Shown in pieces: positions 1 to 52,455 of a stretch of DNA of 52,455 bases (the first letter of the stretch is position 1; each line of letters starts with the position of its first letter). This stretch comes from an uncultured Cellvibrionaceae bacterium (lineage in GTDB: Bacteria > Pseudomonadota > Gammaproteobacteria > Pseudomonadales > Cellvibrionaceae): positions 7,103-59,557 of the forward strand of contig CAYNST010000006.1 in the NCBI GenBank assembly GCA_964399955.1. Reading direction: 5' to 3'. Made by a program: the position numbers and the translations under genes. Below the pieces are notes generated by a model. The model saw nothing but the letters and a program-made list of their open reading frames with translations. It had not been told where the DNA came from and searched no databases.

Positions 1-7
1 AAGCTTC

Positions 8-214
8 ATGAATCTGCTCTGGGGGCTGGGACCCATTCATATTTTGTCGGTGTGGATTCTGGTGTGCGTGGTTATGGCCGTCTACGCTGCCAAGGCAGGA
101 AAAATGCGCACGCACAAGGCGTTCACCATCGGCGCTTATTGTGGTGTGGTTGGTGCGGGGTTGGGGGCTTTGGCGCCGGGTCGGCTGTTGAACCAGGCTT
201 TGTTTGGAGGCTGA
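8..214 (+). CDS. small membrane protein with two predicted TM helices; possibly the 3' part of a longer gene, since the frame is open to the window start
   Basis: Listed ORF of 68 aa with two hydrophobic segments and a Gly/Ala-rich GxxxG-type helix (GAYCGVVGAGLGALAPG). No stop codon between position 2 and the ATG at 8 in this frame, so the 5' end is not defined. Confidence 0.3.
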   Translation: MNLLWGLGPIHILSVWILVCVVMAVYAAKAGKMRTHKAFTIGAYCGVVGAGLGALAPGRLLNQALFGG

Positions 215-408
215 AGGCGGCCTATAGAAGAACGCACATCGGTTTGATACAACGAGCTGCCGCCCGGCTGAGATAAGTGTGACGGCAACTGATGACGAAG
301 CAGTGACGGGGGCTTTTTGCCGTCCAGCCAATGCCCGTCACCAGGCCCTTGGGCCGTACCTGCAAACCGGTTGGGCGATGCCTGTGGCTTGTAAGGGTAC
401 GCCGGCAG

Positions 409-792
409 TTACATTTCCGAGCTCAATTCCAGCCCTGGGTAATCCTCATTAAACTGCTGCAGAGCACCCTGGGTCAGCCTGTTCCCTTCTTCTATCTGCT
501 GGCGTCCGCGGGCCATCTGTTCATTGCCCTCTCTCAGTTCTTTTTCTGCGGCTTCAACCTTGGCCTGGCCTTTTTCCAGCTCCTCGCGGCCCGACTCTAC
601 CAGTTGTTGGCCGTCGTCCCATTGTTTGGCAATGGCATTTTTCCTTTCCACCTCCTCTTGCTGGTCGGCGGCATAGCCCCGCATCTTATCTGCAGTAGTT
701 GGGGTGGCAGTGGTCTGCGTTGAGCTGCAAGCGGCAAGCGCTCCTGCGGCGGTCAGGATGGTGAGAAAGCGGACTGCGGCTAGCTTGTGCAT
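409..792 (-). CDS. coiled-coil lipoprotein (hypothetical)
   Basis: Internal Met gives MHKLAAVRFLTILTAAGALAAC-SSTQ, a signal peptide with a lipobox (LAAC). GGAG sits 7 nt upstream of this ATG on the minus strand. The mature part is a Glu/Gln/Lys-rich coiled coil. The longer listed ORF (to 900) has no ribosome-binding site. Confidence 0.6.
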   Translation of the reverse strand: MHKLAAVRFLTILTAAGALAACSSTQTTATPTTADKMRGYAADQQEEVERKNAIAKQWDDGQQLVESGREELEKGQAKVEAAEKELREGNEQMARGRQQIEEGNRLTQGALQQFNEDYPGLELSSEM

Positions 793-1230
793 ATTGGAGC
801 TCCGTTTTTGTATTTTGTGGAGTGATATAAGCTGTTGCGGACTGCGAACATCACCGCGCTCTGTAGGAACGCCGTATCTACCGCTGGATGCAAACCTCAC
901 GGGTTGCCGGTTTCACAACAATGTGCGCGTCTTGTGAGCCAAAAACTCACCCGGATTGCCGCACATTGGCGGCTCCGAAACCAGTTAAAAGTTTTGTTAC
1001 CGGTATATACGGCTGAGGCTGAGATTCGGCCCAGTGGTGGGCTTGCAGACAAGGAACAGCGCCAGTCGGCTGGCGGCAGATTGTGGCAGGCTATTGCGGC
1101 CGAAGGGCTACCAACAGCTGGTTTTATGGCAGAAACAGGTCAACGGGGCTGGTGGGTCAAGATAAATTGCTTTGCCGCTTGGCAAACGCCTTGGCGGCAA
1201 AGCTACGGACATGGGGGACTGCGTCCGGCC

Positions 1231-2007
1231 TCAGCCCATGACTTCGGCGCTGTCATCGTCCGCTTGCATAAAGGCCCGGTCGCTGCGTGCCGACAGGCTG
1301 TGCACAGAGAACATCACACCAAAAAACACCAACCACACCGCCACAGAGATCATGATGGCCTGCGACAGGCCCATGAAAGCCCAAATGCCCAGGAAGGTGG
1401 CAACCAGCCCCAGCACCGAGATAGTCCCGGACGCCTTCACTTTGCCGCTTTTCAACACATCCGGGTCCTGGTCCAGTCTGGCGTAGTCCTTTACTTCGTC
1501 TATCAATTTTGCGCTGCCTCTCTCCAATGCGTAAACGGTGCCCGAGCGGCCGTGGCTGTCGTCGGCCAGCAGCTCTTTGCTCGCGTACCTGACAAAGGTG
1601 CTGTTCATGAAGGGAATGAGGGTGTCATCTATCCAGGACTCATCCAAACGCCAGGCTCGTTCATACGACTTGCCTTTGAGTTCAAATGCAATGGACGCCT
1701 GCCGGGTTTGCAGATCAAAGGTGGAGCGAAACTTCTGCAACTTGATGTCCAGCCCCATGGCGCGTCCCAGGCGGCCAAATGCGCGCATGAAGTCATGATT
1801 GGTGCGTAAAGCCTCAAGATTGACCTCAACGGTTTTGTCCTGCAGGTTTTTTTCTATCTGCTGCAGTACATCTGCCGGCCGCATGCTGCTGTCCAACTCA
1901 AAGTGCTCCGGCAGCAGAGACCGTTGAATGAGGACGGGCGTGACATCCTCCAGTGCGTCTCTTTCACTGGCTGCTACGGTTCGTTCTATCCACATTTGAT
2001 AAAGCAT
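1231..2007 (-). CDS. hypothetical protein with a soluble N-domain and two C-terminal TM helices
   Basis: Protein-like composition, unlike the overlapping Arg-rich plus-strand ORF 835..1809. The internal ATG at 2007 (MLYQMWIERT...) is preceded by AGGAG with an 8-nt spacer. The GTG at 2139 is an alternative start. C-terminus ISVLGLVATFLGIWAFMGLSQAIMISVAVWLVFFGVMF is hydrophobic. Confidence 0.5.
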   Translation of the reverse strand: MLYQMWIERTVAASERDALEDVTPVLIQRSLLPEHFELDSSMRPADVLQQIEKNLQDKTVEVNLEALRTNHDFMRAFGRLGRAMGLDIKLQKFRSTFDLQTRQASIAFELKGKSYERAWRLDESWIDDTLIPFMNSTFVRYASKELLADDSHGRSGTVYALERGSAKLIDEVKDYARLDQDPDVLKSGKVKASGTISVLGLVATFLGIWAFMGLSQAIMISVAVWLVFFGVMFSVHSLSARSDRAFMQADDDSAEVMG

Positions 2008-2539
2008 GTTGTCTGCTCCTGTGCTGTCGCTCCCGATCTGTGGGAACCTCATCCGGTACTGGAAGTTAAAAATGGGTTTGGCAAACCTGCAACCAGGGCG
2101 TGCGGTGTTGGTGAATGCAGGTTTAGGTTGATCAAACACCCGCCTTTTTGCCCCTCTGCGGTCATTTTGTCAACAACTTACGGGCCGATCGTGACGCAGT
2201 CGGTCAACTGCCAGTGAGGATTGCGCTGCGTGACACACCGGACTTGAGGCACGGTTGGCATTAGCCCGAGTCGGAGAAATGGCGTTTTGGGGCGCTGGGC
2301 CAGTGTCTGCAGCCCCAGTGACAGATTCCCGGCAGCCGCTGAATTTTGCCCGCTCTTCGGCTGGGCAAGCCCCAATTTATGTGAGGTACGTCACGTTTGA
2401 TGGCTGGCAGATGTGCAGCGGCTCTGCAGGCTGCGCCAGGGCCGGTTCCAACCCTGTCAGACTGGTCTACGCTTGCTTAGGTGGGGCCCCTGGGGCTCAC
2501 TTGAATGCAATGGGTTTGGTGGCTCGGAGGAGGTTGACC

Positions 2540-2797
2540 ATGGTCTACGGTTGCCCAAATTGTGGCAAACAGGTTTCCAAACAGATTCTTTTAAAGCAGT
2601 CGGTACGCTGCTGGCCCTGTGGCAAGCAGATTCATCTCCCAGAGAACGTGGCCGCCGGTTTGGCACTGACCAGTCTCGCTACCTTTGCAGTCACCTACCA
2701 CAGTGGCAGCTACTGGCTGGCGGCCGCAGGGCTGCTGTTTCAGCTGGGCGCCTGTTACCGGGTTGCCGGGCGTTACCTGCAGGTAAAAAGCAGGTGA
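2540..2797 (+). CDS. zinc-ribbon (CPNCG...CWPCG) membrane protein, about 85 aa
   Basis: GGAGG lies 7 nt upstream of the ATG at 2540. Two CxxC pairs form a Zn ribbon, followed by two hydrophobic helices. The upstream part of the listed ORF 2255..2797 lacks a ribosome-binding site and is low-complexity. Confidence 0.5.
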   Translation: MVYGCPNCGKQVSKQILLKQSVRCWPCGKQIHLPENVAAGLALTSLATFAVTYHSGSYWLAAAGLLFQLGACYRVAGRYLQVKSR

Positions 2798-2973
2798 GTT
2801 GCTAGCCCGTGTCCGGCGCGCCGGTCATGTTCTAAAGGCAGTAGCCCAGGCTGGGCTGTCACCTGAAGCTCCTGCGTTTGACCCTGCGGCTGTCAAACAC
2901 GCCGCAGCCGTCGCCGGCCCCTTCTCCGCGTGATAAAGTGCCGCCTTTCCGCGCCGAAGCAGACGAGTCTCCC

Positions 2974-3699
2974 ATGACCTATTGCCTTGCCATAAGAATG
3001 AATTCCGGGTTGGTGTTTGCCGGTGACACGCGCACCAACGCCGGCGTGGACCGGGTGGCCACCTATCGCAAGCTGTACACCTTTGGCAACGGCACCAGCC
3101 ACGCTTTGGTTCTGATGAGCTCCGGCAACCTGGCCACCACCCAGGCGTTGGTGGAGACGGTCAGCCGCTCGGTTGCCGATAGCAGTGGGCTGTTCAGTGA
3201 GAAATCGCTGTACGACTGCGCCCAGCGCGTGGGGCAGTTCCTGGTGGATATCATCCGCCGCGGGTCGGAGCAGTCCATCAACAAGGGCATCGACTTTGGC
3301 TCCAACATTATTCTGGGCGGGCAGATCAAGGGCGAGGCGCCGCGCCTGTTCCACATTTATCCCCAGGGCAATTTCATTGAAGCCAGTGTTGAAACACCGT
3401 TTCTGCAGATAGGTGAGGAAAAATACGGCAAGCCGATTCTGGACCGCATCATCAAACCGGATACCGCGATAGACCAGGCCTTGACCTGCGCGCTGCTGTC
3501 CATTGATTCCACCATGAAGAGCAATTTAACGGTGGATATGCCGCTGGACATATTGCTGTACCAAAATGACACGTTCGACCTGTCCCAGGCGCGCCGCATA
3601 GAGCGCGACGACCAGGACTTTCTGGCGTTGCGCAAATACTGGGGCGAAGGCCTGCACCGACTGATTCACGAGTTTCCACCGCTCAAGGTGCCGCAATGA
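2974..3699 (+). CDS. proteasome-type Ntn-hydrolase, Anbu-like (ancestral beta-subunit homologue)
   Basis: Starts MTYCLAIRMNSGLVFAGDTR: Thr directly after Met, GxxxD motif and about 240 aa, as in the Anbu/HslV/proteasome beta family. The stop overlaps the tlyA start (ATGA at 3696). Confidence 0.7.
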   Translation: MTYCLAIRMNSGLVFAGDTRTNAGVDRVATYRKLYTFGNGTSHALVLMSSGNLATTQALVETVSRSVADSSGLFSEKSLYDCAQRVGQFLVDIIRRGSEQSINKGIDFGSNIILGGQIKGEAPRLFHIYPQGNFIEASVETPFLQIGEEKYGKPILDRIIKPDTAIDQALTCALLSIDSTMKSNLTVDMPLDILLYQNDTFDLSQARRIERDDQDFLALRKYWGEGLHRLIHEFPPLKVPQ

Positions 3700-4484
3700 G
3701 CGAACGCCTGGACAAACTGCTGGTGGAACGCGGGTTTGCCGCCTCACGTACCCAGGCACAGCGCATGATTGCTGCGGGCTCTGTGTCTGGCAAGCTCAAG
3801 GGCTTGTGGCAGACGCTGGATAAACCGTCTGTGAAGCTGGACCTGGCCACCGAGCTGCGCGCAGCGCCCATTGCCGAGCACCAATACGTCTCCCGTGCGG
3901 GCCTGAAGCTGGCGGCTGCGTTGCAGCAGCTGTGTGAGCGCAATCTGCTGGCGGCTCCGGTGCAGAACTGTGCGGCGGGGGTCACGGCGCTGGATATTGG
4001 CCAGTCCACCGGTGGCTTTACCGACTGCCTGCTGCAGCATGGTGCAACGCATGTGTTGGGGGTTGACGTTGGGCACGGCCAGTTGGACAAGCGCCTGCAG
4101 GATCACCCGCACATTACTGCCTGGGAAGGGATCAACGCCCGCAATCTGCCGGTGGCGGAGCTCCTTGAGCAGGCCGAAGGCGGGTTTGACTGGGTGGTGA
4201 TGGATGTGTCGTTCATATCCCAGACGTTGATTTTGCCCCACGTTGCTGCCGTACTTAAAGCCGGCGGGCGCCTGATCAGCCTGGTCAAACCGCAGTTTGA
4301 GGTGGGGCCGCAGGGTGTGGGCAAGGGCGGGCTGGTCAAAAACCAACAGCTGCTCGACTGGACTGGAGAGCATATTCAGGGGCACCTGCAACAGCACGGC
4401 CTGCGCACACTGGCGTATTTTGAAAGCGCTATCCAAGGCAGTGACGGCAACCGCGAATTTTTTGCTGTCGCTGAAAAGCCTTGA
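3696..4484 (+). CDS. tlyA: TlyA family rRNA 2'-O-methyltransferase (S4 domain plus FtsJ-like methyltransferase)
   Basis: N-terminal S4-like RLDKLLVERGFAASRTQAQRMI, then VSRAGLKL and the SAM-binding motif ALDIGQSTGGFTDCLLQHGA, then DVSFISQ. Confidence 0.88.
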   Translation: MSERLDKLLVERGFAASRTQAQRMIAAGSVSGKLKGLWQTLDKPSVKLDLATELRAAPIAEHQYVSRAGLKLAAALQQLCERNLLAAPVQNCAAGVTALDIGQSTGGFTDCLLQHGATHVLGVDVGHGQLDKRLQDHPHITAWEGINARNLPVAELLEQAEGGFDWVVMDVSFISQTLILPHVAAVLKAGGRLISLVKPQFEVGPQGVGKGGLVKNQQLLDWTGEHIQGHLQQHGLRTLAYFESAIQGSDGNREFFAVAEKP

Positions 4485-4550
4485 TCACCACTTTGTTTGT
4501 ATGCACTTACTTCCGCCGAATCACCAACAAGCAAAGACTTAGGAGTGTCA

Positions 4551-4928
4551 ATGTCAGTCGCCAAATGGTTTTTTGTGCTCTCCGCGTTCAACGGCTTGCT
4601 GGCCGTGGCTTTGGGGGCCTTTGGCGCCCACGCCCTTAAAGCCAAGCTCACCGCCGCTATGTTGGGCGTGTGGCAGACGGCGGTGCAATACCAGTTTTAC
4701 CATCTACTGGCCCTGTTGCTGGTGGCCTTGCTCCTGCATCAGGGCTGGCGCTCTGTCTGGTTGGTGGCCAGTGGCTGGGCTTTTGTGGCCGGTCTGGTGC
4801 TGTTTTGCGGCAGCCTGTATTTATTGGCGCTGGGAGGGCCGCGCTGGCTGGGCCCCATCACTCCTCTGGGCGGGCTCACCTTCATGATCGGCTGGCTATG
4901 CCTGCTGGTCGCCGCGCTCAAGCTCTAG
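4551..4928 (+). CDS. DUF423 family small inner-membrane protein
   Basis: AGGAG lies 6 nt upstream of the ATG at 4551. Four TM helices with GAFGAHAL and YHLLALL motifs typical of DUF423/YgdD-like proteins. Confidence 0.7.
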   Translation: MSVAKWFFVLSAFNGLLAVALGAFGAHALKAKLTAAMLGVWQTAVQYQFYHLLALLLVALLLHQGWRSVWLVASGWAFVAGLVLFCGSLYLLALGGPRWLGPITPLGGLTFMIGWLCLLVAALKL

Positions 4929-4938
4929 CAGGCCCGGC

Positions 4939-5121
4939 ATGCTGGAATCCCACCGATGCTACTGCCCCTACTGCGGTGAAGTCATCGAACTGTTACTGGA
5001 CCTTTCCGTGCAAGCACAGACCTACGTGGAGGACTGTTTTGTTTGCTGCCGGCCAATGGTGGTTACGGTGGAAGTGGAGGGCGGCATTGCAGAGGTCAGA
5101 GTAGTCAGCGAGGACGAATAA
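4939..5121 (+). CDS. CPXCG-motif cysteine-rich mini-protein
   Basis: 60 aa, CYCPYCGE near the N-terminus and a later CFVCC, characteristic of the CPXCG zinc-ribbon family. Confidence 0.65.
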   Translation: MLESHRCYCPYCGEVIELLLDLSVQAQTYVEDCFVCCRPMVVTVEVEGGIAEVRVVSEDE

Positions 5122-5439
5122 CACGCTAGCTGTTAACTCTGGCCGCCGTCCACGCCAGACGGTAGCAAAAGCCACCGCAAGTGCATTGCCCTGCGTCCAG
5201 GCGGCTGCCAGCCCAACACCAAGGCATAGGCCGCACCGTTGCGCAAGGCGTAGCCAGTGCGCCTGTTACAGACTACTATTGAGCACTTGGCGCGGTCGCG
5301 GTACAGTAGGGAGCTGTGTGACCGGGTGCCAAATCACAGTTTTGGGCAGGAGCCACCACCTCTGTAGGCGACCTTTCAAACTTCTTACTACACTGGTCCC
5401 AACGCCGCATCAAACCCAGATACCGAACAGGATGTCCGT

Positions 5440-6093
5440 ATGTTTGCCCTTCTTGCCAGCGACGCAATAACGCCTTTCTTCCAGACTGTACTGTCCTTCC
5501 CCACGGTCATTTACAGCGGCTTGTTGGTGATTGTGCTGGTCTATTGGCTGAGCATGGCAATGGGCCTTGTGGATATGGACATGCTGGATGTAGACACACC
5601 CGATGCCGACGCAGGTGTGCTTGGTGGCCTGCTGCTGAAGCTGGGCCTTAATCATGTACCGGTAACGCTGGTAATCACCTTCATTGCTCTGATCGGCTGG
5701 GTGTTAAGCTTTTTTGCCAGTTTTTACCTTTTTCCGCTACTGTCGGCCCAGTTTGCCAAACTGCTGGTGGCGCTGCTGATCATGCCGGCCAGCGCCCTTG
5801 CCGCTGCCTGGGCCACCGCGTTCCTGATCCGCCCACTTCGGCCACTATTTCAAACCATGAACCGCGAAGTGCGGGTGGACCTGATAGGCCAAACCGCCAC
5901 TGTGCGCACAGGTGACGTCACCCCTGAGTTTGGTGAAGCCTGTATTGACGACGGCGGCGCCGGGTTGATCGTGCGGGTGCGTTCTTTTGATGGCCAAGGC
6001 TTCAAACGCGGTGACAAGGTGGTAATTTTAGAAAAAATAGACGGGCAAAGTGGCTATCGGGTGATGGCCGAAGCGGAATTTACAAAAGAATAA
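5440..6093 (+). CDS. NfeD-like membrane protein (YqiJ/DUF1449 type) with a C-terminal OB-fold
   Basis: N-terminal multi-TM region, then the soluble C-terminus GLIVRVRSFDGQGFKRGDKVVILEKIDGQSGYRVMAEAEF (NfeD-type beta barrel). Sits immediately upstream of a flotillin gene, as in the E. coli yqiJK pair. Confidence 0.75.
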   Translation: MFALLASDAITPFFQTVLSFPTVIYSGLLVIVLVYWLSMAMGLVDMDMLDVDTPDADAGVLGGLLLKLGLNHVPVTLVITFIALIGWVLSFFASFYLFPLLSAQFAKLLVALLIMPASALAAAWATAFLIRPLRPLFQTMNREVRVDLIGQTATVRTGDVTPEFGEACIDDGGAGLIVRVRSFDGQGFKRGDKVVILEKIDGQSGYRVMAEAEFTKE

Positions 6094-6118
6094 TTCATAA
6101 TCACACAAAGGAGTTTGT

Positions 6119-8053
6119 ATGGGCGAGTTGATGCCACAGCTGACGGTATTTGCAGTAGTCGTCGGTATTATCTTATTGACGCTGCTGGGTATACTTGCCG
6201 CCTTCAAGGCGTTTTATTTCAAGGTTGATCAAGGCACTGCGCTGATCAAAAACGACTTCAGTACCAAGCCCAAAGTGTTTTTTACCGGTGCCATGGTCTT
6301 GCCGGTGATACACAAAAAGGAGCTGATGCGCATTTCGCTGATCACCCTGGAGGTGGACCGGCGCGGCAAGGACGGCTTGATCTGTGCAGACAACATGCGC
6401 GCAGACATCACCGTCGCCTTCTATCTGCGGGTCAATGAAACGCCAGAAGATGTGTTGAAAGTTGCCAAATCTCTGGGTGCGGCCCGCGCCTCAGACCGCG
6501 ACGCGGTGTACGAGCTGTTCAATGCCAAGTTTTCCGAGGCATTGAAAACCGTGGGCAAGCAAATAGACTTTGTGAAGCTGTTTGAAGACCGCCAACACTT
6601 TCGCGACAAAATCATCCAGGTTATTGGCAATGACCTGAACGGTTACGTGCTTGAAGACGTTGCCATTGACTATCTGGAGCAAACCGCCAAATCTTCGCTG
6701 GACCCGCACAATATCCTCGACGCCCAGGGCATTCGCAAAATCACCGAGCTTACCGCAGCGCAGAACATTCAAACCAACAATTGGGAGCGCGACGAAGAGC
6801 TGGCCATTCGCAAAAAAAATGTGCAAACCGTGGAAGCCATGCTGGAGCTTGAGCGCCAGCAAAAAGACGCAGAAGCCCGGCAGAAGCGGGAGATAGCCAC
6901 CATCCAAGCCCGTGAAGAAGCCGAAACCAAACGCGTTCAGGAGGAGGAGCGCAAGCGCGCCGAGTCCGCCACCATTCAGGTGGACCAGGAGCTTAATGTA
7001 CTGCTGGAAAACCAGCAGCGGGAAATAGAAGTGGCCGGTCAGAACCGCCAGCGCGCCGTGGTCATCGAAAAAGAAAAGGTCACCCGCGCCCGCGACCTGG
7101 AAGTGGTTGCCCGTGAACGGGATGTGGAGCTGCAGCGCATTGAAGCCGAAAAAGCCGTGGAGATGGAGAAACGCGAAATAGCCAACGTCATTCGCGAGCG
7201 CATCACCGTAGATAAAACCGTGGCCGTGGAGGAAGAAAAGATCAAGGAAGTGCGGGAAGTCTCCGAGGCGGACCGCCGCAAGCAGATTCAGGTCATGGAA
7301 GCCGAAGCCCGCGCCGAAGAGCAAAAAGTCAAACAGGTCAAGGCGGCAGAGGCCGAAGAACTGTCCGCTCGCCACAAGGCAGTGGAGATCACCACCCTGG
7401 CGCAGGCGCGCCTGGACGCCTCCGCCAAAGAAGCCGATGCCAAGAAAAAAATGGCCGAGGGCACCCAGGCCGAACGCGCCGCCCCCGGTCTTGCGGATGC
7501 TCGTGTGTTGGAGGCCCGCGCGCAAGCACAGGAGAAAGAAGGTCTGGCTGAAGCGCGAGTCATCTCGGCCAAAGGCGGCGCAGACGCTGAAGTCATTGCC
7601 GCACGAGGGGACGCCGAAGCCCGAGCAGCCCGTGACCTGGGGCTGGCGGAAGCAGAAGTCACGCGGGAGAAATTCCGGGCGGAGGCCGACGGCCTGGTGG
7701 AGAAATTCACCGCCATGGGCAGCATGAGCAAAGACGCCCGCGCCCACGAGGAATTCCGCATGACTTTGGAGACGGCTTTGAAAGAGGCTTTGGCTTCTAT
7801 TGATGCAGGCAAGGAGATTGCCAAAGAAAACGCTGAGGTTTTGGCCACCGCGCTGGGCAAGGCCCATATTGACATCGTTGGCGGGGAGGCGCAGTTCTTT
7901 GATAACTTTGCCAAGTCCCTGTCCATCGGCAAGGCGGTTGACGGGCTGGCAGGAAAAAGCAGCACCATTGCCAACATCTTGCAAAACGTGCTGGCAATGA
8001 CCGGTGGCAACAACAACGCGTCCGACAAGGTCATCACCCCTGCGGACAAATAA
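6119..8053 (+). CDS. flotillin / SPFH (band 7) family protein, YqiK-like
   Basis: AAGGAG ribosome-binding site. N-terminal TM, SPFH domain, then a ~350-aa Glu/Ala/Arg/Lys-rich coiled coil (AEAEA repeats) typical of flotillins. Confidence 0.85.
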   Translation: MGELMPQLTVFAVVVGIILLTLLGILAAFKAFYFKVDQGTALIKNDFSTKPKVFFTGAMVLPVIHKKELMRISLITLEVDRRGKDGLICADNMRADITVAFYLRVNETPEDVLKVAKSLGAARASDRDAVYELFNAKFSEALKTVGKQIDFVKLFEDRQHFRDKIIQVIGNDLNGYVLEDVAIDYLEQTAKSSLDPHNILDAQGIRKITELTAAQNIQTNNWERDEELAIRKKNVQTVEAMLELERQQKDAEARQKREIATIQAREEAETKRVQEEERKRAESATIQVDQELNVLLENQQREIEVAGQNRQRAVVIEKEKVTRARDLEVVARERDVELQRIEAEKAVEMEKREIANVIRERITVDKTVAVEEEKIKEVREVSEADRRKQIQVMEAEARAEEQKVKQVKAAEAEELSARHKAVEITTLAQARLDASAKEADAKKKMAEGTQAERAAPGLADARVLEARAQAQEKEGLAEARVISAKGGADAEVIAARGDAEARAARDLGLAEAEVTREKFRAEADGLVEKFTAMGSMSKDARAHEEFRMTLETALKEALASIDAGKEIAKENAEVLATALGKAHIDIVGGEAQFFDNFAKSLSIGKAVDGLAGKSSTIANILQNVLAMTGGNNNASDKVITPADK

Positions 8054-8120
8054 ATTTTGGTTTTACCCGTAATTATTCAGCTCAAACCGTGACCTGAATA
8101 GTCACTTATACCATTTTGTT

Positions 8121-8150
8121 TGGCACTGCATGCATCAAGCCGCAGTGCCA
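8121..8150 (+). terminator. GC-rich hairpin after the flotillin gene (9-bp perfect stem tggcactgc/gcagtgcca, 12-nt loop)
   Basis: Perfect inverted repeat 68 nt after the stop codon. No clear U-tract, so intrinsic termination is uncertain. Confidence 0.35.
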
Positions 8151-8193
8151 TTACAAGCGCCGGGGTCCCGGCAAGGCTACTGTCGCTGTTTTC

Positions 8194-8212
8194 GCTCAGG
8201 CGTCGCCTGAGC
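8194..8212. promoter_or_regulatory. 19-bp palindrome gctcaggcg-t-cgcctgagc upstream of the DUF2059 gene
   Basis: Perfect 9-bp arms around a central T, 40 nt upstream of the start codon. Candidate operator or small hairpin. Confidence 0.25.
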
Positions 8213-8252
8213 CGAGTTCACGCAGGAGCACCCTCACCTACAAGGAGTCATC

Positions 8253-8750
8253 ATGAAATATTTAATCATCGCAGTACTGTCCTCTTTCATCGCCTTTGCT
8301 CAGGCCGACGATCAAAGCAAACACAAAGCCATCGACAAGCTCATGCAGATCACCAACGTCGAGTCCACCATTGATGGGCTTTACGAGCAAATGGAGGCGA
8401 TGATGCAGAGCATGGGCGACCAGATGGGCGTGGGGCCTGCCGAGCAGCCCATCCTGGACGAATATCACTCCAGCATGCGCATGATCATGCAAACGGAGAT
8501 GAGCTGGGAACAAATGAAGCAGCCGATGACTGCGCTCTACGCCAAGCATTTCTCCGAAGAAGAAATCAACGATATGATCGCCTTTTACCAGAGCGAGACC
8601 GGACGCAAAACCATCGAGAAAATGCCGGTGGTGATGCAGGAGTCCATGGCCATTTCGCAGCAACTGGTGCAAAACGCCCTGCCCAAAATTCAGCAGGTTA
8701 CCGAACAGATGCAAAATGACCTGGCAAAAGTCCGCGGGGAAAAACAATAA
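8253..8750 (+). CDS. DUF2059 family periplasmic protein
   Basis: AAGGAG ribosome-binding site, signal peptide MKYLIIAVLSSFIAFAQA, and the hallmark HFSEEEINDMIAFYQSETGRKTIEKMP. Confidence 0.8.
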   Translation: MKYLIIAVLSSFIAFAQADDQSKHKAIDKLMQITNVESTIDGLYEQMEAMMQSMGDQMGVGPAEQPILDEYHSSMRMIMQTEMSWEQMKQPMTALYAKHFSEEEINDMIAFYQSETGRKTIEKMPVVMQESMAISQQLVQNALPKIQQVTEQMQNDLAKVRGEKQ

Positions 8751-8763
8751 CAGCGGGTAACTT

Positions 8764-8800
8764 GTCGGCCTGCGTCCAAGTTTGCCGACAGGGGTTTTTG
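8764..8800 (+). terminator. probable intrinsic terminator (stem tgtcggc/gccgaca followed by GGGGTTTTTGG)
   Basis: Stem-loop plus T5 tract 14 nt after the DUF2059 stop. Confidence 0.45.
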
Positions 8801-8924
8801 GCCCAGGCAAAACTGGACGCGCACCGAACAGCGGCGCAATGAGCGGAATGGTTCTAACGCCTGTGGCAGTGCCACCGCTGTTCACCCCACCCCTCATAGC
8901 CAACTAAAAACCAAGGGAAATCGC

Positions 8925-11900
8925 ATGGCGGTGATTGATCCAGACAGCACTCAGGTTGACCAGGCCGTTGCCGAGGGCGGTGCCTATGAGGTTATCACCA
9001 AGCGCTTGACCGAGCAGGGCACTGCGCTCAGAGCCTGCGCCGCCGCCCTGAACCAGGCGCGGCAGCAGGAGTTTGGCAGCTCGGAGATGGCCGTGATTGC
9101 CCGGGTGCGGGTGCGCACCGAGAACAACTGCTCGCCCCGGGATATAGTGCAGGTGGGCGAGCACCTGCTGTTTGGCTACAACGTATTCATCGGGCTTAAA
9201 TCCGAAACAGAAGTGGCGGATGTTCTGGCGCTGTTCAAGTTGCAGGTGCAGGGCGACGAAACGGACATTTTGCCCGTGCCGCAAGCGGATACCTTTTTAG
9301 ACGAGCCCCAGTTCGTCAAGGATTTTCAGGAACTTTACCGCTACTACAAACAAACCCGTCTGCTGCAGTTGAGAGTAAAAGACGGCAAATTGCTGGCGGC
9401 ATTCCAGATTGGCGAGCGGCTCACGGACACCCGCGTGTTTCGCTGGAGCATTTCCGCCGACGGCAAGGTCATTCGCTACATCGACAACCGAGGCGAGCGG
9501 GATATTCAACTGCCATCCGCCTTTGATTTTGAATGGCATAAAACCAGTCGCGATCAGGTCGTCAACGGCAAACATCCGCATGTCAATATCCTTGACGAGC
9601 TGTTTGTTGAAACGGTAGGCGGAGATCTGACTGTCAAGGTAGAAAACAATACCGCCTCCGGCCGCGGTATTTACCATGAGCCGGTGGACGACGCCACTCA
9701 GTCCATTGACGACGCCGAATTCCATTACGCTGAAGTAGGCAGTCTGATTCTGTTGAAGATACTGCCTTACCGCGAAACCGCCTGGCGCTATCTGGTGTTC
9801 AACAAACTTACTCAGGAAGTGCGGCGCATAGACGCCATTGGCTCTTCCTGTGTGCAGCTGCCCGAGGATCACGGCATTGTCTTCCCCGGTGGTTATTACC
9901 TGCAGACCGGCCAGTACAAAACCTTTGATGAGTCCAGCGCCGAGATGCTGTTCAAGCGGGTCATCCGCTCGCCTAACGGCGAGGACGTACTTTACGTATT
10001 TTATGAGCCAACCAGCGGCACGGTAGGTCTGTTTGCCTACAACCTGATCAAAAAAAACCTGCAAAACCCGCTGTATGGTGACGGCTACGCCCTGGCGGAC
10101 GATGGCACGCTGGTTATTTTTGTGGCCCAGGAAGAACCCACCCGGGTGCACCCGATGCAGGTTTGGCGCACACCGTTCTGCAGCGATGAATTTGCCAGTC
10201 TGGAGCCGCCCAGGCAAAACTTTTTTGGCCGTATCGGCAATGCCGAGCTGGTGCGGGGAATCTCTGACCTGTACGCGGTGGGCCGCATAATCGACAATCA
10301 GTCGGTGACCCTGCGCCTCTACGAAGAATTGCAGCGCGTGGCGCTGAAGGTGTTTGACGATCACTATTGGATAGAGGCAGAAGAAACCGCCGATGCTCCC
10401 GGTTTATTAAGAACCATCGCTCAAACCGCTGAGCTGGCCATCGACGAATTTGAAAAAGTACAAAGCATCCGCCAGCAGTCGCAGCGTGCGCTGGACGCGG
10501 CCAGCACCGAGCAGGGCCTGCTGCTTGACAGTGTCCGCGCTGCCGGCTGGGATACGGCCGAGGAGTATGTACTGGCTCTTGACCGCATCCGCAACCAGCG
10601 CGGTCACCTGGCAACCATCAGACAATACCGCTACATCAATACCAGCAAAATTGACGCACTGGATGCTGTATTGCTGGAGGCCCAGCATCACCTGAGTGCG
10701 CGTACGCTGGAGTTTCTGTCTGACGAGCAGGCGCTCTTGCCCTATCTGGAAAAAATCGAGTACTTCAATCAGGCCATCGCCGCCACGGAGACGGTTGCAG
10801 AGCTTTTGCCTTTGAAGGAGGAAATACAGTTAACCGCCGGCGGCCTTGATCTGCTGTCAGAACTGTTGTCCACCTTGAAAGCGGGGGATGCCACCGAGCG
10901 CACCCGAATCATCGATGCCATCTCCGAAGTTTACGCCCGGCTCAATCAAAGCAAGGCGCAGGCCCAGCACCGGCAGAACCAAATGGGCTCGCGCGAAGCC
11001 GTGGCCCAGTTCTCTGCCCAGTTCAAATTGTTTTCCCAAAGCATCACTAACGCTTTGGGCCAGGCCAATACGCCCGAGGCCTGCGATGAGCAAATGTCAC
11101 GTTTGCTGATTCAGCTTGAGGAGCTGGAAGGCCAGTTTGCCGACCACGAACAATTCCTAAGCGACATAGTTACCAAACGCGAAGAAGTGTTTGACGTGTT
11201 TGAGGCGCACAAGCAGCGGCTGCTGGACGAGCGCGGTCGGCGGGCGCAGGCCATTTTTGACGCCGGGCAGCGGGTACTGGGCAGCATTGAGCGCCGCTCG
11301 CAAAAATTCATCGAGCCGGACCCGCTCAACACTTTTTTTGCCGCCGACCCTCTGGTGCTGAAGATCCGCGAGTTTGTGGAGCAATTGCACCAGTTGGACA
11401 ACAGCGTCAAGGCCGACGACTTGGATGCGCGCCTGAAAGGGCTGCGCGACCAAGCCTCCCGCGCGCTGCGAGACAAGCGCGAGCTGTTTGAAGAGGGCGG
11501 TGCGGTGGCCCGCCTGGGGCCGCGCCACCGCTTCAACGTCAACACCCAGGAGCTGGATCTTACCTTGCTGGCCCGCAACGGCCAGTTGGTTTATCACCTC
11601 ACCGGCACCCAATATTATCAACCGGTTGACGAGCCGGAGCTGGAACGGCTGAAACCCTTCTGGAGTGTTGCCCTGGCGTCCGAAAGCGCGGAGGTTTACC
11701 GCGCCGAGTTTCTGGCCGATGAAATACTGCACGCCGCCCGGGCGCAGCGCGACGGCCTGAGCCTGGACGGCTTGCACCAGGCCCTGTTGCAGGGCGCGCA
11801 ACTGGACAAACTGGTCCGCGATTTTGCTGCGCCGCGATATCAGGAGGGGTATGAAAAAGGCATTCACGACCACGATGCCGCGCTTATTCTGAAGGCGCTT

Positions 11901-14180
11901 CTGCCCGCGTTGCAGCAAGTGGACCTGCTGCGCTTTGAGCCGGCTGCCCGCGCTTTGGCGCAGGTGTTCTGGTGCGCAATCAGCGGCCCCGCAGCAGCAC
12001 CGTCCGGCAGTTGGCTGGAGCGGGCACAATCCGCTTTGGAGTTAAAGGGCATGTTTGGCGATGCTGCGGCGGCGGACGGCCTGGCCCAGGAGATAGACAC
12101 GACGCTACAGGTTTTTTTGGATCAACACCCGCTACCGGTGCAAGCGGCGGAGATACAGCAGGCGGCGGCCTATCTGGTGGAGGAGTTGGGCCGTGAGCAG
12201 CTGGAGTTTGTGAGCAGTCACTATGCGCAGGAGCTTGCGGATACGCTGGTCTCGTCTGTAGGCGCAACCCGCTGGCGGCGTTTGCAGGCGACGCTTGAGT
12301 CACTGGAGTCCTCACCCGCGCTCGCCTGGCAGCTCTGCAGCAACTGGCTGCAGGGACTGGTGCAGAACAAAGGCCTGCAGCAGCTTGCGCGCTACCTTCC
12401 CGAGGCGTGTGCCTTACTCACTACCGGGCCGCGTCTATCCCGCCGCGCAACAGAGGTGGACCTGGATCTTACTATCAGTGGACTGATGGGGCAGCACGCC
12501 ACGCTTGCGGATCAACAGTTGCGCATCTCCGTTGACGGCTTCCTGGCCCGCCTGCAACGCCACAGGCAGGAGTTTGTGCCGGCTTACAAACACTACCTGC
12601 AATTGCGCCACGAACTGCTTGAGCGCCAGCGCAGGGCGTTGAGGCTGCACGAGTTCAAGGCTCGCCCTCTCAGCTCCTTTGTGCGCAACCGGCTGATCAA
12701 CGAGGCCTATTTGCCCATCATTGGCGACAACTTCGCCAAGCAGATGGGCACGGCCGGTGAGACCAAGCGCTCGGACCTGATGGGACTGCTGATGCTGATC
12801 TCGCCGCCCGGCTACGGCAAAACCACGCTGATGGAATACGTCGCGCACCGCTTGGGCCTGATTTTCATGAAAATCAACTGCCCCTCGCTGGGCCACGAGG
12901 TGACCTCCCTCGACCCGGCCAAAGCGCCCAACAGCACGGCGCAACAGGAGTTGATCAAGCTGAACCTGGCGCTGGAGATGGGCGACAACGTGATGCTTTA
13001 CCTGGACGACATTCAGCACACGGATCCAGAGTTCCTGCAGAAGTTTATCTCACTGTGTGACGGCACCCGGCGCATAGAAGGCGTGTGGCAGGGGCAGAGT
13101 AAAACCTACGACCTGCGTGGCAGAAAGTTCTGCGTGGTCATGGCGGGCAACCCCTATACCGAGTCTGGCGCTGTATTCAAGATTCCGGACATGCTGGCCA
13201 ACCGTGCCGATATCTACAACCTGGGCGATATCCTGGGCGGCATGGAAGAGCCCTTTGCCTTGAGCTACATCGAAAACGGTCTCACCTCCAACGCCGTGCT
13301 GGCACCGCTGGCAACGCGGGACATTGAAGACGTCTACCGGTTTGTGAAAATGGCGCAGGGTGAATCTGTCGCCACCACGGATATGAGCCACGCTTACTCC
13401 AGTGCGGAGGCGAGTGAAATTGTCGGCGTTCTGCAAAAGCTGTTTGCCATTCGCGATGTGGTGCTCAAGGTCAACCAGCAGTATATTCAGTCCGCAGCTC
13501 AGGCGGACCGCTACCGCGTAGAGCCGCCCTTCCGCCTGCAGGGCAGCTACCGCAACATGAACAAGATGGCAGAGAAGGTGCAGGCGGTGATGAACGCGGC
13601 AGAGCTTGAGCAGTTAATTGCCGACCACTATGTGGGCGAAGCGCAGCTTCTGACCACCGGTGCGGAAGAAAACCTGCTGAAGCTGGGTGAGCTGCGCGGC
13701 AGCCTAAGCCAGCAGCAACAGGCGCGCTGGCAGCAAATTAAAGCCGATTTTTTACGCAACAAAGCCATGGGTGGGGACGAGGGCGATGCCGGCCAAAAAA
13801 TAGCCGCGCAGCTGACAGATCTGGTCGCGGGCCTGCAGCACCTTGCAACAAGTGCGGCCAGTTGGACGCAATCCAAAGACCGTACAGAACAGAATCAGGC
13901 CAGTATGCTCACGCAGTTGAAGCAGATTGTTGACGCCGCCCGGCCAGAGGTCAAGGTCATCAACCAGCCGGTTCCCGGGCTGGACACCTTGCTGCAGAAG
14001 CTCACCGACTCCATTGAAAACAGTCTGTACCCCATTGTGCGCAGCATGGACAAAAAGCTGGAGATAGACCTGCGCACCCATTACAAAATGAAAGATATCT
14101 CCCAGCAGTTGGCGGATATCGAACAAAAAATTCAACAGGAACTGGCCGAGCAACGTAGGACTCCACCTGAGGCAAACTGA
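8925..14180 (+). CDS. giant (1751 aa) protein with a C-terminal AAA_5 (MoxR/dynein-related) ATPase domain; function unknown
   Basis: Single uninterrupted ORF with an AAGGGA ribosome-binding site. Walker A LISPPGYGKTTL (~nt 12800), Walker B VMLYLDDIQH (~12996) and VVMAGNPYTESG...ANRADIY (~13140) match the AAA_5 pattern (hhhDEIN / hhh-NP). The N-terminal ~450 aa is non-repetitive. The central ~800 aa is Leu/Gln/Ala/Arg-rich and predicted helical. Confidence 0.85.
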   Translation: MAVIDPDSTQVDQAVAEGGAYEVITKRLTEQGTALRACAAALNQARQQEFGSSEMAVIARVRVRTENNCSPRDIVQVGEHLLFGYNVFIGLKSETEVADVLALFKLQVQGDETDILPVPQADTFLDEPQFVKDFQELYRYYKQTRLLQLRVKDGKLLAAFQIGERLTDTRVFRWSISADGKVIRYIDNRGERDIQLPSAFDFEWHKTSRDQVVNGKHPHVNILDELFVETVGGDLTVKVENNTASGRGIYHEPVDDATQSIDDAEFHYAEVGSLILLKILPYRETAWRYLVFNKLTQEVRRIDAIGSSCVQLPEDHGIVFPGGYYLQTGQYKTFDESSAEMLFKRVIRSPNGEDVLYVFYEPTSGTVGLFAYNLIKKNLQNPLYGDGYALADDGTLVIFVAQEEPTRVHPMQVWRTPFCSDEFASLEPPRQNFFGRIGNAELVRGISDLYAVGRIIDNQSVTLRLYEELQRVALKVFDDHYWIEAEETADAPGLLRTIAQTAELAIDEFEKVQSIRQQSQRALDAASTEQGLLLDSVRAAGWDTAEEYVLALDRIRNQRGHLATIRQYRYINTSKIDALDAVLLEAQHHLSARTLEFLSDEQALLPYLEKIEYFNQAIAATETVAELLPLKEEIQLTAGGLDLLSELLSTLKAGDATERTRIIDAISEVYARLNQSKAQAQHRQNQMGSREAVAQFSAQFKLFSQSITNALGQANTPEACDEQMSRLLIQLEELEGQFADHEQFLSDIVTKREEVFDVFEAHKQRLLDERGRRAQAIFDAGQRVLGSIERRSQKFIEPDPLNTFFAADPLVLKIREFVEQLHQLDNSVKADDLDARLKGLRDQASRALRDKRELFEEGGAVARLGPRHRFNVNTQELDLTLLARNGQLVYHLTGTQYYQPVDEPELERLKPFWSVALASESAEVYRAEFLADEILHAARAQRDGLSLDGLHQALLQGAQLDKLVRDFAAPRYQEGYEKGIHDHDAALILKALLPALQQVDLLRFEPAARALAQVFWCAISGPAAAPSGSWLERAQSALELKGMFGDAAAADGLAQEIDTTLQVFLDQHPLPVQAAEIQQAAAYLVEELGREQLEFVSSHYAQELADTLVSSVGATRWRRLQATLESLESSPALAWQLCSNWLQGLVQNKGLQQLARYLPEACALLTTGPRLSRRATEVDLDLTISGLMGQHATLADQQLRISVDGFLARLQRHRQEFVPAYKHYLQLRHELLERQRRALRLHEFKARPLSSFVRNRLINEAYLPIIGDNFAKQMGTAGETKRSDLMGLLMLISPPGYGKTTLMEYVAHRLGLIFMKINCPSLGHEVTSLDPAKAPNSTAQQELIKLNLALEMGDNVMLYLDDIQHTDPEFLQKFISLCDGTRRIEGVWQGQSKTYDLRGRKFCVVMAGNPYTESGAVFKIPDMLANRADIYNLGDILGGMEEPFALSYIENGLTSNAVLAPLATRDIEDVYRFVKMAQGESVATTDMSHAYSSAEASEIVGVLQKLFAIRDVVLKVNQQYIQSAAQADRYRVEPPFRLQGSYRNMNKMAEKVQAVMNAAELEQLIADHYVGEAQLLTTGAEENLLKLGELRGSLSQQQQARWQQIKADFLRNKAMGGDEGDAGQKIAAQLTDLVAGLQHLATSAASWTQSKDRTEQNQASMLTQLKQIVDAARPEVKVINQPVPGLDTLLQKLTDSIENSLYPIVRSMDKKLEIDLRTHYKMKDISQQLADIEQKIQQELAEQRRTPPEAN

Positions 14181-14219
14181 ATAATCACACCGAAACCTGA
14201 CCGAGGACGGCCCCGAGTT

Positions 14220-14780
14220 ATGAAGCAAGTTCGCCGCAGTGGCATTAGGTTGATTTTGTATCTGCTCGGACTGATGGTGGTTGTGCACATTGTCAACATC
14301 CTGAGCGGCGGCACCCTGGTCCAACTGGGCATACTGCCGCGCGACCCCTCCAGCCTGGTGTTCATCTTCACCGCACCCTTCATCCACGCCAACTGGATGC
14401 ATCTGCTCAACAATTTGTTGGGGTTGGCGGTGTTCAGCGGCTTTTGTCTGCTGAAGGGGGTGCAGTTCTACCTGCGCTCCAGTTTGTTCATCATTGCAGC
14501 AAGTGGGCTGTTGCTGTGGCTGTTTGGCCGGGCGGGCCTGCACGTGGGCGCCAGCGGCTGGATCTTTGGCCTGTGGAGCCTGACCATTGCTCTGGCGGTA
14601 TTCGAGCGCAGTCTGCTGAACATTGTTGTGGCTTTGGTGGTGGTGATCTTCTACGGCGGCATGGCCTTCGGCATGATGCCGAGCAACCCACTGGTGTCTT
14701 TTGAAGGGCATATCTTTGGTGCGCTGGCCGGAGTGGTAGCAGCGGCTTATTACGGCAGGCGTCGCAGGCCCAGGCGCTGA
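14220..14780 (+). CDS. rhomboid family intramembrane serine protease
   Basis: Six TM segments; HANWMHLLNNL, the catalytic GASGWIFGL (GxSG) and the downstream FEGHIFGALAG His motif. Lies 39 nt after the giant ORF on the same strand. Confidence 0.8.
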   Translation: MKQVRRSGIRLILYLLGLMVVVHIVNILSGGTLVQLGILPRDPSSLVFIFTAPFIHANWMHLLNNLLGLAVFSGFCLLKGVQFYLRSSLFIIAASGLLLWLFGRAGLHVGASGWIFGLWSLTIALAVFERSLLNIVVALVVVIFYGGMAFGMMPSNPLVSFEGHIFGALAGVVAAAYYGRRRRPRR

Positions 14781-14804
14781 AACTGTCGTAACTGTCGGGG
14801 GGGG

Positions 14805-14830
14805 GGCAAGGCGGGGCGGCCCGCCTTGCC
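14805..14830. terminator. bidirectional hairpin terminator (11-bp perfect GC stem ggcaaggcggg/cccgccttgcc, 4-nt loop), preceded by a G10 tract at 14797-14806
   Basis: Lies between the convergent rhomboid gene (stop 14780) and a minus-strand small gene (stop 14837). Confidence 0.55.
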
Positions 14831-14836
14831 AGTGTA

Positions 14837-15040
14837 CTACTCGGCCTGTTCGGCTTCGCTGGTTTCTTCCACGGCTTCTGGCGCTGGCTTGGGTTCGGGC
14901 TGCTTCAGCAGTCCTTCTGCCTTCAGTACTTCAACTTTCTTCTCACCGTTGACCGGCTTCTTCTTGGCGTCTTTGACTGCGTAACGGCCATCTTCACGTT
15001 TGAAGATGCTGTACTCGGCAGTTTGTTTGATCTTCTTCAT
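14837..15040 (-). CDS. small Lys/Glu-rich basic protein (hypothetical, 67 aa)
   Basis: AAGGAAAGG ribosome-binding site upstream on the minus strand. MKKIKQTAEYSIFKREDGRYAVKDAKKKPVNGEKK... has protein-like composition. Divergent from hcp. Confidence 0.5.
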   Translation of the reverse strand: MKKIKQTAEYSIFKREDGRYAVKDAKKKPVNGEKKVEVLKAEGLLKQPEPKPAPEAVEETSEAEQAE

Positions 15041-15369
15041 GTGCCTTTCCTTGTGTGTGGGGATAATGGGTACGCCTCTTTGGGCGCCCGGCAGTTTACG
15101 AGTGACGCGGGCAAAAATCCAGAACTTAGCTTACTAATTGTACAATCCGGCAGATTTTTCTTGATCGGGCGTTTGGCTTACAAAACTTGAGGTGAATAGC
15201 TGCAGTTTCGATATTGCAAAACGGTCCGCTTTCACTTATCGTTGCCTGGCCGTTCGGGAACGCCGAAGGGTCTCGCTGAAAGGGCTTTTAGCGAGTATGT
15301 CCTGTCGATACCATCCAGATGGTCATACACCGGAAGCCCGTCAGAACACAAATACTAAGGAGCGATCAA

Positions 15370-15852
15370 ATGGCTATTTATATTGAATACGCAGGTATAC
15401 AAGGAAACGTAACTGCAACCGGTTTTGCGAATCACATCAAAGTCATGTCTGTTCATTTTGGTGTAGGCCGCGGCATCTCCATGGAAGCTGGCAACATGGC
15501 CAACCGTGAAGCCACCCGTCCCAGCCTCAGCGAAATCACCTTCAGCAAGCTTGCTGATATCTCCTCAACCTCTCTGTTCAAAGAATCTGTAACCGGCGCC
15601 GCAGGCAAGCTGGTCAAGATCAAGTTTGTTCAGACTGGTGCAGAGCAGGTTGTGCAGTTCATGGACTACGAACTGGAAGATTGCCTGGTCAGTGGTTACT
15701 CCATCTCTGCCGACGGCGATGGTGACCCGATCGAGACCATCACCTTGAGCTTCGCCAAAATCATGGTTAACTACCACGACTACGACAAAGCCAACGCTGG
15801 CAAAAGCCCACAGCGCGTCGGTTACGATCTTACTGCTGCCAAACCTCTGTAG
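15370..15852 (+). CDS. hcp: type VI secretion tube protein Hcp (TssD)
   Basis: TAAGGAG ribosome-binding site 7 nt upstream. The 160-aa product aligns along its full length with Hcp1 of P. aeruginosa (MAIYIEYAGIQG..., ITFSKLADISST..., ETITLSFAKIMVNY). Immediately upstream of vgrG. Confidence 0.9.
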   Translation: MAIYIEYAGIQGNVTATGFANHIKVMSVHFGVGRGISMEAGNMANREATRPSLSEITFSKLADISSTSLFKESVTGAAGKLVKIKFVQTGAEQVVQFMDYELEDCLVSGYSISADGDGDPIETITLSFAKIMVNYHDYDKANAGKSPQRVGYDLTAAKPL

Positions 15853-15889
15853 TAGAACTTTTAAAGTCTGGGCGTTACGCCATTGGTTC

Positions 15890-15945
15890 GGCCTCACGGT
15901 TCCGCCAGTGGCTGTGTGCTGGCGCCAGCACACAGCTGTGAGGCC
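15890..15945 (+). promoter_or_regulatory. nested GC-rich stem-loop between hcp and vgrG (inner 12-bp gctgtgtgctgg/ccagcacacagc, outer 8-bp ggcctcac/gtgaggcc)
   Basis: Perfect inverted repeats read directly, 38 nt after the hcp stop. Candidate partial terminator or attenuator that would set the hcp:vgrG ratio. Confidence 0.45.
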
Positions 15946-16017
15946 AATACCAGAATTTGTAGAACCTCATGGATGAGCTGGGTGCCCTGTGCGCGGCTCT
16001 AGCAGGTAAGTGGTTGT

Positions 16018-17901
16018 ATGGGTCAGCTCACACAGGAACATCGCCTGATATCAGTTACCGACTTTGGCCTGGGCAAAGACACGTTTGTCATTACCGGTCT
16101 GGACGGCAGCGAGCACATCTCCGAACTCTTCGAGTTTCAGCTGGACCTCCTTTCTCCAGCACTGGCCATATCGCCGGATAAAGTGATTGGCAAGGCGGCA
16201 ACGGTCGTACTGCACACCCAGCAAGAGCGCGTCTTCCACGGCCTGGTCAAGTCTTTCGGTATCGGCGAGATGGGGCCGCACAATCACCGGCAGTACCGCC
16301 TAACCCTGGTGCCCTGGCTCTGGTTCTTGTCCAAGACGCAAAACTGTCGGGTGTTTCAGAAAAAGAACGTCAAGGAAATTGTCAGTCAAATCTTTGCCGA
16401 CCACAATTTCACCGATTTTGAATTCAAAGCAACCGGTGGGCAAAAGCGCGCATACTGCGTGCAGTACAATGAAAGCGATCTGCATTTTGTCAGTCGTTTA
16501 CTGGAAGAAGAAGGCATAGCCTATTTTTTCCAACACAGTCGCGACAAACACAACCTGATTCTGACGGACAAGTCCGAAACCTTCGAAGAAGTCCCGGAAA
16601 CCAACCTGGAGTTTTCCAAGGGCTCGGCACCCCACGCACAGATCACCGAGTGGCAGCGCCTGCACGAGTTTCGCAAAGGGCAGTGGACGCTTAACGACTA
16701 CGCCTACGAAGAGCCCAACAAAAACCTGCTGGCGCTGGAAAAAACCACCAGCCGTTTCCAAAACAATCAGCGCTTCGAGCACTACGAGTATCCCGGCCAC
16801 TACAGCAGCGCCGGGCGTGAGCGCGCCACAACCCGCCTGCAGGCAGAAGAAACCTTGCGCAACCGCGTGCGCGGCACCAGCGCATGCAGCAGCTTCTGTG
16901 CCGCCGGCCAGTTCCGCCTGGCCAAGCACGACACCGCAGCCGAACAGGGCAAATACGCGTTGGTGAGCGTGCATCACACCGCCACCGACAGCAGTTTTTA
17001 CAGCGGTGAGGCCGGCCAGAGTGGCTACAGTAATCGGTTTGTGTGCATTCCGGCCGACGTCACCTATCGGCCGGAGCCGCGACATCTGAAGCCGCAAATG
17101 CCCGGCCCACAATCTGCTGTTGTAGTCGGGCCCGCAGGAGAAGAGATCTATCTGGATGAGCTGGGCCGCATTAAGCTGCAGTTTCATTGGGACAGGGAAG
17201 GGCAAAAGAACGAGCACAGCTCCTGTTTTGTGCGGGTCATGCAGAGTTGGGCCGGCAATGGTTGGGGCAGTCACTTCATCCCGCGCATTGGTCATGAAGT
17301 AATTGTCAGCTTTCTGGACGGGGACCCGGACCGCCCACTGGTAACCGGCTCGGTCTACAACGGTAAAAACCGGCCGGCGGATTTCTCCAAATCGCAAAGC
17401 GGCATCAAGTCCCGCTCTACCAAGGGTGGCAACGCGCAGAACTTCAACCAACTGCGCTTTGATGACAAAAAAGGCGACGAAGAAATCTACCTGCACGCCG
17501 AAAAAAACCTGGCGCTGCACGTTGAAAACGACGAGACACGCACAGTAGAAAACGACCGCTTCAAAACGGTGCAGGGCAATCAGAGCGAAGAAGTCGGCAA
17601 AAACAAAAGCATTCGCGTGCAGGGCGAGCACAGCGAAGCCATCAGCAAGAACATGACCATTGTCATCGACAAAGACCTGTCGGAGACGGTGGGTGGGTCC
17701 TATACCGAAACGGTCGTCAAGGACTCCATGCATACGGCCAAAACCATTACCTTCAAGGCCGAGAAAGAAATAGTTCTGCAAACCGGCTCTGCCAAAATAG
17801 TTTTGAAAAACAATGGTGATATAACCATCAGCGGGAAAAACATATCCGTAAAAGGATCCGGCAACGTGGTCTTGAAAGGCAGCAAGGTCACCGCCAACTA
17901 A
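16018..17901 (+). CDS. vgrG: type VI secretion spike protein VgrG (TssI), short form without a C-terminal effector extension
   Basis: 627 aa. gp27-like N-terminus (FEFQLDLLS..., YRLTLVPWLWFLSKTQNCRVFQ), a gp5 OB-fold region and a C-terminal beta-helix of repeats (ETVGGSYTETVVKDSMHTAKTITFKAEKEIVLQTGSAKIVLK). Confidence 0.92.
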   Translation: MGQLTQEHRLISVTDFGLGKDTFVITGLDGSEHISELFEFQLDLLSPALAISPDKVIGKAATVVLHTQQERVFHGLVKSFGIGEMGPHNHRQYRLTLVPWLWFLSKTQNCRVFQKKNVKEIVSQIFADHNFTDFEFKATGGQKRAYCVQYNESDLHFVSRLLEEEGIAYFFQHSRDKHNLILTDKSETFEEVPETNLEFSKGSAPHAQITEWQRLHEFRKGQWTLNDYAYEEPNKNLLALEKTTSRFQNNQRFEHYEYPGHYSSAGRERATTRLQAEETLRNRVRGTSACSSFCAAGQFRLAKHDTAAEQGKYALVSVHHTATDSSFYSGEAGQSGYSNRFVCIPADVTYRPEPRHLKPQMPGPQSAVVVGPAGEEIYLDELGRIKLQFHWDREGQKNEHSSCFVRVMQSWAGNGWGSHFIPRIGHEVIVSFLDGDPDRPLVTGSVYNGKNRPADFSKSQSGIKSRSTKGGNAQNFNQLRFDDKKGDEEIYLHAEKNLALHVENDETRTVENDRFKTVQGNQSEEVGKNKSIRVQGEHSEAISKNMTIVIDKDLSETVGGSYTETVVKDSMHTAKTITFKAEKEIVLQTGSAKIVLKNNGDITISGKNISVKGSGNVVLKGSKVTAN

Positions 17902-17919
17902 AATCCGCTGCCCACCCAG

Positions 17920-17962
17920 CAACAGGCGCGCCGCTCACAGCTTGAGAGCGGCGCGCCTGTTG
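17920..17962 (+). terminator. 17-bp perfect GC-rich hairpin (caacaggcgcgccgctc / gagcggcgcgcctgttg, 9-nt loop) directly after vgrG
   Basis: Begins 19 nt after the vgrG stop. No U-tract follows. Confidence 0.45.
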
Positions 17963-18287
17963 CTGTTGAGTCACCGGTAGACCCGTGCTTGCGGGTAAAG
18001 CATGCCCGCACTGGATACACCGCCTCCTGGGCATGGGTGCCAAAAAAGACATTTGCGCGCGTGTTGGGCTTGTACTTTGTATCAATCGCACGTTTAATGA
18101 GCGCCTCGCGCGCCCCACGGCAGGGCTTCAGAGTGCCAGTGAAGTACAGCGGGGTGTGGGGCGACGGCTCACAGGCGGTCTGGGCGGCGCATATTCGCAG
18201 CCAACATGGCTGTTTACCCCAACCCGCCCCGGCCTTGGGCCACAACTTGCCAACGCGAGTTGCCAATCCAGTGTCAACAGCAAGTAG

Positions 18288-19721
18288 ATGTTCAAACCTG
18301 CTATGGATAATCCAGTTAAATTCAATCCTTGCGTACTGCCCCGCTTACGGGCCCGCGTCTATCTGGCGGTGCTGTTGACAGGCCTGATGGCCCTCTTCAG
18401 CGCGGACTTGATGGCACAGGCGCCCAGGGTGACCCCCGCCGACCTGCAGCACATGGATGACGAGCTACAAAAGCGGCTGGACACCTTTTACCGCGAGTGG
18501 CTCAAGAAGGCATCGGCGGAACAGAGGGGCAATCTGCAGACGGTAACAGCCGGTTTGACTGTGCATGAACCGGAACAAGCCCTGCGCCTGGGGTTGCAGC
18601 TGCGCGCCAACCTGGAGGCTTTGCATCAGGCGGCAGACGATGATCTGTATCGCCAGGCCCTGGCGCTGCTCTATGCCATCAATGATACGGCAACGGTCAG
18701 GCGCATCACCGACTTCCTCAACCAGCAGGGTAGCCCTGCGGCGCGGTCCAACAACTATATGCTGCTGGCGGGTTATTATTACGCGCGGCAAAACTGGGCG
18801 GGTGTGCGAGCCGCACTGCAGCGGGTGGACAGCAAATTGCTGCCGGCCGAGCAACAGGGCTATGCCGCACTGCTGCACGGCTACGCACTGCAGGCGTTGA
18901 AGCAGCATCGCGAAGCCGTGAGCTATTATCGCCACCTTCCGGAGGACTCGCCCTTTTTCGCCTACGCCAAGTTGAACGAAGGTACAGCTTATTTGCGCCA
19001 GGGCTGGTGGTCAGAGGCTTTTCTGGAGTTTGAGCAAGCCATCAAGAGCGCGCCCAAAGACAGCGAACTCAAAGATCGTGTGCTCGTCACCCTGGGCTTT
19101 GCGCAGATTCATCACGAATTCTACCGCCTTGCCCGGGCCACCCTGCGCAAGGTAAGCCTGTCCAGCCGGCACGCGCCCAAGGCTCAACTGGGTCTGGGCC
19201 TGGCCGCAACTCACCAGCAGGACTTGCGTCCGGCGCTTAACCTTTTTTTGCACCTGCTGGAAAGCAACAAAGTGGACGCCAGCGTTGATGAGGCCTACTT
19301 GCTGGCGGCCCACGTTTACGAAGAGCTGCAGCAAATGCCCCTGGCGGCAGAGGCTTATCGTCAAGCTATCGCCTTTTATCAGCGCCGCCTGGACGAAACC
19401 GACCGCGCCCGCGCACGTTTACAAGGCACCGGCCAGCCACTGGAGCCATTGCTTGCCGAACTGGAAGCCCAGTCAGAAGAATTCTACGCCACTGCGCAAC
19501 CCATTCCCGAATACCTGCTGGACAATCACCGGCGTTTGCAGGCAATGCAGAACTTGGCGCGAGAGGCGCAATTGAAGGTCACGCTGGGTGACTTGCTGCA
19601 GGGCACCGAGCAGCTACTGCGGTCGCTTGCGCTGGAGTCCATCGAGGTTCGGCAAAGCCTGTTGCACAGCTACATGAGTCAAGCCAAATACCGTCTGGCA
19701 ACCCTTTATGACAATGATTAA
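18288..19721 (+). CDS. secreted TPR-like repeat protein (477 aa)
   Basis: N-terminal hydrophobic segment RVYLAVLLTGLMALFSADLMAQAP, then helical-repeat/TPR-like composition (Ala/Leu/Tyr/Gln periodicity). Its stop overlaps the next gene's start. Confidence 0.55.
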   Translation: MFKPAMDNPVKFNPCVLPRLRARVYLAVLLTGLMALFSADLMAQAPRVTPADLQHMDDELQKRLDTFYREWLKKASAEQRGNLQTVTAGLTVHEPEQALRLGLQLRANLEALHQAADDDLYRQALALLYAINDTATVRRITDFLNQQGSPAARSNNYMLLAGYYYARQNWAGVRAALQRVDSKLLPAEQQGYAALLHGYALQALKQHREAVSYYRHLPEDSPFFAYAKLNEGTAYLRQGWWSEAFLEFEQAIKSAPKDSELKDRVLVTLGFAQIHHEFYRLARATLRKVSLSSRHAPKAQLGLGLAATHQQDLRPALNLFLHLLESNKVDASVDEAYLLAAHVYEELQQMPLAAEAYRQAIAFYQRRLDETDRARARLQGTGQPLEPLLAELEAQSEEFYATAQPIPEYLLDNHRRLQAMQNLAREAQLKVTLGDLLQGTEQLLRSLALESIEVRQSLLHSYMSQAKYRLATLYDND

Positions 19722-22458
19722 ACGCTTTATCTGCAGCACTTTGGCCTTGCCGGTGCTGGTTGCCTGCAGCAGCCAACAGCGGGAGGGGCAAACGCTGGCG
19801 GATATCGATGTGCCCGCACGTATAGCGCGTACTGACCCGAGCGAGGCTGCCGCGCCGGATGAGCAGCGCATAAAATCTGCCTATTACGACTATCTGCGCA
19901 GTGCCGATGCCGCCGACCAGCAGCGCGCCCACGCGGCCTTGCGCATCGCGGAGCTGGAATTGGCCGGAGCCACGCCTGCCAATGAGGCCGAGTTTGAGGC
20001 CAATGTGCGGCGCGCCATCCATTTGCTGCAGACGTCCCTGCGGGATTTCCCCTCGGCGGAGGACAACGACCAACGCTGGTATCAATTGGCCAAGGCCCAC
20101 GACCAGTTGGGCGAGGCCGAGCAGGCCATTGAAGCCCTGCAGCAACTGGTGCGCCTGCACCCGCAAACCGAGCACTATGTAGAAGCCCAATTTCGCATGG
20201 CCGAGCACGCCTTTGTGCACGGTGACTATGACCGCGCCGAAGCCGGTTACAGCGATATACTTGCGGCCACCGACAACCGCGACTTTACTGAAAAAGCGCT
20301 GTTCAAGCGCGGTTGGGCCCAGTTCAAGCAAGAGCGCTTTGATGAAGCTCTGGAGGATTATTTTGCCGCGCTGAACGCCCACCGGTCTGCCGGCAATGGC
20401 CTTGCGGAAGGCGAGGACGCCCTGCTGGACGAATATTTGCGCGCCGTTGCCCTGTCGTTTTTGTACCTGGGCGGCGCACCCGCACTGGCTGAACATTTCG
20501 CCGATAAACCCAATGATCCGTTCGCCTACCGCACCTACATGTCGGTCAGCAACTTGCTGTTGCAACAGCAGCGCTTCAGCGACGCGGTGGCCACCCTGGA
20601 CGCCTACCGCACTGGTTATCCCTATGGCGAGGGCGTAGTGGCGGCCAGCCTGCAGGCATTGAATATCTGGAAAGACGCCAATTTCCGCAGCCGCTACGAG
20701 CAGGCCTTTGCCGACTTTTACACCCAATACCGTCCCGGAGCCAGCTTCTGGCAGCGTGCCGGCAGCAAAGAAGCTGTGCCGGTGGAGGCTCTGCGGGAGA
20801 ACCTGTTGCTCCTGGCCAGTCGTTACCACAACCGCTTTCTGAGTGATGGACAACAGGAGTCCTTCACTCAGGCGGAGCAATGGTACGACCGCTATCTGCA
20901 GAGTTTCACCAACTACGCGCGGCAGGACCAGATCTACCCGCAGTATGCGCAGTTGCTGGAGCGGCGCGGGCTGACCGAGCGGGCCTTCACCATGTACGAA
21001 CGCGCCGCCTTTGACGGCGAAATACTGCTGGATAAAACCTCGGCCTACGCCTGCATCTACCTGTCCGACCGTTTGTATCAAAGCTCGGCACCCCAGGCAA
21101 AAACGCTCTGGCTGGACAAGCACCTGCAATACGCGCAGGCCTACGCCGAGCTTTACCCCAAAGATGCCCAAGCCGTGGCCACGGTGCTCAAAGCCGTGCA
21201 AATGGCCTTCAGCCACGGGCGCCTGCAGCAGACGGTAGAGCTTGCCAACCTGCTGCCGGATGCCGCACCGGCTGAGCGGCGGCTGGAAGTGGGGCTGCTG
21301 AAGGCTCAGGCCCTGTTTGATCTGGCAGAGTATCAGGATGCGGAGCTGGTGTACCGCGATCTGCTGGCGGAGCAGGGCAGTAACAGTCGGGAAGGGCGTG
21401 ACCTGGCTGATAAACTGGCGTTGAGCATTTATCAGCAGGGCCACAGCCTGCGAGATTCAGACGCCGACCTGGCCACCGGTCATTTCCTCCGGGTTTATCA
21501 GACCGTGCCCCAGTCCGAATTGGCACCCACCGCGCTCTACGACGCCACGGCCCTGCTGCTGGCAGCAGCCCAATGGGATCAGGCCATTCATTATTTGAAA
21601 GTATTTTCCCAGGTGTTCCCCGAGCATGTCCTGCAAGTGGATGTGGGTAAAAAACTCTCCGCCGCCTATCTGCAGGCCGACCGGCAACTGGAAGCTGCGC
21701 AGGCCTTCGAGAGCCTTGCACGGGTGGTGGACAATCAGGAAGAACAAATGGCCGCCCTTTGGCAGGCGGCAGAGTTGTACAGCAACAAAGGCGACACCGC
21801 CTCCGCCATTCGCACCTACGAGAGTTACACCGGCCGTTACAAGCGACCCTACCCGCAATATCTGGAAGCCATGCACCGCTTGAGTGAGTTGTACGCGACG
21901 GATAACAGTGTGCAAAGTGACTACTGGTTGCAGCAGATTGTTACCGCCGACAGCACCGCCAACGCATCACTCAAAACCGAGCGCACCGACTTCTTGGCCG
22001 CCAGTGCAGCCTTCACCCTGGCCCGCAAGCGGCTGAACGACTACGACCAGATTGCACTGGTGCATCCATTGAACCAGTCTTTGCAACGCAAAAAAGCCGC
22101 CATGCAAAATGCGGTAAAACTGTTTGGTCTGGCCTCGTCCTACGGCCACCGGGAATTTGTCACCGAGTCCACTTACCATATTGGCAGCATCTACCTGGCG
22201 TTTGCTGCGGCCTTGATGAATTCGGAACGTCCGCGCGGCTTGAATGACGACGAGTTGGAGCAATACAACATCCTGCTGGAAGACCAAGCCTTTCCGTTCG
22301 AGGACCAGGCCATTGAGTTTTACGAGGCCAATCTTGCACGCATTGCCGACGGTCATTTTGACGAATGGCTGCAGCGCTCTCTGGCGCAACTGAGTCAACT
22401 CTTCCCGGCCCGCTACGCGCGCACGGGCAAGGCCGAAACCTTTGTCCAGCAACTGTGA
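19708..22458 (+). CDS. large TPR-repeat lipoprotein (916 aa)
   Basis: Signal peptide with a lipobox (MTMIKRFICSTLALPVLVAC-SSQQ). Long array of TPR-like helical repeats. Overlaps the previous gene by 14 nt, consistent with an operon. Confidence 0.65.
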   Translation: MTMIKRFICSTLALPVLVACSSQQREGQTLADIDVPARIARTDPSEAAAPDEQRIKSAYYDYLRSADAADQQRAHAALRIAELELAGATPANEAEFEANVRRAIHLLQTSLRDFPSAEDNDQRWYQLAKAHDQLGEAEQAIEALQQLVRLHPQTEHYVEAQFRMAEHAFVHGDYDRAEAGYSDILAATDNRDFTEKALFKRGWAQFKQERFDEALEDYFAALNAHRSAGNGLAEGEDALLDEYLRAVALSFLYLGGAPALAEHFADKPNDPFAYRTYMSVSNLLLQQQRFSDAVATLDAYRTGYPYGEGVVAASLQALNIWKDANFRSRYEQAFADFYTQYRPGASFWQRAGSKEAVPVEALRENLLLLASRYHNRFLSDGQQESFTQAEQWYDRYLQSFTNYARQDQIYPQYAQLLERRGLTERAFTMYERAAFDGEILLDKTSAYACIYLSDRLYQSSAPQAKTLWLDKHLQYAQAYAELYPKDAQAVATVLKAVQMAFSHGRLQQTVELANLLPDAAPAERRLEVGLLKAQALFDLAEYQDAELVYRDLLAEQGSNSREGRDLADKLALSIYQQGHSLRDSDADLATGHFLRVYQTVPQSELAPTALYDATALLLAAAQWDQAIHYLKVFSQVFPEHVLQVDVGKKLSAAYLQADRQLEAAQAFESLARVVDNQEEQMAALWQAAELYSNKGDTASAIRTYESYTGRYKRPYPQYLEAMHRLSELYATDNSVQSDYWLQQIVTADSTANASLKTERTDFLAASAAFTLARKRLNDYDQIALVHPLNQSLQRKKAAMQNAVKLFGLASSYGHREFVTESTYHIGSIYLAFAAALMNSERPRGLNDDELEQYNILLEDQAFPFEDQAIEFYEANLARIADGHFDEWLQRSLAQLSQLFPARYARTGKAETFVQQL

Positions 22459-22469
22459 GAACCCATCCT

Positions 22470-23051
22470 GTGACTAAGTTGTTGCGCTGCTCGATTGCCG
22501 TAATCCTGCTGCTGGTTCAATTGACCGGCTGCGGAACCAGCCCGCACAAATCCGGCCAATACGACAGCCTGAACCTGTTAAGCAATACCGAGCGACAAAA
22601 CTACGAGCGGGCACTGGCGCTGCTGGCCGAGGACAGCGCCAGCAGTGCTGAAGGCCTGTTGTTGAACCTGAGCCAGTCGCGCCCCAGCGTGGCGGAGGTT
22701 TGGTTGAATCTGGCCTTGGCGCATTACCACCAGGCTGAATGGGAGCAGGCCCAGCAGGCACTTACTCAATTATTGACGCTGCGCGAAGCCACCCACCAGG
22801 GGCACAACCTGGCCGGGCTGGTGGCGGTGCAGCAAGGGGAGTTTGAACGCGCGCGCCAGCACTACCAGCGCGCCCTTACCCTGCAGCCCAGCTACACCAA
22901 CGCGCTTTTCAATATGGCGTTGCTGCAGGATGTGTACCTGCAGGACATTGAGCAGGCCATGAATTTTTACCAGCGCTATATTGCCCTGGCGCCAGACGAT
23001 GAAGAAACAAAAAACTGGGCCGACAACCTGCAATACAGTTTGCCCGAGTGA
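22470..23051 (+). CDS. small TPR lipoprotein (about 193 aa from the GTG start)
   Basis: The in-frame GTG at 22470 gives MTKLLRCSIAVILLLVQLTGC-GTS (lipobox LTGC). The upstream ATG at 22365 would overlap the previous gene by 94 nt. TPR motifs follow (AEVWLNLALAHYHQAEWEQA, YQRALTLQPSYTNALFNMALL). Confidence 0.55.
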   Translation: MTKLLRCSIAVILLLVQLTGCGTSPHKSGQYDSLNLLSNTERQNYERALALLAEDSASSAEGLLLNLSQSRPSVAEVWLNLALAHYHQAEWEQAQQALTQLLTLREATHQGHNLAGLVAVQQGEFERARQHYQRALTLQPSYTNALFNMALLQDVYLQDIEQAMNFYQRYIALAPDDEETKNWADNLQYSLPE

Positions 23052-23060
23052 GGTAAAACC

Positions 23061-23333
23061 ATGCACGTAAGACATTTGTTTCTATTGCTGCTGCTCATAC
23101 CGCTGTTGCCCGCCCACGCCCAGGAGGTGATTGAGCTGGAAACCACCACCATCAAGGGCAACACCGAGCTGCCCAAATACCTGTATGTGGTGCCCTGGCA
23201 AAACAGTAAAAGCAAAGCCGGCGGAGACCGCAAACTCAAGCTGCCCAACCTGTACGGCGAATACTTCGACCCACTGATGCCGGCCCCTCTGGCTGCCGCG
23301 CACGAGATGGGCGCGCCGGCCATGCCGGACTAA
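23061..23333 (+). CDS. small secreted protein (90 aa, hypothetical)
   Basis: GAGGTAA ribosome-binding site and signal peptide MHVRHLFLLLLLIPLLPAHA-QEV. Last gene of the TPR operon. Confidence 0.5.
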   Translation: MHVRHLFLLLLLIPLLPAHAQEVIELETTTIKGNTELPKYLYVVPWQNSKSKAGGDRKLKLPNLYGEYFDPLMPAPLAAAHEMGAPAMPD

Positions 23334-23356
23334 TCTGCAACCAAAAAGGCGTCACT

Positions 23357-24103
23357 CTAGCGCCCACCCGATACATCCAGCAGCGCGCCGGTGACATAAC
23401 CGGCGCCGTCACCGGCCAGCCACATGATGGCCTCGGCCACTTCGTCTGCACTGCCAACCCGCTGCATGGGGATACTCTTGTGGAGCCTTTCTGCTCGGCC
23501 GCTGTCGCCGCCCTTGGCGTGAATGGGCGTGTCGATCAGCCCCGGTCGCACCGCGTTTACCCGAATACCCTGGTCCGCCACTTCTTTGGCCAGCCCCTGC
23601 GTGAAGGTGTCAATTGCGCCTTTGCTGGCGGCATAATCCAGATATTCGTGGGGCGAGCCGAGGCGCGCAGCGGCGGAAGATACATTGACAATGGCACCGC
23701 CGCGACCGCCGTGGCGAAACGCCATCTGCCTGACGGCTTCGCGTGAGCAAAGAAAACTGCCCAGCACGTTTACTTCAAAAACGTCGCGGATGCGTTGGGC
23801 GCTGTAGTCCTCGATCGGCATGGAAGGAGCGACGACGCCCGCGTTGTTGATGAGTACCGACACCTGGCCCAGGTGCTGCGCCACATCCGCAAACAAGCCT
23901 ACCACTGCGGTTTCTTCCCTGAGGTCGGCTTGGCGGGCGATCACCCGCGCGCCGCCATCGGCCAACTCATCGCGCAATGCCAGGGCTGCCGACTCGTTAC
24001 TGCCATAGTGCAGACAAAGACTGTAACCCTGCCGCGCCGCCAACCTGGCCACCGCCGCACCTATGCCGCCGGAAGCGCCCGTTATCAAGATGATGTTGTC
24101 CAT
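23357..24103 (-). CDS. SDR family NAD(P)-dependent oxidoreductase
   Basis: TGASGGIGAAVA Rossmann motif, NNAG, and a catalytic YxxxK within YAASKGAID. Lies 27 nt downstream of clpV on the same strand. Confidence 0.85.
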   Translation of the reverse strand: MDNIILITGASGGIGAAVARLAARQGYSLCLHYGSNESAALALRDELADGGARVIARQADLREETAVVGLFADVAQHLGQVSVLINNAGVVAPSMPIEDYSAQRIRDVFEVNVLGSFLCSREAVRQMAFRHGGRGGAIVNVSSAAARLGSPHEYLDYAASKGAIDTFTQGLAKEVADQGIRVNAVRPGLIDTPIHAKGGDSGRAERLHKSIPMQRVGSADEVAEAIMWLAGDGAGYVTGALLDVSGGR

Positions 24104-24130
24104 TGACGACTCTCGGTGCGGGGGACTGTG

Positions 24131-26767
24131 TTATTGCAGCTGGTAGGCAAATTCGCCCTCTTCGCTGCAATCAATATGGATGGACTGGATACCGCTGCCT
24201 TCCGCCATCTTGGCCAGGCAGGCTTCTGCCAGGGCCGGCAGCAAAGAGCGGTTCAGAATATTCTCGATATTGCGTGCGCCGGTGTCGGTCTCCTGGCTGC
24301 GGGCCAGAATGTGCAGCAGTACGTCTTCGGCGTAGGTCAATTGCGCGTTGTAAGTGCTGCGCACGCGGCGCTCCAGGCGCTGCATATTGATTTCACAGAT
24401 TTTCAACAAGTCTTCGTCGGCCAGCGGGTAATAGGGGATAACGGCGGTGCGACCCAGAAACGCCGGCTTGAAGTGGCGCAACAACTGCGGGCGGAAGTTA
24501 TCCAGCAGTACCTCCGGGTCTGGCCGTTCTTCGCTGGCGGCGCAAAGGGCGCGGATGTGTTCTTCACCGGCGTTGGAGGTCATGATGATCACGGTATTGC
24601 GGAAGTCGATATCGCGGCCTTCACCGTCTTTGATGGTGCCCTTGTCAAACAGGTTGTAAAACACATCCTGCACGCCCGGATGGGCTTTTTCCATTTCGTC
24701 GAACAGCACCACGCTGTAAGGTTTGCGTCGCACGGCCTCGGTCAGCACACCGCCTTCGCCGTAACCGACGTAGCCGGGAGGGGAGCCGAGCAGCATGGAA
24801 ATTTTATGTTCTTCCTTGAATTCCGACATGTTGATGACGGTGAGATTCTGCTCGCCGCCGTAGAGTACATCTGCCAGCGCCAGTGCGGTTTCGGTTTTGC
24901 CCACGCCGCTGGGGCCCACCATAAAAAATACGCCGATGGGTTTGCGCACATCGGTCAGTCCCGCCCGCGCGGTGCGAATACTTTGGCCTATGGCCTCCAG
25001 TGCGTGGCGCTGACCAATAACGCGTTCATTGAGTGCGTCGGGCAAGCGCAGTATCTGCTGGATCTCGTCGGCCAGCATTTTACCTACGGGAATACCGGTC
25101 CAGTTGGCCACCACTTCTGCCACCGCCTGACCGTCGACGTTGATCTTGATCATCGGCTCCTCGCGCTGAACGGCGGCAAGTTCGGCCATCAAACCGTGCA
25201 GGCGATGTTTGTCGGGCTGGTCGTCGTCGGATTCCAGGCCGTTGTCAAAGGCGTGTTCCAGCCGCTCTTGAACGGCGTGGATGTCCGCCACAATTTTTTT
25301 CTCCATGGACCACTGCTCTTCCTGCAGTACCAGTTTTTCTTCCAGCTGGGACTGTTCCACTCGCAGCGCTGCCAGGGCCTCTTCACTGCCACCAATGGCG
25401 GCGTTCTCCCGCGCCAGGGACTGGCGGTTGTTCTGGCACTGAGTGATGCGGCGGCGGGTGTCTTCGATGGCTGCAGGCGTGGCGCTTTGGCTTAGTGAAA
25501 CCCGGGCACAGGCGGTATCCAGCAGGCTAACGCATTTATCCGGCAGCTGGCGCGCGGTGATATAACGGCTGGACAGGCGCACGGAGTCCACAATCGCCTC
25601 GTCCAATACCCGCACCTTGTGGTGGCGCTGCAGCATGGGCGCCATTGCGCGCATCATGTCAATGGCGCGTGCCTCGCTGGGCTCCTCTACTTTGACTACT
25701 TGGAAGCGGCGGGTCAGCGCGGGGTCGCGCTCAAAGTATTTCTTGTACTCTGCCCAGGTGGTGGCGGCAATGGTGCGCAGCTCGCCGCGCGCCAAGGCAG
25801 GTTTGAGGAGATTGGCCGCATCGCCCTGGCCTTCTTTGCCACCGGCGCCAATCATGGTGTGCGCCTCGTCAATAAACAGTATGACCGGCTCGGCGGAGTT
25901 TTTGACTTCACTGATCACGGATTTCAGGCGGTTTTCAAACTCGCCTTTGACGCTGGCGCCGGCCTGCAGCAGGCCCAGATCCAGGCTGCGCAGGGCCACA
26001 CCCTTGAGTGGATCGGGCACGTCGCCCTGGGCAATTCGCAGCGCCAGCCCCTCGACCACTGCGGTTTTACCCACGCCCGCCTCACCGGTCAGTATTGGGT
26101 TGTTCTGCCGTCTGCGGATGAGGACATCAATGATCTGGCGAATTTCCTCGTCGCGGCCAAGTACCGGGTCGATGCGGCCGCTTTTGGCCTGAGCCGTGAG
26201 GTTGATGGTGTATTTGTCCAGGCTGGGGGTTTTGCTGGGTGCGCCTGTGGGCGCTTCGCTGCTGTCGCTGACCGACTCGGCAGAGCTGGACGATTTGCCT
26301 GTGCTTTTGCTGCGCATGTGGCGCACGGCCTCACGCAAGGCTTCGGCGGGCAGGCGCTGCAGGGCCTCGCTGGCTACACTGCGGCGCAGGCCGTCGTCGC
26401 TGATCAAGGCGGCCAGCAGGTGGCCGGGGTGAACGGCGGCGGCGCCAAATTCAATGGAGGCCAACAGCCAGGCGTTTTTGCACAGGTCCACAATGGTGGG
26501 GGATAGCGCCGGTGCACGGGTGTTGCCGGTCTGCAGGCGGTCCAGCTCCCGGTTCAGGTTTTGCAATACGCGCGCAGGCTCCAGGTCAAATGCCTGCAAC
26601 AGTCCGCGCAGGTCGCCGTTGTCCAGCTCCAGCAGTTTTACCAGCCAGTGCTCCAACTCCACATTGTAGTGGCTGCGAGACAGACAAAGGCCTGCGGCGC
26701 CTTCCAGAGATACGCGGCAGGCTTCGTCGAGTGAGCCAACCAGAGATTTCAGATCAATGTTCATCAT
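24131..26767 (-). CDS. clpV: T6SS AAA+ ATPase ClpV (TssH)
   Basis: 878 aa with a Clp N-domain and two AAA modules (GEAGVGKTA; GPSGVGKTETALALA). The start overlaps the tssG stop (ATGA). Confidence 0.93.
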   Translation of the reverse strand: MMNIDLKSLVGSLDEACRVSLEGAAGLCLSRSHYNVELEHWLVKLLELDNGDLRGLLQAFDLEPARVLQNLNRELDRLQTGNTRAPALSPTIVDLCKNAWLLASIEFGAAAVHPGHLLAALISDDGLRRSVASEALQRLPAEALREAVRHMRSKSTGKSSSSAESVSDSSEAPTGAPSKTPSLDKYTINLTAQAKSGRIDPVLGRDEEIRQIIDVLIRRRQNNPILTGEAGVGKTAVVEGLALRIAQGDVPDPLKGVALRSLDLGLLQAGASVKGEFENRLKSVISEVKNSAEPVILFIDEAHTMIGAGGKEGQGDAANLLKPALARGELRTIAATTWAEYKKYFERDPALTRRFQVVKVEEPSEARAIDMMRAMAPMLQRHHKVRVLDEAIVDSVRLSSRYITARQLPDKCVSLLDTACARVSLSQSATPAAIEDTRRRITQCQNNRQSLARENAAIGGSEEALAALRVEQSQLEEKLVLQEEQWSMEKKIVADIHAVQERLEHAFDNGLESDDDQPDKHRLHGLMAELAAVQREEPMIKINVDGQAVAEVVANWTGIPVGKMLADEIQQILRLPDALNERVIGQRHALEAIGQSIRTARAGLTDVRKPIGVFFMVGPSGVGKTETALALADVLYGGEQNLTVINMSEFKEEHKISMLLGSPPGYVGYGEGGVLTEAVRRKPYSVVLFDEMEKAHPGVQDVFYNLFDKGTIKDGEGRDIDFRNTVIIMTSNAGEEHIRALCAASEERPDPEVLLDNFRPQLLRHFKPAFLGRTAVIPYYPLADEDLLKICEINMQRLERRVRSTYNAQLTYAEDVLLHILARSQETDTGARNIENILNRSLLPALAEACLAKMAEGSGIQSIHIDCSEEGEFAYQLQ

Positions 26768-27951
26768 GGGCTATTCCTTTTGTGTTGTTGGCGCTGTCCC
26801 TGTTGCAGGCGGGCGCTGGAGACTTTGATTTCAACGGTATCAGCGGGCGAAGGCTGCTGGCGGGTGCGGCAACCAAACCAGGTGTCCCAACCCAAAACCG
26901 GTGGTTCTTTGCGGTTCAATTGCACACGCCCCGGCAGCTGATCGCGGGTGGTTTTCAGGCGGTATTCAATTTCGTTTTCCGCACCCACATACAGGCTTGA
27001 AAGCTCGTGCAGCTTGTTCAATGTTTGTGTTCCGGGTGCAAAATCCTTGAACTGCCGGGCGGTGAGCGGCCCGGCCACAATGCGCAGTTTGCCCTGGGCA
27101 AACCAGCCTTTTTGCCCGAGTATGGCCGAGCGCCCCAGGCGGGCATTCTGCCCGCTGGGGTTGTTTTTGCTGGGCAGTCGCAGGCGCACATCGTCTATCA
27201 GCGGCTGCCACTGGCCGACCAGCTCGTCCACCTGCACCGGCACGCCCAAAAAATGACTTAGCATGGGCTTCAGGTTGATGGCCGGGCGAGTCTTCTGCGC
27301 CAAAAAACCACTGAAGAACAACAAACCTTCGGCGGGAATGGGCAGGCCGGCATCAATTTGTGCCGTGCCCAAGCCAATCAAGGAAAGCAGCGCCTGGGTG
27401 TGGCTGTCGCGCCCGGGCAGCTTCTGTACCTTGTGGCGCTCGTAGGCAATGGGCAGTCTATTGCGCACGCCGGCCTGAAAAAACAGGGACAGACTGCGGT
27501 GCTGGAACATGTCCAGAAAATTTTTCAACGCCCTGTCTTTGAGCTTCAAGCGCTGAAAAATCAGCTCGCTGTAATGAAACGGTAAAACCCCGGTGGCGCC
27601 GGTGAAGCCAAAAAAATTGACCAGCATGCGGTAACGGTTTTCCTGCGCAGTGCGTTCGACCGATTCAATTGACGCGCCGGGAAAGCCGAGACTCAGTTGG
27701 TTGCCAAAACGTAAATATTCCCGCTCTGGCGGGGCAAACCGTGCCAGTGGCTGCGGCGTGGTGATCAAACCCAAAGAAGCAGGCGATCCTGCGGCAGGCG
27801 ATCCTGCGGCAGGCGTTCCTGCGGCAGGATCGCCCGCCATCAGGGCCGCGCGTTCAAGCAGGCGTACCGCTTGAAAAAATTCGAAGTCACTGGCGTCGGC
27901 GAGCAGGCGCTCGACTACAGTAGGACTTTTTCGCCGGTTCTTGGGGGGCAT
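26764..27951 (-). CDS. tssG: T6SS baseplate protein TssG
   Basis: Hallmark DFEFFQAVRLLE near the N-terminus; about 395 aa. Contains an (AAGSP)n repeat encoded by a 15-bp tandem repeat. The start may be slightly downstream, as the listed ORF overlaps tssF by 37 nt. Confidence 0.82.
   Translation of the reverse strand: MPPKNRRKSPTVVERLLADASDFEFFQAVRLLERAALMAGDPAAGTPAAGSPAAGSPASLGLITTPQPLARFAPPEREYLRFGNQLSLGFPGASIESVERTAQENRYRMLVNFFGFTGATGVLPFHYSELIFQRLKLKDRALKNFLDMFQHRSLSLFFQAGVRNRLPIAYERHKVQKLPGRDSHTQALLSLIGLGTAQIDAGLPIPAEGLLFFSGFLAQKTRPAINLKPMLSHFLGVPVQVDELVGQWQPLIDDVRLRLPSKNNPSGQNARLGRSAILGQKGWFAQGKLRIVAGPLTARQFKDFAPGTQTLNKLHELSSLYVGAENEIEYRLKTTRDQLPGRVQLNRKEPPVLGWDTWFGCRTRQQPSPADTVEIKVSSARLQQGQRQQHKRNSP
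27779..27823. repeat. 3 tandem copies of the 15-bp unit gcaggcgatcctgcg inside tssG
   Basis: Units at 27779-27793, 27794-27808 (identical) and 27809-27823 (1 mismatch), with a degenerate fourth copy after. Encodes PAAGS/PAAGT pentapeptide repeats on the minus strand. Confidence 0.8.
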
Positions 27952-29747
27952 TTTTTCAGGTAACCTTCTTTGCCTTTCAATGTGACCAAGGTGCGAGTGA
28001 ACGAGTTGAGCGGTGCATAAAGCGCAAAAAAGTGCTCCAGCACCGATGCATACAAATAACTGCTGCTGCCAGTCAGCAGGTTTTCATCCAACTCCACTTC
28101 CACTTCCAGGCCGCGGCAGACGGTGGCGTGACCGTCTATGTTCATGGGTGCACTGATGGAGCGAGCACTCACTTGTTTGATCGCTTCGATCAGCCCGCGG
28201 CTGGCCGACGAGCTTTTGAAATCGTAAAGCCGCAGAATTTCTTTGAAGGCTTCAGTACTTTCGCCGCGGCCGGTGATGGACAGCGCGTTCAGGTTCAAAT
28301 GCGACAGCAAGCGCCAGCGCGCGCCGTTTTTTAGCGGTGACCGCAGACAGGCTGTTGGCTGCTTCAGGGCTCGTATGGCGCGGGTTGGCGGAGAACCTTC
28401 GACGCACTGCAAGGGTGGCTCGGTCTGGCTGAACGGCAGCTTGTGCGGCAGGTCGCGATTGCTGCAGGTGGTGCCTATCTGCAGTATCTGTTCATACGGG
28501 CTGTTGGGGTCAAAGTTAATGTCTACCAGCGACAGGTAAAGGTCTGTGCCTTCATCCCGCTCATAATAACCCAGCTTACTGGGTCGCCTTTGAGCGTACC
28601 AGTAGGGCGGGCTGTCATCGTCCTGGTGGGTGTGATTCATGCCGTAAAAGGGCAGATACTCCATTTGCCTGCCGTCCTTGGTGGTGGCACTGACCGAATC
28701 CACGGAATAAACTTCGTACTCTTTTGGCCGCCGGCTGTCTGCGGTAATCAGATATTCCAGTTGGGTCTGGTCCACGCGCACCGGGTCAGCCTGGTGTTTG
28801 AACAAATTCACAACCGGGGTACAGCCGAGCGCAAAGGATTTTGCCGAGATATTATGCTCCAGCTCCAAATCCGAGGTGGTGAAATAAAAATAGAGGTCCA
28901 ATTGATCGCCGCAGTCGGCGGGCAGGCGGCCGTCAAGGGTGACATCCACGAACATGAATTTGTCCGGGAAGACAAAGAACTCCGTCAGCAAACGGTAGCC
29001 CAAAAACGAGTTGGCCGGATAGGGCAAGAGCCCTTCATCGGTGCCAAATCCCACTTGTTTAAGCGCTGCGGTGCCAAGCGCTACCGGTTCTTTGTCGTCG
29101 GCGGACCTGGCCAGTACCACTTGCACGCACTGGCCAAAAAACATGTGGTAGAGGGGGTGGCTGTGCTGGGGCTGATCGTGCAGGAACAGGCGGAGTTTTT
29201 TGGGCGCAAGCTCACCAAACAGAATTGATGAGTTAAAAGTCTTCAGGCTGATTCTGAGTACGCTGGCGGCACCGCGCACTGCGGCTGAGCCGGGCGTGGA
29301 AAACGGCCGGCCCAAAAGTTGGGCGGATTCTATGTGGACTGGCAACAAATCCACATCGTAAACGGTGTTGAAGCAGCAGCGCTCACCCTGAACCGGCGCG
29401 GTTTCCAGCAAGGTTTGTTTTGCGATGCTGTAGCGGCTATCCAGCTGCGACTCGTCGGCCTGGAATTGCACAATGGACATGGACGGGATGGGGCGCTGGT
29501 AATGCGGGTAAATCACACTCAGCAAGGCGTCGCTGAGTTCGCCAAATTCGTCGTCCAGCTTGTGATGAATGCGCGCATTCAGATAGGCGAAACTTTCAAT
29601 CAGACGCGACGCGTGCGGGTCTTCCACAGTGTCGCGCTGCAGCCCCAGCCGCCCGGCTATTTTCGGGTGTTCTTCCGCAAAAGCCGAACCCATCTGGCGC
29701 AGGTAGGCCAGCTCTTTTTCATAATAGGGAAGTAGCTCATCAGCCAT
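27915..29747 (-). CDS. tssF: T6SS baseplate protein TssF
   Basis: The internal start MADELLPYYEKELAYLRQ is the canonical TssF N-terminus. GGAGGA ribosome-binding site 8 nt upstream of the ATG at 29747. Overlaps the tssE stop by 8 nt. Confidence 0.88.
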   Translation of the reverse strand: MADELLPYYEKELAYLRQMGSAFAEEHPKIAGRLGLQRDTVEDPHASRLIESFAYLNARIHHKLDDEFGELSDALLSVIYPHYQRPIPSMSIVQFQADESQLDSRYSIAKQTLLETAPVQGERCCFNTVYDVDLLPVHIESAQLLGRPFSTPGSAAVRGAASVLRISLKTFNSSILFGELAPKKLRLFLHDQPQHSHPLYHMFFGQCVQVVLARSADDKEPVALGTAALKQVGFGTDEGLLPYPANSFLGYRLLTEFFVFPDKFMFVDVTLDGRLPADCGDQLDLYFYFTTSDLELEHNISAKSFALGCTPVVNLFKHQADPVRVDQTQLEYLITADSRRPKEYEVYSVDSVSATTKDGRQMEYLPFYGMNHTHQDDDSPPYWYAQRRPSKLGYYERDEGTDLYLSLVDINFDPNSPYEQILQIGTTCSNRDLPHKLPFSQTEPPLQCVEGSPPTRAIRALKQPTACLRSPLKNGARWRLLSHLNLNALSITGRGESTEAFKEILRLYDFKSSSASRGLIEAIKQVSARSISAPMNIDGHATVCRGLEVEVELDENLLTGSSSYLYASVLEHFFALYAPLNSFTRTLVTLKGKEGYLKKCPPRTGEKVLL

Positions 29748-30237
29748 TGGCGGATTCCTCCACGGTGACGGTACGCAGCACCGGTTCCAGCACAGAATCA
29801 AACACCACTTCCTGGGGCTCGGGGTCGGCAAAGAGCACGGCGTCTATGCGGAAGCGCAGGGTGCGGTCGTTGGTGTGGCGGCTTTCCGGGAAGTGCACAC
29901 GCACGGTCTTGAAGCGCGGTTCGAAGCGGCGGATGACCTGCTCTACGGCGCTGGCAAAGTCGCGCTTGCGATCGTGATCCAGCAAATTGACAGTGGCCAG
30001 ATCCGGCAGCCCGTAGTTCAGCCAACTGTTTTGCACCTCGGTGAAGTGGGCAGCGGGAGACACAACTCGGCAGCGGCTGTTCAGCAGGTTTTCCAGATCA
30101 CGCCGCACGCTGGCGCGCAATTGCTGCAGGCTGCGTGCGGGACTCAACGCGCGTTCGTCCTGCTGATCGGGGGCCTGGTCCAGCAGGTTATCCAGCAGTG
30201 AGGGCCGAATCCCGCCGGACGGGTATAGCTTGTTCAT
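29740..30237 (-). CDS. tssE: T6SS baseplate protein TssE (gp25-like)
   Basis: 165 aa; GGGAG ribosome-binding site. Contains the SLLDNLLDQAPDQQ and ...LENLLNSRCRVV motifs. Confidence 0.85.
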   Translation of the reverse strand: MNKLYPSGGIRPSLLDNLLDQAPDQQDERALSPARSLQQLRASVRRDLENLLNSRCRVVSPAAHFTEVQNSWLNYGLPDLATVNLLDHDRKRDFASAVEQVIRRFEPRFKTVRVHFPESRHTNDRTLRFRIDAVLFADPEPQEVVFDSVLEPVLRTVTVEESANG

Positions 30238-30238
30238 G

Positions 30239-31678
30239 TTACAAGACTCCCGTCTGCGTCAGTTCGGTAACCAGTTCCAGCTCAGTTACCGTTTGGTCTG
30301 TCTGGTAGTGGGGCACCAGGTGCACCACGCAGGCGTAGTGTCCGGGTTTGCCGGGGTGTTCGCGCACCTTGACTTGAGCCTCGCGCAAGGGGTAGCGCGC
30401 TTGAGCTTCCCAGTCCAAGTCGTCGCGCGCAGTAGTGTATTTAAACAGCCAGTCGCGCAGGTATTTTTCGCAGTCCAAAGCACTTAAAAACGAGCCGATT
30501 TTATCGCGAATCATCACTTTGATGTAGTGCGCAATGCGCGAAGCGCACAGGACATGCTGCATCATTGCCGCCAGCTTGGCGTCCAGGTTGGCGCGGGCGT
30601 TGGCCGAATGTTTGATCATGTGCACCGAGGAGTTGCTGTAGAAGGCCGCCCAGGGCGTGCCGTAGCACTGGCACAAAGGAATAAACCCCAGGTTGCTGAT
30701 GTCGCGCTCGATGGAGTCGGTAATCACCACATCGGTGGCCGGTTTATAGGCCGTCTCTGCCGGGTCGGTGGCAAATGCATCACTGGGCAGGTTGGTGACC
30801 AGCCCTCCGCCCACCTGATCACGCGGCACGCCGCGGATATGACCAAACCAGCCGACCGCAGCAAACTCCCGTATCAACAGCCCGCCAAAAGCGTAACAGG
30901 CGTTGCCCCAGAGGTAGCTGGAGCGGCGCGTTTTTTCGTAAAAAAATAAACCTTTGTAACTGCCGGGCTGTGTTCTGTAGGGCCTGCGCATCAGGGTGCG
31001 CGGCAGGGTCAGGCCCACAAAACGTGCGTCCGGTCGGGCGCGCAGGGCGCGCCAGCGCAGGTATTCGGTCTGCGCAAAGATGCTTTGCAGGTCGATGGGC
31101 AAACGCAGGTCGGCGAAGCGGTCCAAGCCGAACAATTCGCTCGACGCCCCGCTGATAAAAGGCGCAAAAGCGGCTGCGGCAATTTGCGACAGCCCTTCCA
31201 GTGCTGCCAGGTCGTCGTGGGGATGATTGGCCGAAATTTTATGGCTGATGGTGTAATCACCCAGCAGTGCGCCGTAGGGTTCTCCACCCGGTAAACCGTA
31301 TTCTTCGTTGTAGATTTTGTTGAACAGCTGACTTTGGTCAAATTCGAGTGAACGGCTCAAATCCTTGACCACTTCTGTCCAGGTTATGTCCAGCACCTTG
31401 AGCTTGATGTTCTTGCTGGCGTCGCTTTGCAGGGCCAAATACCAGAGCCCACGCCAGGAAGCTTCCAAAGCCTGGAACCGGGGGTGGTGAATAATGGCGT
31501 TCAACTGGTCGTTGATTTGATGATCGATGGCGCTGATCAGGTGCGCGACGGTGTTGCGCAGTTCATCCACACTTCTGCGAGACGCGTTGTCGGCCTGCTT
31601 GGATGGCAATGCAGTGGGTCCGGTGGCGGCGTGTTCTGCGTCAACGGGGGAGGAATTTTTGACGATGGCAACGTCCAT
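30239..31678 (-). CDS. tssC: T6SS sheath large-subunit paralogue (TssC-like, second copy)
   Basis: 479 aa. Shares blocks with the adjacent TssC (LEFDQSQLFNKIYNEEYGLPGGEPYGALLGDY; RFVGLTLPRTLMRRPY; C-terminal [14 protein letters not shown]) but is clearly divergent. Confidence 0.85.
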   Translation of the reverse strand: MDVAIVKNSSPVDAEHAATGPTALPSKQADNASRRSVDELRNTVAHLISAIDHQINDQLNAIIHHPRFQALEASWRGLWYLALQSDASKNIKLKVLDITWTEVVKDLSRSLEFDQSQLFNKIYNEEYGLPGGEPYGALLGDYTISHKISANHPHDDLAALEGLSQIAAAAFAPFISGASSELFGLDRFADLRLPIDLQSIFAQTEYLRWRALRARPDARFVGLTLPRTLMRRPYRTQPGSYKGLFFYEKTRRSSYLWGNACYAFGGLLIREFAAVGWFGHIRGVPRDQVGGGLVTNLPSDAFATDPAETAYKPATDVVITDSIERDISNLGFIPLCQCYGTPWAAFYSNSSVHMIKHSANARANLDAKLAAMMQHVLCASRIAHYIKVMIRDKIGSFLSALDCEKYLRDWLFKYTTARDDLDWEAQARYPLREAQVKVREHPGKPGHYACVVHLVPHYQTDQTVTELELVTELTQTGVL

Positions 31679-31745
31679 AGTTGGGCAAGGCTGAAGGTAG
31701 AATCCGTTCGAGAAATGCGCGCCCGCAGGGCGCGCATCCTGGCTT

Positions 31746-33239
31746 TTAACCCGCTTTGGGGATGTTGGCTACCAGGCGCAAGGAAGCTGTCAGCTCTTCC
31801 ATTTGCAACCAGGGGCGCATCCAGGCAACCGCGCTGTAAACGCCGGGTTGACCCGGTACTTCTTTGACTTCTACCCGGGCTTCGCGCAGCGGGTAACGGG
31901 CTTTCATCTCGGCGCTGGCGCCGGGGCTGCCGTTAACGTACTGGTTGATCCATCGGTTGAGCCAGGCTTCCGCTTCGTCGGCTTCCATGAAGGTGCCAAT
32001 TTTGTCGCGCGCCATCACTTTGAGGAAGTGCGCAATGCGAGCCGTGGCCATAACGTAGGGCAGGCGCGAAGAAATTGCCGCATTGGCGGTGGCGTCCGGG
32101 TCGCCAAATTTCTTCGGTTTCTGCGTGGTCTGTGAGCCAAAAAACACGGCGTAATCGGTGTTTTTGTAATGGCACAACGGCAGAAAGCCCAATTTGCTCA
32201 GCTCGGCTTCTCGGCGATCAGTGATGCCGATTTCCGTAGGGCACTTCTGGTGCAGGTCGCCGTCGTCACTGACAAAGGTATGGCTGGGAAGGCCTTTGAC
32301 CTTGCCGCCGCCTTCCGCACCGCGAATGCTGGTGCACCAGCCGTATTCGGCAAAGGACGCGGAAATCACGCTGCCCATGGCATAGGCGGCGTTCATCCAG
32401 CAGTAATCGTCATGCTCTGCAGAGGCAGGCGTGCCATCGGAATTGAGGTCAATTTCTTCAAAATCAAACTCTTCGATGGTTTTGGTCATTTTGCCGTAAG
32501 GCGCGCGAGCGAGGACGCGCGGCATGGTCAGGGCGACAAAGCGAGAATCTTCGGTCTCGCGGAAGGAGCGCCACTGAATGTACTCTGCCGAGTCGAAGAT
32601 CTTTTCCAGGTCACGCGGTTTGGACAGTTCTGTAAAACTGTCGAACCCAAACATTTGCGGAGCGGAAGCCGAAATGAAAGGGCAGAAGCCGGCGGCAGCC
32701 ACGTTGGAGATTTTGCCCAACAAAGAGATATCTTCCGGGTGGGAGGAAAATTCATAGTCGCCGATCAAAGCTGCGTAGGGCTCGCCACCGGCGGTGCCAA
32801 ACTCGCTTTCGTAGATTTTTTTGAATATCTGGCTCTGGTCAAATTCCACGGCCTTTTCCAGGTCCCGCGACAATTCTTTTTTGCTGATATTCATCATGCG
32901 AATCTTCAGGCCGGAGCCGGATTCGCTGTTGCTGACCAGATGGTGCAGGCCGCGCCAGGAGCCTTCCAGTTTTTTGAAGCTGTCCTGATGCATAATGGCC
33001 GCCAACTGTTTGGACATCTTGCTGTCGATGGCGGCAATGGCGCGGTTGATGGTGATGGACAAATTTTTGTCCCAGGTCACGGTGCCTTCCAGTGCCTGCT
33101 CAACCACGGTTTTCAAGAGAGCTTGCGCTTCATCGCGCGGGGTCTGGCGGGTGGCGCCTATGGCCTGTTCCAGCAGGCTGGCTTCTTCTACAACAGCGCC
33201 TGCTTCTGCGCCTTCAAGTAAGGTTTCTTCCTTAGCCAT
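31746..33239 (-). CDS. tssC: T6SS contractile sheath large subunit TssC (VipB)
   Basis: 497 aa with canonical blocks [49 protein letters not shown] and [14 protein letters not shown]. Confidence 0.9.
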
Positions 33240-33242
33240 GGC

Positions 33243-33758
33243 TTATTCTCCTTTGGGGGCGGTTTCTACGCCCAGTTCGCTCGACAGGGAGCCGAGGGCT
33301 TCGGTGTTGCTCAGCACATCTTCAAGCACCTTTTCCAGGTCTTCGGAGCGGTCGGCCTTGGTGAGGAGGTCGCGCAATTTGTTGCGGGTCTCCAGCAGTT
33401 GGCGCAGTGGCTCAACCTGTTCTACCAGACGGTGCGGCTCAAAGTCTTCCATGGTGTTGAACTGAAGGTTAAGTCCCATTTGCGAGCCGTCGTCGGCTAA
33501 GGTGTTGTCTACCTTCATGCGCAACTGAGGATTGATTTTGGCCATCAAATCGTTGAAGTTGTCGCTGTCGATCTGTGCAAACTTGCGCTCTTTCAGCGCT
33601 TTCTTGCCCTCGGCATTGTCACCGGAATAATCGCCCATAACGCCCATCACAAACGGAATTTCCTTCTCCTCTGTGGTGCCGTTGGTTTCCAGGTCATAGG
33701 TGATGTGTACCCGGGGCTTTCTTACGCGTTTCAGTTTGTCGTGAATGCTGTCGGCCAT
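33243..33758 (-). CDS. tssB: T6SS contractile sheath small subunit TssB (VipA)
   Basis: The internal start [24 protein letters not shown] is the canonical TssB N-terminus. GAGGAAAGG ribosome-binding site upstream of the ATG at 33758. Confidence 0.88.
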
Positions 33759-33908
33759 AGTCCTTTCCTCTGTTAACAAGCAAGTATCAACCCGTGGCAT
33801 GGCGCCGGGTCAAATCTGGTTGGTGCCACCGTTGCAATTACTGCGGTGGCAGTGAGCCCGGCCATAAATGCCCGGCGCGCCGCAGGTTGCCTTCCTGCGG
33901 CAATGAGT

Positions 33909-35051
33909 CTAGCTATCGGATGCCTCTGCTGTTTCCGGTGTCACCCCGGTCAGCATATTGAAATGCGCCTGCGCAGAGCTGTCAGGGATCAACTCCTGAA
34001 TCAATTCGTGCAGTGGCATCCTGCCCCATTTTTCAGCTTTTTCCAGCAGGTAGGAAAGCGGGGAGTGGGGTTCTGCTTTGCGAAAATAAGCGGCAATCTT
34101 TATCAGTTGCTCAAGTGCTTCTTCGCGGGTTGCGATGGGGCCTGCCGCTCGAGCTGCGGGTTGGTTTTCCATGCTGGGGCTGTCCGTGTCTTCCGCATCC
34201 GGATGCAGGAGTTCGTCAGCCACGGCTTCAACCTCTTCCGGTTCCGGCACCTTGTCCCGGCTCAGGTGCATCACAGCCCCCAGGCATTCTTCCAGAATAT
34301 TGGTGATGTTGCGAGTGGACGGTGCATCATGCAGGCCGCACAGTTCGTCCAGATTCTGTCCAAGCCGCCGATAGGTTGCAAGGCTCGCGGTCAAATCCGC
34401 CCGCAACCGAACAAAAAATTCAACGCTGGACTCGCTGACGGCTTTTTCTATGTCGTCCAAGGAGAAGCCCAGCTTTTGCGAGCGGTCTTCGCGAATACGT
34501 TCGTCGGTTTGACGTTGAATGTCCACCGCCTGCTGGTATTGCCAATAGGTGTAGGGGCCGCTGGATTGGCCCTGGGTAATCTGGCAGTTGCGAATAGGTG
34601 CAATAAGAACGCCCTCGGCGCCCTCGCCATTCAGGCCGGAAAGGGGCGCAACACGGGTTTCTATGCCGTCTTCATCGGGCATGGGGTAGAGCGCCGGCCA
34701 ATACTGCTCCACCAGGCCGTCCAGTAGCGCAAACGCTTGGCTCAACCCGGCAAAACCGTGGCGACGCAACAGCGCCTCGGCGTACCAGGAAGCCACTTCC
34801 AGGTCTTTACTCTGGGTTGCAATGATCTTGGGCGCAAGCTCCAGCACGGTGCGCCAGTGGTCGTCGGCGGCGTCATTGGAGAGGCTGAAGGGGTTGCTGC
34901 GCTCGGCGGTACGCGCCAGGTTGCGGGCGCTTTTTATCTGTTGATAAGAGGATGTTGCGGATACGTCACTGCGCGGGTCGCTGCCGGTGGGGGCAGCCTC
35001 CGTAATGGGGGCGAGCAGGGCGTGTAATTCAAAATGGGCAGGGGTTGACAT
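33909..35051 (-). CDS. tssA: T6SS protein TssA (ImpA N-terminal domain family)
   Basis: 380 aa. ImpA_N-like N-terminus (APTGSDPRSDVSATSSYQQIKSARN... SKDLEVASWYAEALLRRHGFAGL). First gene of the minus-strand tss operon. Confidence 0.78.
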   Translation of the reverse strand: MSTPAHFELHALLAPITEAAPTGSDPRSDVSATSSYQQIKSARNLARTAERSNPFSLSNDAADDHWRTVLELAPKIIATQSKDLEVASWYAEALLRRHGFAGLSQAFALLDGLVEQYWPALYPMPDEDGIETRVAPLSGLNGEGAEGVLIAPIRNCQITQGQSSGPYTYWQYQQAVDIQRQTDERIREDRSQKLGFSLDDIEKAVSESSVEFFVRLRADLTASLATYRRLGQNLDELCGLHDAPSTRNITNILEECLGAVMHLSRDKVPEPEEVEAVADELLHPDAEDTDSPSMENQPAARAAGPIATREEALEQLIKIAAYFRKAEPHSPLSYLLEKAEKWGRMPLHELIQELIPDSSAQAHFNMLTGVTPETAEASDS

Positions 35052-35371
35052 TGTTTTGTCCGTAAATCTTGTCTCGGCGGAATACAGTCCGTGTTCCTCG
35101 CTTATGCAGGGAGGATTTACGCGCAGTTTTGCTCAAATTGCAAGCAATTTTTTAGTCGATTCGCGTCGTTGCCAACCGCGACACCCTGCGCGCATTCACG
35201 GCCGGCATTTGTACCATAAATTCGTCATTCTTTCACGGCAGGTTCTTTAAATTGGGGTTGGTTTATTACTATACTAGCGCCGGAACTCTGCTGTTGAGGG
35301 TTTCGACTCTGCAACGGACGCCGGGAGCCGGGCTCAGCATTGGAGCATTACTTTCAGGAAGAAATTCGTAA

Positions 35372-36775
35372 ATGGCAGTCAAGTTACACCTCGTTAAATA
35401 CCCGCCGGATGTGGCACCCGCGCAGCTCAGCACCCAGTTTGGCGCCGAGGGCGGTGTCATCGGCCGTGGCATGGACACCGACTGGGTGTTGGCCGATCCG
35501 CGCCGCTTTCTGTCGTCCAATCATTGCAGAATTGCCCGGGAAGCCGACCGCTACCTGTTGACGGATCTGAGCACCAATGGCACCTATCTGAACGGCGCGT
35601 CCAGCCCTCTCGGCCGTGGCGCACAGGCGGCTCTTGCCGACGGCGATGTCATTGACATGGGTGACTATCAGATCAAGGTCTCCATCGTTGCGCAGGATTG
35701 CGGCTATCCGCAACTGCCGTTTGAAGACGCCAAACCCGCGCCGCAACCGTCCGCCGCCTTTGATTCCTTTTCGGCCGACGATCCATTCTCCACGCCCTTT
35801 GCCGATGTCATGCCCGGCTCGCTGTCCACCGCAGATCCGCTCCTGGCACTGGGGCAGCCGTTTGATGGCAACAGGACCGATGCGCGGGAGGAGACGCCCG
35901 CTCAGTTCGCAACCGACTCCCTGCTCGACGCAGATCCTTTGAGTGAATCTTTTGATTGGCCGGTTGCGCGTGCTCCCGCGTCCGGACTGCCCGACGACTG
36001 GGGGGACGATATCAGCATTCTTGGGCAGAAACCCGGCCCGGCGGCGCCCTACGCTTTGGATGAAGACGACGCCCTGATTGCAAGGCAACCGGCAGTTGTC
36101 GCGCCAGAGCCCGAGCTTATTCCGCCACCCTCGCCCCGAACCCACGCCGGTGCCGCGTCGGTCAATCCCGATCTGCTGCTACAGGCGCTGGGCCTGGATG
36201 AGGCAGCATTCAATGCCCGTGAGGTTGCCGACCTGCAACTTGCAGTGGGTGAAATGGTAAGAGAGAGCCTGGCAGGCATGATGCAGGTGTTGCGCTCGCG
36301 CGCCAGCATCAAAAACGAATTTCGCATGAGCATCACCACCATTCAGCCCATCGAAAACAACCCTATCAAGTTCTCCGCCAGTGTCGACGACGCTTTGCAA
36401 ACCATGTTTGTGCGCAAGAGTCCCGCCTACAAACCGCCGGTAGATGCTGTAAAAGACAGCTTTGATGCAATTGCCGACCATCAGATTGCGGTCATTGCTG
36501 GAATCCGCTCCGCCTTTCGGGCGCTGCTGACCCGCTTTGACCCGGCGCTGCTGGAGGAAAATTTCAAGCAGGCCGGCAAGGACAGTGTTCTGCGCGGTAT
36601 TGGCAAGGGTAAATATTGGAGTGCCTACGAGGACCATTATCAGAGCGTGGTGGACAACATGGAGCGGTCTTTCCAGGAGTTGTTTGGCGATGACTTTGTG
36701 CAGGCCTACGAAGACCAACTGGGTAAGCTGGCTCGTGCGCGGCGGCAAAACAAAAACGGTCAGGGTAAAGTTTGA
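35372..36775 (+). CDS. tagH: FHA-domain protein TagH (Fha), T6SS post-translational regulator
   Basis: N-terminal FHA domain (GRGMDTDWVLADPRRFLSSNHCRIAREADRYLLTDLSTNGTYLNG), a Pro/Ala-rich linker, and a TagH-type C-terminal domain. Confidence 0.85.
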   Translation: MAVKLHLVKYPPDVAPAQLSTQFGAEGGVIGRGMDTDWVLADPRRFLSSNHCRIAREADRYLLTDLSTNGTYLNGASSPLGRGAQAALADGDVIDMGDYQIKVSIVAQDCGYPQLPFEDAKPAPQPSAAFDSFSADDPFSTPFADVMPGSLSTADPLLALGQPFDGNRTDAREETPAQFATDSLLDADPLSESFDWPVARAPASGLPDDWGDDISILGQKPGPAAPYALDEDDALIARQPAVVAPEPELIPPPSPRTHAGAASVNPDLLLQALGLDEAAFNAREVADLQLAVGEMVRESLAGMMQVLRSRASIKNEFRMSITTIQPIENNPIKFSASVDDALQTMFVRKSPAYKPPVDAVKDSFDAIADHQIAVIAGIRSAFRALLTRFDPALLEENFKQAGKDSVLRGIGKGKYWSAYEDHYQSVVDNMERSFQELFGDDFVQAYEDQLGKLARARRQNKNGQGKV

Positions 36776-37272
36776 TGCGCACTCATTTTTTTAAATTGGC
36801 CATTGCATTGTGCCTGACGCTGGCGGTGGGCGGTTGTGCCCGTCTCAACAGTGGCGTGTTTGGTACCTTTAATCTGGACACGGATCTGCGCCTGGAGTTT
36901 GAGGTGGCCAGCAATATCAACCCGGACGAACGCCAGTCGCCCAGCCCGGTATTTGTGCGCCTGTACGAGTTGCGCTCCGACAAACGCTTTGCGCAGGGCG
37001 ACTTTTTTGATTTGTACCATGATGCTAAGGCCGTGCTGGGTGACGACCTGATCAGCTCCAAGGAGCTGCACCGGCTGGTCCCGGGCGAGACCCGCAGCGA
37101 GCGTCTGGTACTCAACCCGGAGACCCGCTATGTCGCGCTGTTTGCGGAGTTTTACCAGTATAAGGACGCCCGCAATAAAGTGGTGTTTGCCGTCACTCCC
37201 CAAAATGTGGTGCAAAACACCGCGCGCATTCAGATTGAGCGCAACATCATGACACTGCGCACCGCTCACTGA
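36772..37272 (+). CDS. tssJ: T6SS outer-membrane lipoprotein TssJ
   Basis: Lipobox LAVGGC and the VFVRLYELRSD...FAQGDFFDL motif characteristic of TssJ/SciN. Start overlaps the tagH stop. Confidence 0.8.
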   Translation: MMRTHFFKLAIALCLTLAVGGCARLNSGVFGTFNLDTDLRLEFEVASNINPDERQSPSPVFVRLYELRSDKRFAQGDFFDLYHDAKAVLGDDLISSKELHRLVPGETRSERLVLNPETRYVALFAEFYQYKDARNKVVFAVTPQNVVQNTARIQIERNIMTLRTAH

Positions 37273-37317
37273 CGGGCGGCTTCGGGTAGGCGGCTCAATT
37301 GATTACACGGATGATTT

Positions 37318-38652
37318 ATGTCTCTAGAAAGTAAAGTTGTCTGGTCCGAGGGCATGTTCCTCAACCCCCAGCATTTCCAACAACAGCAGCGCTACTTCGA
37401 ACGCTTCATCGATAACCGTTGCAGTGCACTGCATGCTTACGGCTGGGGTTTTCGCAGTTTTGAGCTGGACCGCCAACTGCAGGCTTTGGGCAAACTGTCC
37501 CTGAAAAGCGCAGAAGGCGTTTTCCCCGACGGCACGCCTTTTAGCTTCCCCAGTTGCGACGAATCACCGCCGGTGTTGAGCGTGCCTGCGGATACCAAAG
37601 GTGCAGTGGTGTACCTTGCCGTGCCCGTGCGCCGCTCGGGTGGCATAGATGTGTTGCCGGAAGACAGCAGGCAGAGCCTGGCCCGGCACTACATTGCCGA
37701 GCAAACCGTGCGCGACGACACCCTGGAAGGCGGCGAGACTCAGGCGGTGCAGGTGGGCAAACTGCGCCTGCGGCTGTTGTTGGACAGCGACGACCTGAGT
37801 GGTTACGCCTGCCTGCCGCTGTGCCGGGTGGATGAAATGCGCCAGGAAACCGAAGTGGTGCTGGACGAGCGGTTTATTCCCGCTGTGGTGGACTGCCGGG
37901 CCGCCGCTCCCATTGCCGGTTTTCTCTCCGAGTTGCACGGCATGCTGCGCCACCGTGCCACCGCCATTGCCGGGCGCCTGGGCGACGCCCGCCGTGGCGG
38001 AACCGCAGAAATTGCCGACTATCTGCTGCTGCAACTGCTCAACCGTGCAGAGCCGCTGGTGGAGCACTTCAGTCAAAGTGCGCGCCTGCACCCTTTGCCG
38101 CTTTACGAATATTTCCTGCAGCTTACCGGCGATCTGGCCACCTTCATGACCTCCTCGCGCCGGCCGCCGTCTTTGCCGCGTTACACCCATGGCGAGCTGC
38201 AGCAAACCTTCCTGCCCCTGATGCAAACCCTGCGCAGCTATCTGGCTAAGGTGTACGAGCAGACGGCTGTGGCTCTGCCGCTGCTGGAGAAAAAATACGG
38301 CATTTATGTGGCCGAGCTTGCGGACCGCTCACTGCTCTCCAGCGCGGTATTTGTGCTGGCCGTGCATGCCGATGTATCCGATGAGGTGGTGCGCACACGA
38401 CTGCCGGCACAAATGAAAATTGGCCCGGTGGAGCGTATCCGCCAACTGGTCAACGCCGCCTTGCCCGGCATTGCCCTTAAAGCTCTGCCGGTCGCACCCC
38501 GGCAGATTCCCTACCGCTCGGGCTACAGTTATTTTGAACTGGAAAAAAGCGGCCAGTACTGGCAGGAAATGAGCCGTTCGGGCGGGTTTGCCATGCACGC
38601 AGGCGGCGACTTCCCCGGGCTGGAAATGGAATTCTGGGCCATCCGCCAGTGA
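37318..38652 (+). CDS. tssK: T6SS baseplate protein TssK
   Basis: Hallmark N-terminus KVVWSEGMFLNPQHFQQQQRYFE; 444 aa. Confidence 0.9.
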   Translation: MSLESKVVWSEGMFLNPQHFQQQQRYFERFIDNRCSALHAYGWGFRSFELDRQLQALGKLSLKSAEGVFPDGTPFSFPSCDESPPVLSVPADTKGAVVYLAVPVRRSGGIDVLPEDSRQSLARHYIAEQTVRDDTLEGGETQAVQVGKLRLRLLLDSDDLSGYACLPLCRVDEMRQETEVVLDERFIPAVVDCRAAAPIAGFLSELHGMLRHRATAIAGRLGDARRGGTAEIADYLLLQLLNRAEPLVEHFSQSARLHPLPLYEYFLQLTGDLATFMTSSRRPPSLPRYTHGELQQTFLPLMQTLRSYLAKVYEQTAVALPLLEKKYGIYVAELADRSLLSSAVFVLAVHADVSDEVVRTRLPAQMKIGPVERIRQLVNAALPGIALKALPVAPRQIPYRSGYSYFELEKSGQYWQEMSRSGGFAMHAGGDFPGLEMEFWAIRQ

Positions 38653-38671
38653 ACCGTCAGGCTGAAGTCTT

Positions 38672-39670
38672 ATGAACCCAACGGACAAAACCCAGCTGCC
38701 GGGCGGCGGTGTAGACCACACCGTGCTGCGCCCCACACCCGGCCGGCGCGGTGCTCCCGCCGACAGCCAGCCCCTGCCGCGCCGCCCGCCCGCCCCGGCG
38801 GCGCTGGATGCAGGCCCCGCGCTTTCGCGGCCGGCCACGCCGCAACCCGGCCGCAGCCCCACTCTGGAGCATGCGCCGCAGCCGGCCTATGCTGCGCCGC
38901 CTGGTTACAGCCAGTCGCAGGAGCCGCTGGCCAGCCGACTGGACCCCAACCCGCTGACGCGCTCGGCGGCCACCCTGCTGGCCGTGTATCGTCAGACCCG
39001 GCACGCACCGCACCACGCCGATGTGGCCGGTCTGCACCGCCGTCTGCAAAATGAGATTCGTCTGTTTGAGGAGAAGGCTCGAGCAGCGGCCGTCAGGCCG
39101 GAGATTATTTTGGCGGCCCGCTACCTGTTGTGCTCGGTACTGGATGAGGCCGTGATGCACACCCCCTGGGGCGAAGAGAGCGCCTGGGGCCAGCACACAC
39201 TGCTAAGCATATTTCACAACGAAACCTTTGGCGGAGAAAAGTGTTTTTTGGTTCTGAACCGCCTGATGCAGACTCCCACAGAAAACATTGATGTGCTGGA
39301 GTTGTTTTCCATTTGCCTGGCCCTGGGCTTTGAGGGTAAATATCGCCACGCCGACCGCGGCCGCGACGCGCTGGAGAACATCCGCACCGAGCTCTACCGC
39401 TTGACCGCCGTGCACCGCGCCGACGCCCAGCGCGACTTGTCCGGCCATTGGCGGGGCTTGCGCGCCCAAGGCAAACCGCTCATTCACCGCCTGCCCTTAT
39501 GGGTAGTGGCCAGCGTCTTCGCACTGCTGGTCTGCGCCAGTTTTGCCGCACTCAAGGTGGTGGTGCGCTGGCAGTCGGAGCCGGTACTGGAGCAATTGCA
39601 GGTACTGGGGCAATTGCAGGTGTTGGGCCCGGACGCCCCACTGCAGGATTTACCGCACGCGGCGCGCTAG
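38672..39670 (+). CDS. tssL: T6SS membrane protein TssL (DotU family) with a ~110-aa Pro/Ala-rich N-terminal extension
   Basis: DotU core (RPEIILAARYLLCSVLDEAV..., ELFSICLALGFEGKY) and a single TM (LPLWVVASVFALLVCASFAAL). No OmpA-like extension. Confidence 0.8.
   Translation: MNPTDKTQLPGGGVDHTVLRPTPGRRGAPADSQPLPRRPPAPAALDAGPALSRPATPQPGRSPTLEHAPQPAYAAPPGYSQSQEPLASRLDPNPLTRSAATLLAVYRQTRHAPHHADVAGLHRRLQNEIRLFEEKARAAAVRPEIILAARYLLCSVLDEAVMHTPWGEESAWGQHTLLSIFHNETFGGEKCFLVLNRLMQTPTENIDVLELFSICLALGFEGKYRHADRGRDALENIRTELYRLTAVHRADAQRDLSGHWRGLRAQGKPLIHRLPLWVVASVFALLVCASFAALKVVVRWQSEPVLEQLQVLGQLQVLGPDAPLQDLPHAAR
39593..39628. repeat. 18-bp tandem duplication (caattgcaggtactgggg / caattgcaggtgttgggc) in the 3' end of tssL
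   Basis: Encodes QLQVLG twice in the short periplasmic tail. Confidence 0.65.
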
Positions 39671-39703
39671 TCGCAGCAAACAGGGATACCCCGCAAGGAC
39701 ATC

Positions 39704-42700
39704 ATGAAACGATTTTTTGCCTTTATCACCCACCCGCTGATGCTCTCCGCCATCGGTCTGCTGGCGCTTGGCCTGCTGATCTGGTTCGTGGGGCCGCAGA
39801 TCAAGTTTGGCGAGCACAATCGCGCCCCGCTGGGCAGTGAACGGGCGCGCCTGCTGAGCATCATTGTGCTGCTGGCAATCTGGGGGCTGCACAACTTCTG
39901 GATGCACTACCGAGGAGTGCGCGCCAACCGCGCCCTGGTGGCGGGTTTGCACGACGATGCGGAGCCCTCCGCTGCGCAGGACCCGAACATGAGCGAAAGC
40001 GAGCGCGCGCAAATCAGCGCCCAGTTCGAGCGCGCCATCAACACCCTCAAACGCTATAAATTCAAGGGCGCCCGCGGCAGCAAGGCGCTTTACCAGTTGC
40101 CCTGGTATGTGATCATCGGCCCGCCCGGCTCGGGCAAAACCACCGCTCTGATCAACTCCGGTTTGGAATTTCCCCTGGCCAAGGAAACCGGCGGCCACGC
40201 CGTGCAGGGCATAGGCGGCACACGCAACTGTGACTGGTGGTTCACCAATGAAGCGGTATTGATAGATACCGCCGGCCGTTACACCACCCAGGACAGCCAC
40301 CGGGTGCAGGACGGCGGCGCCTGGCAGGGGTTTCTCGATTTGCTCAAGCGCCACCGCCGCCGCCGGCCCATCAATGGCGCCATCGTTGCCATCAGCCTGC
40401 AGGACCTGCTCACCCAAACAGAGCATGAGCGCAAACAACATGCACGCGCCGTGCGTGAGCGTCTTGACGAGCTGATGAGCAAACTCAACATCCGCTTTCC
40501 GGTTTATGTGGTCTTGACCAAGACCGACCTGGTCAGTGGCTTTACCGAGTTTTTTGCCGAATTCTCCCGCGATGAGCGCGAGCAGGTCTGGGGGGTGTCT
40601 CTGCCTGCATCCACCAAGGACGACTGCGTGCAAGCCGTGCAACTGGTAGCAGGCGAACTGGAGCAGTTGACCCAGCGGCTCTACACGCGTCTGTTTGCAC
40701 GCCTGCATCAGGAGCGCGACGGCCGCCGACGCACCGCCATTGCTGCCTTCCCGCAGCAATTTGAAAACGCCCAGGCCCAGGCGGTGAGTTTTGTGCAGCA
40801 GGTTTTTGCCCTGGACCACTACAAGCAACAACCGCTGCTGCGCGGCGTGTATTTTACCTCCGGGGTGCAGGACGGTACGGCCGTTGACCGGCTGATGAGC
40901 GCGGTGTCCGGCAACTTCGGTTTTGGTCGCCAACTGAACCATTCGGCGGAATCCAGCGGCAAGAGCTTCTTCTTGACTCAACTGTTCCGCGAGGTCATCT
41001 TTCCCGAGGCCGACCTGGTGGGCAGCAATCCCGTCTATGAGCGCACCGCCGTGTGGCTGCGTCGCGCCAGTTATGCCGCCATGGCCCTGCTCACGGTGGG
41101 ATTGGGCGTGTTCTGGTCCGGCGAGCTGGTGCGCCATCAAAGCTACCTGAGTGCGGTCAGCGCCGAGGTGCAAAACTATCGCAGCCAGCCTGCAGGCGCC
41201 GAACAGCCCGCCGAGGCCACACTGCTTGCCCTGCCGGCACTGGATGCTTTGGCGCAGGCCGCACAGATAGGCGAGCATTTGAAACCGACTGCCGCCTGGC
41301 GCTTTGGTCTGAGCGACCCACGGGTGGACGATTCGGCCATCGCGGCCTATCGGCAACAGCTAAGGGAGCGCCTTCTGCCACAGCTGGTCTCCACCCTGGG
41401 GCAGGCGGTCGAGCGCAGCCAGGACAGCCTGTTGTACGATAACTTCCGCGTTTACATGATGTTAGGCAAACCGGAGTATCTCAGCCCCGAGCGGGTTAGC
41501 GACTGGTTTGACGAGCACTGGCAGAGCGCCTGGGCCTTGGAGGCGGATACCCGCAGCCGTCTGGCGTTTCATCTGGACAACCTCCTCAAGCTGCCGCTGC
41601 AGCCGCAGGTGTTGGATACTGACCTGGTGCAGGACACCCGCGACCGCCTGTTGGCCGAACCCACCGCACAGCGCGTTTATTCTCGTTTGCGCGCACATCC
41701 CATGTACAGCCGGCGGGTGGATATGCTCAGCCAGTTTGGCAACAACGCCCGCAGAGCCTTCCGCCTGGATGCCGAGGCCCGCGCCCGTTTGCAGGTGCCC
41801 CTGCTGTTTACCAAGGAAGGGTATGACCATGTTGACCTGTCCGCCCGCTCGCCCCTGCTGGCGGACCTTTTGAGCGAGACCTGGGTATTGGTGGACGCCG
41901 GCACGCCGGAGGAAACCCTGGTGGACATGTCCGAGGTGCCGGCGCAGGTAGAGGCGCTGTACATGGCGGACTACATCCGCGTCTGGAGCGACCTTTACCG
42001 GCAGTTGGGGGTGGTGGAGTTCACCAGCCTGCAGCACGGCAAAGACATTCTGGCCGCGCTGGCCGACCCCGCCTACTCCCCGCTGGTGGCGGTATTGCGC
42101 GTGGGCCGCAACAACACTCAGCTGCGCCCGCCAAAAGACCAGCTTGAAGCCCTGGCGGCCAAGGCACCGCCGCGCGGCGGCCGGGCCGCCAAACTTGCGG
42201 TGGGGGCGGCCTTGAACCAGTACGAAGGCACGCCGGTGGACAACCGCTTCGCCGACCTCAACGGCCTGTTTGGCGACAGTGGCGGGGTGGGCACGGTGCT
42301 GGATCAAATTGGTCAACTGCACGCCTATCTGGCGGATATCACCTTCGCCCCGGAACCGCCGCAGCAGGCGTTCGAGGAAGCGCGCAAGCGCTTCTCCGGC
42401 GGCGGTGGCAATGCCATTACCGCACTGCAGTCCTTCGCCAGTACCGCGCCGGAACCCTTGCGCGGCTGGCTGGACGATCTGGCGCGCCAGAGCTGGAAGG
42501 TGGTGCTGGGGGCCGCTCGCCGCCACGCCGCCGACGAATGGCGCGAGTCGGTCTACCTGCCTTACAGTCGCACACTGCAGGGCCGCTACCCCTTGAACCG
42601 CAATGCCACTGACGAGGCCACGCTCTACGCCTTCTCCGAGTTTTTCAAGCCCGGCGGCACCCTGGACCAGTACTATCAGGACTACATGGCGCCCTTTGTG

Positions 42701-43240
42701 CAGGCCCGCGGCGGCTGGCGCAACCGGGTAGTGGACCACTACAGCCTGGGCTTCTCCGGCGAATTTCTGGAGCAGATGCGCCGCGCGCAGAGCATCAAGG
42801 ACAGCCTTTATCTAGAAAGCCCGGACACTATCAGCCTGACCATGCAGCTGCGGCCCAAGACCATGGATGCGCGGGATGCACGCTTTCATCTGGACATTGG
42901 CGGCGAGCGCCTGTCCTACAACCACGGCCCCAAATTCTGGCAGACGCTGAAGTGGCGGGCCGATCAGGAGAACATGCGGGTGCGCATCGCCTTTGAAGAT
43001 GTGGGCGGCACCCAGTACGACCGCAGTTTTTTTGGCCCCTGGGCCTGGTTCCGCATGCTGGACGCTTCCTACGTGGAAAAAACCGCGCAGTCAGCCACCT
43101 ATTTATTGACCTTCCTGGCCTCCGCCAGCGGTGGCGAGAGTGACCCGCACAAGATCATTTATGAAGTGAAGGCCAACAGCATTGACAACCCCCTGCGACG
43201 GGACCTGTTGAGCGGCTATCACTGCCCCGAGTCAATCTGA
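39704..43240 (+). CDS. tssM: T6SS membrane complex protein TssM (IcmF)
   Basis: 1178 aa; N-terminal TM helices, Walker A GPPGSGKTTAL, and the large IcmF-related periplasmic domain. Confidence 0.93.
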   Translation: MKRFFAFITHPLMLSAIGLLALGLLIWFVGPQIKFGEHNRAPLGSERARLLSIIVLLAIWGLHNFWMHYRGVRANRALVAGLHDDAEPSAAQDPNMSESERAQISAQFERAINTLKRYKFKGARGSKALYQLPWYVIIGPPGSGKTTALINSGLEFPLAKETGGHAVQGIGGTRNCDWWFTNEAVLIDTAGRYTTQDSHRVQDGGAWQGFLDLLKRHRRRRPINGAIVAISLQDLLTQTEHERKQHARAVRERLDELMSKLNIRFPVYVVLTKTDLVSGFTEFFAEFSRDEREQVWGVSLPASTKDDCVQAVQLVAGELEQLTQRLYTRLFARLHQERDGRRRTAIAAFPQQFENAQAQAVSFVQQVFALDHYKQQPLLRGVYFTSGVQDGTAVDRLMSAVSGNFGFGRQLNHSAESSGKSFFLTQLFREVIFPEADLVGSNPVYERTAVWLRRASYAAMALLTVGLGVFWSGELVRHQSYLSAVSAEVQNYRSQPAGAEQPAEATLLALPALDALAQAAQIGEHLKPTAAWRFGLSDPRVDDSAIAAYRQQLRERLLPQLVSTLGQAVERSQDSLLYDNFRVYMMLGKPEYLSPERVSDWFDEHWQSAWALEADTRSRLAFHLDNLLKLPLQPQVLDTDLVQDTRDRLLAEPTAQRVYSRLRAHPMYSRRVDMLSQFGNNARRAFRLDAEARARLQVPLLFTKEGYDHVDLSARSPLLADLLSETWVLVDAGTPEETLVDMSEVPAQVEALYMADYIRVWSDLYRQLGVVEFTSLQHGKDILAALADPAYSPLVAVLRVGRNNTQLRPPKDQLEALAAKAPPRGGRAAKLAVGAALNQYEGTPVDNRFADLNGLFGDSGGVGTVLDQIGQLHAYLADITFAPEPPQQAFEEARKRFSGGGGNAITALQSFASTAPEPLRGWLDDLARQSWKVVLGAARRHAADEWRESVYLPYSRTLQGRYPLNRNATDEATLYAFSEFFKPGGTLDQYYQDYMAPFVQARGGWRNRVVDHYSLGFSGEFLEQMRRAQSIKDSLYLESPDTISLTMQLRPKTMDARDARFHLDIGGERLSYNHGPKFWQTLKWRADQENMRVRIAFEDVGGTQYDRSFFGPWAWFRMLDASYVEKTAQSATYLLTFLASASGGESDPHKIIYEVKANSIDNPLRRDLLSGYHCPESI

Positions 43241-43977
43241 TGGACAACTCTGTAGGAATTCTTGGCAAATTGCCAATGCACGGCGATTTCGTACAGCGCA
43301 ACCTGCCGGGGCCGGTGATCAACCTCTGGCACGAGTGGCTGCAGGACTTTGTTGGCAGCACGCAGGAGCAACTGGCGGATGCCTGGCTGGACATCTACCT
43401 GACCTCGCCCATCTGGCGGTTTTACCTGTCCCCGGGCGTCATCGACAGTCGTCCCTGGGCCGGCATTTTGCTACCCAGTGTGGACCGCGTCGGCCGCTAC
43501 TTTCCGCTGCTGCTGACCCGCCCCCTGCCGGCAGACACCCTGGCCACCGTTTTCATTGAGCAGCAGCACGACTGGTTCCGTGCCCTGGAAGACGCCGCAC
43601 TGGCGGCGTTGGACGGGCAGATGAACGTTGACGGCTTGTTGAGCCGGGTAGCCGAGCTGCCAATGCCGGCCCCTGAACTTGCGGCCTGGCAACTTAAGGT
43701 GCCGCTGCGCCAGGGCTTGGTGGTGGAGCAGCACGAAGAGGCAAAAGGCGTGTCTGGCTCGCCCCAGCCACGGCTGTTGCAGGCTTTGATCAATCAATCG
43801 TTCCCCAGTTACAGCCTCTGGAGCACCGAGGGTTCGGTGCGGGTGGAGCCCTGTTGCGTCATCAGCGGCGGGCTGCCGCCGCTGGGACAGGCCCCGGCCC
43901 TGTTGGACGGCCTGTGGGAACATTGGCAATGGAGCGCACCCTTTGCGGTGTCGGAAAGGAATCTGAAGGCAGAATAA
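43240..43977 (+). CDS. tagF: T6SS-associated protein TagF
   Basis: N-terminus GILGKLPMHGDFVQRNLP...W..W, as in the TagF/DUF2094 family. Start overlaps the tssM stop. Confidence 0.85.
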   Translation: MDNSVGILGKLPMHGDFVQRNLPGPVINLWHEWLQDFVGSTQEQLADAWLDIYLTSPIWRFYLSPGVIDSRPWAGILLPSVDRVGRYFPLLLTRPLPADTLATVFIEQQHDWFRALEDAALAALDGQMNVDGLLSRVAELPMPAPELAAWQLKVPLRQGLVVEQHEEAKGVSGSPQPRLLQALINQSFPSYSLWSTEGSVRVEPCCVISGGLPPLGQAPALLDGLWEHWQWSAPFAVSERNLKAE

Positions 43978-43980
43978 TTC

Positions 43981-44769
43981 ATGGAAAGTGTAACAAAGGA
44001 CGACACCTGCAGGCGCCCAAGAGTGTGGACCTGCAGCGCCAAGAGTGATCGTGGTAAGGTAAGACAAATCAACGAAGATGCCTTCCTGGCCCGGGACGAC
44101 ATTGGCCTGTGGGCGGTGGCGGACGGCATGGGCGGGCACAGTATTGGCGATGTGGCCAGCCGCATGATCATTGACGCCCTCGCCCCGGCCACCGCAGAGC
44201 CGCGCCTGAGTGCGCTGGTGGAGAGTGTCGAAGAGCGGCTGTTGCAGGCCAACAACGACATCATTCAGTATTCACGTACGCTGTTTGAAAAAGACGCCAG
44301 CATGGGCAGCACCTTGGTCAGCCTGGTGCTGAAGGGGCAGGTGGGTGCGTGTCTGTGGGTGGGGGATTCCCGGCTATACCGCTGGCGCAAGCAGCATCTC
44401 ACCCAGCTCACCCGCGACCACAGCCAGGTGCAGGAGCTTATAGATCGCGGCCTGCTGGACCCGACAAAGGCCCGGCAGCACCCGCAGGCCAACGTCATCA
44501 CCCGGGCAATTGGTGCGGATACCGGCTGCTTAATTGACCTGAACGTCTTCAATGCGCAGCCCGGCGATGTGTTTCTGTTGTGCAGCGACGGTCTTTCCAA
44601 TACTGTTCCGCCCGACGAGCTGGGGCGGCTGCTGCCGTTGGGCAGCGCGGAAGAGGCGGCCTGTGCTTTGCTGGACTCAGCCTTGGCACGCGGCGCGCCG
44701 GATAACGTCACCTTGATTGTCGTCAAAACCGCCTTCGGGCCCGCCCCTGTGGCGGTGCAGGCTCCCTGA
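43981..44769 (+). CDS. pppA: PP2C-type Ser/Thr phosphatase PppA
   Basis: FLARDDIGLWAVADGMGGHSIGDVAS plus C-terminal GAPDNVTLIVV; the usual T6SS threonine-phosphorylation-pathway partner of PpkA. Confidence 0.88.
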   Translation: MESVTKDDTCRRPRVWTCSAKSDRGKVRQINEDAFLARDDIGLWAVADGMGGHSIGDVASRMIIDALAPATAEPRLSALVESVEERLLQANNDIIQYSRTLFEKDASMGSTLVSLVLKGQVGACLWVGDSRLYRWRKQHLTQLTRDHSQVQELIDRGLLDPTKARQHPQANVITRAIGADTGCLIDLNVFNAQPGDVFLLCSDGLSNTVPPDELGRLLPLGSAEEAACALLDSALARGAPDNVTLIVVKTAFGPAPVAVQAP

Positions 44770-44819
44770 ATTTTATCCTGCCCTCCAGTGTGCGCGGGCA
44801 ATAACGGCTGTAACCACTG

Positions 44820-47390
44820 ATGATCGACCCGGATCACAACAAAACCCGCCTGGTGAAACCCAAGGGTAACACCGTGCATGCCGATGAGCAGGCACCTACC
44901 CAGGTTGAGCGCGGTGCAGACAGCAAAAAAACCGGGCCCGGCCGCCGCAACGACGCCACCGTGCTGGATGGCCGCGTCAGTCCCACGCAAATGGCCGAAG
45001 GTGCGCCCACTCAGGCGTTCGGCTCTGCAGCCGCAGGTGCGGGCGCTGGCGGTGCCATGCCGGAGATTCTCAAAAACCGCTTCATTCTGGAGCGGGTACT
45101 GGGCGCCGGTGGCATGGGGGTGGTCTACAAAGCCAAGGATCTTTTAAAGGTAGAGGCGCAGGACCGCGAGCCCTACGTGGCCATCAAGGTGCTGGGGGAG
45201 GAGTTCCGCTCCCACCCGGAGGCGTTCATTGCCCTGCAGCGGGAATCCCGCAAAACCCAGCGCATTGCCCACCCCAACATTGTGACCGTCTACGATTTTG
45301 ACAAAGACGGCGACACGGTCTTCATGACCATGGAATACCTGGAAGGCGCGCCGCTTGACCGGCTGATCAAGCAGTATCGCGCCACCGGGCTGCCCCACCG
45401 GGATGTGTGGCAGATCCTCAACGGTATCTGCGCGGCCCTGGCCTACGCCCACCAGCAGAACATCGTGCACGCCGACCTGAAGCCCGGCAATATTTTTGTG
45501 ACCGGGCACAACCTGGCCAAGGTGTTTGATTTTGGCATTGCCCGCGCCGTTGCCCAGGCCGATGTGCTGGAGCCCACTGACGCGCAAAAAACCGGTTTTG
45601 TGCTGGCGGGCGCCCGCAAGGGCGCCGACCACACGGTATTTGATGCAGCCACTCTGGGCGCCTACACCCCAGCCTACGCCAGCCTGGAGATGCTGCAGGG
45701 CGCGCCGCCGGATGTGCGTGACGACATCTACGCGCTGGGTTGCATTGCCTATGAAATGCTCACCGGGCGTCACCCCTATCAGCGCAAGAACGCAGCCGAG
45801 GTTTACAGCGAAGGCCTGCGGCCGGCGCGCATTTCCGGCATTAGCAGCAATCAGTGGCGGGCCATTGAGAGTGCATTGGCCGTCAAGCGCGGGGCTCGGT
45901 TGCCGTCCGTGCCTGCCTTTCAGGCGCTGATCAGTCAGCCGGTCAGTCGGTCCTACCGGGGCTGGTTGCTGGCCGCACTGCTGGCCGCCGGTGCGGGTGG
46001 GGCGGGGTGGTTCCAGTGGCAGCAACGCGAACTGCCCCCGCCGGTGCCGCCGGTGTCCGAAAATGACGTGCGGGTGGAGATAGAACAGCGCATTCGGGTA
46101 GAGCTGGTGCAAAACACCATTAACGCACTGCTGGCGGAGCCCAGCTTTGACGAGCGTTGGCAGGATCTGCTGTGGAACGAAATGCAGAACCTGCACGCGC
46201 TGGTAGGGGAAACCGGCGAGCCGGTACCGGAGCTCAACCGGCAGATTCTGCAGCTTTACGTGCAGCAGGCCGAAGCTATGCTTGAGGAGCAGGCCTTTGA
46301 GCGCGTGGCGCAATTGCTGCAGCGCGCCGAGGTTTACCAGGCAGAGCCGGACGAGCTGCAAGCTTTAAACGATCGGCTGCAGGCGGCCATTGCACAACAG
46401 ACCGCCGAGGAAGCCGAAGCGCGCGCTGCCCGCCAGCAGCAGGAGGCGCGCCGGCAGGAAGCGCGCCAGCGGCAGCAGAACGAACAGGCCTACGCCGCCG
46501 CACTGGACAACGTCAATGAACAATTGAGCTGTAAAACACCGGTCGCCATGGAAGACCTGGCCATCGCGGTCAAGCGCCTGCAGGCGGTCAACGCCCAGGC
46601 TTACAGTGTTGCGGAGAACAGCATTGTCCAGCGGCTGGCGGGTTGTATTCGCACCCTGGCCACCGCGCAGCCGGAGCGCGCCCGCGTGCTGCAGCAGGAA
46701 GCGCTGGCACTGTTCGGCAACCACCGAGAGCTGCAGGGCATCACCATCGCCGAAAAAGACCCCTGCAGCCCCAAACTTGCAGGGCTTGGCGCACGCAACA
46801 AGGGCGCCAGGTGTCAGGACAGCTGGGCCGGCGGCGGCCGTGGACCGCAGCTGGTGGTGATCCCCAAGTCGCCGCAGTTGGCAAGCTTTGCCATTGGCCG
46901 CTACGAAGTCAGCGTGGAGGACTTTAACGAATACTGCAGCGCCGCCGCCAACTGCCGGCCGCTGGCAGGCGACCCCACTCTGCCGGCCACCGGGTTGTCG
47001 GTTCAGCAAATTCAGGCTTACCTGCAGTGGCTGAGCGAGCGCAGCGGCCACACTTATCGCTTGCCCAGTCGCGAGGAATGGCAATACGCGGCGCGCGCCA
47101 ACAGCCAGAACCTGCCGTCCAATCGCATTTGCCAGCTGAACACCCGCGGGCTGCAAATTGGCGGCGCACTGGTGGCGGTCAATCTGGGCCAGCAAAACCC
47201 CTGGGGGCTGATCAACTCCGTCGGCAATGCGCGCGAGTGGGTGCAGGCAGGCGCAAGCCACCGCGCCATGGGCGGCTCCTTCGCCACACCCATGGACGAG
47301 TGCTCGGTTGCCACAGAACATCAGCCGAACGCGCAGGGCGACGGCGAAACCGGCTTCCGTGTGGCGCGTGAGCTTGCTGGCGTGCAGTAA
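44820..47390 (+). CDS. ppkA: Ser/Thr protein kinase PpkA with a TM segment and a C-terminal FGE-sulfatase-like domain
   Basis: Hanks kinase motifs (GAGGMGVVYKA, HADLKPGNIFV, DIYALGCIAYEMLTG). TM segment GWLLAALLAAGAGGAGWF. The C-terminal ~170 aa (46870-47390) carry FGE/SUMF1-type motifs RLPSREEWQYAAR and NPWGLINSVGNAREWV. Confidence 0.88.
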   Translation: MIDPDHNKTRLVKPKGNTVHADEQAPTQVERGADSKKTGPGRRNDATVLDGRVSPTQMAEGAPTQAFGSAAAGAGAGGAMPEILKNRFILERVLGAGGMGVVYKAKDLLKVEAQDREPYVAIKVLGEEFRSHPEAFIALQRESRKTQRIAHPNIVTVYDFDKDGDTVFMTMEYLEGAPLDRLIKQYRATGLPHRDVWQILNGICAALAYAHQQNIVHADLKPGNIFVTGHNLAKVFDFGIARAVAQADVLEPTDAQKTGFVLAGARKGADHTVFDAATLGAYTPAYASLEMLQGAPPDVRDDIYALGCIAYEMLTGRHPYQRKNAAEVYSEGLRPARISGISSNQWRAIESALAVKRGARLPSVPAFQALISQPVSRSYRGWLLAALLAAGAGGAGWFQWQQRELPPPVPPVSENDVRVEIEQRIRVELVQNTINALLAEPSFDERWQDLLWNEMQNLHALVGETGEPVPELNRQILQLYVQQAEAMLEEQAFERVAQLLQRAEVYQAEPDELQALNDRLQAAIAQQTAEEAEARAARQQQEARRQEARQRQQNEQAYAAALDNVNEQLSCKTPVAMEDLAIAVKRLQAVNAQAYSVAENSIVQRLAGCIRTLATAQPERARVLQQEALALFGNHRELQGITIAEKDPCSPKLAGLGARNKGARCQDSWAGGGRGPQLVVIPKSPQLASFAIGRYEVSVEDFNEYCSAAANCRPLAGDPTLPATGLSVQQIQAYLQWLSERSGHTYRLPSREEWQYAARANSQNLPSNRICQLNTRGLQIGGALVAVNLGQQNPWGLINSVGNAREWVQAGASHRAMGGSFATPMDECSVATEHQPNAQGDGETGFRVARELAGVQ

Positions 47391-47446
47391 ATGCAACGCT
47401 TCAGCTCACGCCCAGATTTGCGCATAACCGCGCTAAAAAATGGTCC

Positions 47447-47469
47447 CCATCCTGTCAGGAACAGGATGG
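47447..47469 (+). terminator. hairpin after ppkA (9-bp stem ccatcctgt/acaggatgg, 5-nt loop)
   Basis: Perfect inverted repeat 57 nt after the ppkA stop. No U-tract. Confidence 0.35.
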
Positions 47470-47626
47470 AACGCCCGAGAGAGGCGGCCCCGTAGGGTGC
47501 AGCACAGGAAGTGCGCAATATTTACAGTTGTAAACTCACATTTTTCGCCTTGCTCTACACAAATCTGGACGCGATCTGAACAGTCACGGAATGAGCGGAC
47601 TAGGTAAATAACAATAAGGATGTGGT

Positions 47627-47887
47627 ATGAACGACATTAATTTTTCCGCGCTTTTGCGCAATCTGGTGGACGCCTATGCGGACCAGCGCATCAGCCGTGT
47701 ACAATACCTTACTCAACGCCGCAGCCTGCTGGACCGCATTGACCGGGAATTCAACGGCGCGGCACCCGAACCCGAACCCTGCTCCGAGCAAGATGATGCC
47801 GACGTTACCTGCCCTGTTGCAGGTTTCCGCCGCGAGTCAGCCGACGCGTCTGTCCAGGTTCACCAATCCAGTAATAACCAACAGTAA
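47627..47887 (+). CDS. small hypothetical protein (86 aa) heading the exbB operon
   Basis: AAGGATG-like ribosome-binding site and protein-like composition (MNDINFSALLRNLVDAYADQRISRVQYLTQRR...). No recognisable family. Confidence 0.4.
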   Translation: MNDINFSALLRNLVDAYADQRISRVQYLTQRRSLLDRIDREFNGAAPEPEPCSEQDDADVTCPVAGFRRESADASVQVHQSSNNQQ

Positions 47888-47946
47888 ACGCTCAAAGCAG
47901 CGATCTGCATTTATCACCACAACCGCAGTGATCAAGGGAACCATGT

Positions 47947-48567
47947 ATGTTTGTTGTTGAATTTTTTCAGTCCGGCGGGCCATTCATGTACGCCATTCTG
48001 GCGGTGTTTGCCCTGGGCTTTGCCATTGCCGTAGAGCGCTACGTGGTGATCTCGGCAACCCAGGTAAAAACCCGCAGCGTCTGGCGCAAGCTCACCCCCA
48101 TGCTGCGCGCCAAGGATGTCATGCGAGCAGAAATGTTGCTGCAAAGCCAGACCACGCCTTTGGCCCGGGTGCTGCATTACGGCTTTGCCAAACTGCAAAA
48201 AAATGCTAAACGCGAGGCGGTGGAATCCGCCATGGAAGAGGGCATCATGGAGGTGCTGCCCGAGCTGGAAGTGCGCACCCACTACCTGGCAACGCTTGCC
48301 AACATTGCCACCCTGCTGGGGCTGCTGGGCACCATCATCGGCCTGATTCAGGCATTTACCGCCGTCGCCAGTGCCGACCCGGCAGAAAAGGCCGACCTGC
48401 TCTCGGCCAGTATTTCCGTGGCCATGAACACCACCGCCTTCGGCTTGATCGCCGCTATCCCGCTTATTTTGATTCACTCGGTACTGGCCACCAAAACCAC
48501 CCGTCTGGTGGACCAAATAGAAATGGCCACGGTGAAATGCCTGAATTTGGTGACTGACGATCAGTAG
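47947..48567 (+). CDS. exbB: MotA/TolQ/ExbB family proton-channel protein
   Basis: 206 aa, 3 TM helices; C-terminal MNTTAFGLIAAIPLILIHSVLATK typical of ExbB/TolQ. Confidence 0.82.
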   Translation: MFVVEFFQSGGPFMYAILAVFALGFAIAVERYVVISATQVKTRSVWRKLTPMLRAKDVMRAEMLLQSQTTPLARVLHYGFAKLQKNAKREAVESAMEEGIMEVLPELEVRTHYLATLANIATLLGLLGTIIGLIQAFTAVASADPAEKADLLSASISVAMNTTAFGLIAAIPLILIHSVLATKTTRLVDQIEMATVKCLNLVTDDQ

Positions 48568-48579
48568 GCTGAATAACTC

Positions 48580-49164
48580 ATGAAACTGCGTCGCAGAAAA
48601 ATGCTGCAAGAGACTGCGGAGCTGAACATCACCGCGTTTTTGAACCTGATGGTGATCCTGGTTCCCTTCCTGCTGATCACTGCGGTTTTCTCGCGCATGA
48701 CCGTGCTGGAGCTGAATCTACCGGGCCTGGGTGAATCCGCCGCCGGTGATGAAGCGCCGGTCAAGCTGGAGCTGCAACTCTTGCTCTACCCGGACAACCT
48801 GCAACTTCGCGATGCCAATATGGGCCGCATTCGCGAATTTGCCATCGAGGACGAAACCATCAACTGGCGCCCAATCGTGGAGGTGTTGCTGGAGATAAAA
48901 CGTCGCTTTCCCGAGGAGCAGGAAATAGCCCTGCTGCTGGACCGCGCCGTGCCCTACAGATTATTGATCGAGGTCATGGACCATGTGCGCAGTGCACAAA
49001 TAGTGAATTTTGCCGCGCTGGAAGAAGTGGAGCTGTTTCCGTCGGTGTCGGTGGGGGATGCGCCGCCGGCGGGTGAGCAGCCGGACGAAGATGTGAGCCT
49101 GGACGCCCTGCCCGGCGCGCAAATTCCTGCCGAAGACGGCGAGGAGACAACGGATGCAAACTAA
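48580..49164 (+). CDS. exbD: ExbD/TolR family biopolymer transport protein
   Basis: N-terminal EL.NITAFLNLMVILVPFLLI TM of ExbD type plus a periplasmic domain. Confidence 0.82.
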   Translation: MKLRRRKMLQETAELNITAFLNLMVILVPFLLITAVFSRMTVLELNLPGLGESAAGDEAPVKLELQLLLYPDNLQLRDANMGRIREFAIEDETINWRPIVEVLLEIKRRFPEEQEIALLLDRAVPYRLLIEVMDHVRSAQIVNFAALEEVELFPSVSVGDAPPAGEQPDEDVSLDALPGAQIPAEDGEETTDAN

Positions 49165-49660
49165 ATCCCGCCGCGCACGGCGCATGGAGCGGCACCATCT
49201 GATGCGCAAGGGTTCGTCACTGAATCTGGTGTCGCTGATGGATATTTTCACCATCCTGGTATTTTTCCTGTTGGTGAATTCCTCCAACGCGCCGCAGTTG
49301 CCGGATCAAAAAGATCTGCAACTGCCCACCTCCATTGCCCAGGCCACGCCCAGGGAAACCCTGCTGCTGGCGGTGACCCCGGAAAGCCTGTTGTTGCAGG
49401 GCCGGCTGATTGCGCCGGTGGCTGAATTGCTGGAAGACGAAGAAGACATTATTGGCCCGCTGCTGCAGGCGCTGGAAAACCGCCAGGCGCCCGCCCAGGA
49501 CGATACCGGCGAAGAGCGCGGCCGGGCCATCACCATCATGGCGGATGAAAACCTGCCCTACGATCTGGTGCGCAAAATATTGGCCACCTGCCAGCAGGCG
49601 GGTTTCACTGAGATAGCCTTCGCTGCGCACCAGAAGGCCAGGCCCACAACAGCGGAATAA
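49154..49660 (+). CDS. exbD: second ExbD/TolR family protein
   Basis: SLNLVSLMDIFTILVFFLLV TM plus a periplasmic domain. Overlaps the previous gene by 11 nt. Confidence 0.82.
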   Translation: MQTKSRRARRMERHHLMRKGSSLNLVSLMDIFTILVFFLLVNSSNAPQLPDQKDLQLPTSIAQATPRETLLLAVTPESLLLQGRLIAPVAELLEDEEDIIGPLLQALENRQAPAQDDTGEERGRAITIMADENLPYDLVRKILATCQQAGFTEIAFAAHQKARPTTAE

Positions 49661-49757
49661 GGCGAGTGTGCACATTGTTTGACAAGCTTCTATTGCAGCA
49701 GAGTATCGGCCACCGCCGGCGGCAGGCTCCGCGTTTGCTCATCGGTATGCCACCGCG

Positions 49758-50735
49758 ATGACTGAGGGGACTAAACGCGCAATGCAGCCGGCAAGCTACG
49801 CCCAATTGGCCACCCACTGGCAGCCCGGGCAAAACAACAGCCGCGTGTTCTATATTCTGGCCACCCTGCTGGTGTTGCTGGCGCTGGCGGCGGGCATGGT
49901 ATTGTCGCGCATGCCTCTGCCCGAGCAGCCCGACGCCGGCCCCACCAAGGTGCCGGAGCGGGTTGCGCGTTTCATCGCGCAAAAAGAACAGCCGCCACCG
50001 CCGCCACCTCCACCGCCCCCGCGCGCGCAACCCAAGCCCGCCGAGCCCACACCCCGGCCGGAAGCGCCCCGCGTGGTGCGCCCGCGCGAGGAACCCAAGC
50101 GGGAGCCGCTCACCGACAGCCAGGCTCGCGCCCGGGAAAAAGCCGCCACCACCGGCCTGCTGGCACTGTCCAACGAGCTCAGCGAGCTGCGCGACACCAG
50201 CGCCGTGAGCGCCCAGGTCAACCGCAACCTGCGCAGCCGCGACGGCGACCGCCAGGCCGCCAGCCACAACGCCGAGCGCCTGACGCAAAACATTGAGCGC
50301 GGCAGCGACGGCGTGGACGCCAGCCAATATGCAACCGTGGCCGGCAGCAGCGAACTGGCGGCCCACGACAGCGCCGAGGTGGACGCCGCCCTGGCCGCAC
50401 GGGCAGGCGCGGATGGCCCCGCCGGAGACGCAGGCGCGCGCAATGACCGCGCCCGCTCCCAGGAAGAAATCACCCTGGTCATCGACCGCCACAAAAGCCA
50501 GCTGCAGTCCCTTTACAACCGCGCCCGCCGCAGCAACGCCAGCCTGCGCGGCAAACTGGTGCTCGCCATCACCATCGCCCCCGACGGCCGGGTCACCCAA
50601 GTGGAGGTGGTCAGCAGTGAGCTGAACGACAAGGCCCTGGAGGCAAGCCTGGCCGCCCGCGTGCGCAGCTTCCAGTTTGGCGCCAAGGATGTGCAGACGG
50701 TGACGGTCAATTACCCCATTGAATTTCTGCCCTAG
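49758..50735 (+). CDS. tonB: TonB family energy-transducer (Pro-rich spacer plus C-terminal TonB domain)
   Basis: N-terminal TM (VFYILATLLVLLALAAG), a P10 run and Pro/Glu/Lys-rich spacer, and a C-terminal TonB-C-like domain (LRGKLVLAITIAPDGRVTQVEVVSS...VTVNYPIEF). Confidence 0.78.
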   Translation: MTEGTKRAMQPASYAQLATHWQPGQNNSRVFYILATLLVLLALAAGMVLSRMPLPEQPDAGPTKVPERVARFIAQKEQPPPPPPPPPPRAQPKPAEPTPRPEAPRVVRPREEPKREPLTDSQARAREKAATTGLLALSNELSELRDTSAVSAQVNRNLRSRDGDRQAASHNAERLTQNIERGSDGVDASQYATVAGSSELAAHDSAEVDAALAARAGADGPAGDAGARNDRARSQEEITLVIDRHKSQLQSLYNRARRSNASLRGKLVLAITIAPDGRVTQVEVVSSELNDKALEASLAARVRSFQFGAKDVQTVTVNYPIEFLP

Positions 50736-51484
50736 GAGGCACTCTGGATATGCCCTCGACTCCGCAAGAGCGGTATAGGGGGCGGGGTAGCTCCTGCCAA
50801 ATCCGCGTGCGTACAAAAAATTACAATTTTGCAAGCGCGCGGAACAAGCGGTTGCCTGGTCGGCCCAACTCCGTTCAAAGTCAAAGCATTGGCTTTCTCC
50901 ACGGTTTGCGTCAAGTTAAAGCTGACAGCGAACCAGGTCGCTTACTGCAAAATGTCGCCGTCACAGCCGTTTGAATTTACCCTTGCCTGTGGCATAATCG
51001 CTGCGCAGAAGCGCCATCAAGGCCACGCTTTAGCAACACGCTTGACCGCCGCCAGGTTGTCAGACAAGGAGTGAAACGGATATGAATGTCCATGTGTGCA
51101 TGTCGCGCCCGGTGCGCGTTCTGAATTGTTCTACAGGCTTAGCCGGTGTTGCTGACGAGCTAAACAGTCACCCTTCCCGAAGCATTTTTCCAAGCAGGTC
51201 TCTGACCCTCTTGCTGTCGTCTGCGTGGGCAACAAGCGGCGTTTGCCGGCAAATTGCTCGTGTCTGCGCAAATTGGCGTCGCAGTTCGCGCAAAAGGTCA
51301 CTTTTTGCACCTTTGGCAATGGGATAAGCCTGGTTAATTGTTGTACGATGCGCGACCTCTGCACTGGCTGAACACCAGCCCCTGTTGCGTCAATCGGCAG
51401 CGCCCCGCGCAGACAACCACTGGTTTCAAAGCCGCTTGTTCTCCGGAATTTCATTTACAGCGATGTTTGGCAGGATCTACCCCT

Positions 51485-52455
51485 ATGAAAGCAACTCGAT
51501 CTGTTTCATCCAAAACCCTTCTTTCTCCGCGCAAAGCCCTGTGCGTTGCCATCGCCACCCATGTGCTCATGAGCGCACAGGTGCAGGCCGCGCCCAACAA
51601 CGGCGTGGTGGTAGGCGGGGAGGGCAGCATCGAGCAGCTGGGTAAGGAGACTACCATCAACCAGTTGAGTGACCGGCTGGCCATTGACTGGGACAGCTTC
51701 AACATCGCCGCCGATGAGCGGGTGCAGTTCATTCAACCCAGCCACTCGTCCCTGGCGCTCAACCGCGTCATCGGCAACGACGCCAGCCAAATCCTCGGCC
51801 GCCTGGACGCCAACGGCCAAGTGCTGTTGGTCAACCCCCACGGCGTCATATTTGGGCAGGATTCAGTAGTCAACGTCGGCGGTCTGGTTGCCAGTGGCCT
51901 GGATGTCAATCCACAAGACTTCATCAACGGCGACTTTGTCTTTTCCGCCGTGGACGGCACCGACGGCATCGTCATCAACAGCGGCCTGATTCAGGCGGCC
52001 TCCGGCGGGCAGGTGTCTCTGCTGGGCCAGCGGGTGGAAAACAGCGGCCTGATCAACGCTCATCTTGGCAGCGTCACCCTGGCGGCCGGCAAAGAAGCCG
52101 TGGTCACCTTTGACCCCCGCGGGCTGATCGGCGTGCGCGTCAGCAAAGAAATTCTGCAGGAAGAAATTGGCCTGGACGCCGCAGTCAGCAACAGCGGCCA
52201 GATCAACGCCGAAGGCGGCCGCGTACTGCTGACAGCCAGCGTCAGCGAAGACATCTTCACCCGCGCGGTCAACGCAGGCGACCTGCGCGCAGATACCAGC
52301 GTGGTGGTGCACGACGACGGCAGCTTTACCCTGGGCGGCGGCGCCGATGTAGTCAACACCGGCGAGCTGAACGTCGCCGCCGACAGCGGCGCAGGCCAGG
52401 TGGCACTGCTGGGTGAAAACGTCGAACACAGCGGCAGCATTGCAGCGGCCGGCAA
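51485..52455 (+). CDS. 5' part of a TpsA-type exoprotein gene (filamentous haemagglutinin/haemolysin N-terminal TPS domain); the ORF runs off the window end
   Basis: Not in the supplied ORF track because there is no stop in the window. Translation from the ATG at 51485 gives a signal peptide (LCVAIATHVLMSAQVQA), then DWDSFNIAADERVQFIQPSHSSLALNRVIGNDASQILGRLDANGQVLLVNPHGVIFG. This is the canonical two-partner-secretion TPS domain and is followed by Gly/Val/Asn-rich beta-helix repeats. Confidence 0.85.
   Translation, partial: MKATRSVSSKTLLSPRKALCVAIATHVLMSAQVQAAPNNGVVVGGEGSIEQLGKETTINQLSDRLAIDWDSFNIAADERVQFIQPSHSSLALNRVIGNDASQILGRLDANGQVLLVNPHGVIFGQDSVVNVGGLVASGLDVNPQDFINGDFVFSAVDGTDGIVINSGLIQAASGGQVSLLGQRVENSGLINAHLGSVTLAAGKEAVVTFDPRGLIGVRVSKEILQEEIGLDAAVSNSGQINAEGGRVLLTASVSEDIFTRAVNAGDLRADTSVVVHDDGSFTLGGGADVVNTGELNVAADSGAGQVALLGENVEHSGSIAAAG

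Follow-up and report, generated by a model that had tools for sequence, protein, structure and literature searches.

T6SS kinases of the PpkA/TagE type are defined by the phosphorylation of Fha (or TssL) and are needed for T6SS assembly. In Pseudomonas aeruginosa, the kinase PpkA (PA0074, TagE) of the H1-T6SS threonine phosphorylation pathway carries a Hanks kinase domain, one transmembrane helix and a periplasmic C-terminal region, which is a vWA domain. Its activator is the periplasmic protein TagR (PA0071), which is assigned to COG1262 and described as an 'FGE-sulfatase domain-containing protein' (PMC13584744, PMC7253367). A free protein of ~570 aa that carries a signal peptide, TagR is secreted or a lipoprotein and acts together with TagQ, TagS and TagT; its gene is located downstream of ppkA in Pseudomonas (ppkA-tagT-tagS-tagR-tagQ). 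Other partners of PpkA have been described elsewhere, namely RtkS in Serratia marcescens and TssW in Acidovorax citrulli, which are unrelated and act in trans. The periplasmic domain of PpkA and its upstream partner are therefore lineage-specific. For Acidovorax PpkA, the C-terminus was located in the periplasm by PhoA fusions.

The T6SS locus of Teredinibacter turnerae has 17 of 22 HSI-I genes in common, and its kinase TERTU_1640 was described to have an extension in the periplasm that bears no similarity to PpkA of P. aeruginosa (Yang et al., 2009; PMC2699552). The FGE fold of this extension is not mentioned in that publication. In addition, an atlas of bacterial Ser/Thr kinases, as far as its text was available, lists three architectures for the group 'Proteo1', which are TM only, FGE-sulfatase and DUF4384 (bSTK atlas, bioRxiv 10.1101/2025.01.12.632604). 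The available part of the preprint contains no tie of this group to T6SS, PpkA or TagR.

The window analyzed here is a stretch of 52,455 nucleotides from an uncultured Cellvibrionaceae bacterium. It contains a T6SS cluster in the order fha-tssJ-tssK-tssL-tssM-tagF-pppA-ppkA (Table 1), which is identical in more than 30 related loci and in Pseudomonas. The ppkA gene thus shares with its P. aeruginosa counterpart the place in the operon and the partners Fha, PppA and TagF. This context and the Hanks domain identify the product as the kinase PpkA/TagE of the threonine-phosphorylation pathway of an H1-like T6SS, in agreement with its naming as PpkA in the initial annotation. Independent gene calling on the public contig L208 yielded the same product of 856 aa.

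Table 1. Features of the kinase gene, its domains and its neighborhood in the window.
Feature	Position (nt)	Strand	Evidence and remarks
fha/tagH	35372..36775	+	Pfam FHA and T6SS_FHA_C (6.5e-59); expected PpkA substrate
tagF	43240..43977	+	Pfam TagF_N (8.4e-45)
pppA	43981..44769	+	PP2C phosphatase, PpkA antagonist; Pfam PP2C_2, PP2C; NCBIfam Stp1_PP2C (3e-63)
ppkA/tagE	44820..47390	+	856 aa, complete fused kinase-FGE gene; ORF and Pfam
Hanks Ser/Thr kinase domain, predicted cytoplasmic	45075..45854	+	aa 86-345; Pfam (5.5e-40); motifs in sequence
Transmembrane helix, single	45960..46016	+	aa 381-399; highest Kyte-Doolittle 19-mer; helix in AF2 run
Helical stalk, predicted periplasmic	46020..46487	+	aa 401-556; AF2; ~25% identity among orthologues
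Helical subdomain and Cys-containing linker of the head	46488..46811	+	aa 557-664; Cys571, 609, 649; AF2
FGE/SUMF1-fold domain	46812..47387	+	aa 665-856; Cys665, 706, 712, 771, 828; Pfam, Foldseek, 18-orthologue alignment
Small ORF	47627..47887	+	86 aa; always between ppkA and exbB; tentative module member
exbB	47947-48567	+	Pfam; tentative module member
exbD	48580-49164	+	Pfam; tentative module member
exbD (second)	49154-49660	+	Pfam; tentative module member
tonB-like gene	49758-50735	+	Pfam; end of block 47947..50735; tentative module member

The Pfam family Pkinase was matched at aa 90-338 with an E-value of 5.5e-40. The catalytic motifs are present in the form of the G-loop LGAGGMGVVY, VAIK, HADLKPGN (H-x-D-x-K-P-x-N) and DFG, and they are kept across 26 orthologues, whose kinase domains show an identity of ~70%. 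The catalytic loop is HAD (non-RD) compared to HRD in P. aeruginosa PpkA, so that the control by activation-loop phosphorylation may differ between the two kinases. The closest kinase relatives of the window protein display the same three architectures as 'Proteo1', and the window protein fits the FGE architecture of that group (kinase, TM, C-terminal FGE-sulfatase), as judged from the description of the architecture.

Most of the 26 orthologues have a single strong hydrophobic segment ~125-145 residues past the DFG motif, and its N-terminal flank was richer in positive charges in the 10 orthologues inspected. In the window protein this segment is moderately hydrophobic (KD 1.13). All eight cysteines following the TM helix are conserved at 100% in the orthologue alignment, whereas most orthologues have only one or two poorly conserved cysteines on the cytoplasmic side. 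Hydropathy, charge bias and cysteine conservation thus predict a single-pass protein with the N-terminus inside and a periplasmic C-terminal region, which is the topology that the initial annotation had assumed.

Between the TM helix and the C-terminal module, a helical stalk was modelled in an AF2 run on aa 378-856. The predicted helices comprise aa 414-439, 445-462, 469-489 and 493-506, followed by a long one spanning 510-568, and the pLDDT exceeds 90 from roughly aa 417 onwards. The stalk was modelled well in this run and the FGE part poorly, the alignment being shallow there. A separate model of aa 557-856 reached a pLDDT of 90 and a pTM of 0.82. This region, referred to as the head, is a conserved module of 300 aa, of which the last ~190 aa form the FGE/SUMF1-fold domain. 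The preceding subdomain and linker (38% identity among orthologues, cysteines invariant) were predicted to contain the helices H2-12, H21-34, H36-60 and H62-76 with a pLDDT of about 90.

The fold of the C-terminal domain was identified by several approaches. Pfam assigned FGE-sulfatase (PF03781) to aa 684-810 with an E-value of 4.6e-13 and a score of 49.8 bits (cut-off 23.3). In a Foldseek search against the PDB, all 46 matches at E<1e-3 belonged to the FGE superfamily, including ToxD, PvdO, human FGE, PorK and EgtB/OvoA. Likewise, ToxD and PvdO were the PDB sequence matches of the FGE domain, and a profile of 18 orthologues matched PvdO at 9.7e-11 and ToxD at 2.1e-9. When just the last 66 residues were searched against the PDB, no useful match to a true FGE was obtained. 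The two motifs on which the initial annotation had based this fold are present as GHTYRLPSREEWQYAAR (aa 743-759, positions 47046-47096) and NPWGLINSVGNAREWV (aa 793-808, positions 47196-47243). The boundaries of the ~170-aa module proposed there need to be widened: the fold begins near aa 665 (46812), and aa 557 (46488) marks the start of the conserved module. The proposed replacement of the vWA domain was confirmed as well, because no VWA family was matched in the window protein by Pfam at E<=0.01. For a Pseudomonas PpkA orthologue, the vWA domain was weakly detectable in the same way (VWA_2, E = 0.006; VWA_4 also weak). The periplasmic part is a vWA domain in P. aeruginosa PpkA, whereas it consists of a helical stalk and an FGE-fold head in the window protein.

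FGE requires two active-site cysteines, which bind Cu(I) and are C336 and C341 in the human enzyme. The corresponding segment of the window protein (GGSFATPMDEC) holds only one cysteine, and the Cys-x4-Cys pair is absent. In the alignment of 18 orthologues, the position of the first catalytic cysteine is occupied by T, D, Q or S. The invariant Cys828 could take the position of one catalytic cysteine. The initial annotation had left the choice between a catalytic and a binding-only domain to these residues; given the missing pair and the invariance of the eight periplasmic cysteines, the head is read as a binding module, and the FGE-fold domain is most likely not an enzyme. Non-enzymatic roles of this fold are known from the immunity protein Tsi3 and from PorK of the T9SS. 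The best sequence and structure matches, PvdO, ToxD, PorK/GldK and Tsi3, equally lack the FGE catalytic residues, and several of them bind or scaffold. In contrast to the window protein, they are stand-alone proteins of pyoverdine or toxoflavin biosynthesis, the T9SS ring or T6SS immunity, and none is fused to a kinase.

The fused architecture is widespread in the clade. An uninterrupted ppkA::FGE ORF was found in all 25 complete metagenome orthologues, in the cultured species T. turnerae and Thalassocella blandensis and on Saccharophagus- and Agarilytica-like contigs. TERTU_1640 is a true orthologue with 45% identity over the full length, including the head with all cysteines, and has the same gene neighborhood. 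A search of representative sequences with a full-length profile (748 positions) revealed ~40 clusters at 50% identity that align end to end with PpkA; kinases dominate the global counts of this search, and only the end-to-end matches are informative. The combination of kinase and FGE domain is the usual form of PpkA in the Cellvibrionaceae. The architecture as such was already known from precomputed Pfam annotations and the kinase atlas, and the periplasmic divergence of the T. turnerae protein has been published.

One orthologue (L142) is located outside any T6SS cluster with neither T6SS genes nor tonB nearby, and one locus (L005, n = 1) encodes a PpkA without the FGE domain and lacks exbBD-tonB. 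A kinase-FGE protein of Balneatrix alpica (P0030) shows no T6SS linkage.

Downstream of ppkA, the window contains a small ORF followed by exbB, two exbD genes and a tonB-like gene, and these occupy the slot that is taken by tagT-tagS-tagR-tagQ in Pseudomonas. The small ORF matched no Pfam family. Its product ranges between 80 and 117 aa across the clade, the motif S..LR.L..Y...Y..R..LLD.ID..NG is common to six aligned orthologues, and it was called as a gene in L208, L210, L212, L216 and L217. The exbB-exbD-exbD-tonB block was found 3′ of ppkA::FGE in ~29 metagenome loci and in the named genomes, and conversely all five sampled ExbB orthologues were preceded by ppkA::FGE. The flanking regions past tonB differ between loci, and the tonB-like gene is linked to ppkA::FGE even in two loci without exbBD. 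In contrast to Pseudomonas, the window lacks tagQRST; no TagQ homologue was found in it, and no ABC_tran or FtsX gene was present among its annotated ORFs. Judged from this linkage, TagQRST could tentatively have been replaced by the FGE head of PpkA, the small protein and a pmf-driven ExbB-ExbD-ExbD-TonB-like system, in which the TonB-like protein or an outer-membrane partner would signal the envelope state or contact to the head and thereby switch the kinase on, although we consider this scheme doubtful as it stands.

The data are probably best explained by a single-pass PpkA that uses an FGE-fold binding head as periplasmic input of the kinase. The kinase domain would reside in the cytoplasm alongside its substrate Fha, PppA and TagF, and an all-helical periplasmic stalk would bear the head, composed of the four-helix subdomain and the FGE/SUMF1-fold domain and probably stapled by disulfides. 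A partner or ligand in the periplasm or near the outer membrane would bind to the head and change the oligomerization and activity of the kinase, and thereby Fha phosphorylation and T6SS assembly. The candidate input fold would thus lie within the kinase polypeptide, unlike RtkS and TssW. In function, the head resembles a P. aeruginosa TagR placed in cis, since fold, predicted compartment and position upstream of the kinase are alike.

An artificial origin of the fusion, in which ppkA and a stand-alone FGE gene were joined by a sequencing or assembly error, would agree with the gene calls at two loci (L003 and L004), where a short PpkA is followed by a separate 'FGE-sulfatase' gene. However, homology to the window protein continues in tblastn across a frameshift in L003, a contig from long reads at 6x, and across an in-frame stop codon in L004, and both 'FGE genes' begin within the conserved module without a signal peptide. 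These loci were therefore rejected as an unfused ancestor, as each is a single reading frame broken by a frameshift or an in-frame stop. With one ORF in every complete orthologue, in the assemblies of cultured species and on the contig encoding the identical protein, such an error has practically no probability. That the head is an active periplasmic oxidase or modifying enzyme like FGE, PvdO and ToxD, with substrate turnover coupled to the kinase, is very improbable. The closest PDB relatives ToxD and PvdO are biosynthetic, a part in oxidation chemistry is still attributed to PvdO-like proteins that lack the Cys pair, and both C828 near the active-site segment and the motif N..G.A.E (aa 797-804) are invariant. 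The latter matches a structural Ca2+ site of FGE. On the other hand, the Cys-x4-Cys copper site is missing, neither a DinB domain nor a His triad as in EgtB/OvoA was found by Pfam, and the domain is short, its ~190 aa matching only positions 31-191 of the FGE profile (255 positions). Moreover, catalysis by PvdO itself is so far undemonstrated.

A closer relation to TagR was evaluated with 84 full-length Pseudomonas TagR sequences, which were obtained by back-translating a published peptide and scanning genomes. Pseudomonas TagR matches PF03781 at 7.8e-27, likewise resides in the periplasm, from where it acts on the same kinase, and also has no cysteines in the FGE active-site segment. Common family, pathway and compartment, the location of tagR downstream of ppkA in Pseudomonas and the absence of any TagR-like sequence from the window other than the C-terminus of PpkA would fit a Rosetta-stone fusion of ppkA and tagR, in which the head is a true TagR orthologue that works exactly like TagR. 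This is nevertheless quite unlikely, since the head is only 25-28% identical to the 84 sequences (E about 1e-5) and TagR ranked 124th or lower in searches with the head, below PvdO and all 120 generic FGE proteins of the test set. In the reciprocal search, generic FGE proteins were the top non-TagR matches of TagR, and the PpkA-head clade ranked 81st or lower; the two are not reciprocal best matches, so that orthology is not supported. The HMM search of head and TagR revealed a likeness at the superfamily level only. Furthermore, the head ends at the FGE domain and misses the C-terminal helical extension of ~200 aa found in TagR, and the genes for the partners of TagR are absent from the window as described above. 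From these comparisons the head appears to have been recruited from another FGE-superfamily branch than TagR. Two FGE-only proteins of 570-750 aa (P0004 and P0011), which were top scorers against both head and TagR, are not encoded in T6SS clusters; their genes lie within arrays of FGE paralogues or adjoin a TonB-dependent receptor. An FGE match from a P. aeruginosa 'plasmid' was recognized as PvdO. Finally, it is rather unlikely that the head is mainly a structural anchor, without sensing a variable signal. Such an anchor would tether PpkA, and with it the membrane complex, to the TonB-like protein, the outer membrane or the cell wall. Acidovorax PpkA behaves as a structural component that receives its position from TssW in the outer membrane, PorK serves with the same fold as a structural component of the T9SS ring, the modelled stalk could span part of the periplasm, and the persistent linkage of the tonB-like gene would fit as well. 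The orphan orthologue L142 speaks against such an anchor, which in any case overlaps with the binding head as kinase input and does not exclude it.

The initial annotation had concluded from the different sensor fold that the activating cue of this T6SS is different. This conclusion does not follow, since TagR, the activator of PpkA, is itself a PF03781 protein; the known pathway thus already includes this fold, which is here attached in cis. The cue may still differ, because tagQRST is absent and the head is no TagR orthologue.

While the annotation of an FGE domain by itself is an ordinary finding, the cues that cause T6SS kinases to fire are understood in few species, each with its own partner (TagQRST, RtkS or TssW). 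The dedicated ExbBD-TonB set linked to ppkA::FGE provides a testable lead towards a new kind of envelope-to-T6SS signalling. Recruitment of the FGE fold to a T6SS kinase took place on at least two occasions, in trans (TagR) and in cis (this clade), which supports the view of a direct action of TagR-like modules on PpkA from the periplasmic side. T. turnerae is a cultivable organism in which the one-polypeptide version could be dissected.

The ppkA (tagE) gene closes one arm of the T6SS cluster in the window, and the order of the plus-strand genes matches the P. aeruginosa H1-T6SS arm, as compared on one Pseudomonas locus. Based on this gene order, the encoded protein is PpkA/TagE of the threonine phosphorylation pathway. 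The protein kinase domain was located at aa 90–338 using Pfam (5.5e-40), and FGE-sulfatase (PF03781; formylglycine-generating enzyme fold) at aa 684–810, with an E-value of 4.6e-13 and 49.8 bits compared to the curated cut-off of 23.3. By sequence, the nearest solved relatives of this domain are ToxD (7spq), PvdO (5hha) and PorK/GldK. In the AlphaFold2 model of aa 557–856 (pLDDT 90, pTM 0.82), a four-helix subdomain precedes a mixed alpha/beta domain; the two are together termed the head. All 46 significant Foldseek matches of this model in the PDB (46 of 46) belong to the FGE superfamily, including ToxD, PvdO, human and bacterial FGE, pFGE, PorK, CarF, CalU17 and EgtB/OvoA.

These matches, which are far beyond chance, confirm the FGE-sulfatase-like domain that the initial annotation had described at the C-terminus of PpkA, and both motifs quoted for it were found again. 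The absence of a vWA domain likewise held, since no von Willebrand family was matched anywhere in the protein in the Pfam search. The identity of the protein and of its domain is regarded as highly probable. In P. salmasensis PpkA (L020:5240-6739, minus strand), the vWA domain of the paradigm was itself marginal in Pfam (VWA_2, E = 0.006, under the cut-off), and a sequence search of the PDB yielded no relative for it.

Features of the window with positions, strands and domain matches
Feature	Position	Strand	Remarks
Proteasome subunit family protein	2878-3699		273 aa; PF00227, 1.8e-9; adjoins two ORFs without Pfam match
1,751-aa protein	8925-14180		DUF3686 (3.2e-204), DUF7902, C-terminal AAA domain
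hcp, vgrG			farther upstream of the T6SS cluster
clpV, tssG, tssF, tssE, two tandem tssC, tssB, tssA		-	T6SS cluster
Tandem TssC/VipB sheath genes	30239-31678 and 31746-33239	-	full-length, 479 and 497 aa; VipB and VipB_2 domains in each
fha, tssJ, tssK, tssL, tssM, tagF, pppA (PP2C), then ppkA		+	T6SS cluster
ppkA/tagE	44820-47390	+	single ORF, 856 aa; FGE domain in the last fifth
Kinase catalytic loop H-A-D-L-K-P-G-N	45438-45461		aa 207-214; non-RD kinase
Quoted FGE motifs	47046-47096 and 47196-47243
Small ORF (86 aa), exbB-exbD-exbD, tonB-like gene	47627-50735		3' of ppkA

The Arg of the catalytic loop is likewise missing from the PpkA orthologues (H.D.KPGN). As a non-RD kinase, PpkA may differ from classical RD kinases in its control by activation-loop phosphorylation. 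Elsewhere in the window, the proteasome subunit family protein is possibly a homologue of the Anbu-type bacterial proteasome. The 1,751-aa protein is encoded between genes for a DUF2059 protein and a rhomboid protein, upstream of hcp and vgrG.

The 19-mer of peak hydrophobicity in PpkA comprises aa 381–399, just past the kinase domain, and in most orthologues a single, strongly hydrophobic segment lies equally far from the DFG motif. Lys and Arg were commoner N-terminal of this segment in the ten orthologues examined. Beyond it, eight cysteines are invariant across 26 orthologues, most of which carry one or two cytoplasmic cysteines, one of them unconserved. This pattern fits the prediction from an oxidising periplasmic location. 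Thus, the C-terminal part with the FGE domain is predicted to be periplasmic, as the initial annotation had proposed. In Acidovorax, the PpkA C-terminus was found to be periplasmic using PhoA fusions (PMC12607579). A second AlphaFold2 run (aa 378–856) gave a TM helix, four helices (aa 414–506), a 59-residue helix (aa 510–568) and then the helical subdomain, with a confidence above 90 across approximately aa 417–647. Among the 26 orthologues, the identity was 70% for the kinase, 25% for the TM segment plus stalk, 38% for the helical subdomain and 46% for the FGE domain. The conserved unit of the periplasmic part is aa 557–856, and the limits in the initial annotation were too narrow.

FGE holds copper with two active-site cysteines, which are C336 and C341 in the human enzyme according to PDB mutant entries. 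The corresponding C-terminal segment of PpkA, GGS-F-A-T-P-M-D-E-C, contains a single cysteine (C828), and the place of the first is taken by T, D, Q or S among the orthologues. The catalytic two-Cys site is therefore not kept. A DinB domain, as in EgtB/OvoA, was not found in PpkA by Pfam. The motif N-x-x-G-x-A-x-E (aa 797–804) is invariant among the orthologues and presumably corresponds to a Ca2+ site with a structural role in FGE. Several proteins with this fold are non-catalytic, such as Tsi3, which works by binding its effector, and the T9SS ring component PorK. Most likely, the FGE domain of PpkA is also non-catalytic, a strong inference from the sequence.

From the different sensor fold, the initial annotation had deduced a different activating cue. 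This is unjustified because the FGE fold is that of TagR, the activator in the paradigm. TagR has been classified as COG1262, an FGE-sulfatase protein (PMC13584744), and PA0071 is annotated as FGE-sulfatase (PMC7253367). The presumed target of TagR is the periplasmic domain of PpkA (PMC6082577). On the Pseudomonas locus, our Pfam search identified tagT (ABC_tran), tagS (FtsX), tagR (FGE-sulfatase, 7.8e-27) and tagQ (Gly-zipper lipoprotein), in this order, after ppkA. The other parts of the interpretation, namely a periplasmic and probably binding-only domain in place of vWA, stand.

The head could be regarded as a fused TagR orthologue, and the PpkA C-terminus is the sole TagR-like segment in the window. 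For comparison, a published TagR peptide was back-translated and genomes were scanned with it. In P. paraeruginosa, this gave an ORF which holds both published TagR peptides and adjoins a gene with the TagQ peptides; the comparison set comprised 84 full-length TagR sequences. The head was only 25–28% identical to TagR (E ~1e-5), behind 120 generic FGE proteins and PvdO. Reciprocally, TagR was closer to generic FGE proteins, with PpkA heads ranking 81st or lower, and no TagQ homologue was found in the window. The low identity, these ranks and the missing TagQ argue against orthology. Furthermore, unlike the head, TagR carries a signal peptide of its own and, at its C-terminus, a helical extension of ~200 aa. 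Head and TagR thus share the place of action and the fold but belong to different families, and the fold seems to have been recruited independently to the T6SS kinase. The nearest relatives of the head are C-terminal FGE domains of multidomain signalling proteins (kinase, PP2C, caspase-like, TIR and cyclase fusions). One comparison contig (L215:1-16539) carries an array of seven consecutive FGE-sulfatase paralogues, in three of which the domain is joined to another one (FGE-sulfatase+TonB_C, kinase+FGE and caspase-like+FGE); another (L214) has three FGE genes beside a TonB-dependent receptor.

On two related public contigs, gene calls indicated a short ppkA followed by a separate FGE gene. Using tblastn, the same fused gene was found in both; a frameshift interrupts it in one (L003:11984, 6x long-read contig) and an in-frame stop in the other (L004:11341-11343, short-read assembly). 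The false stand-alone FGE genes begin within the conserved module and have no signal peptide. In a scan of metagenome contigs, ~29 loci carried the complete module, with kinase, stalk and head in one frame and the same gene order, and the ORF was uninterrupted in all complete metagenome orthologues (25 of 25). An exhaustive profile search yielded ~40 clusters at 50% identity matching end to end. An identical 856-aa protein, already annotated as Pkinase+FGE-sulfatase, was reached on a public contig via the neighbouring exbB. The same cluster is present in Teredinibacter turnerae (PpkA 45% identical over the full length) and Thalassocella blandensis, and on contigs with ExbB identical to that of Saccharophagus sp. 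K07 and Agarilytica rhodophyticola. Together, the metagenome loci, intact ORFs and named genomes assign the window to a Cellvibrionaceae-like gammaproteobacterium and identify the fused kinase-FGE form as the normal state of PpkA in this group. An orphan orthologue of 872 aa (L142:8276-10894, 318-kb contig) is surrounded by genes for a hybrid histidine kinase, MFS, Tex and an MCP-PilZ protein, with no T6SS, pppA or exbBD-tonB genes within ~8 kb. Four further loci (L158, L159, L165 and L166) adjoin a PP2C gene; no T6SS genes were detected nearby.

In the clade, the position after ppkA occupied in Pseudomonas by tagT-tagS-tagR-tagQ is held by the small ORF and the exbB-exbD-exbD-tonB-like block. 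This arrangement was found in nearly all of at least 30 syntenic loci, and the genes past tonB vary among divergent loci. The small ORF product of the window has no Pfam family; across the clade, it measures 80–117 aa with a common N-terminal motif. All five sampled ExbB orthologues (73–100% identity) adjoin ppkA::FGE, and in two loci the tonB-like gene is kept without exbBD. In the one Methylomicrobium T6SS cluster analyzed, PpkA has no FGE head and exbBD-tonB is not nearby.

The T. turnerae genome paper (PMC2699552) compared its locus with P. aeruginosa HSI-I; there, the PpkA orthologue TERTU_1640 is said to have, "as is typical in T6S kinases", a periplasmic extension that does not resemble PpkA. 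In a 2025 bacterial Ser/Thr kinase atlas, FGE-sulfatase is one of three architectures of the 'Proteo1' family (bioRxiv 10.1101/2025.01.12.632604). The architecture and the divergent extension were therefore already recorded; no literature was found on the connection to TagR, on the function of PpkA in this clade or on a TonB system at the T6SS input side. Other PpkA inputs described are RtkS in Serratia and TssW in Acidovorax (TssW: PMC12607579). Based on genetic linkage rather than mechanism, the input side of this T6SS may include the dedicated TonB system. With the FGE head on the kinase polypeptide itself, it is reasonably probable that the head would serve the T6SS kinase as a cis-acting periplasmic input or anchoring module, without catalysis.
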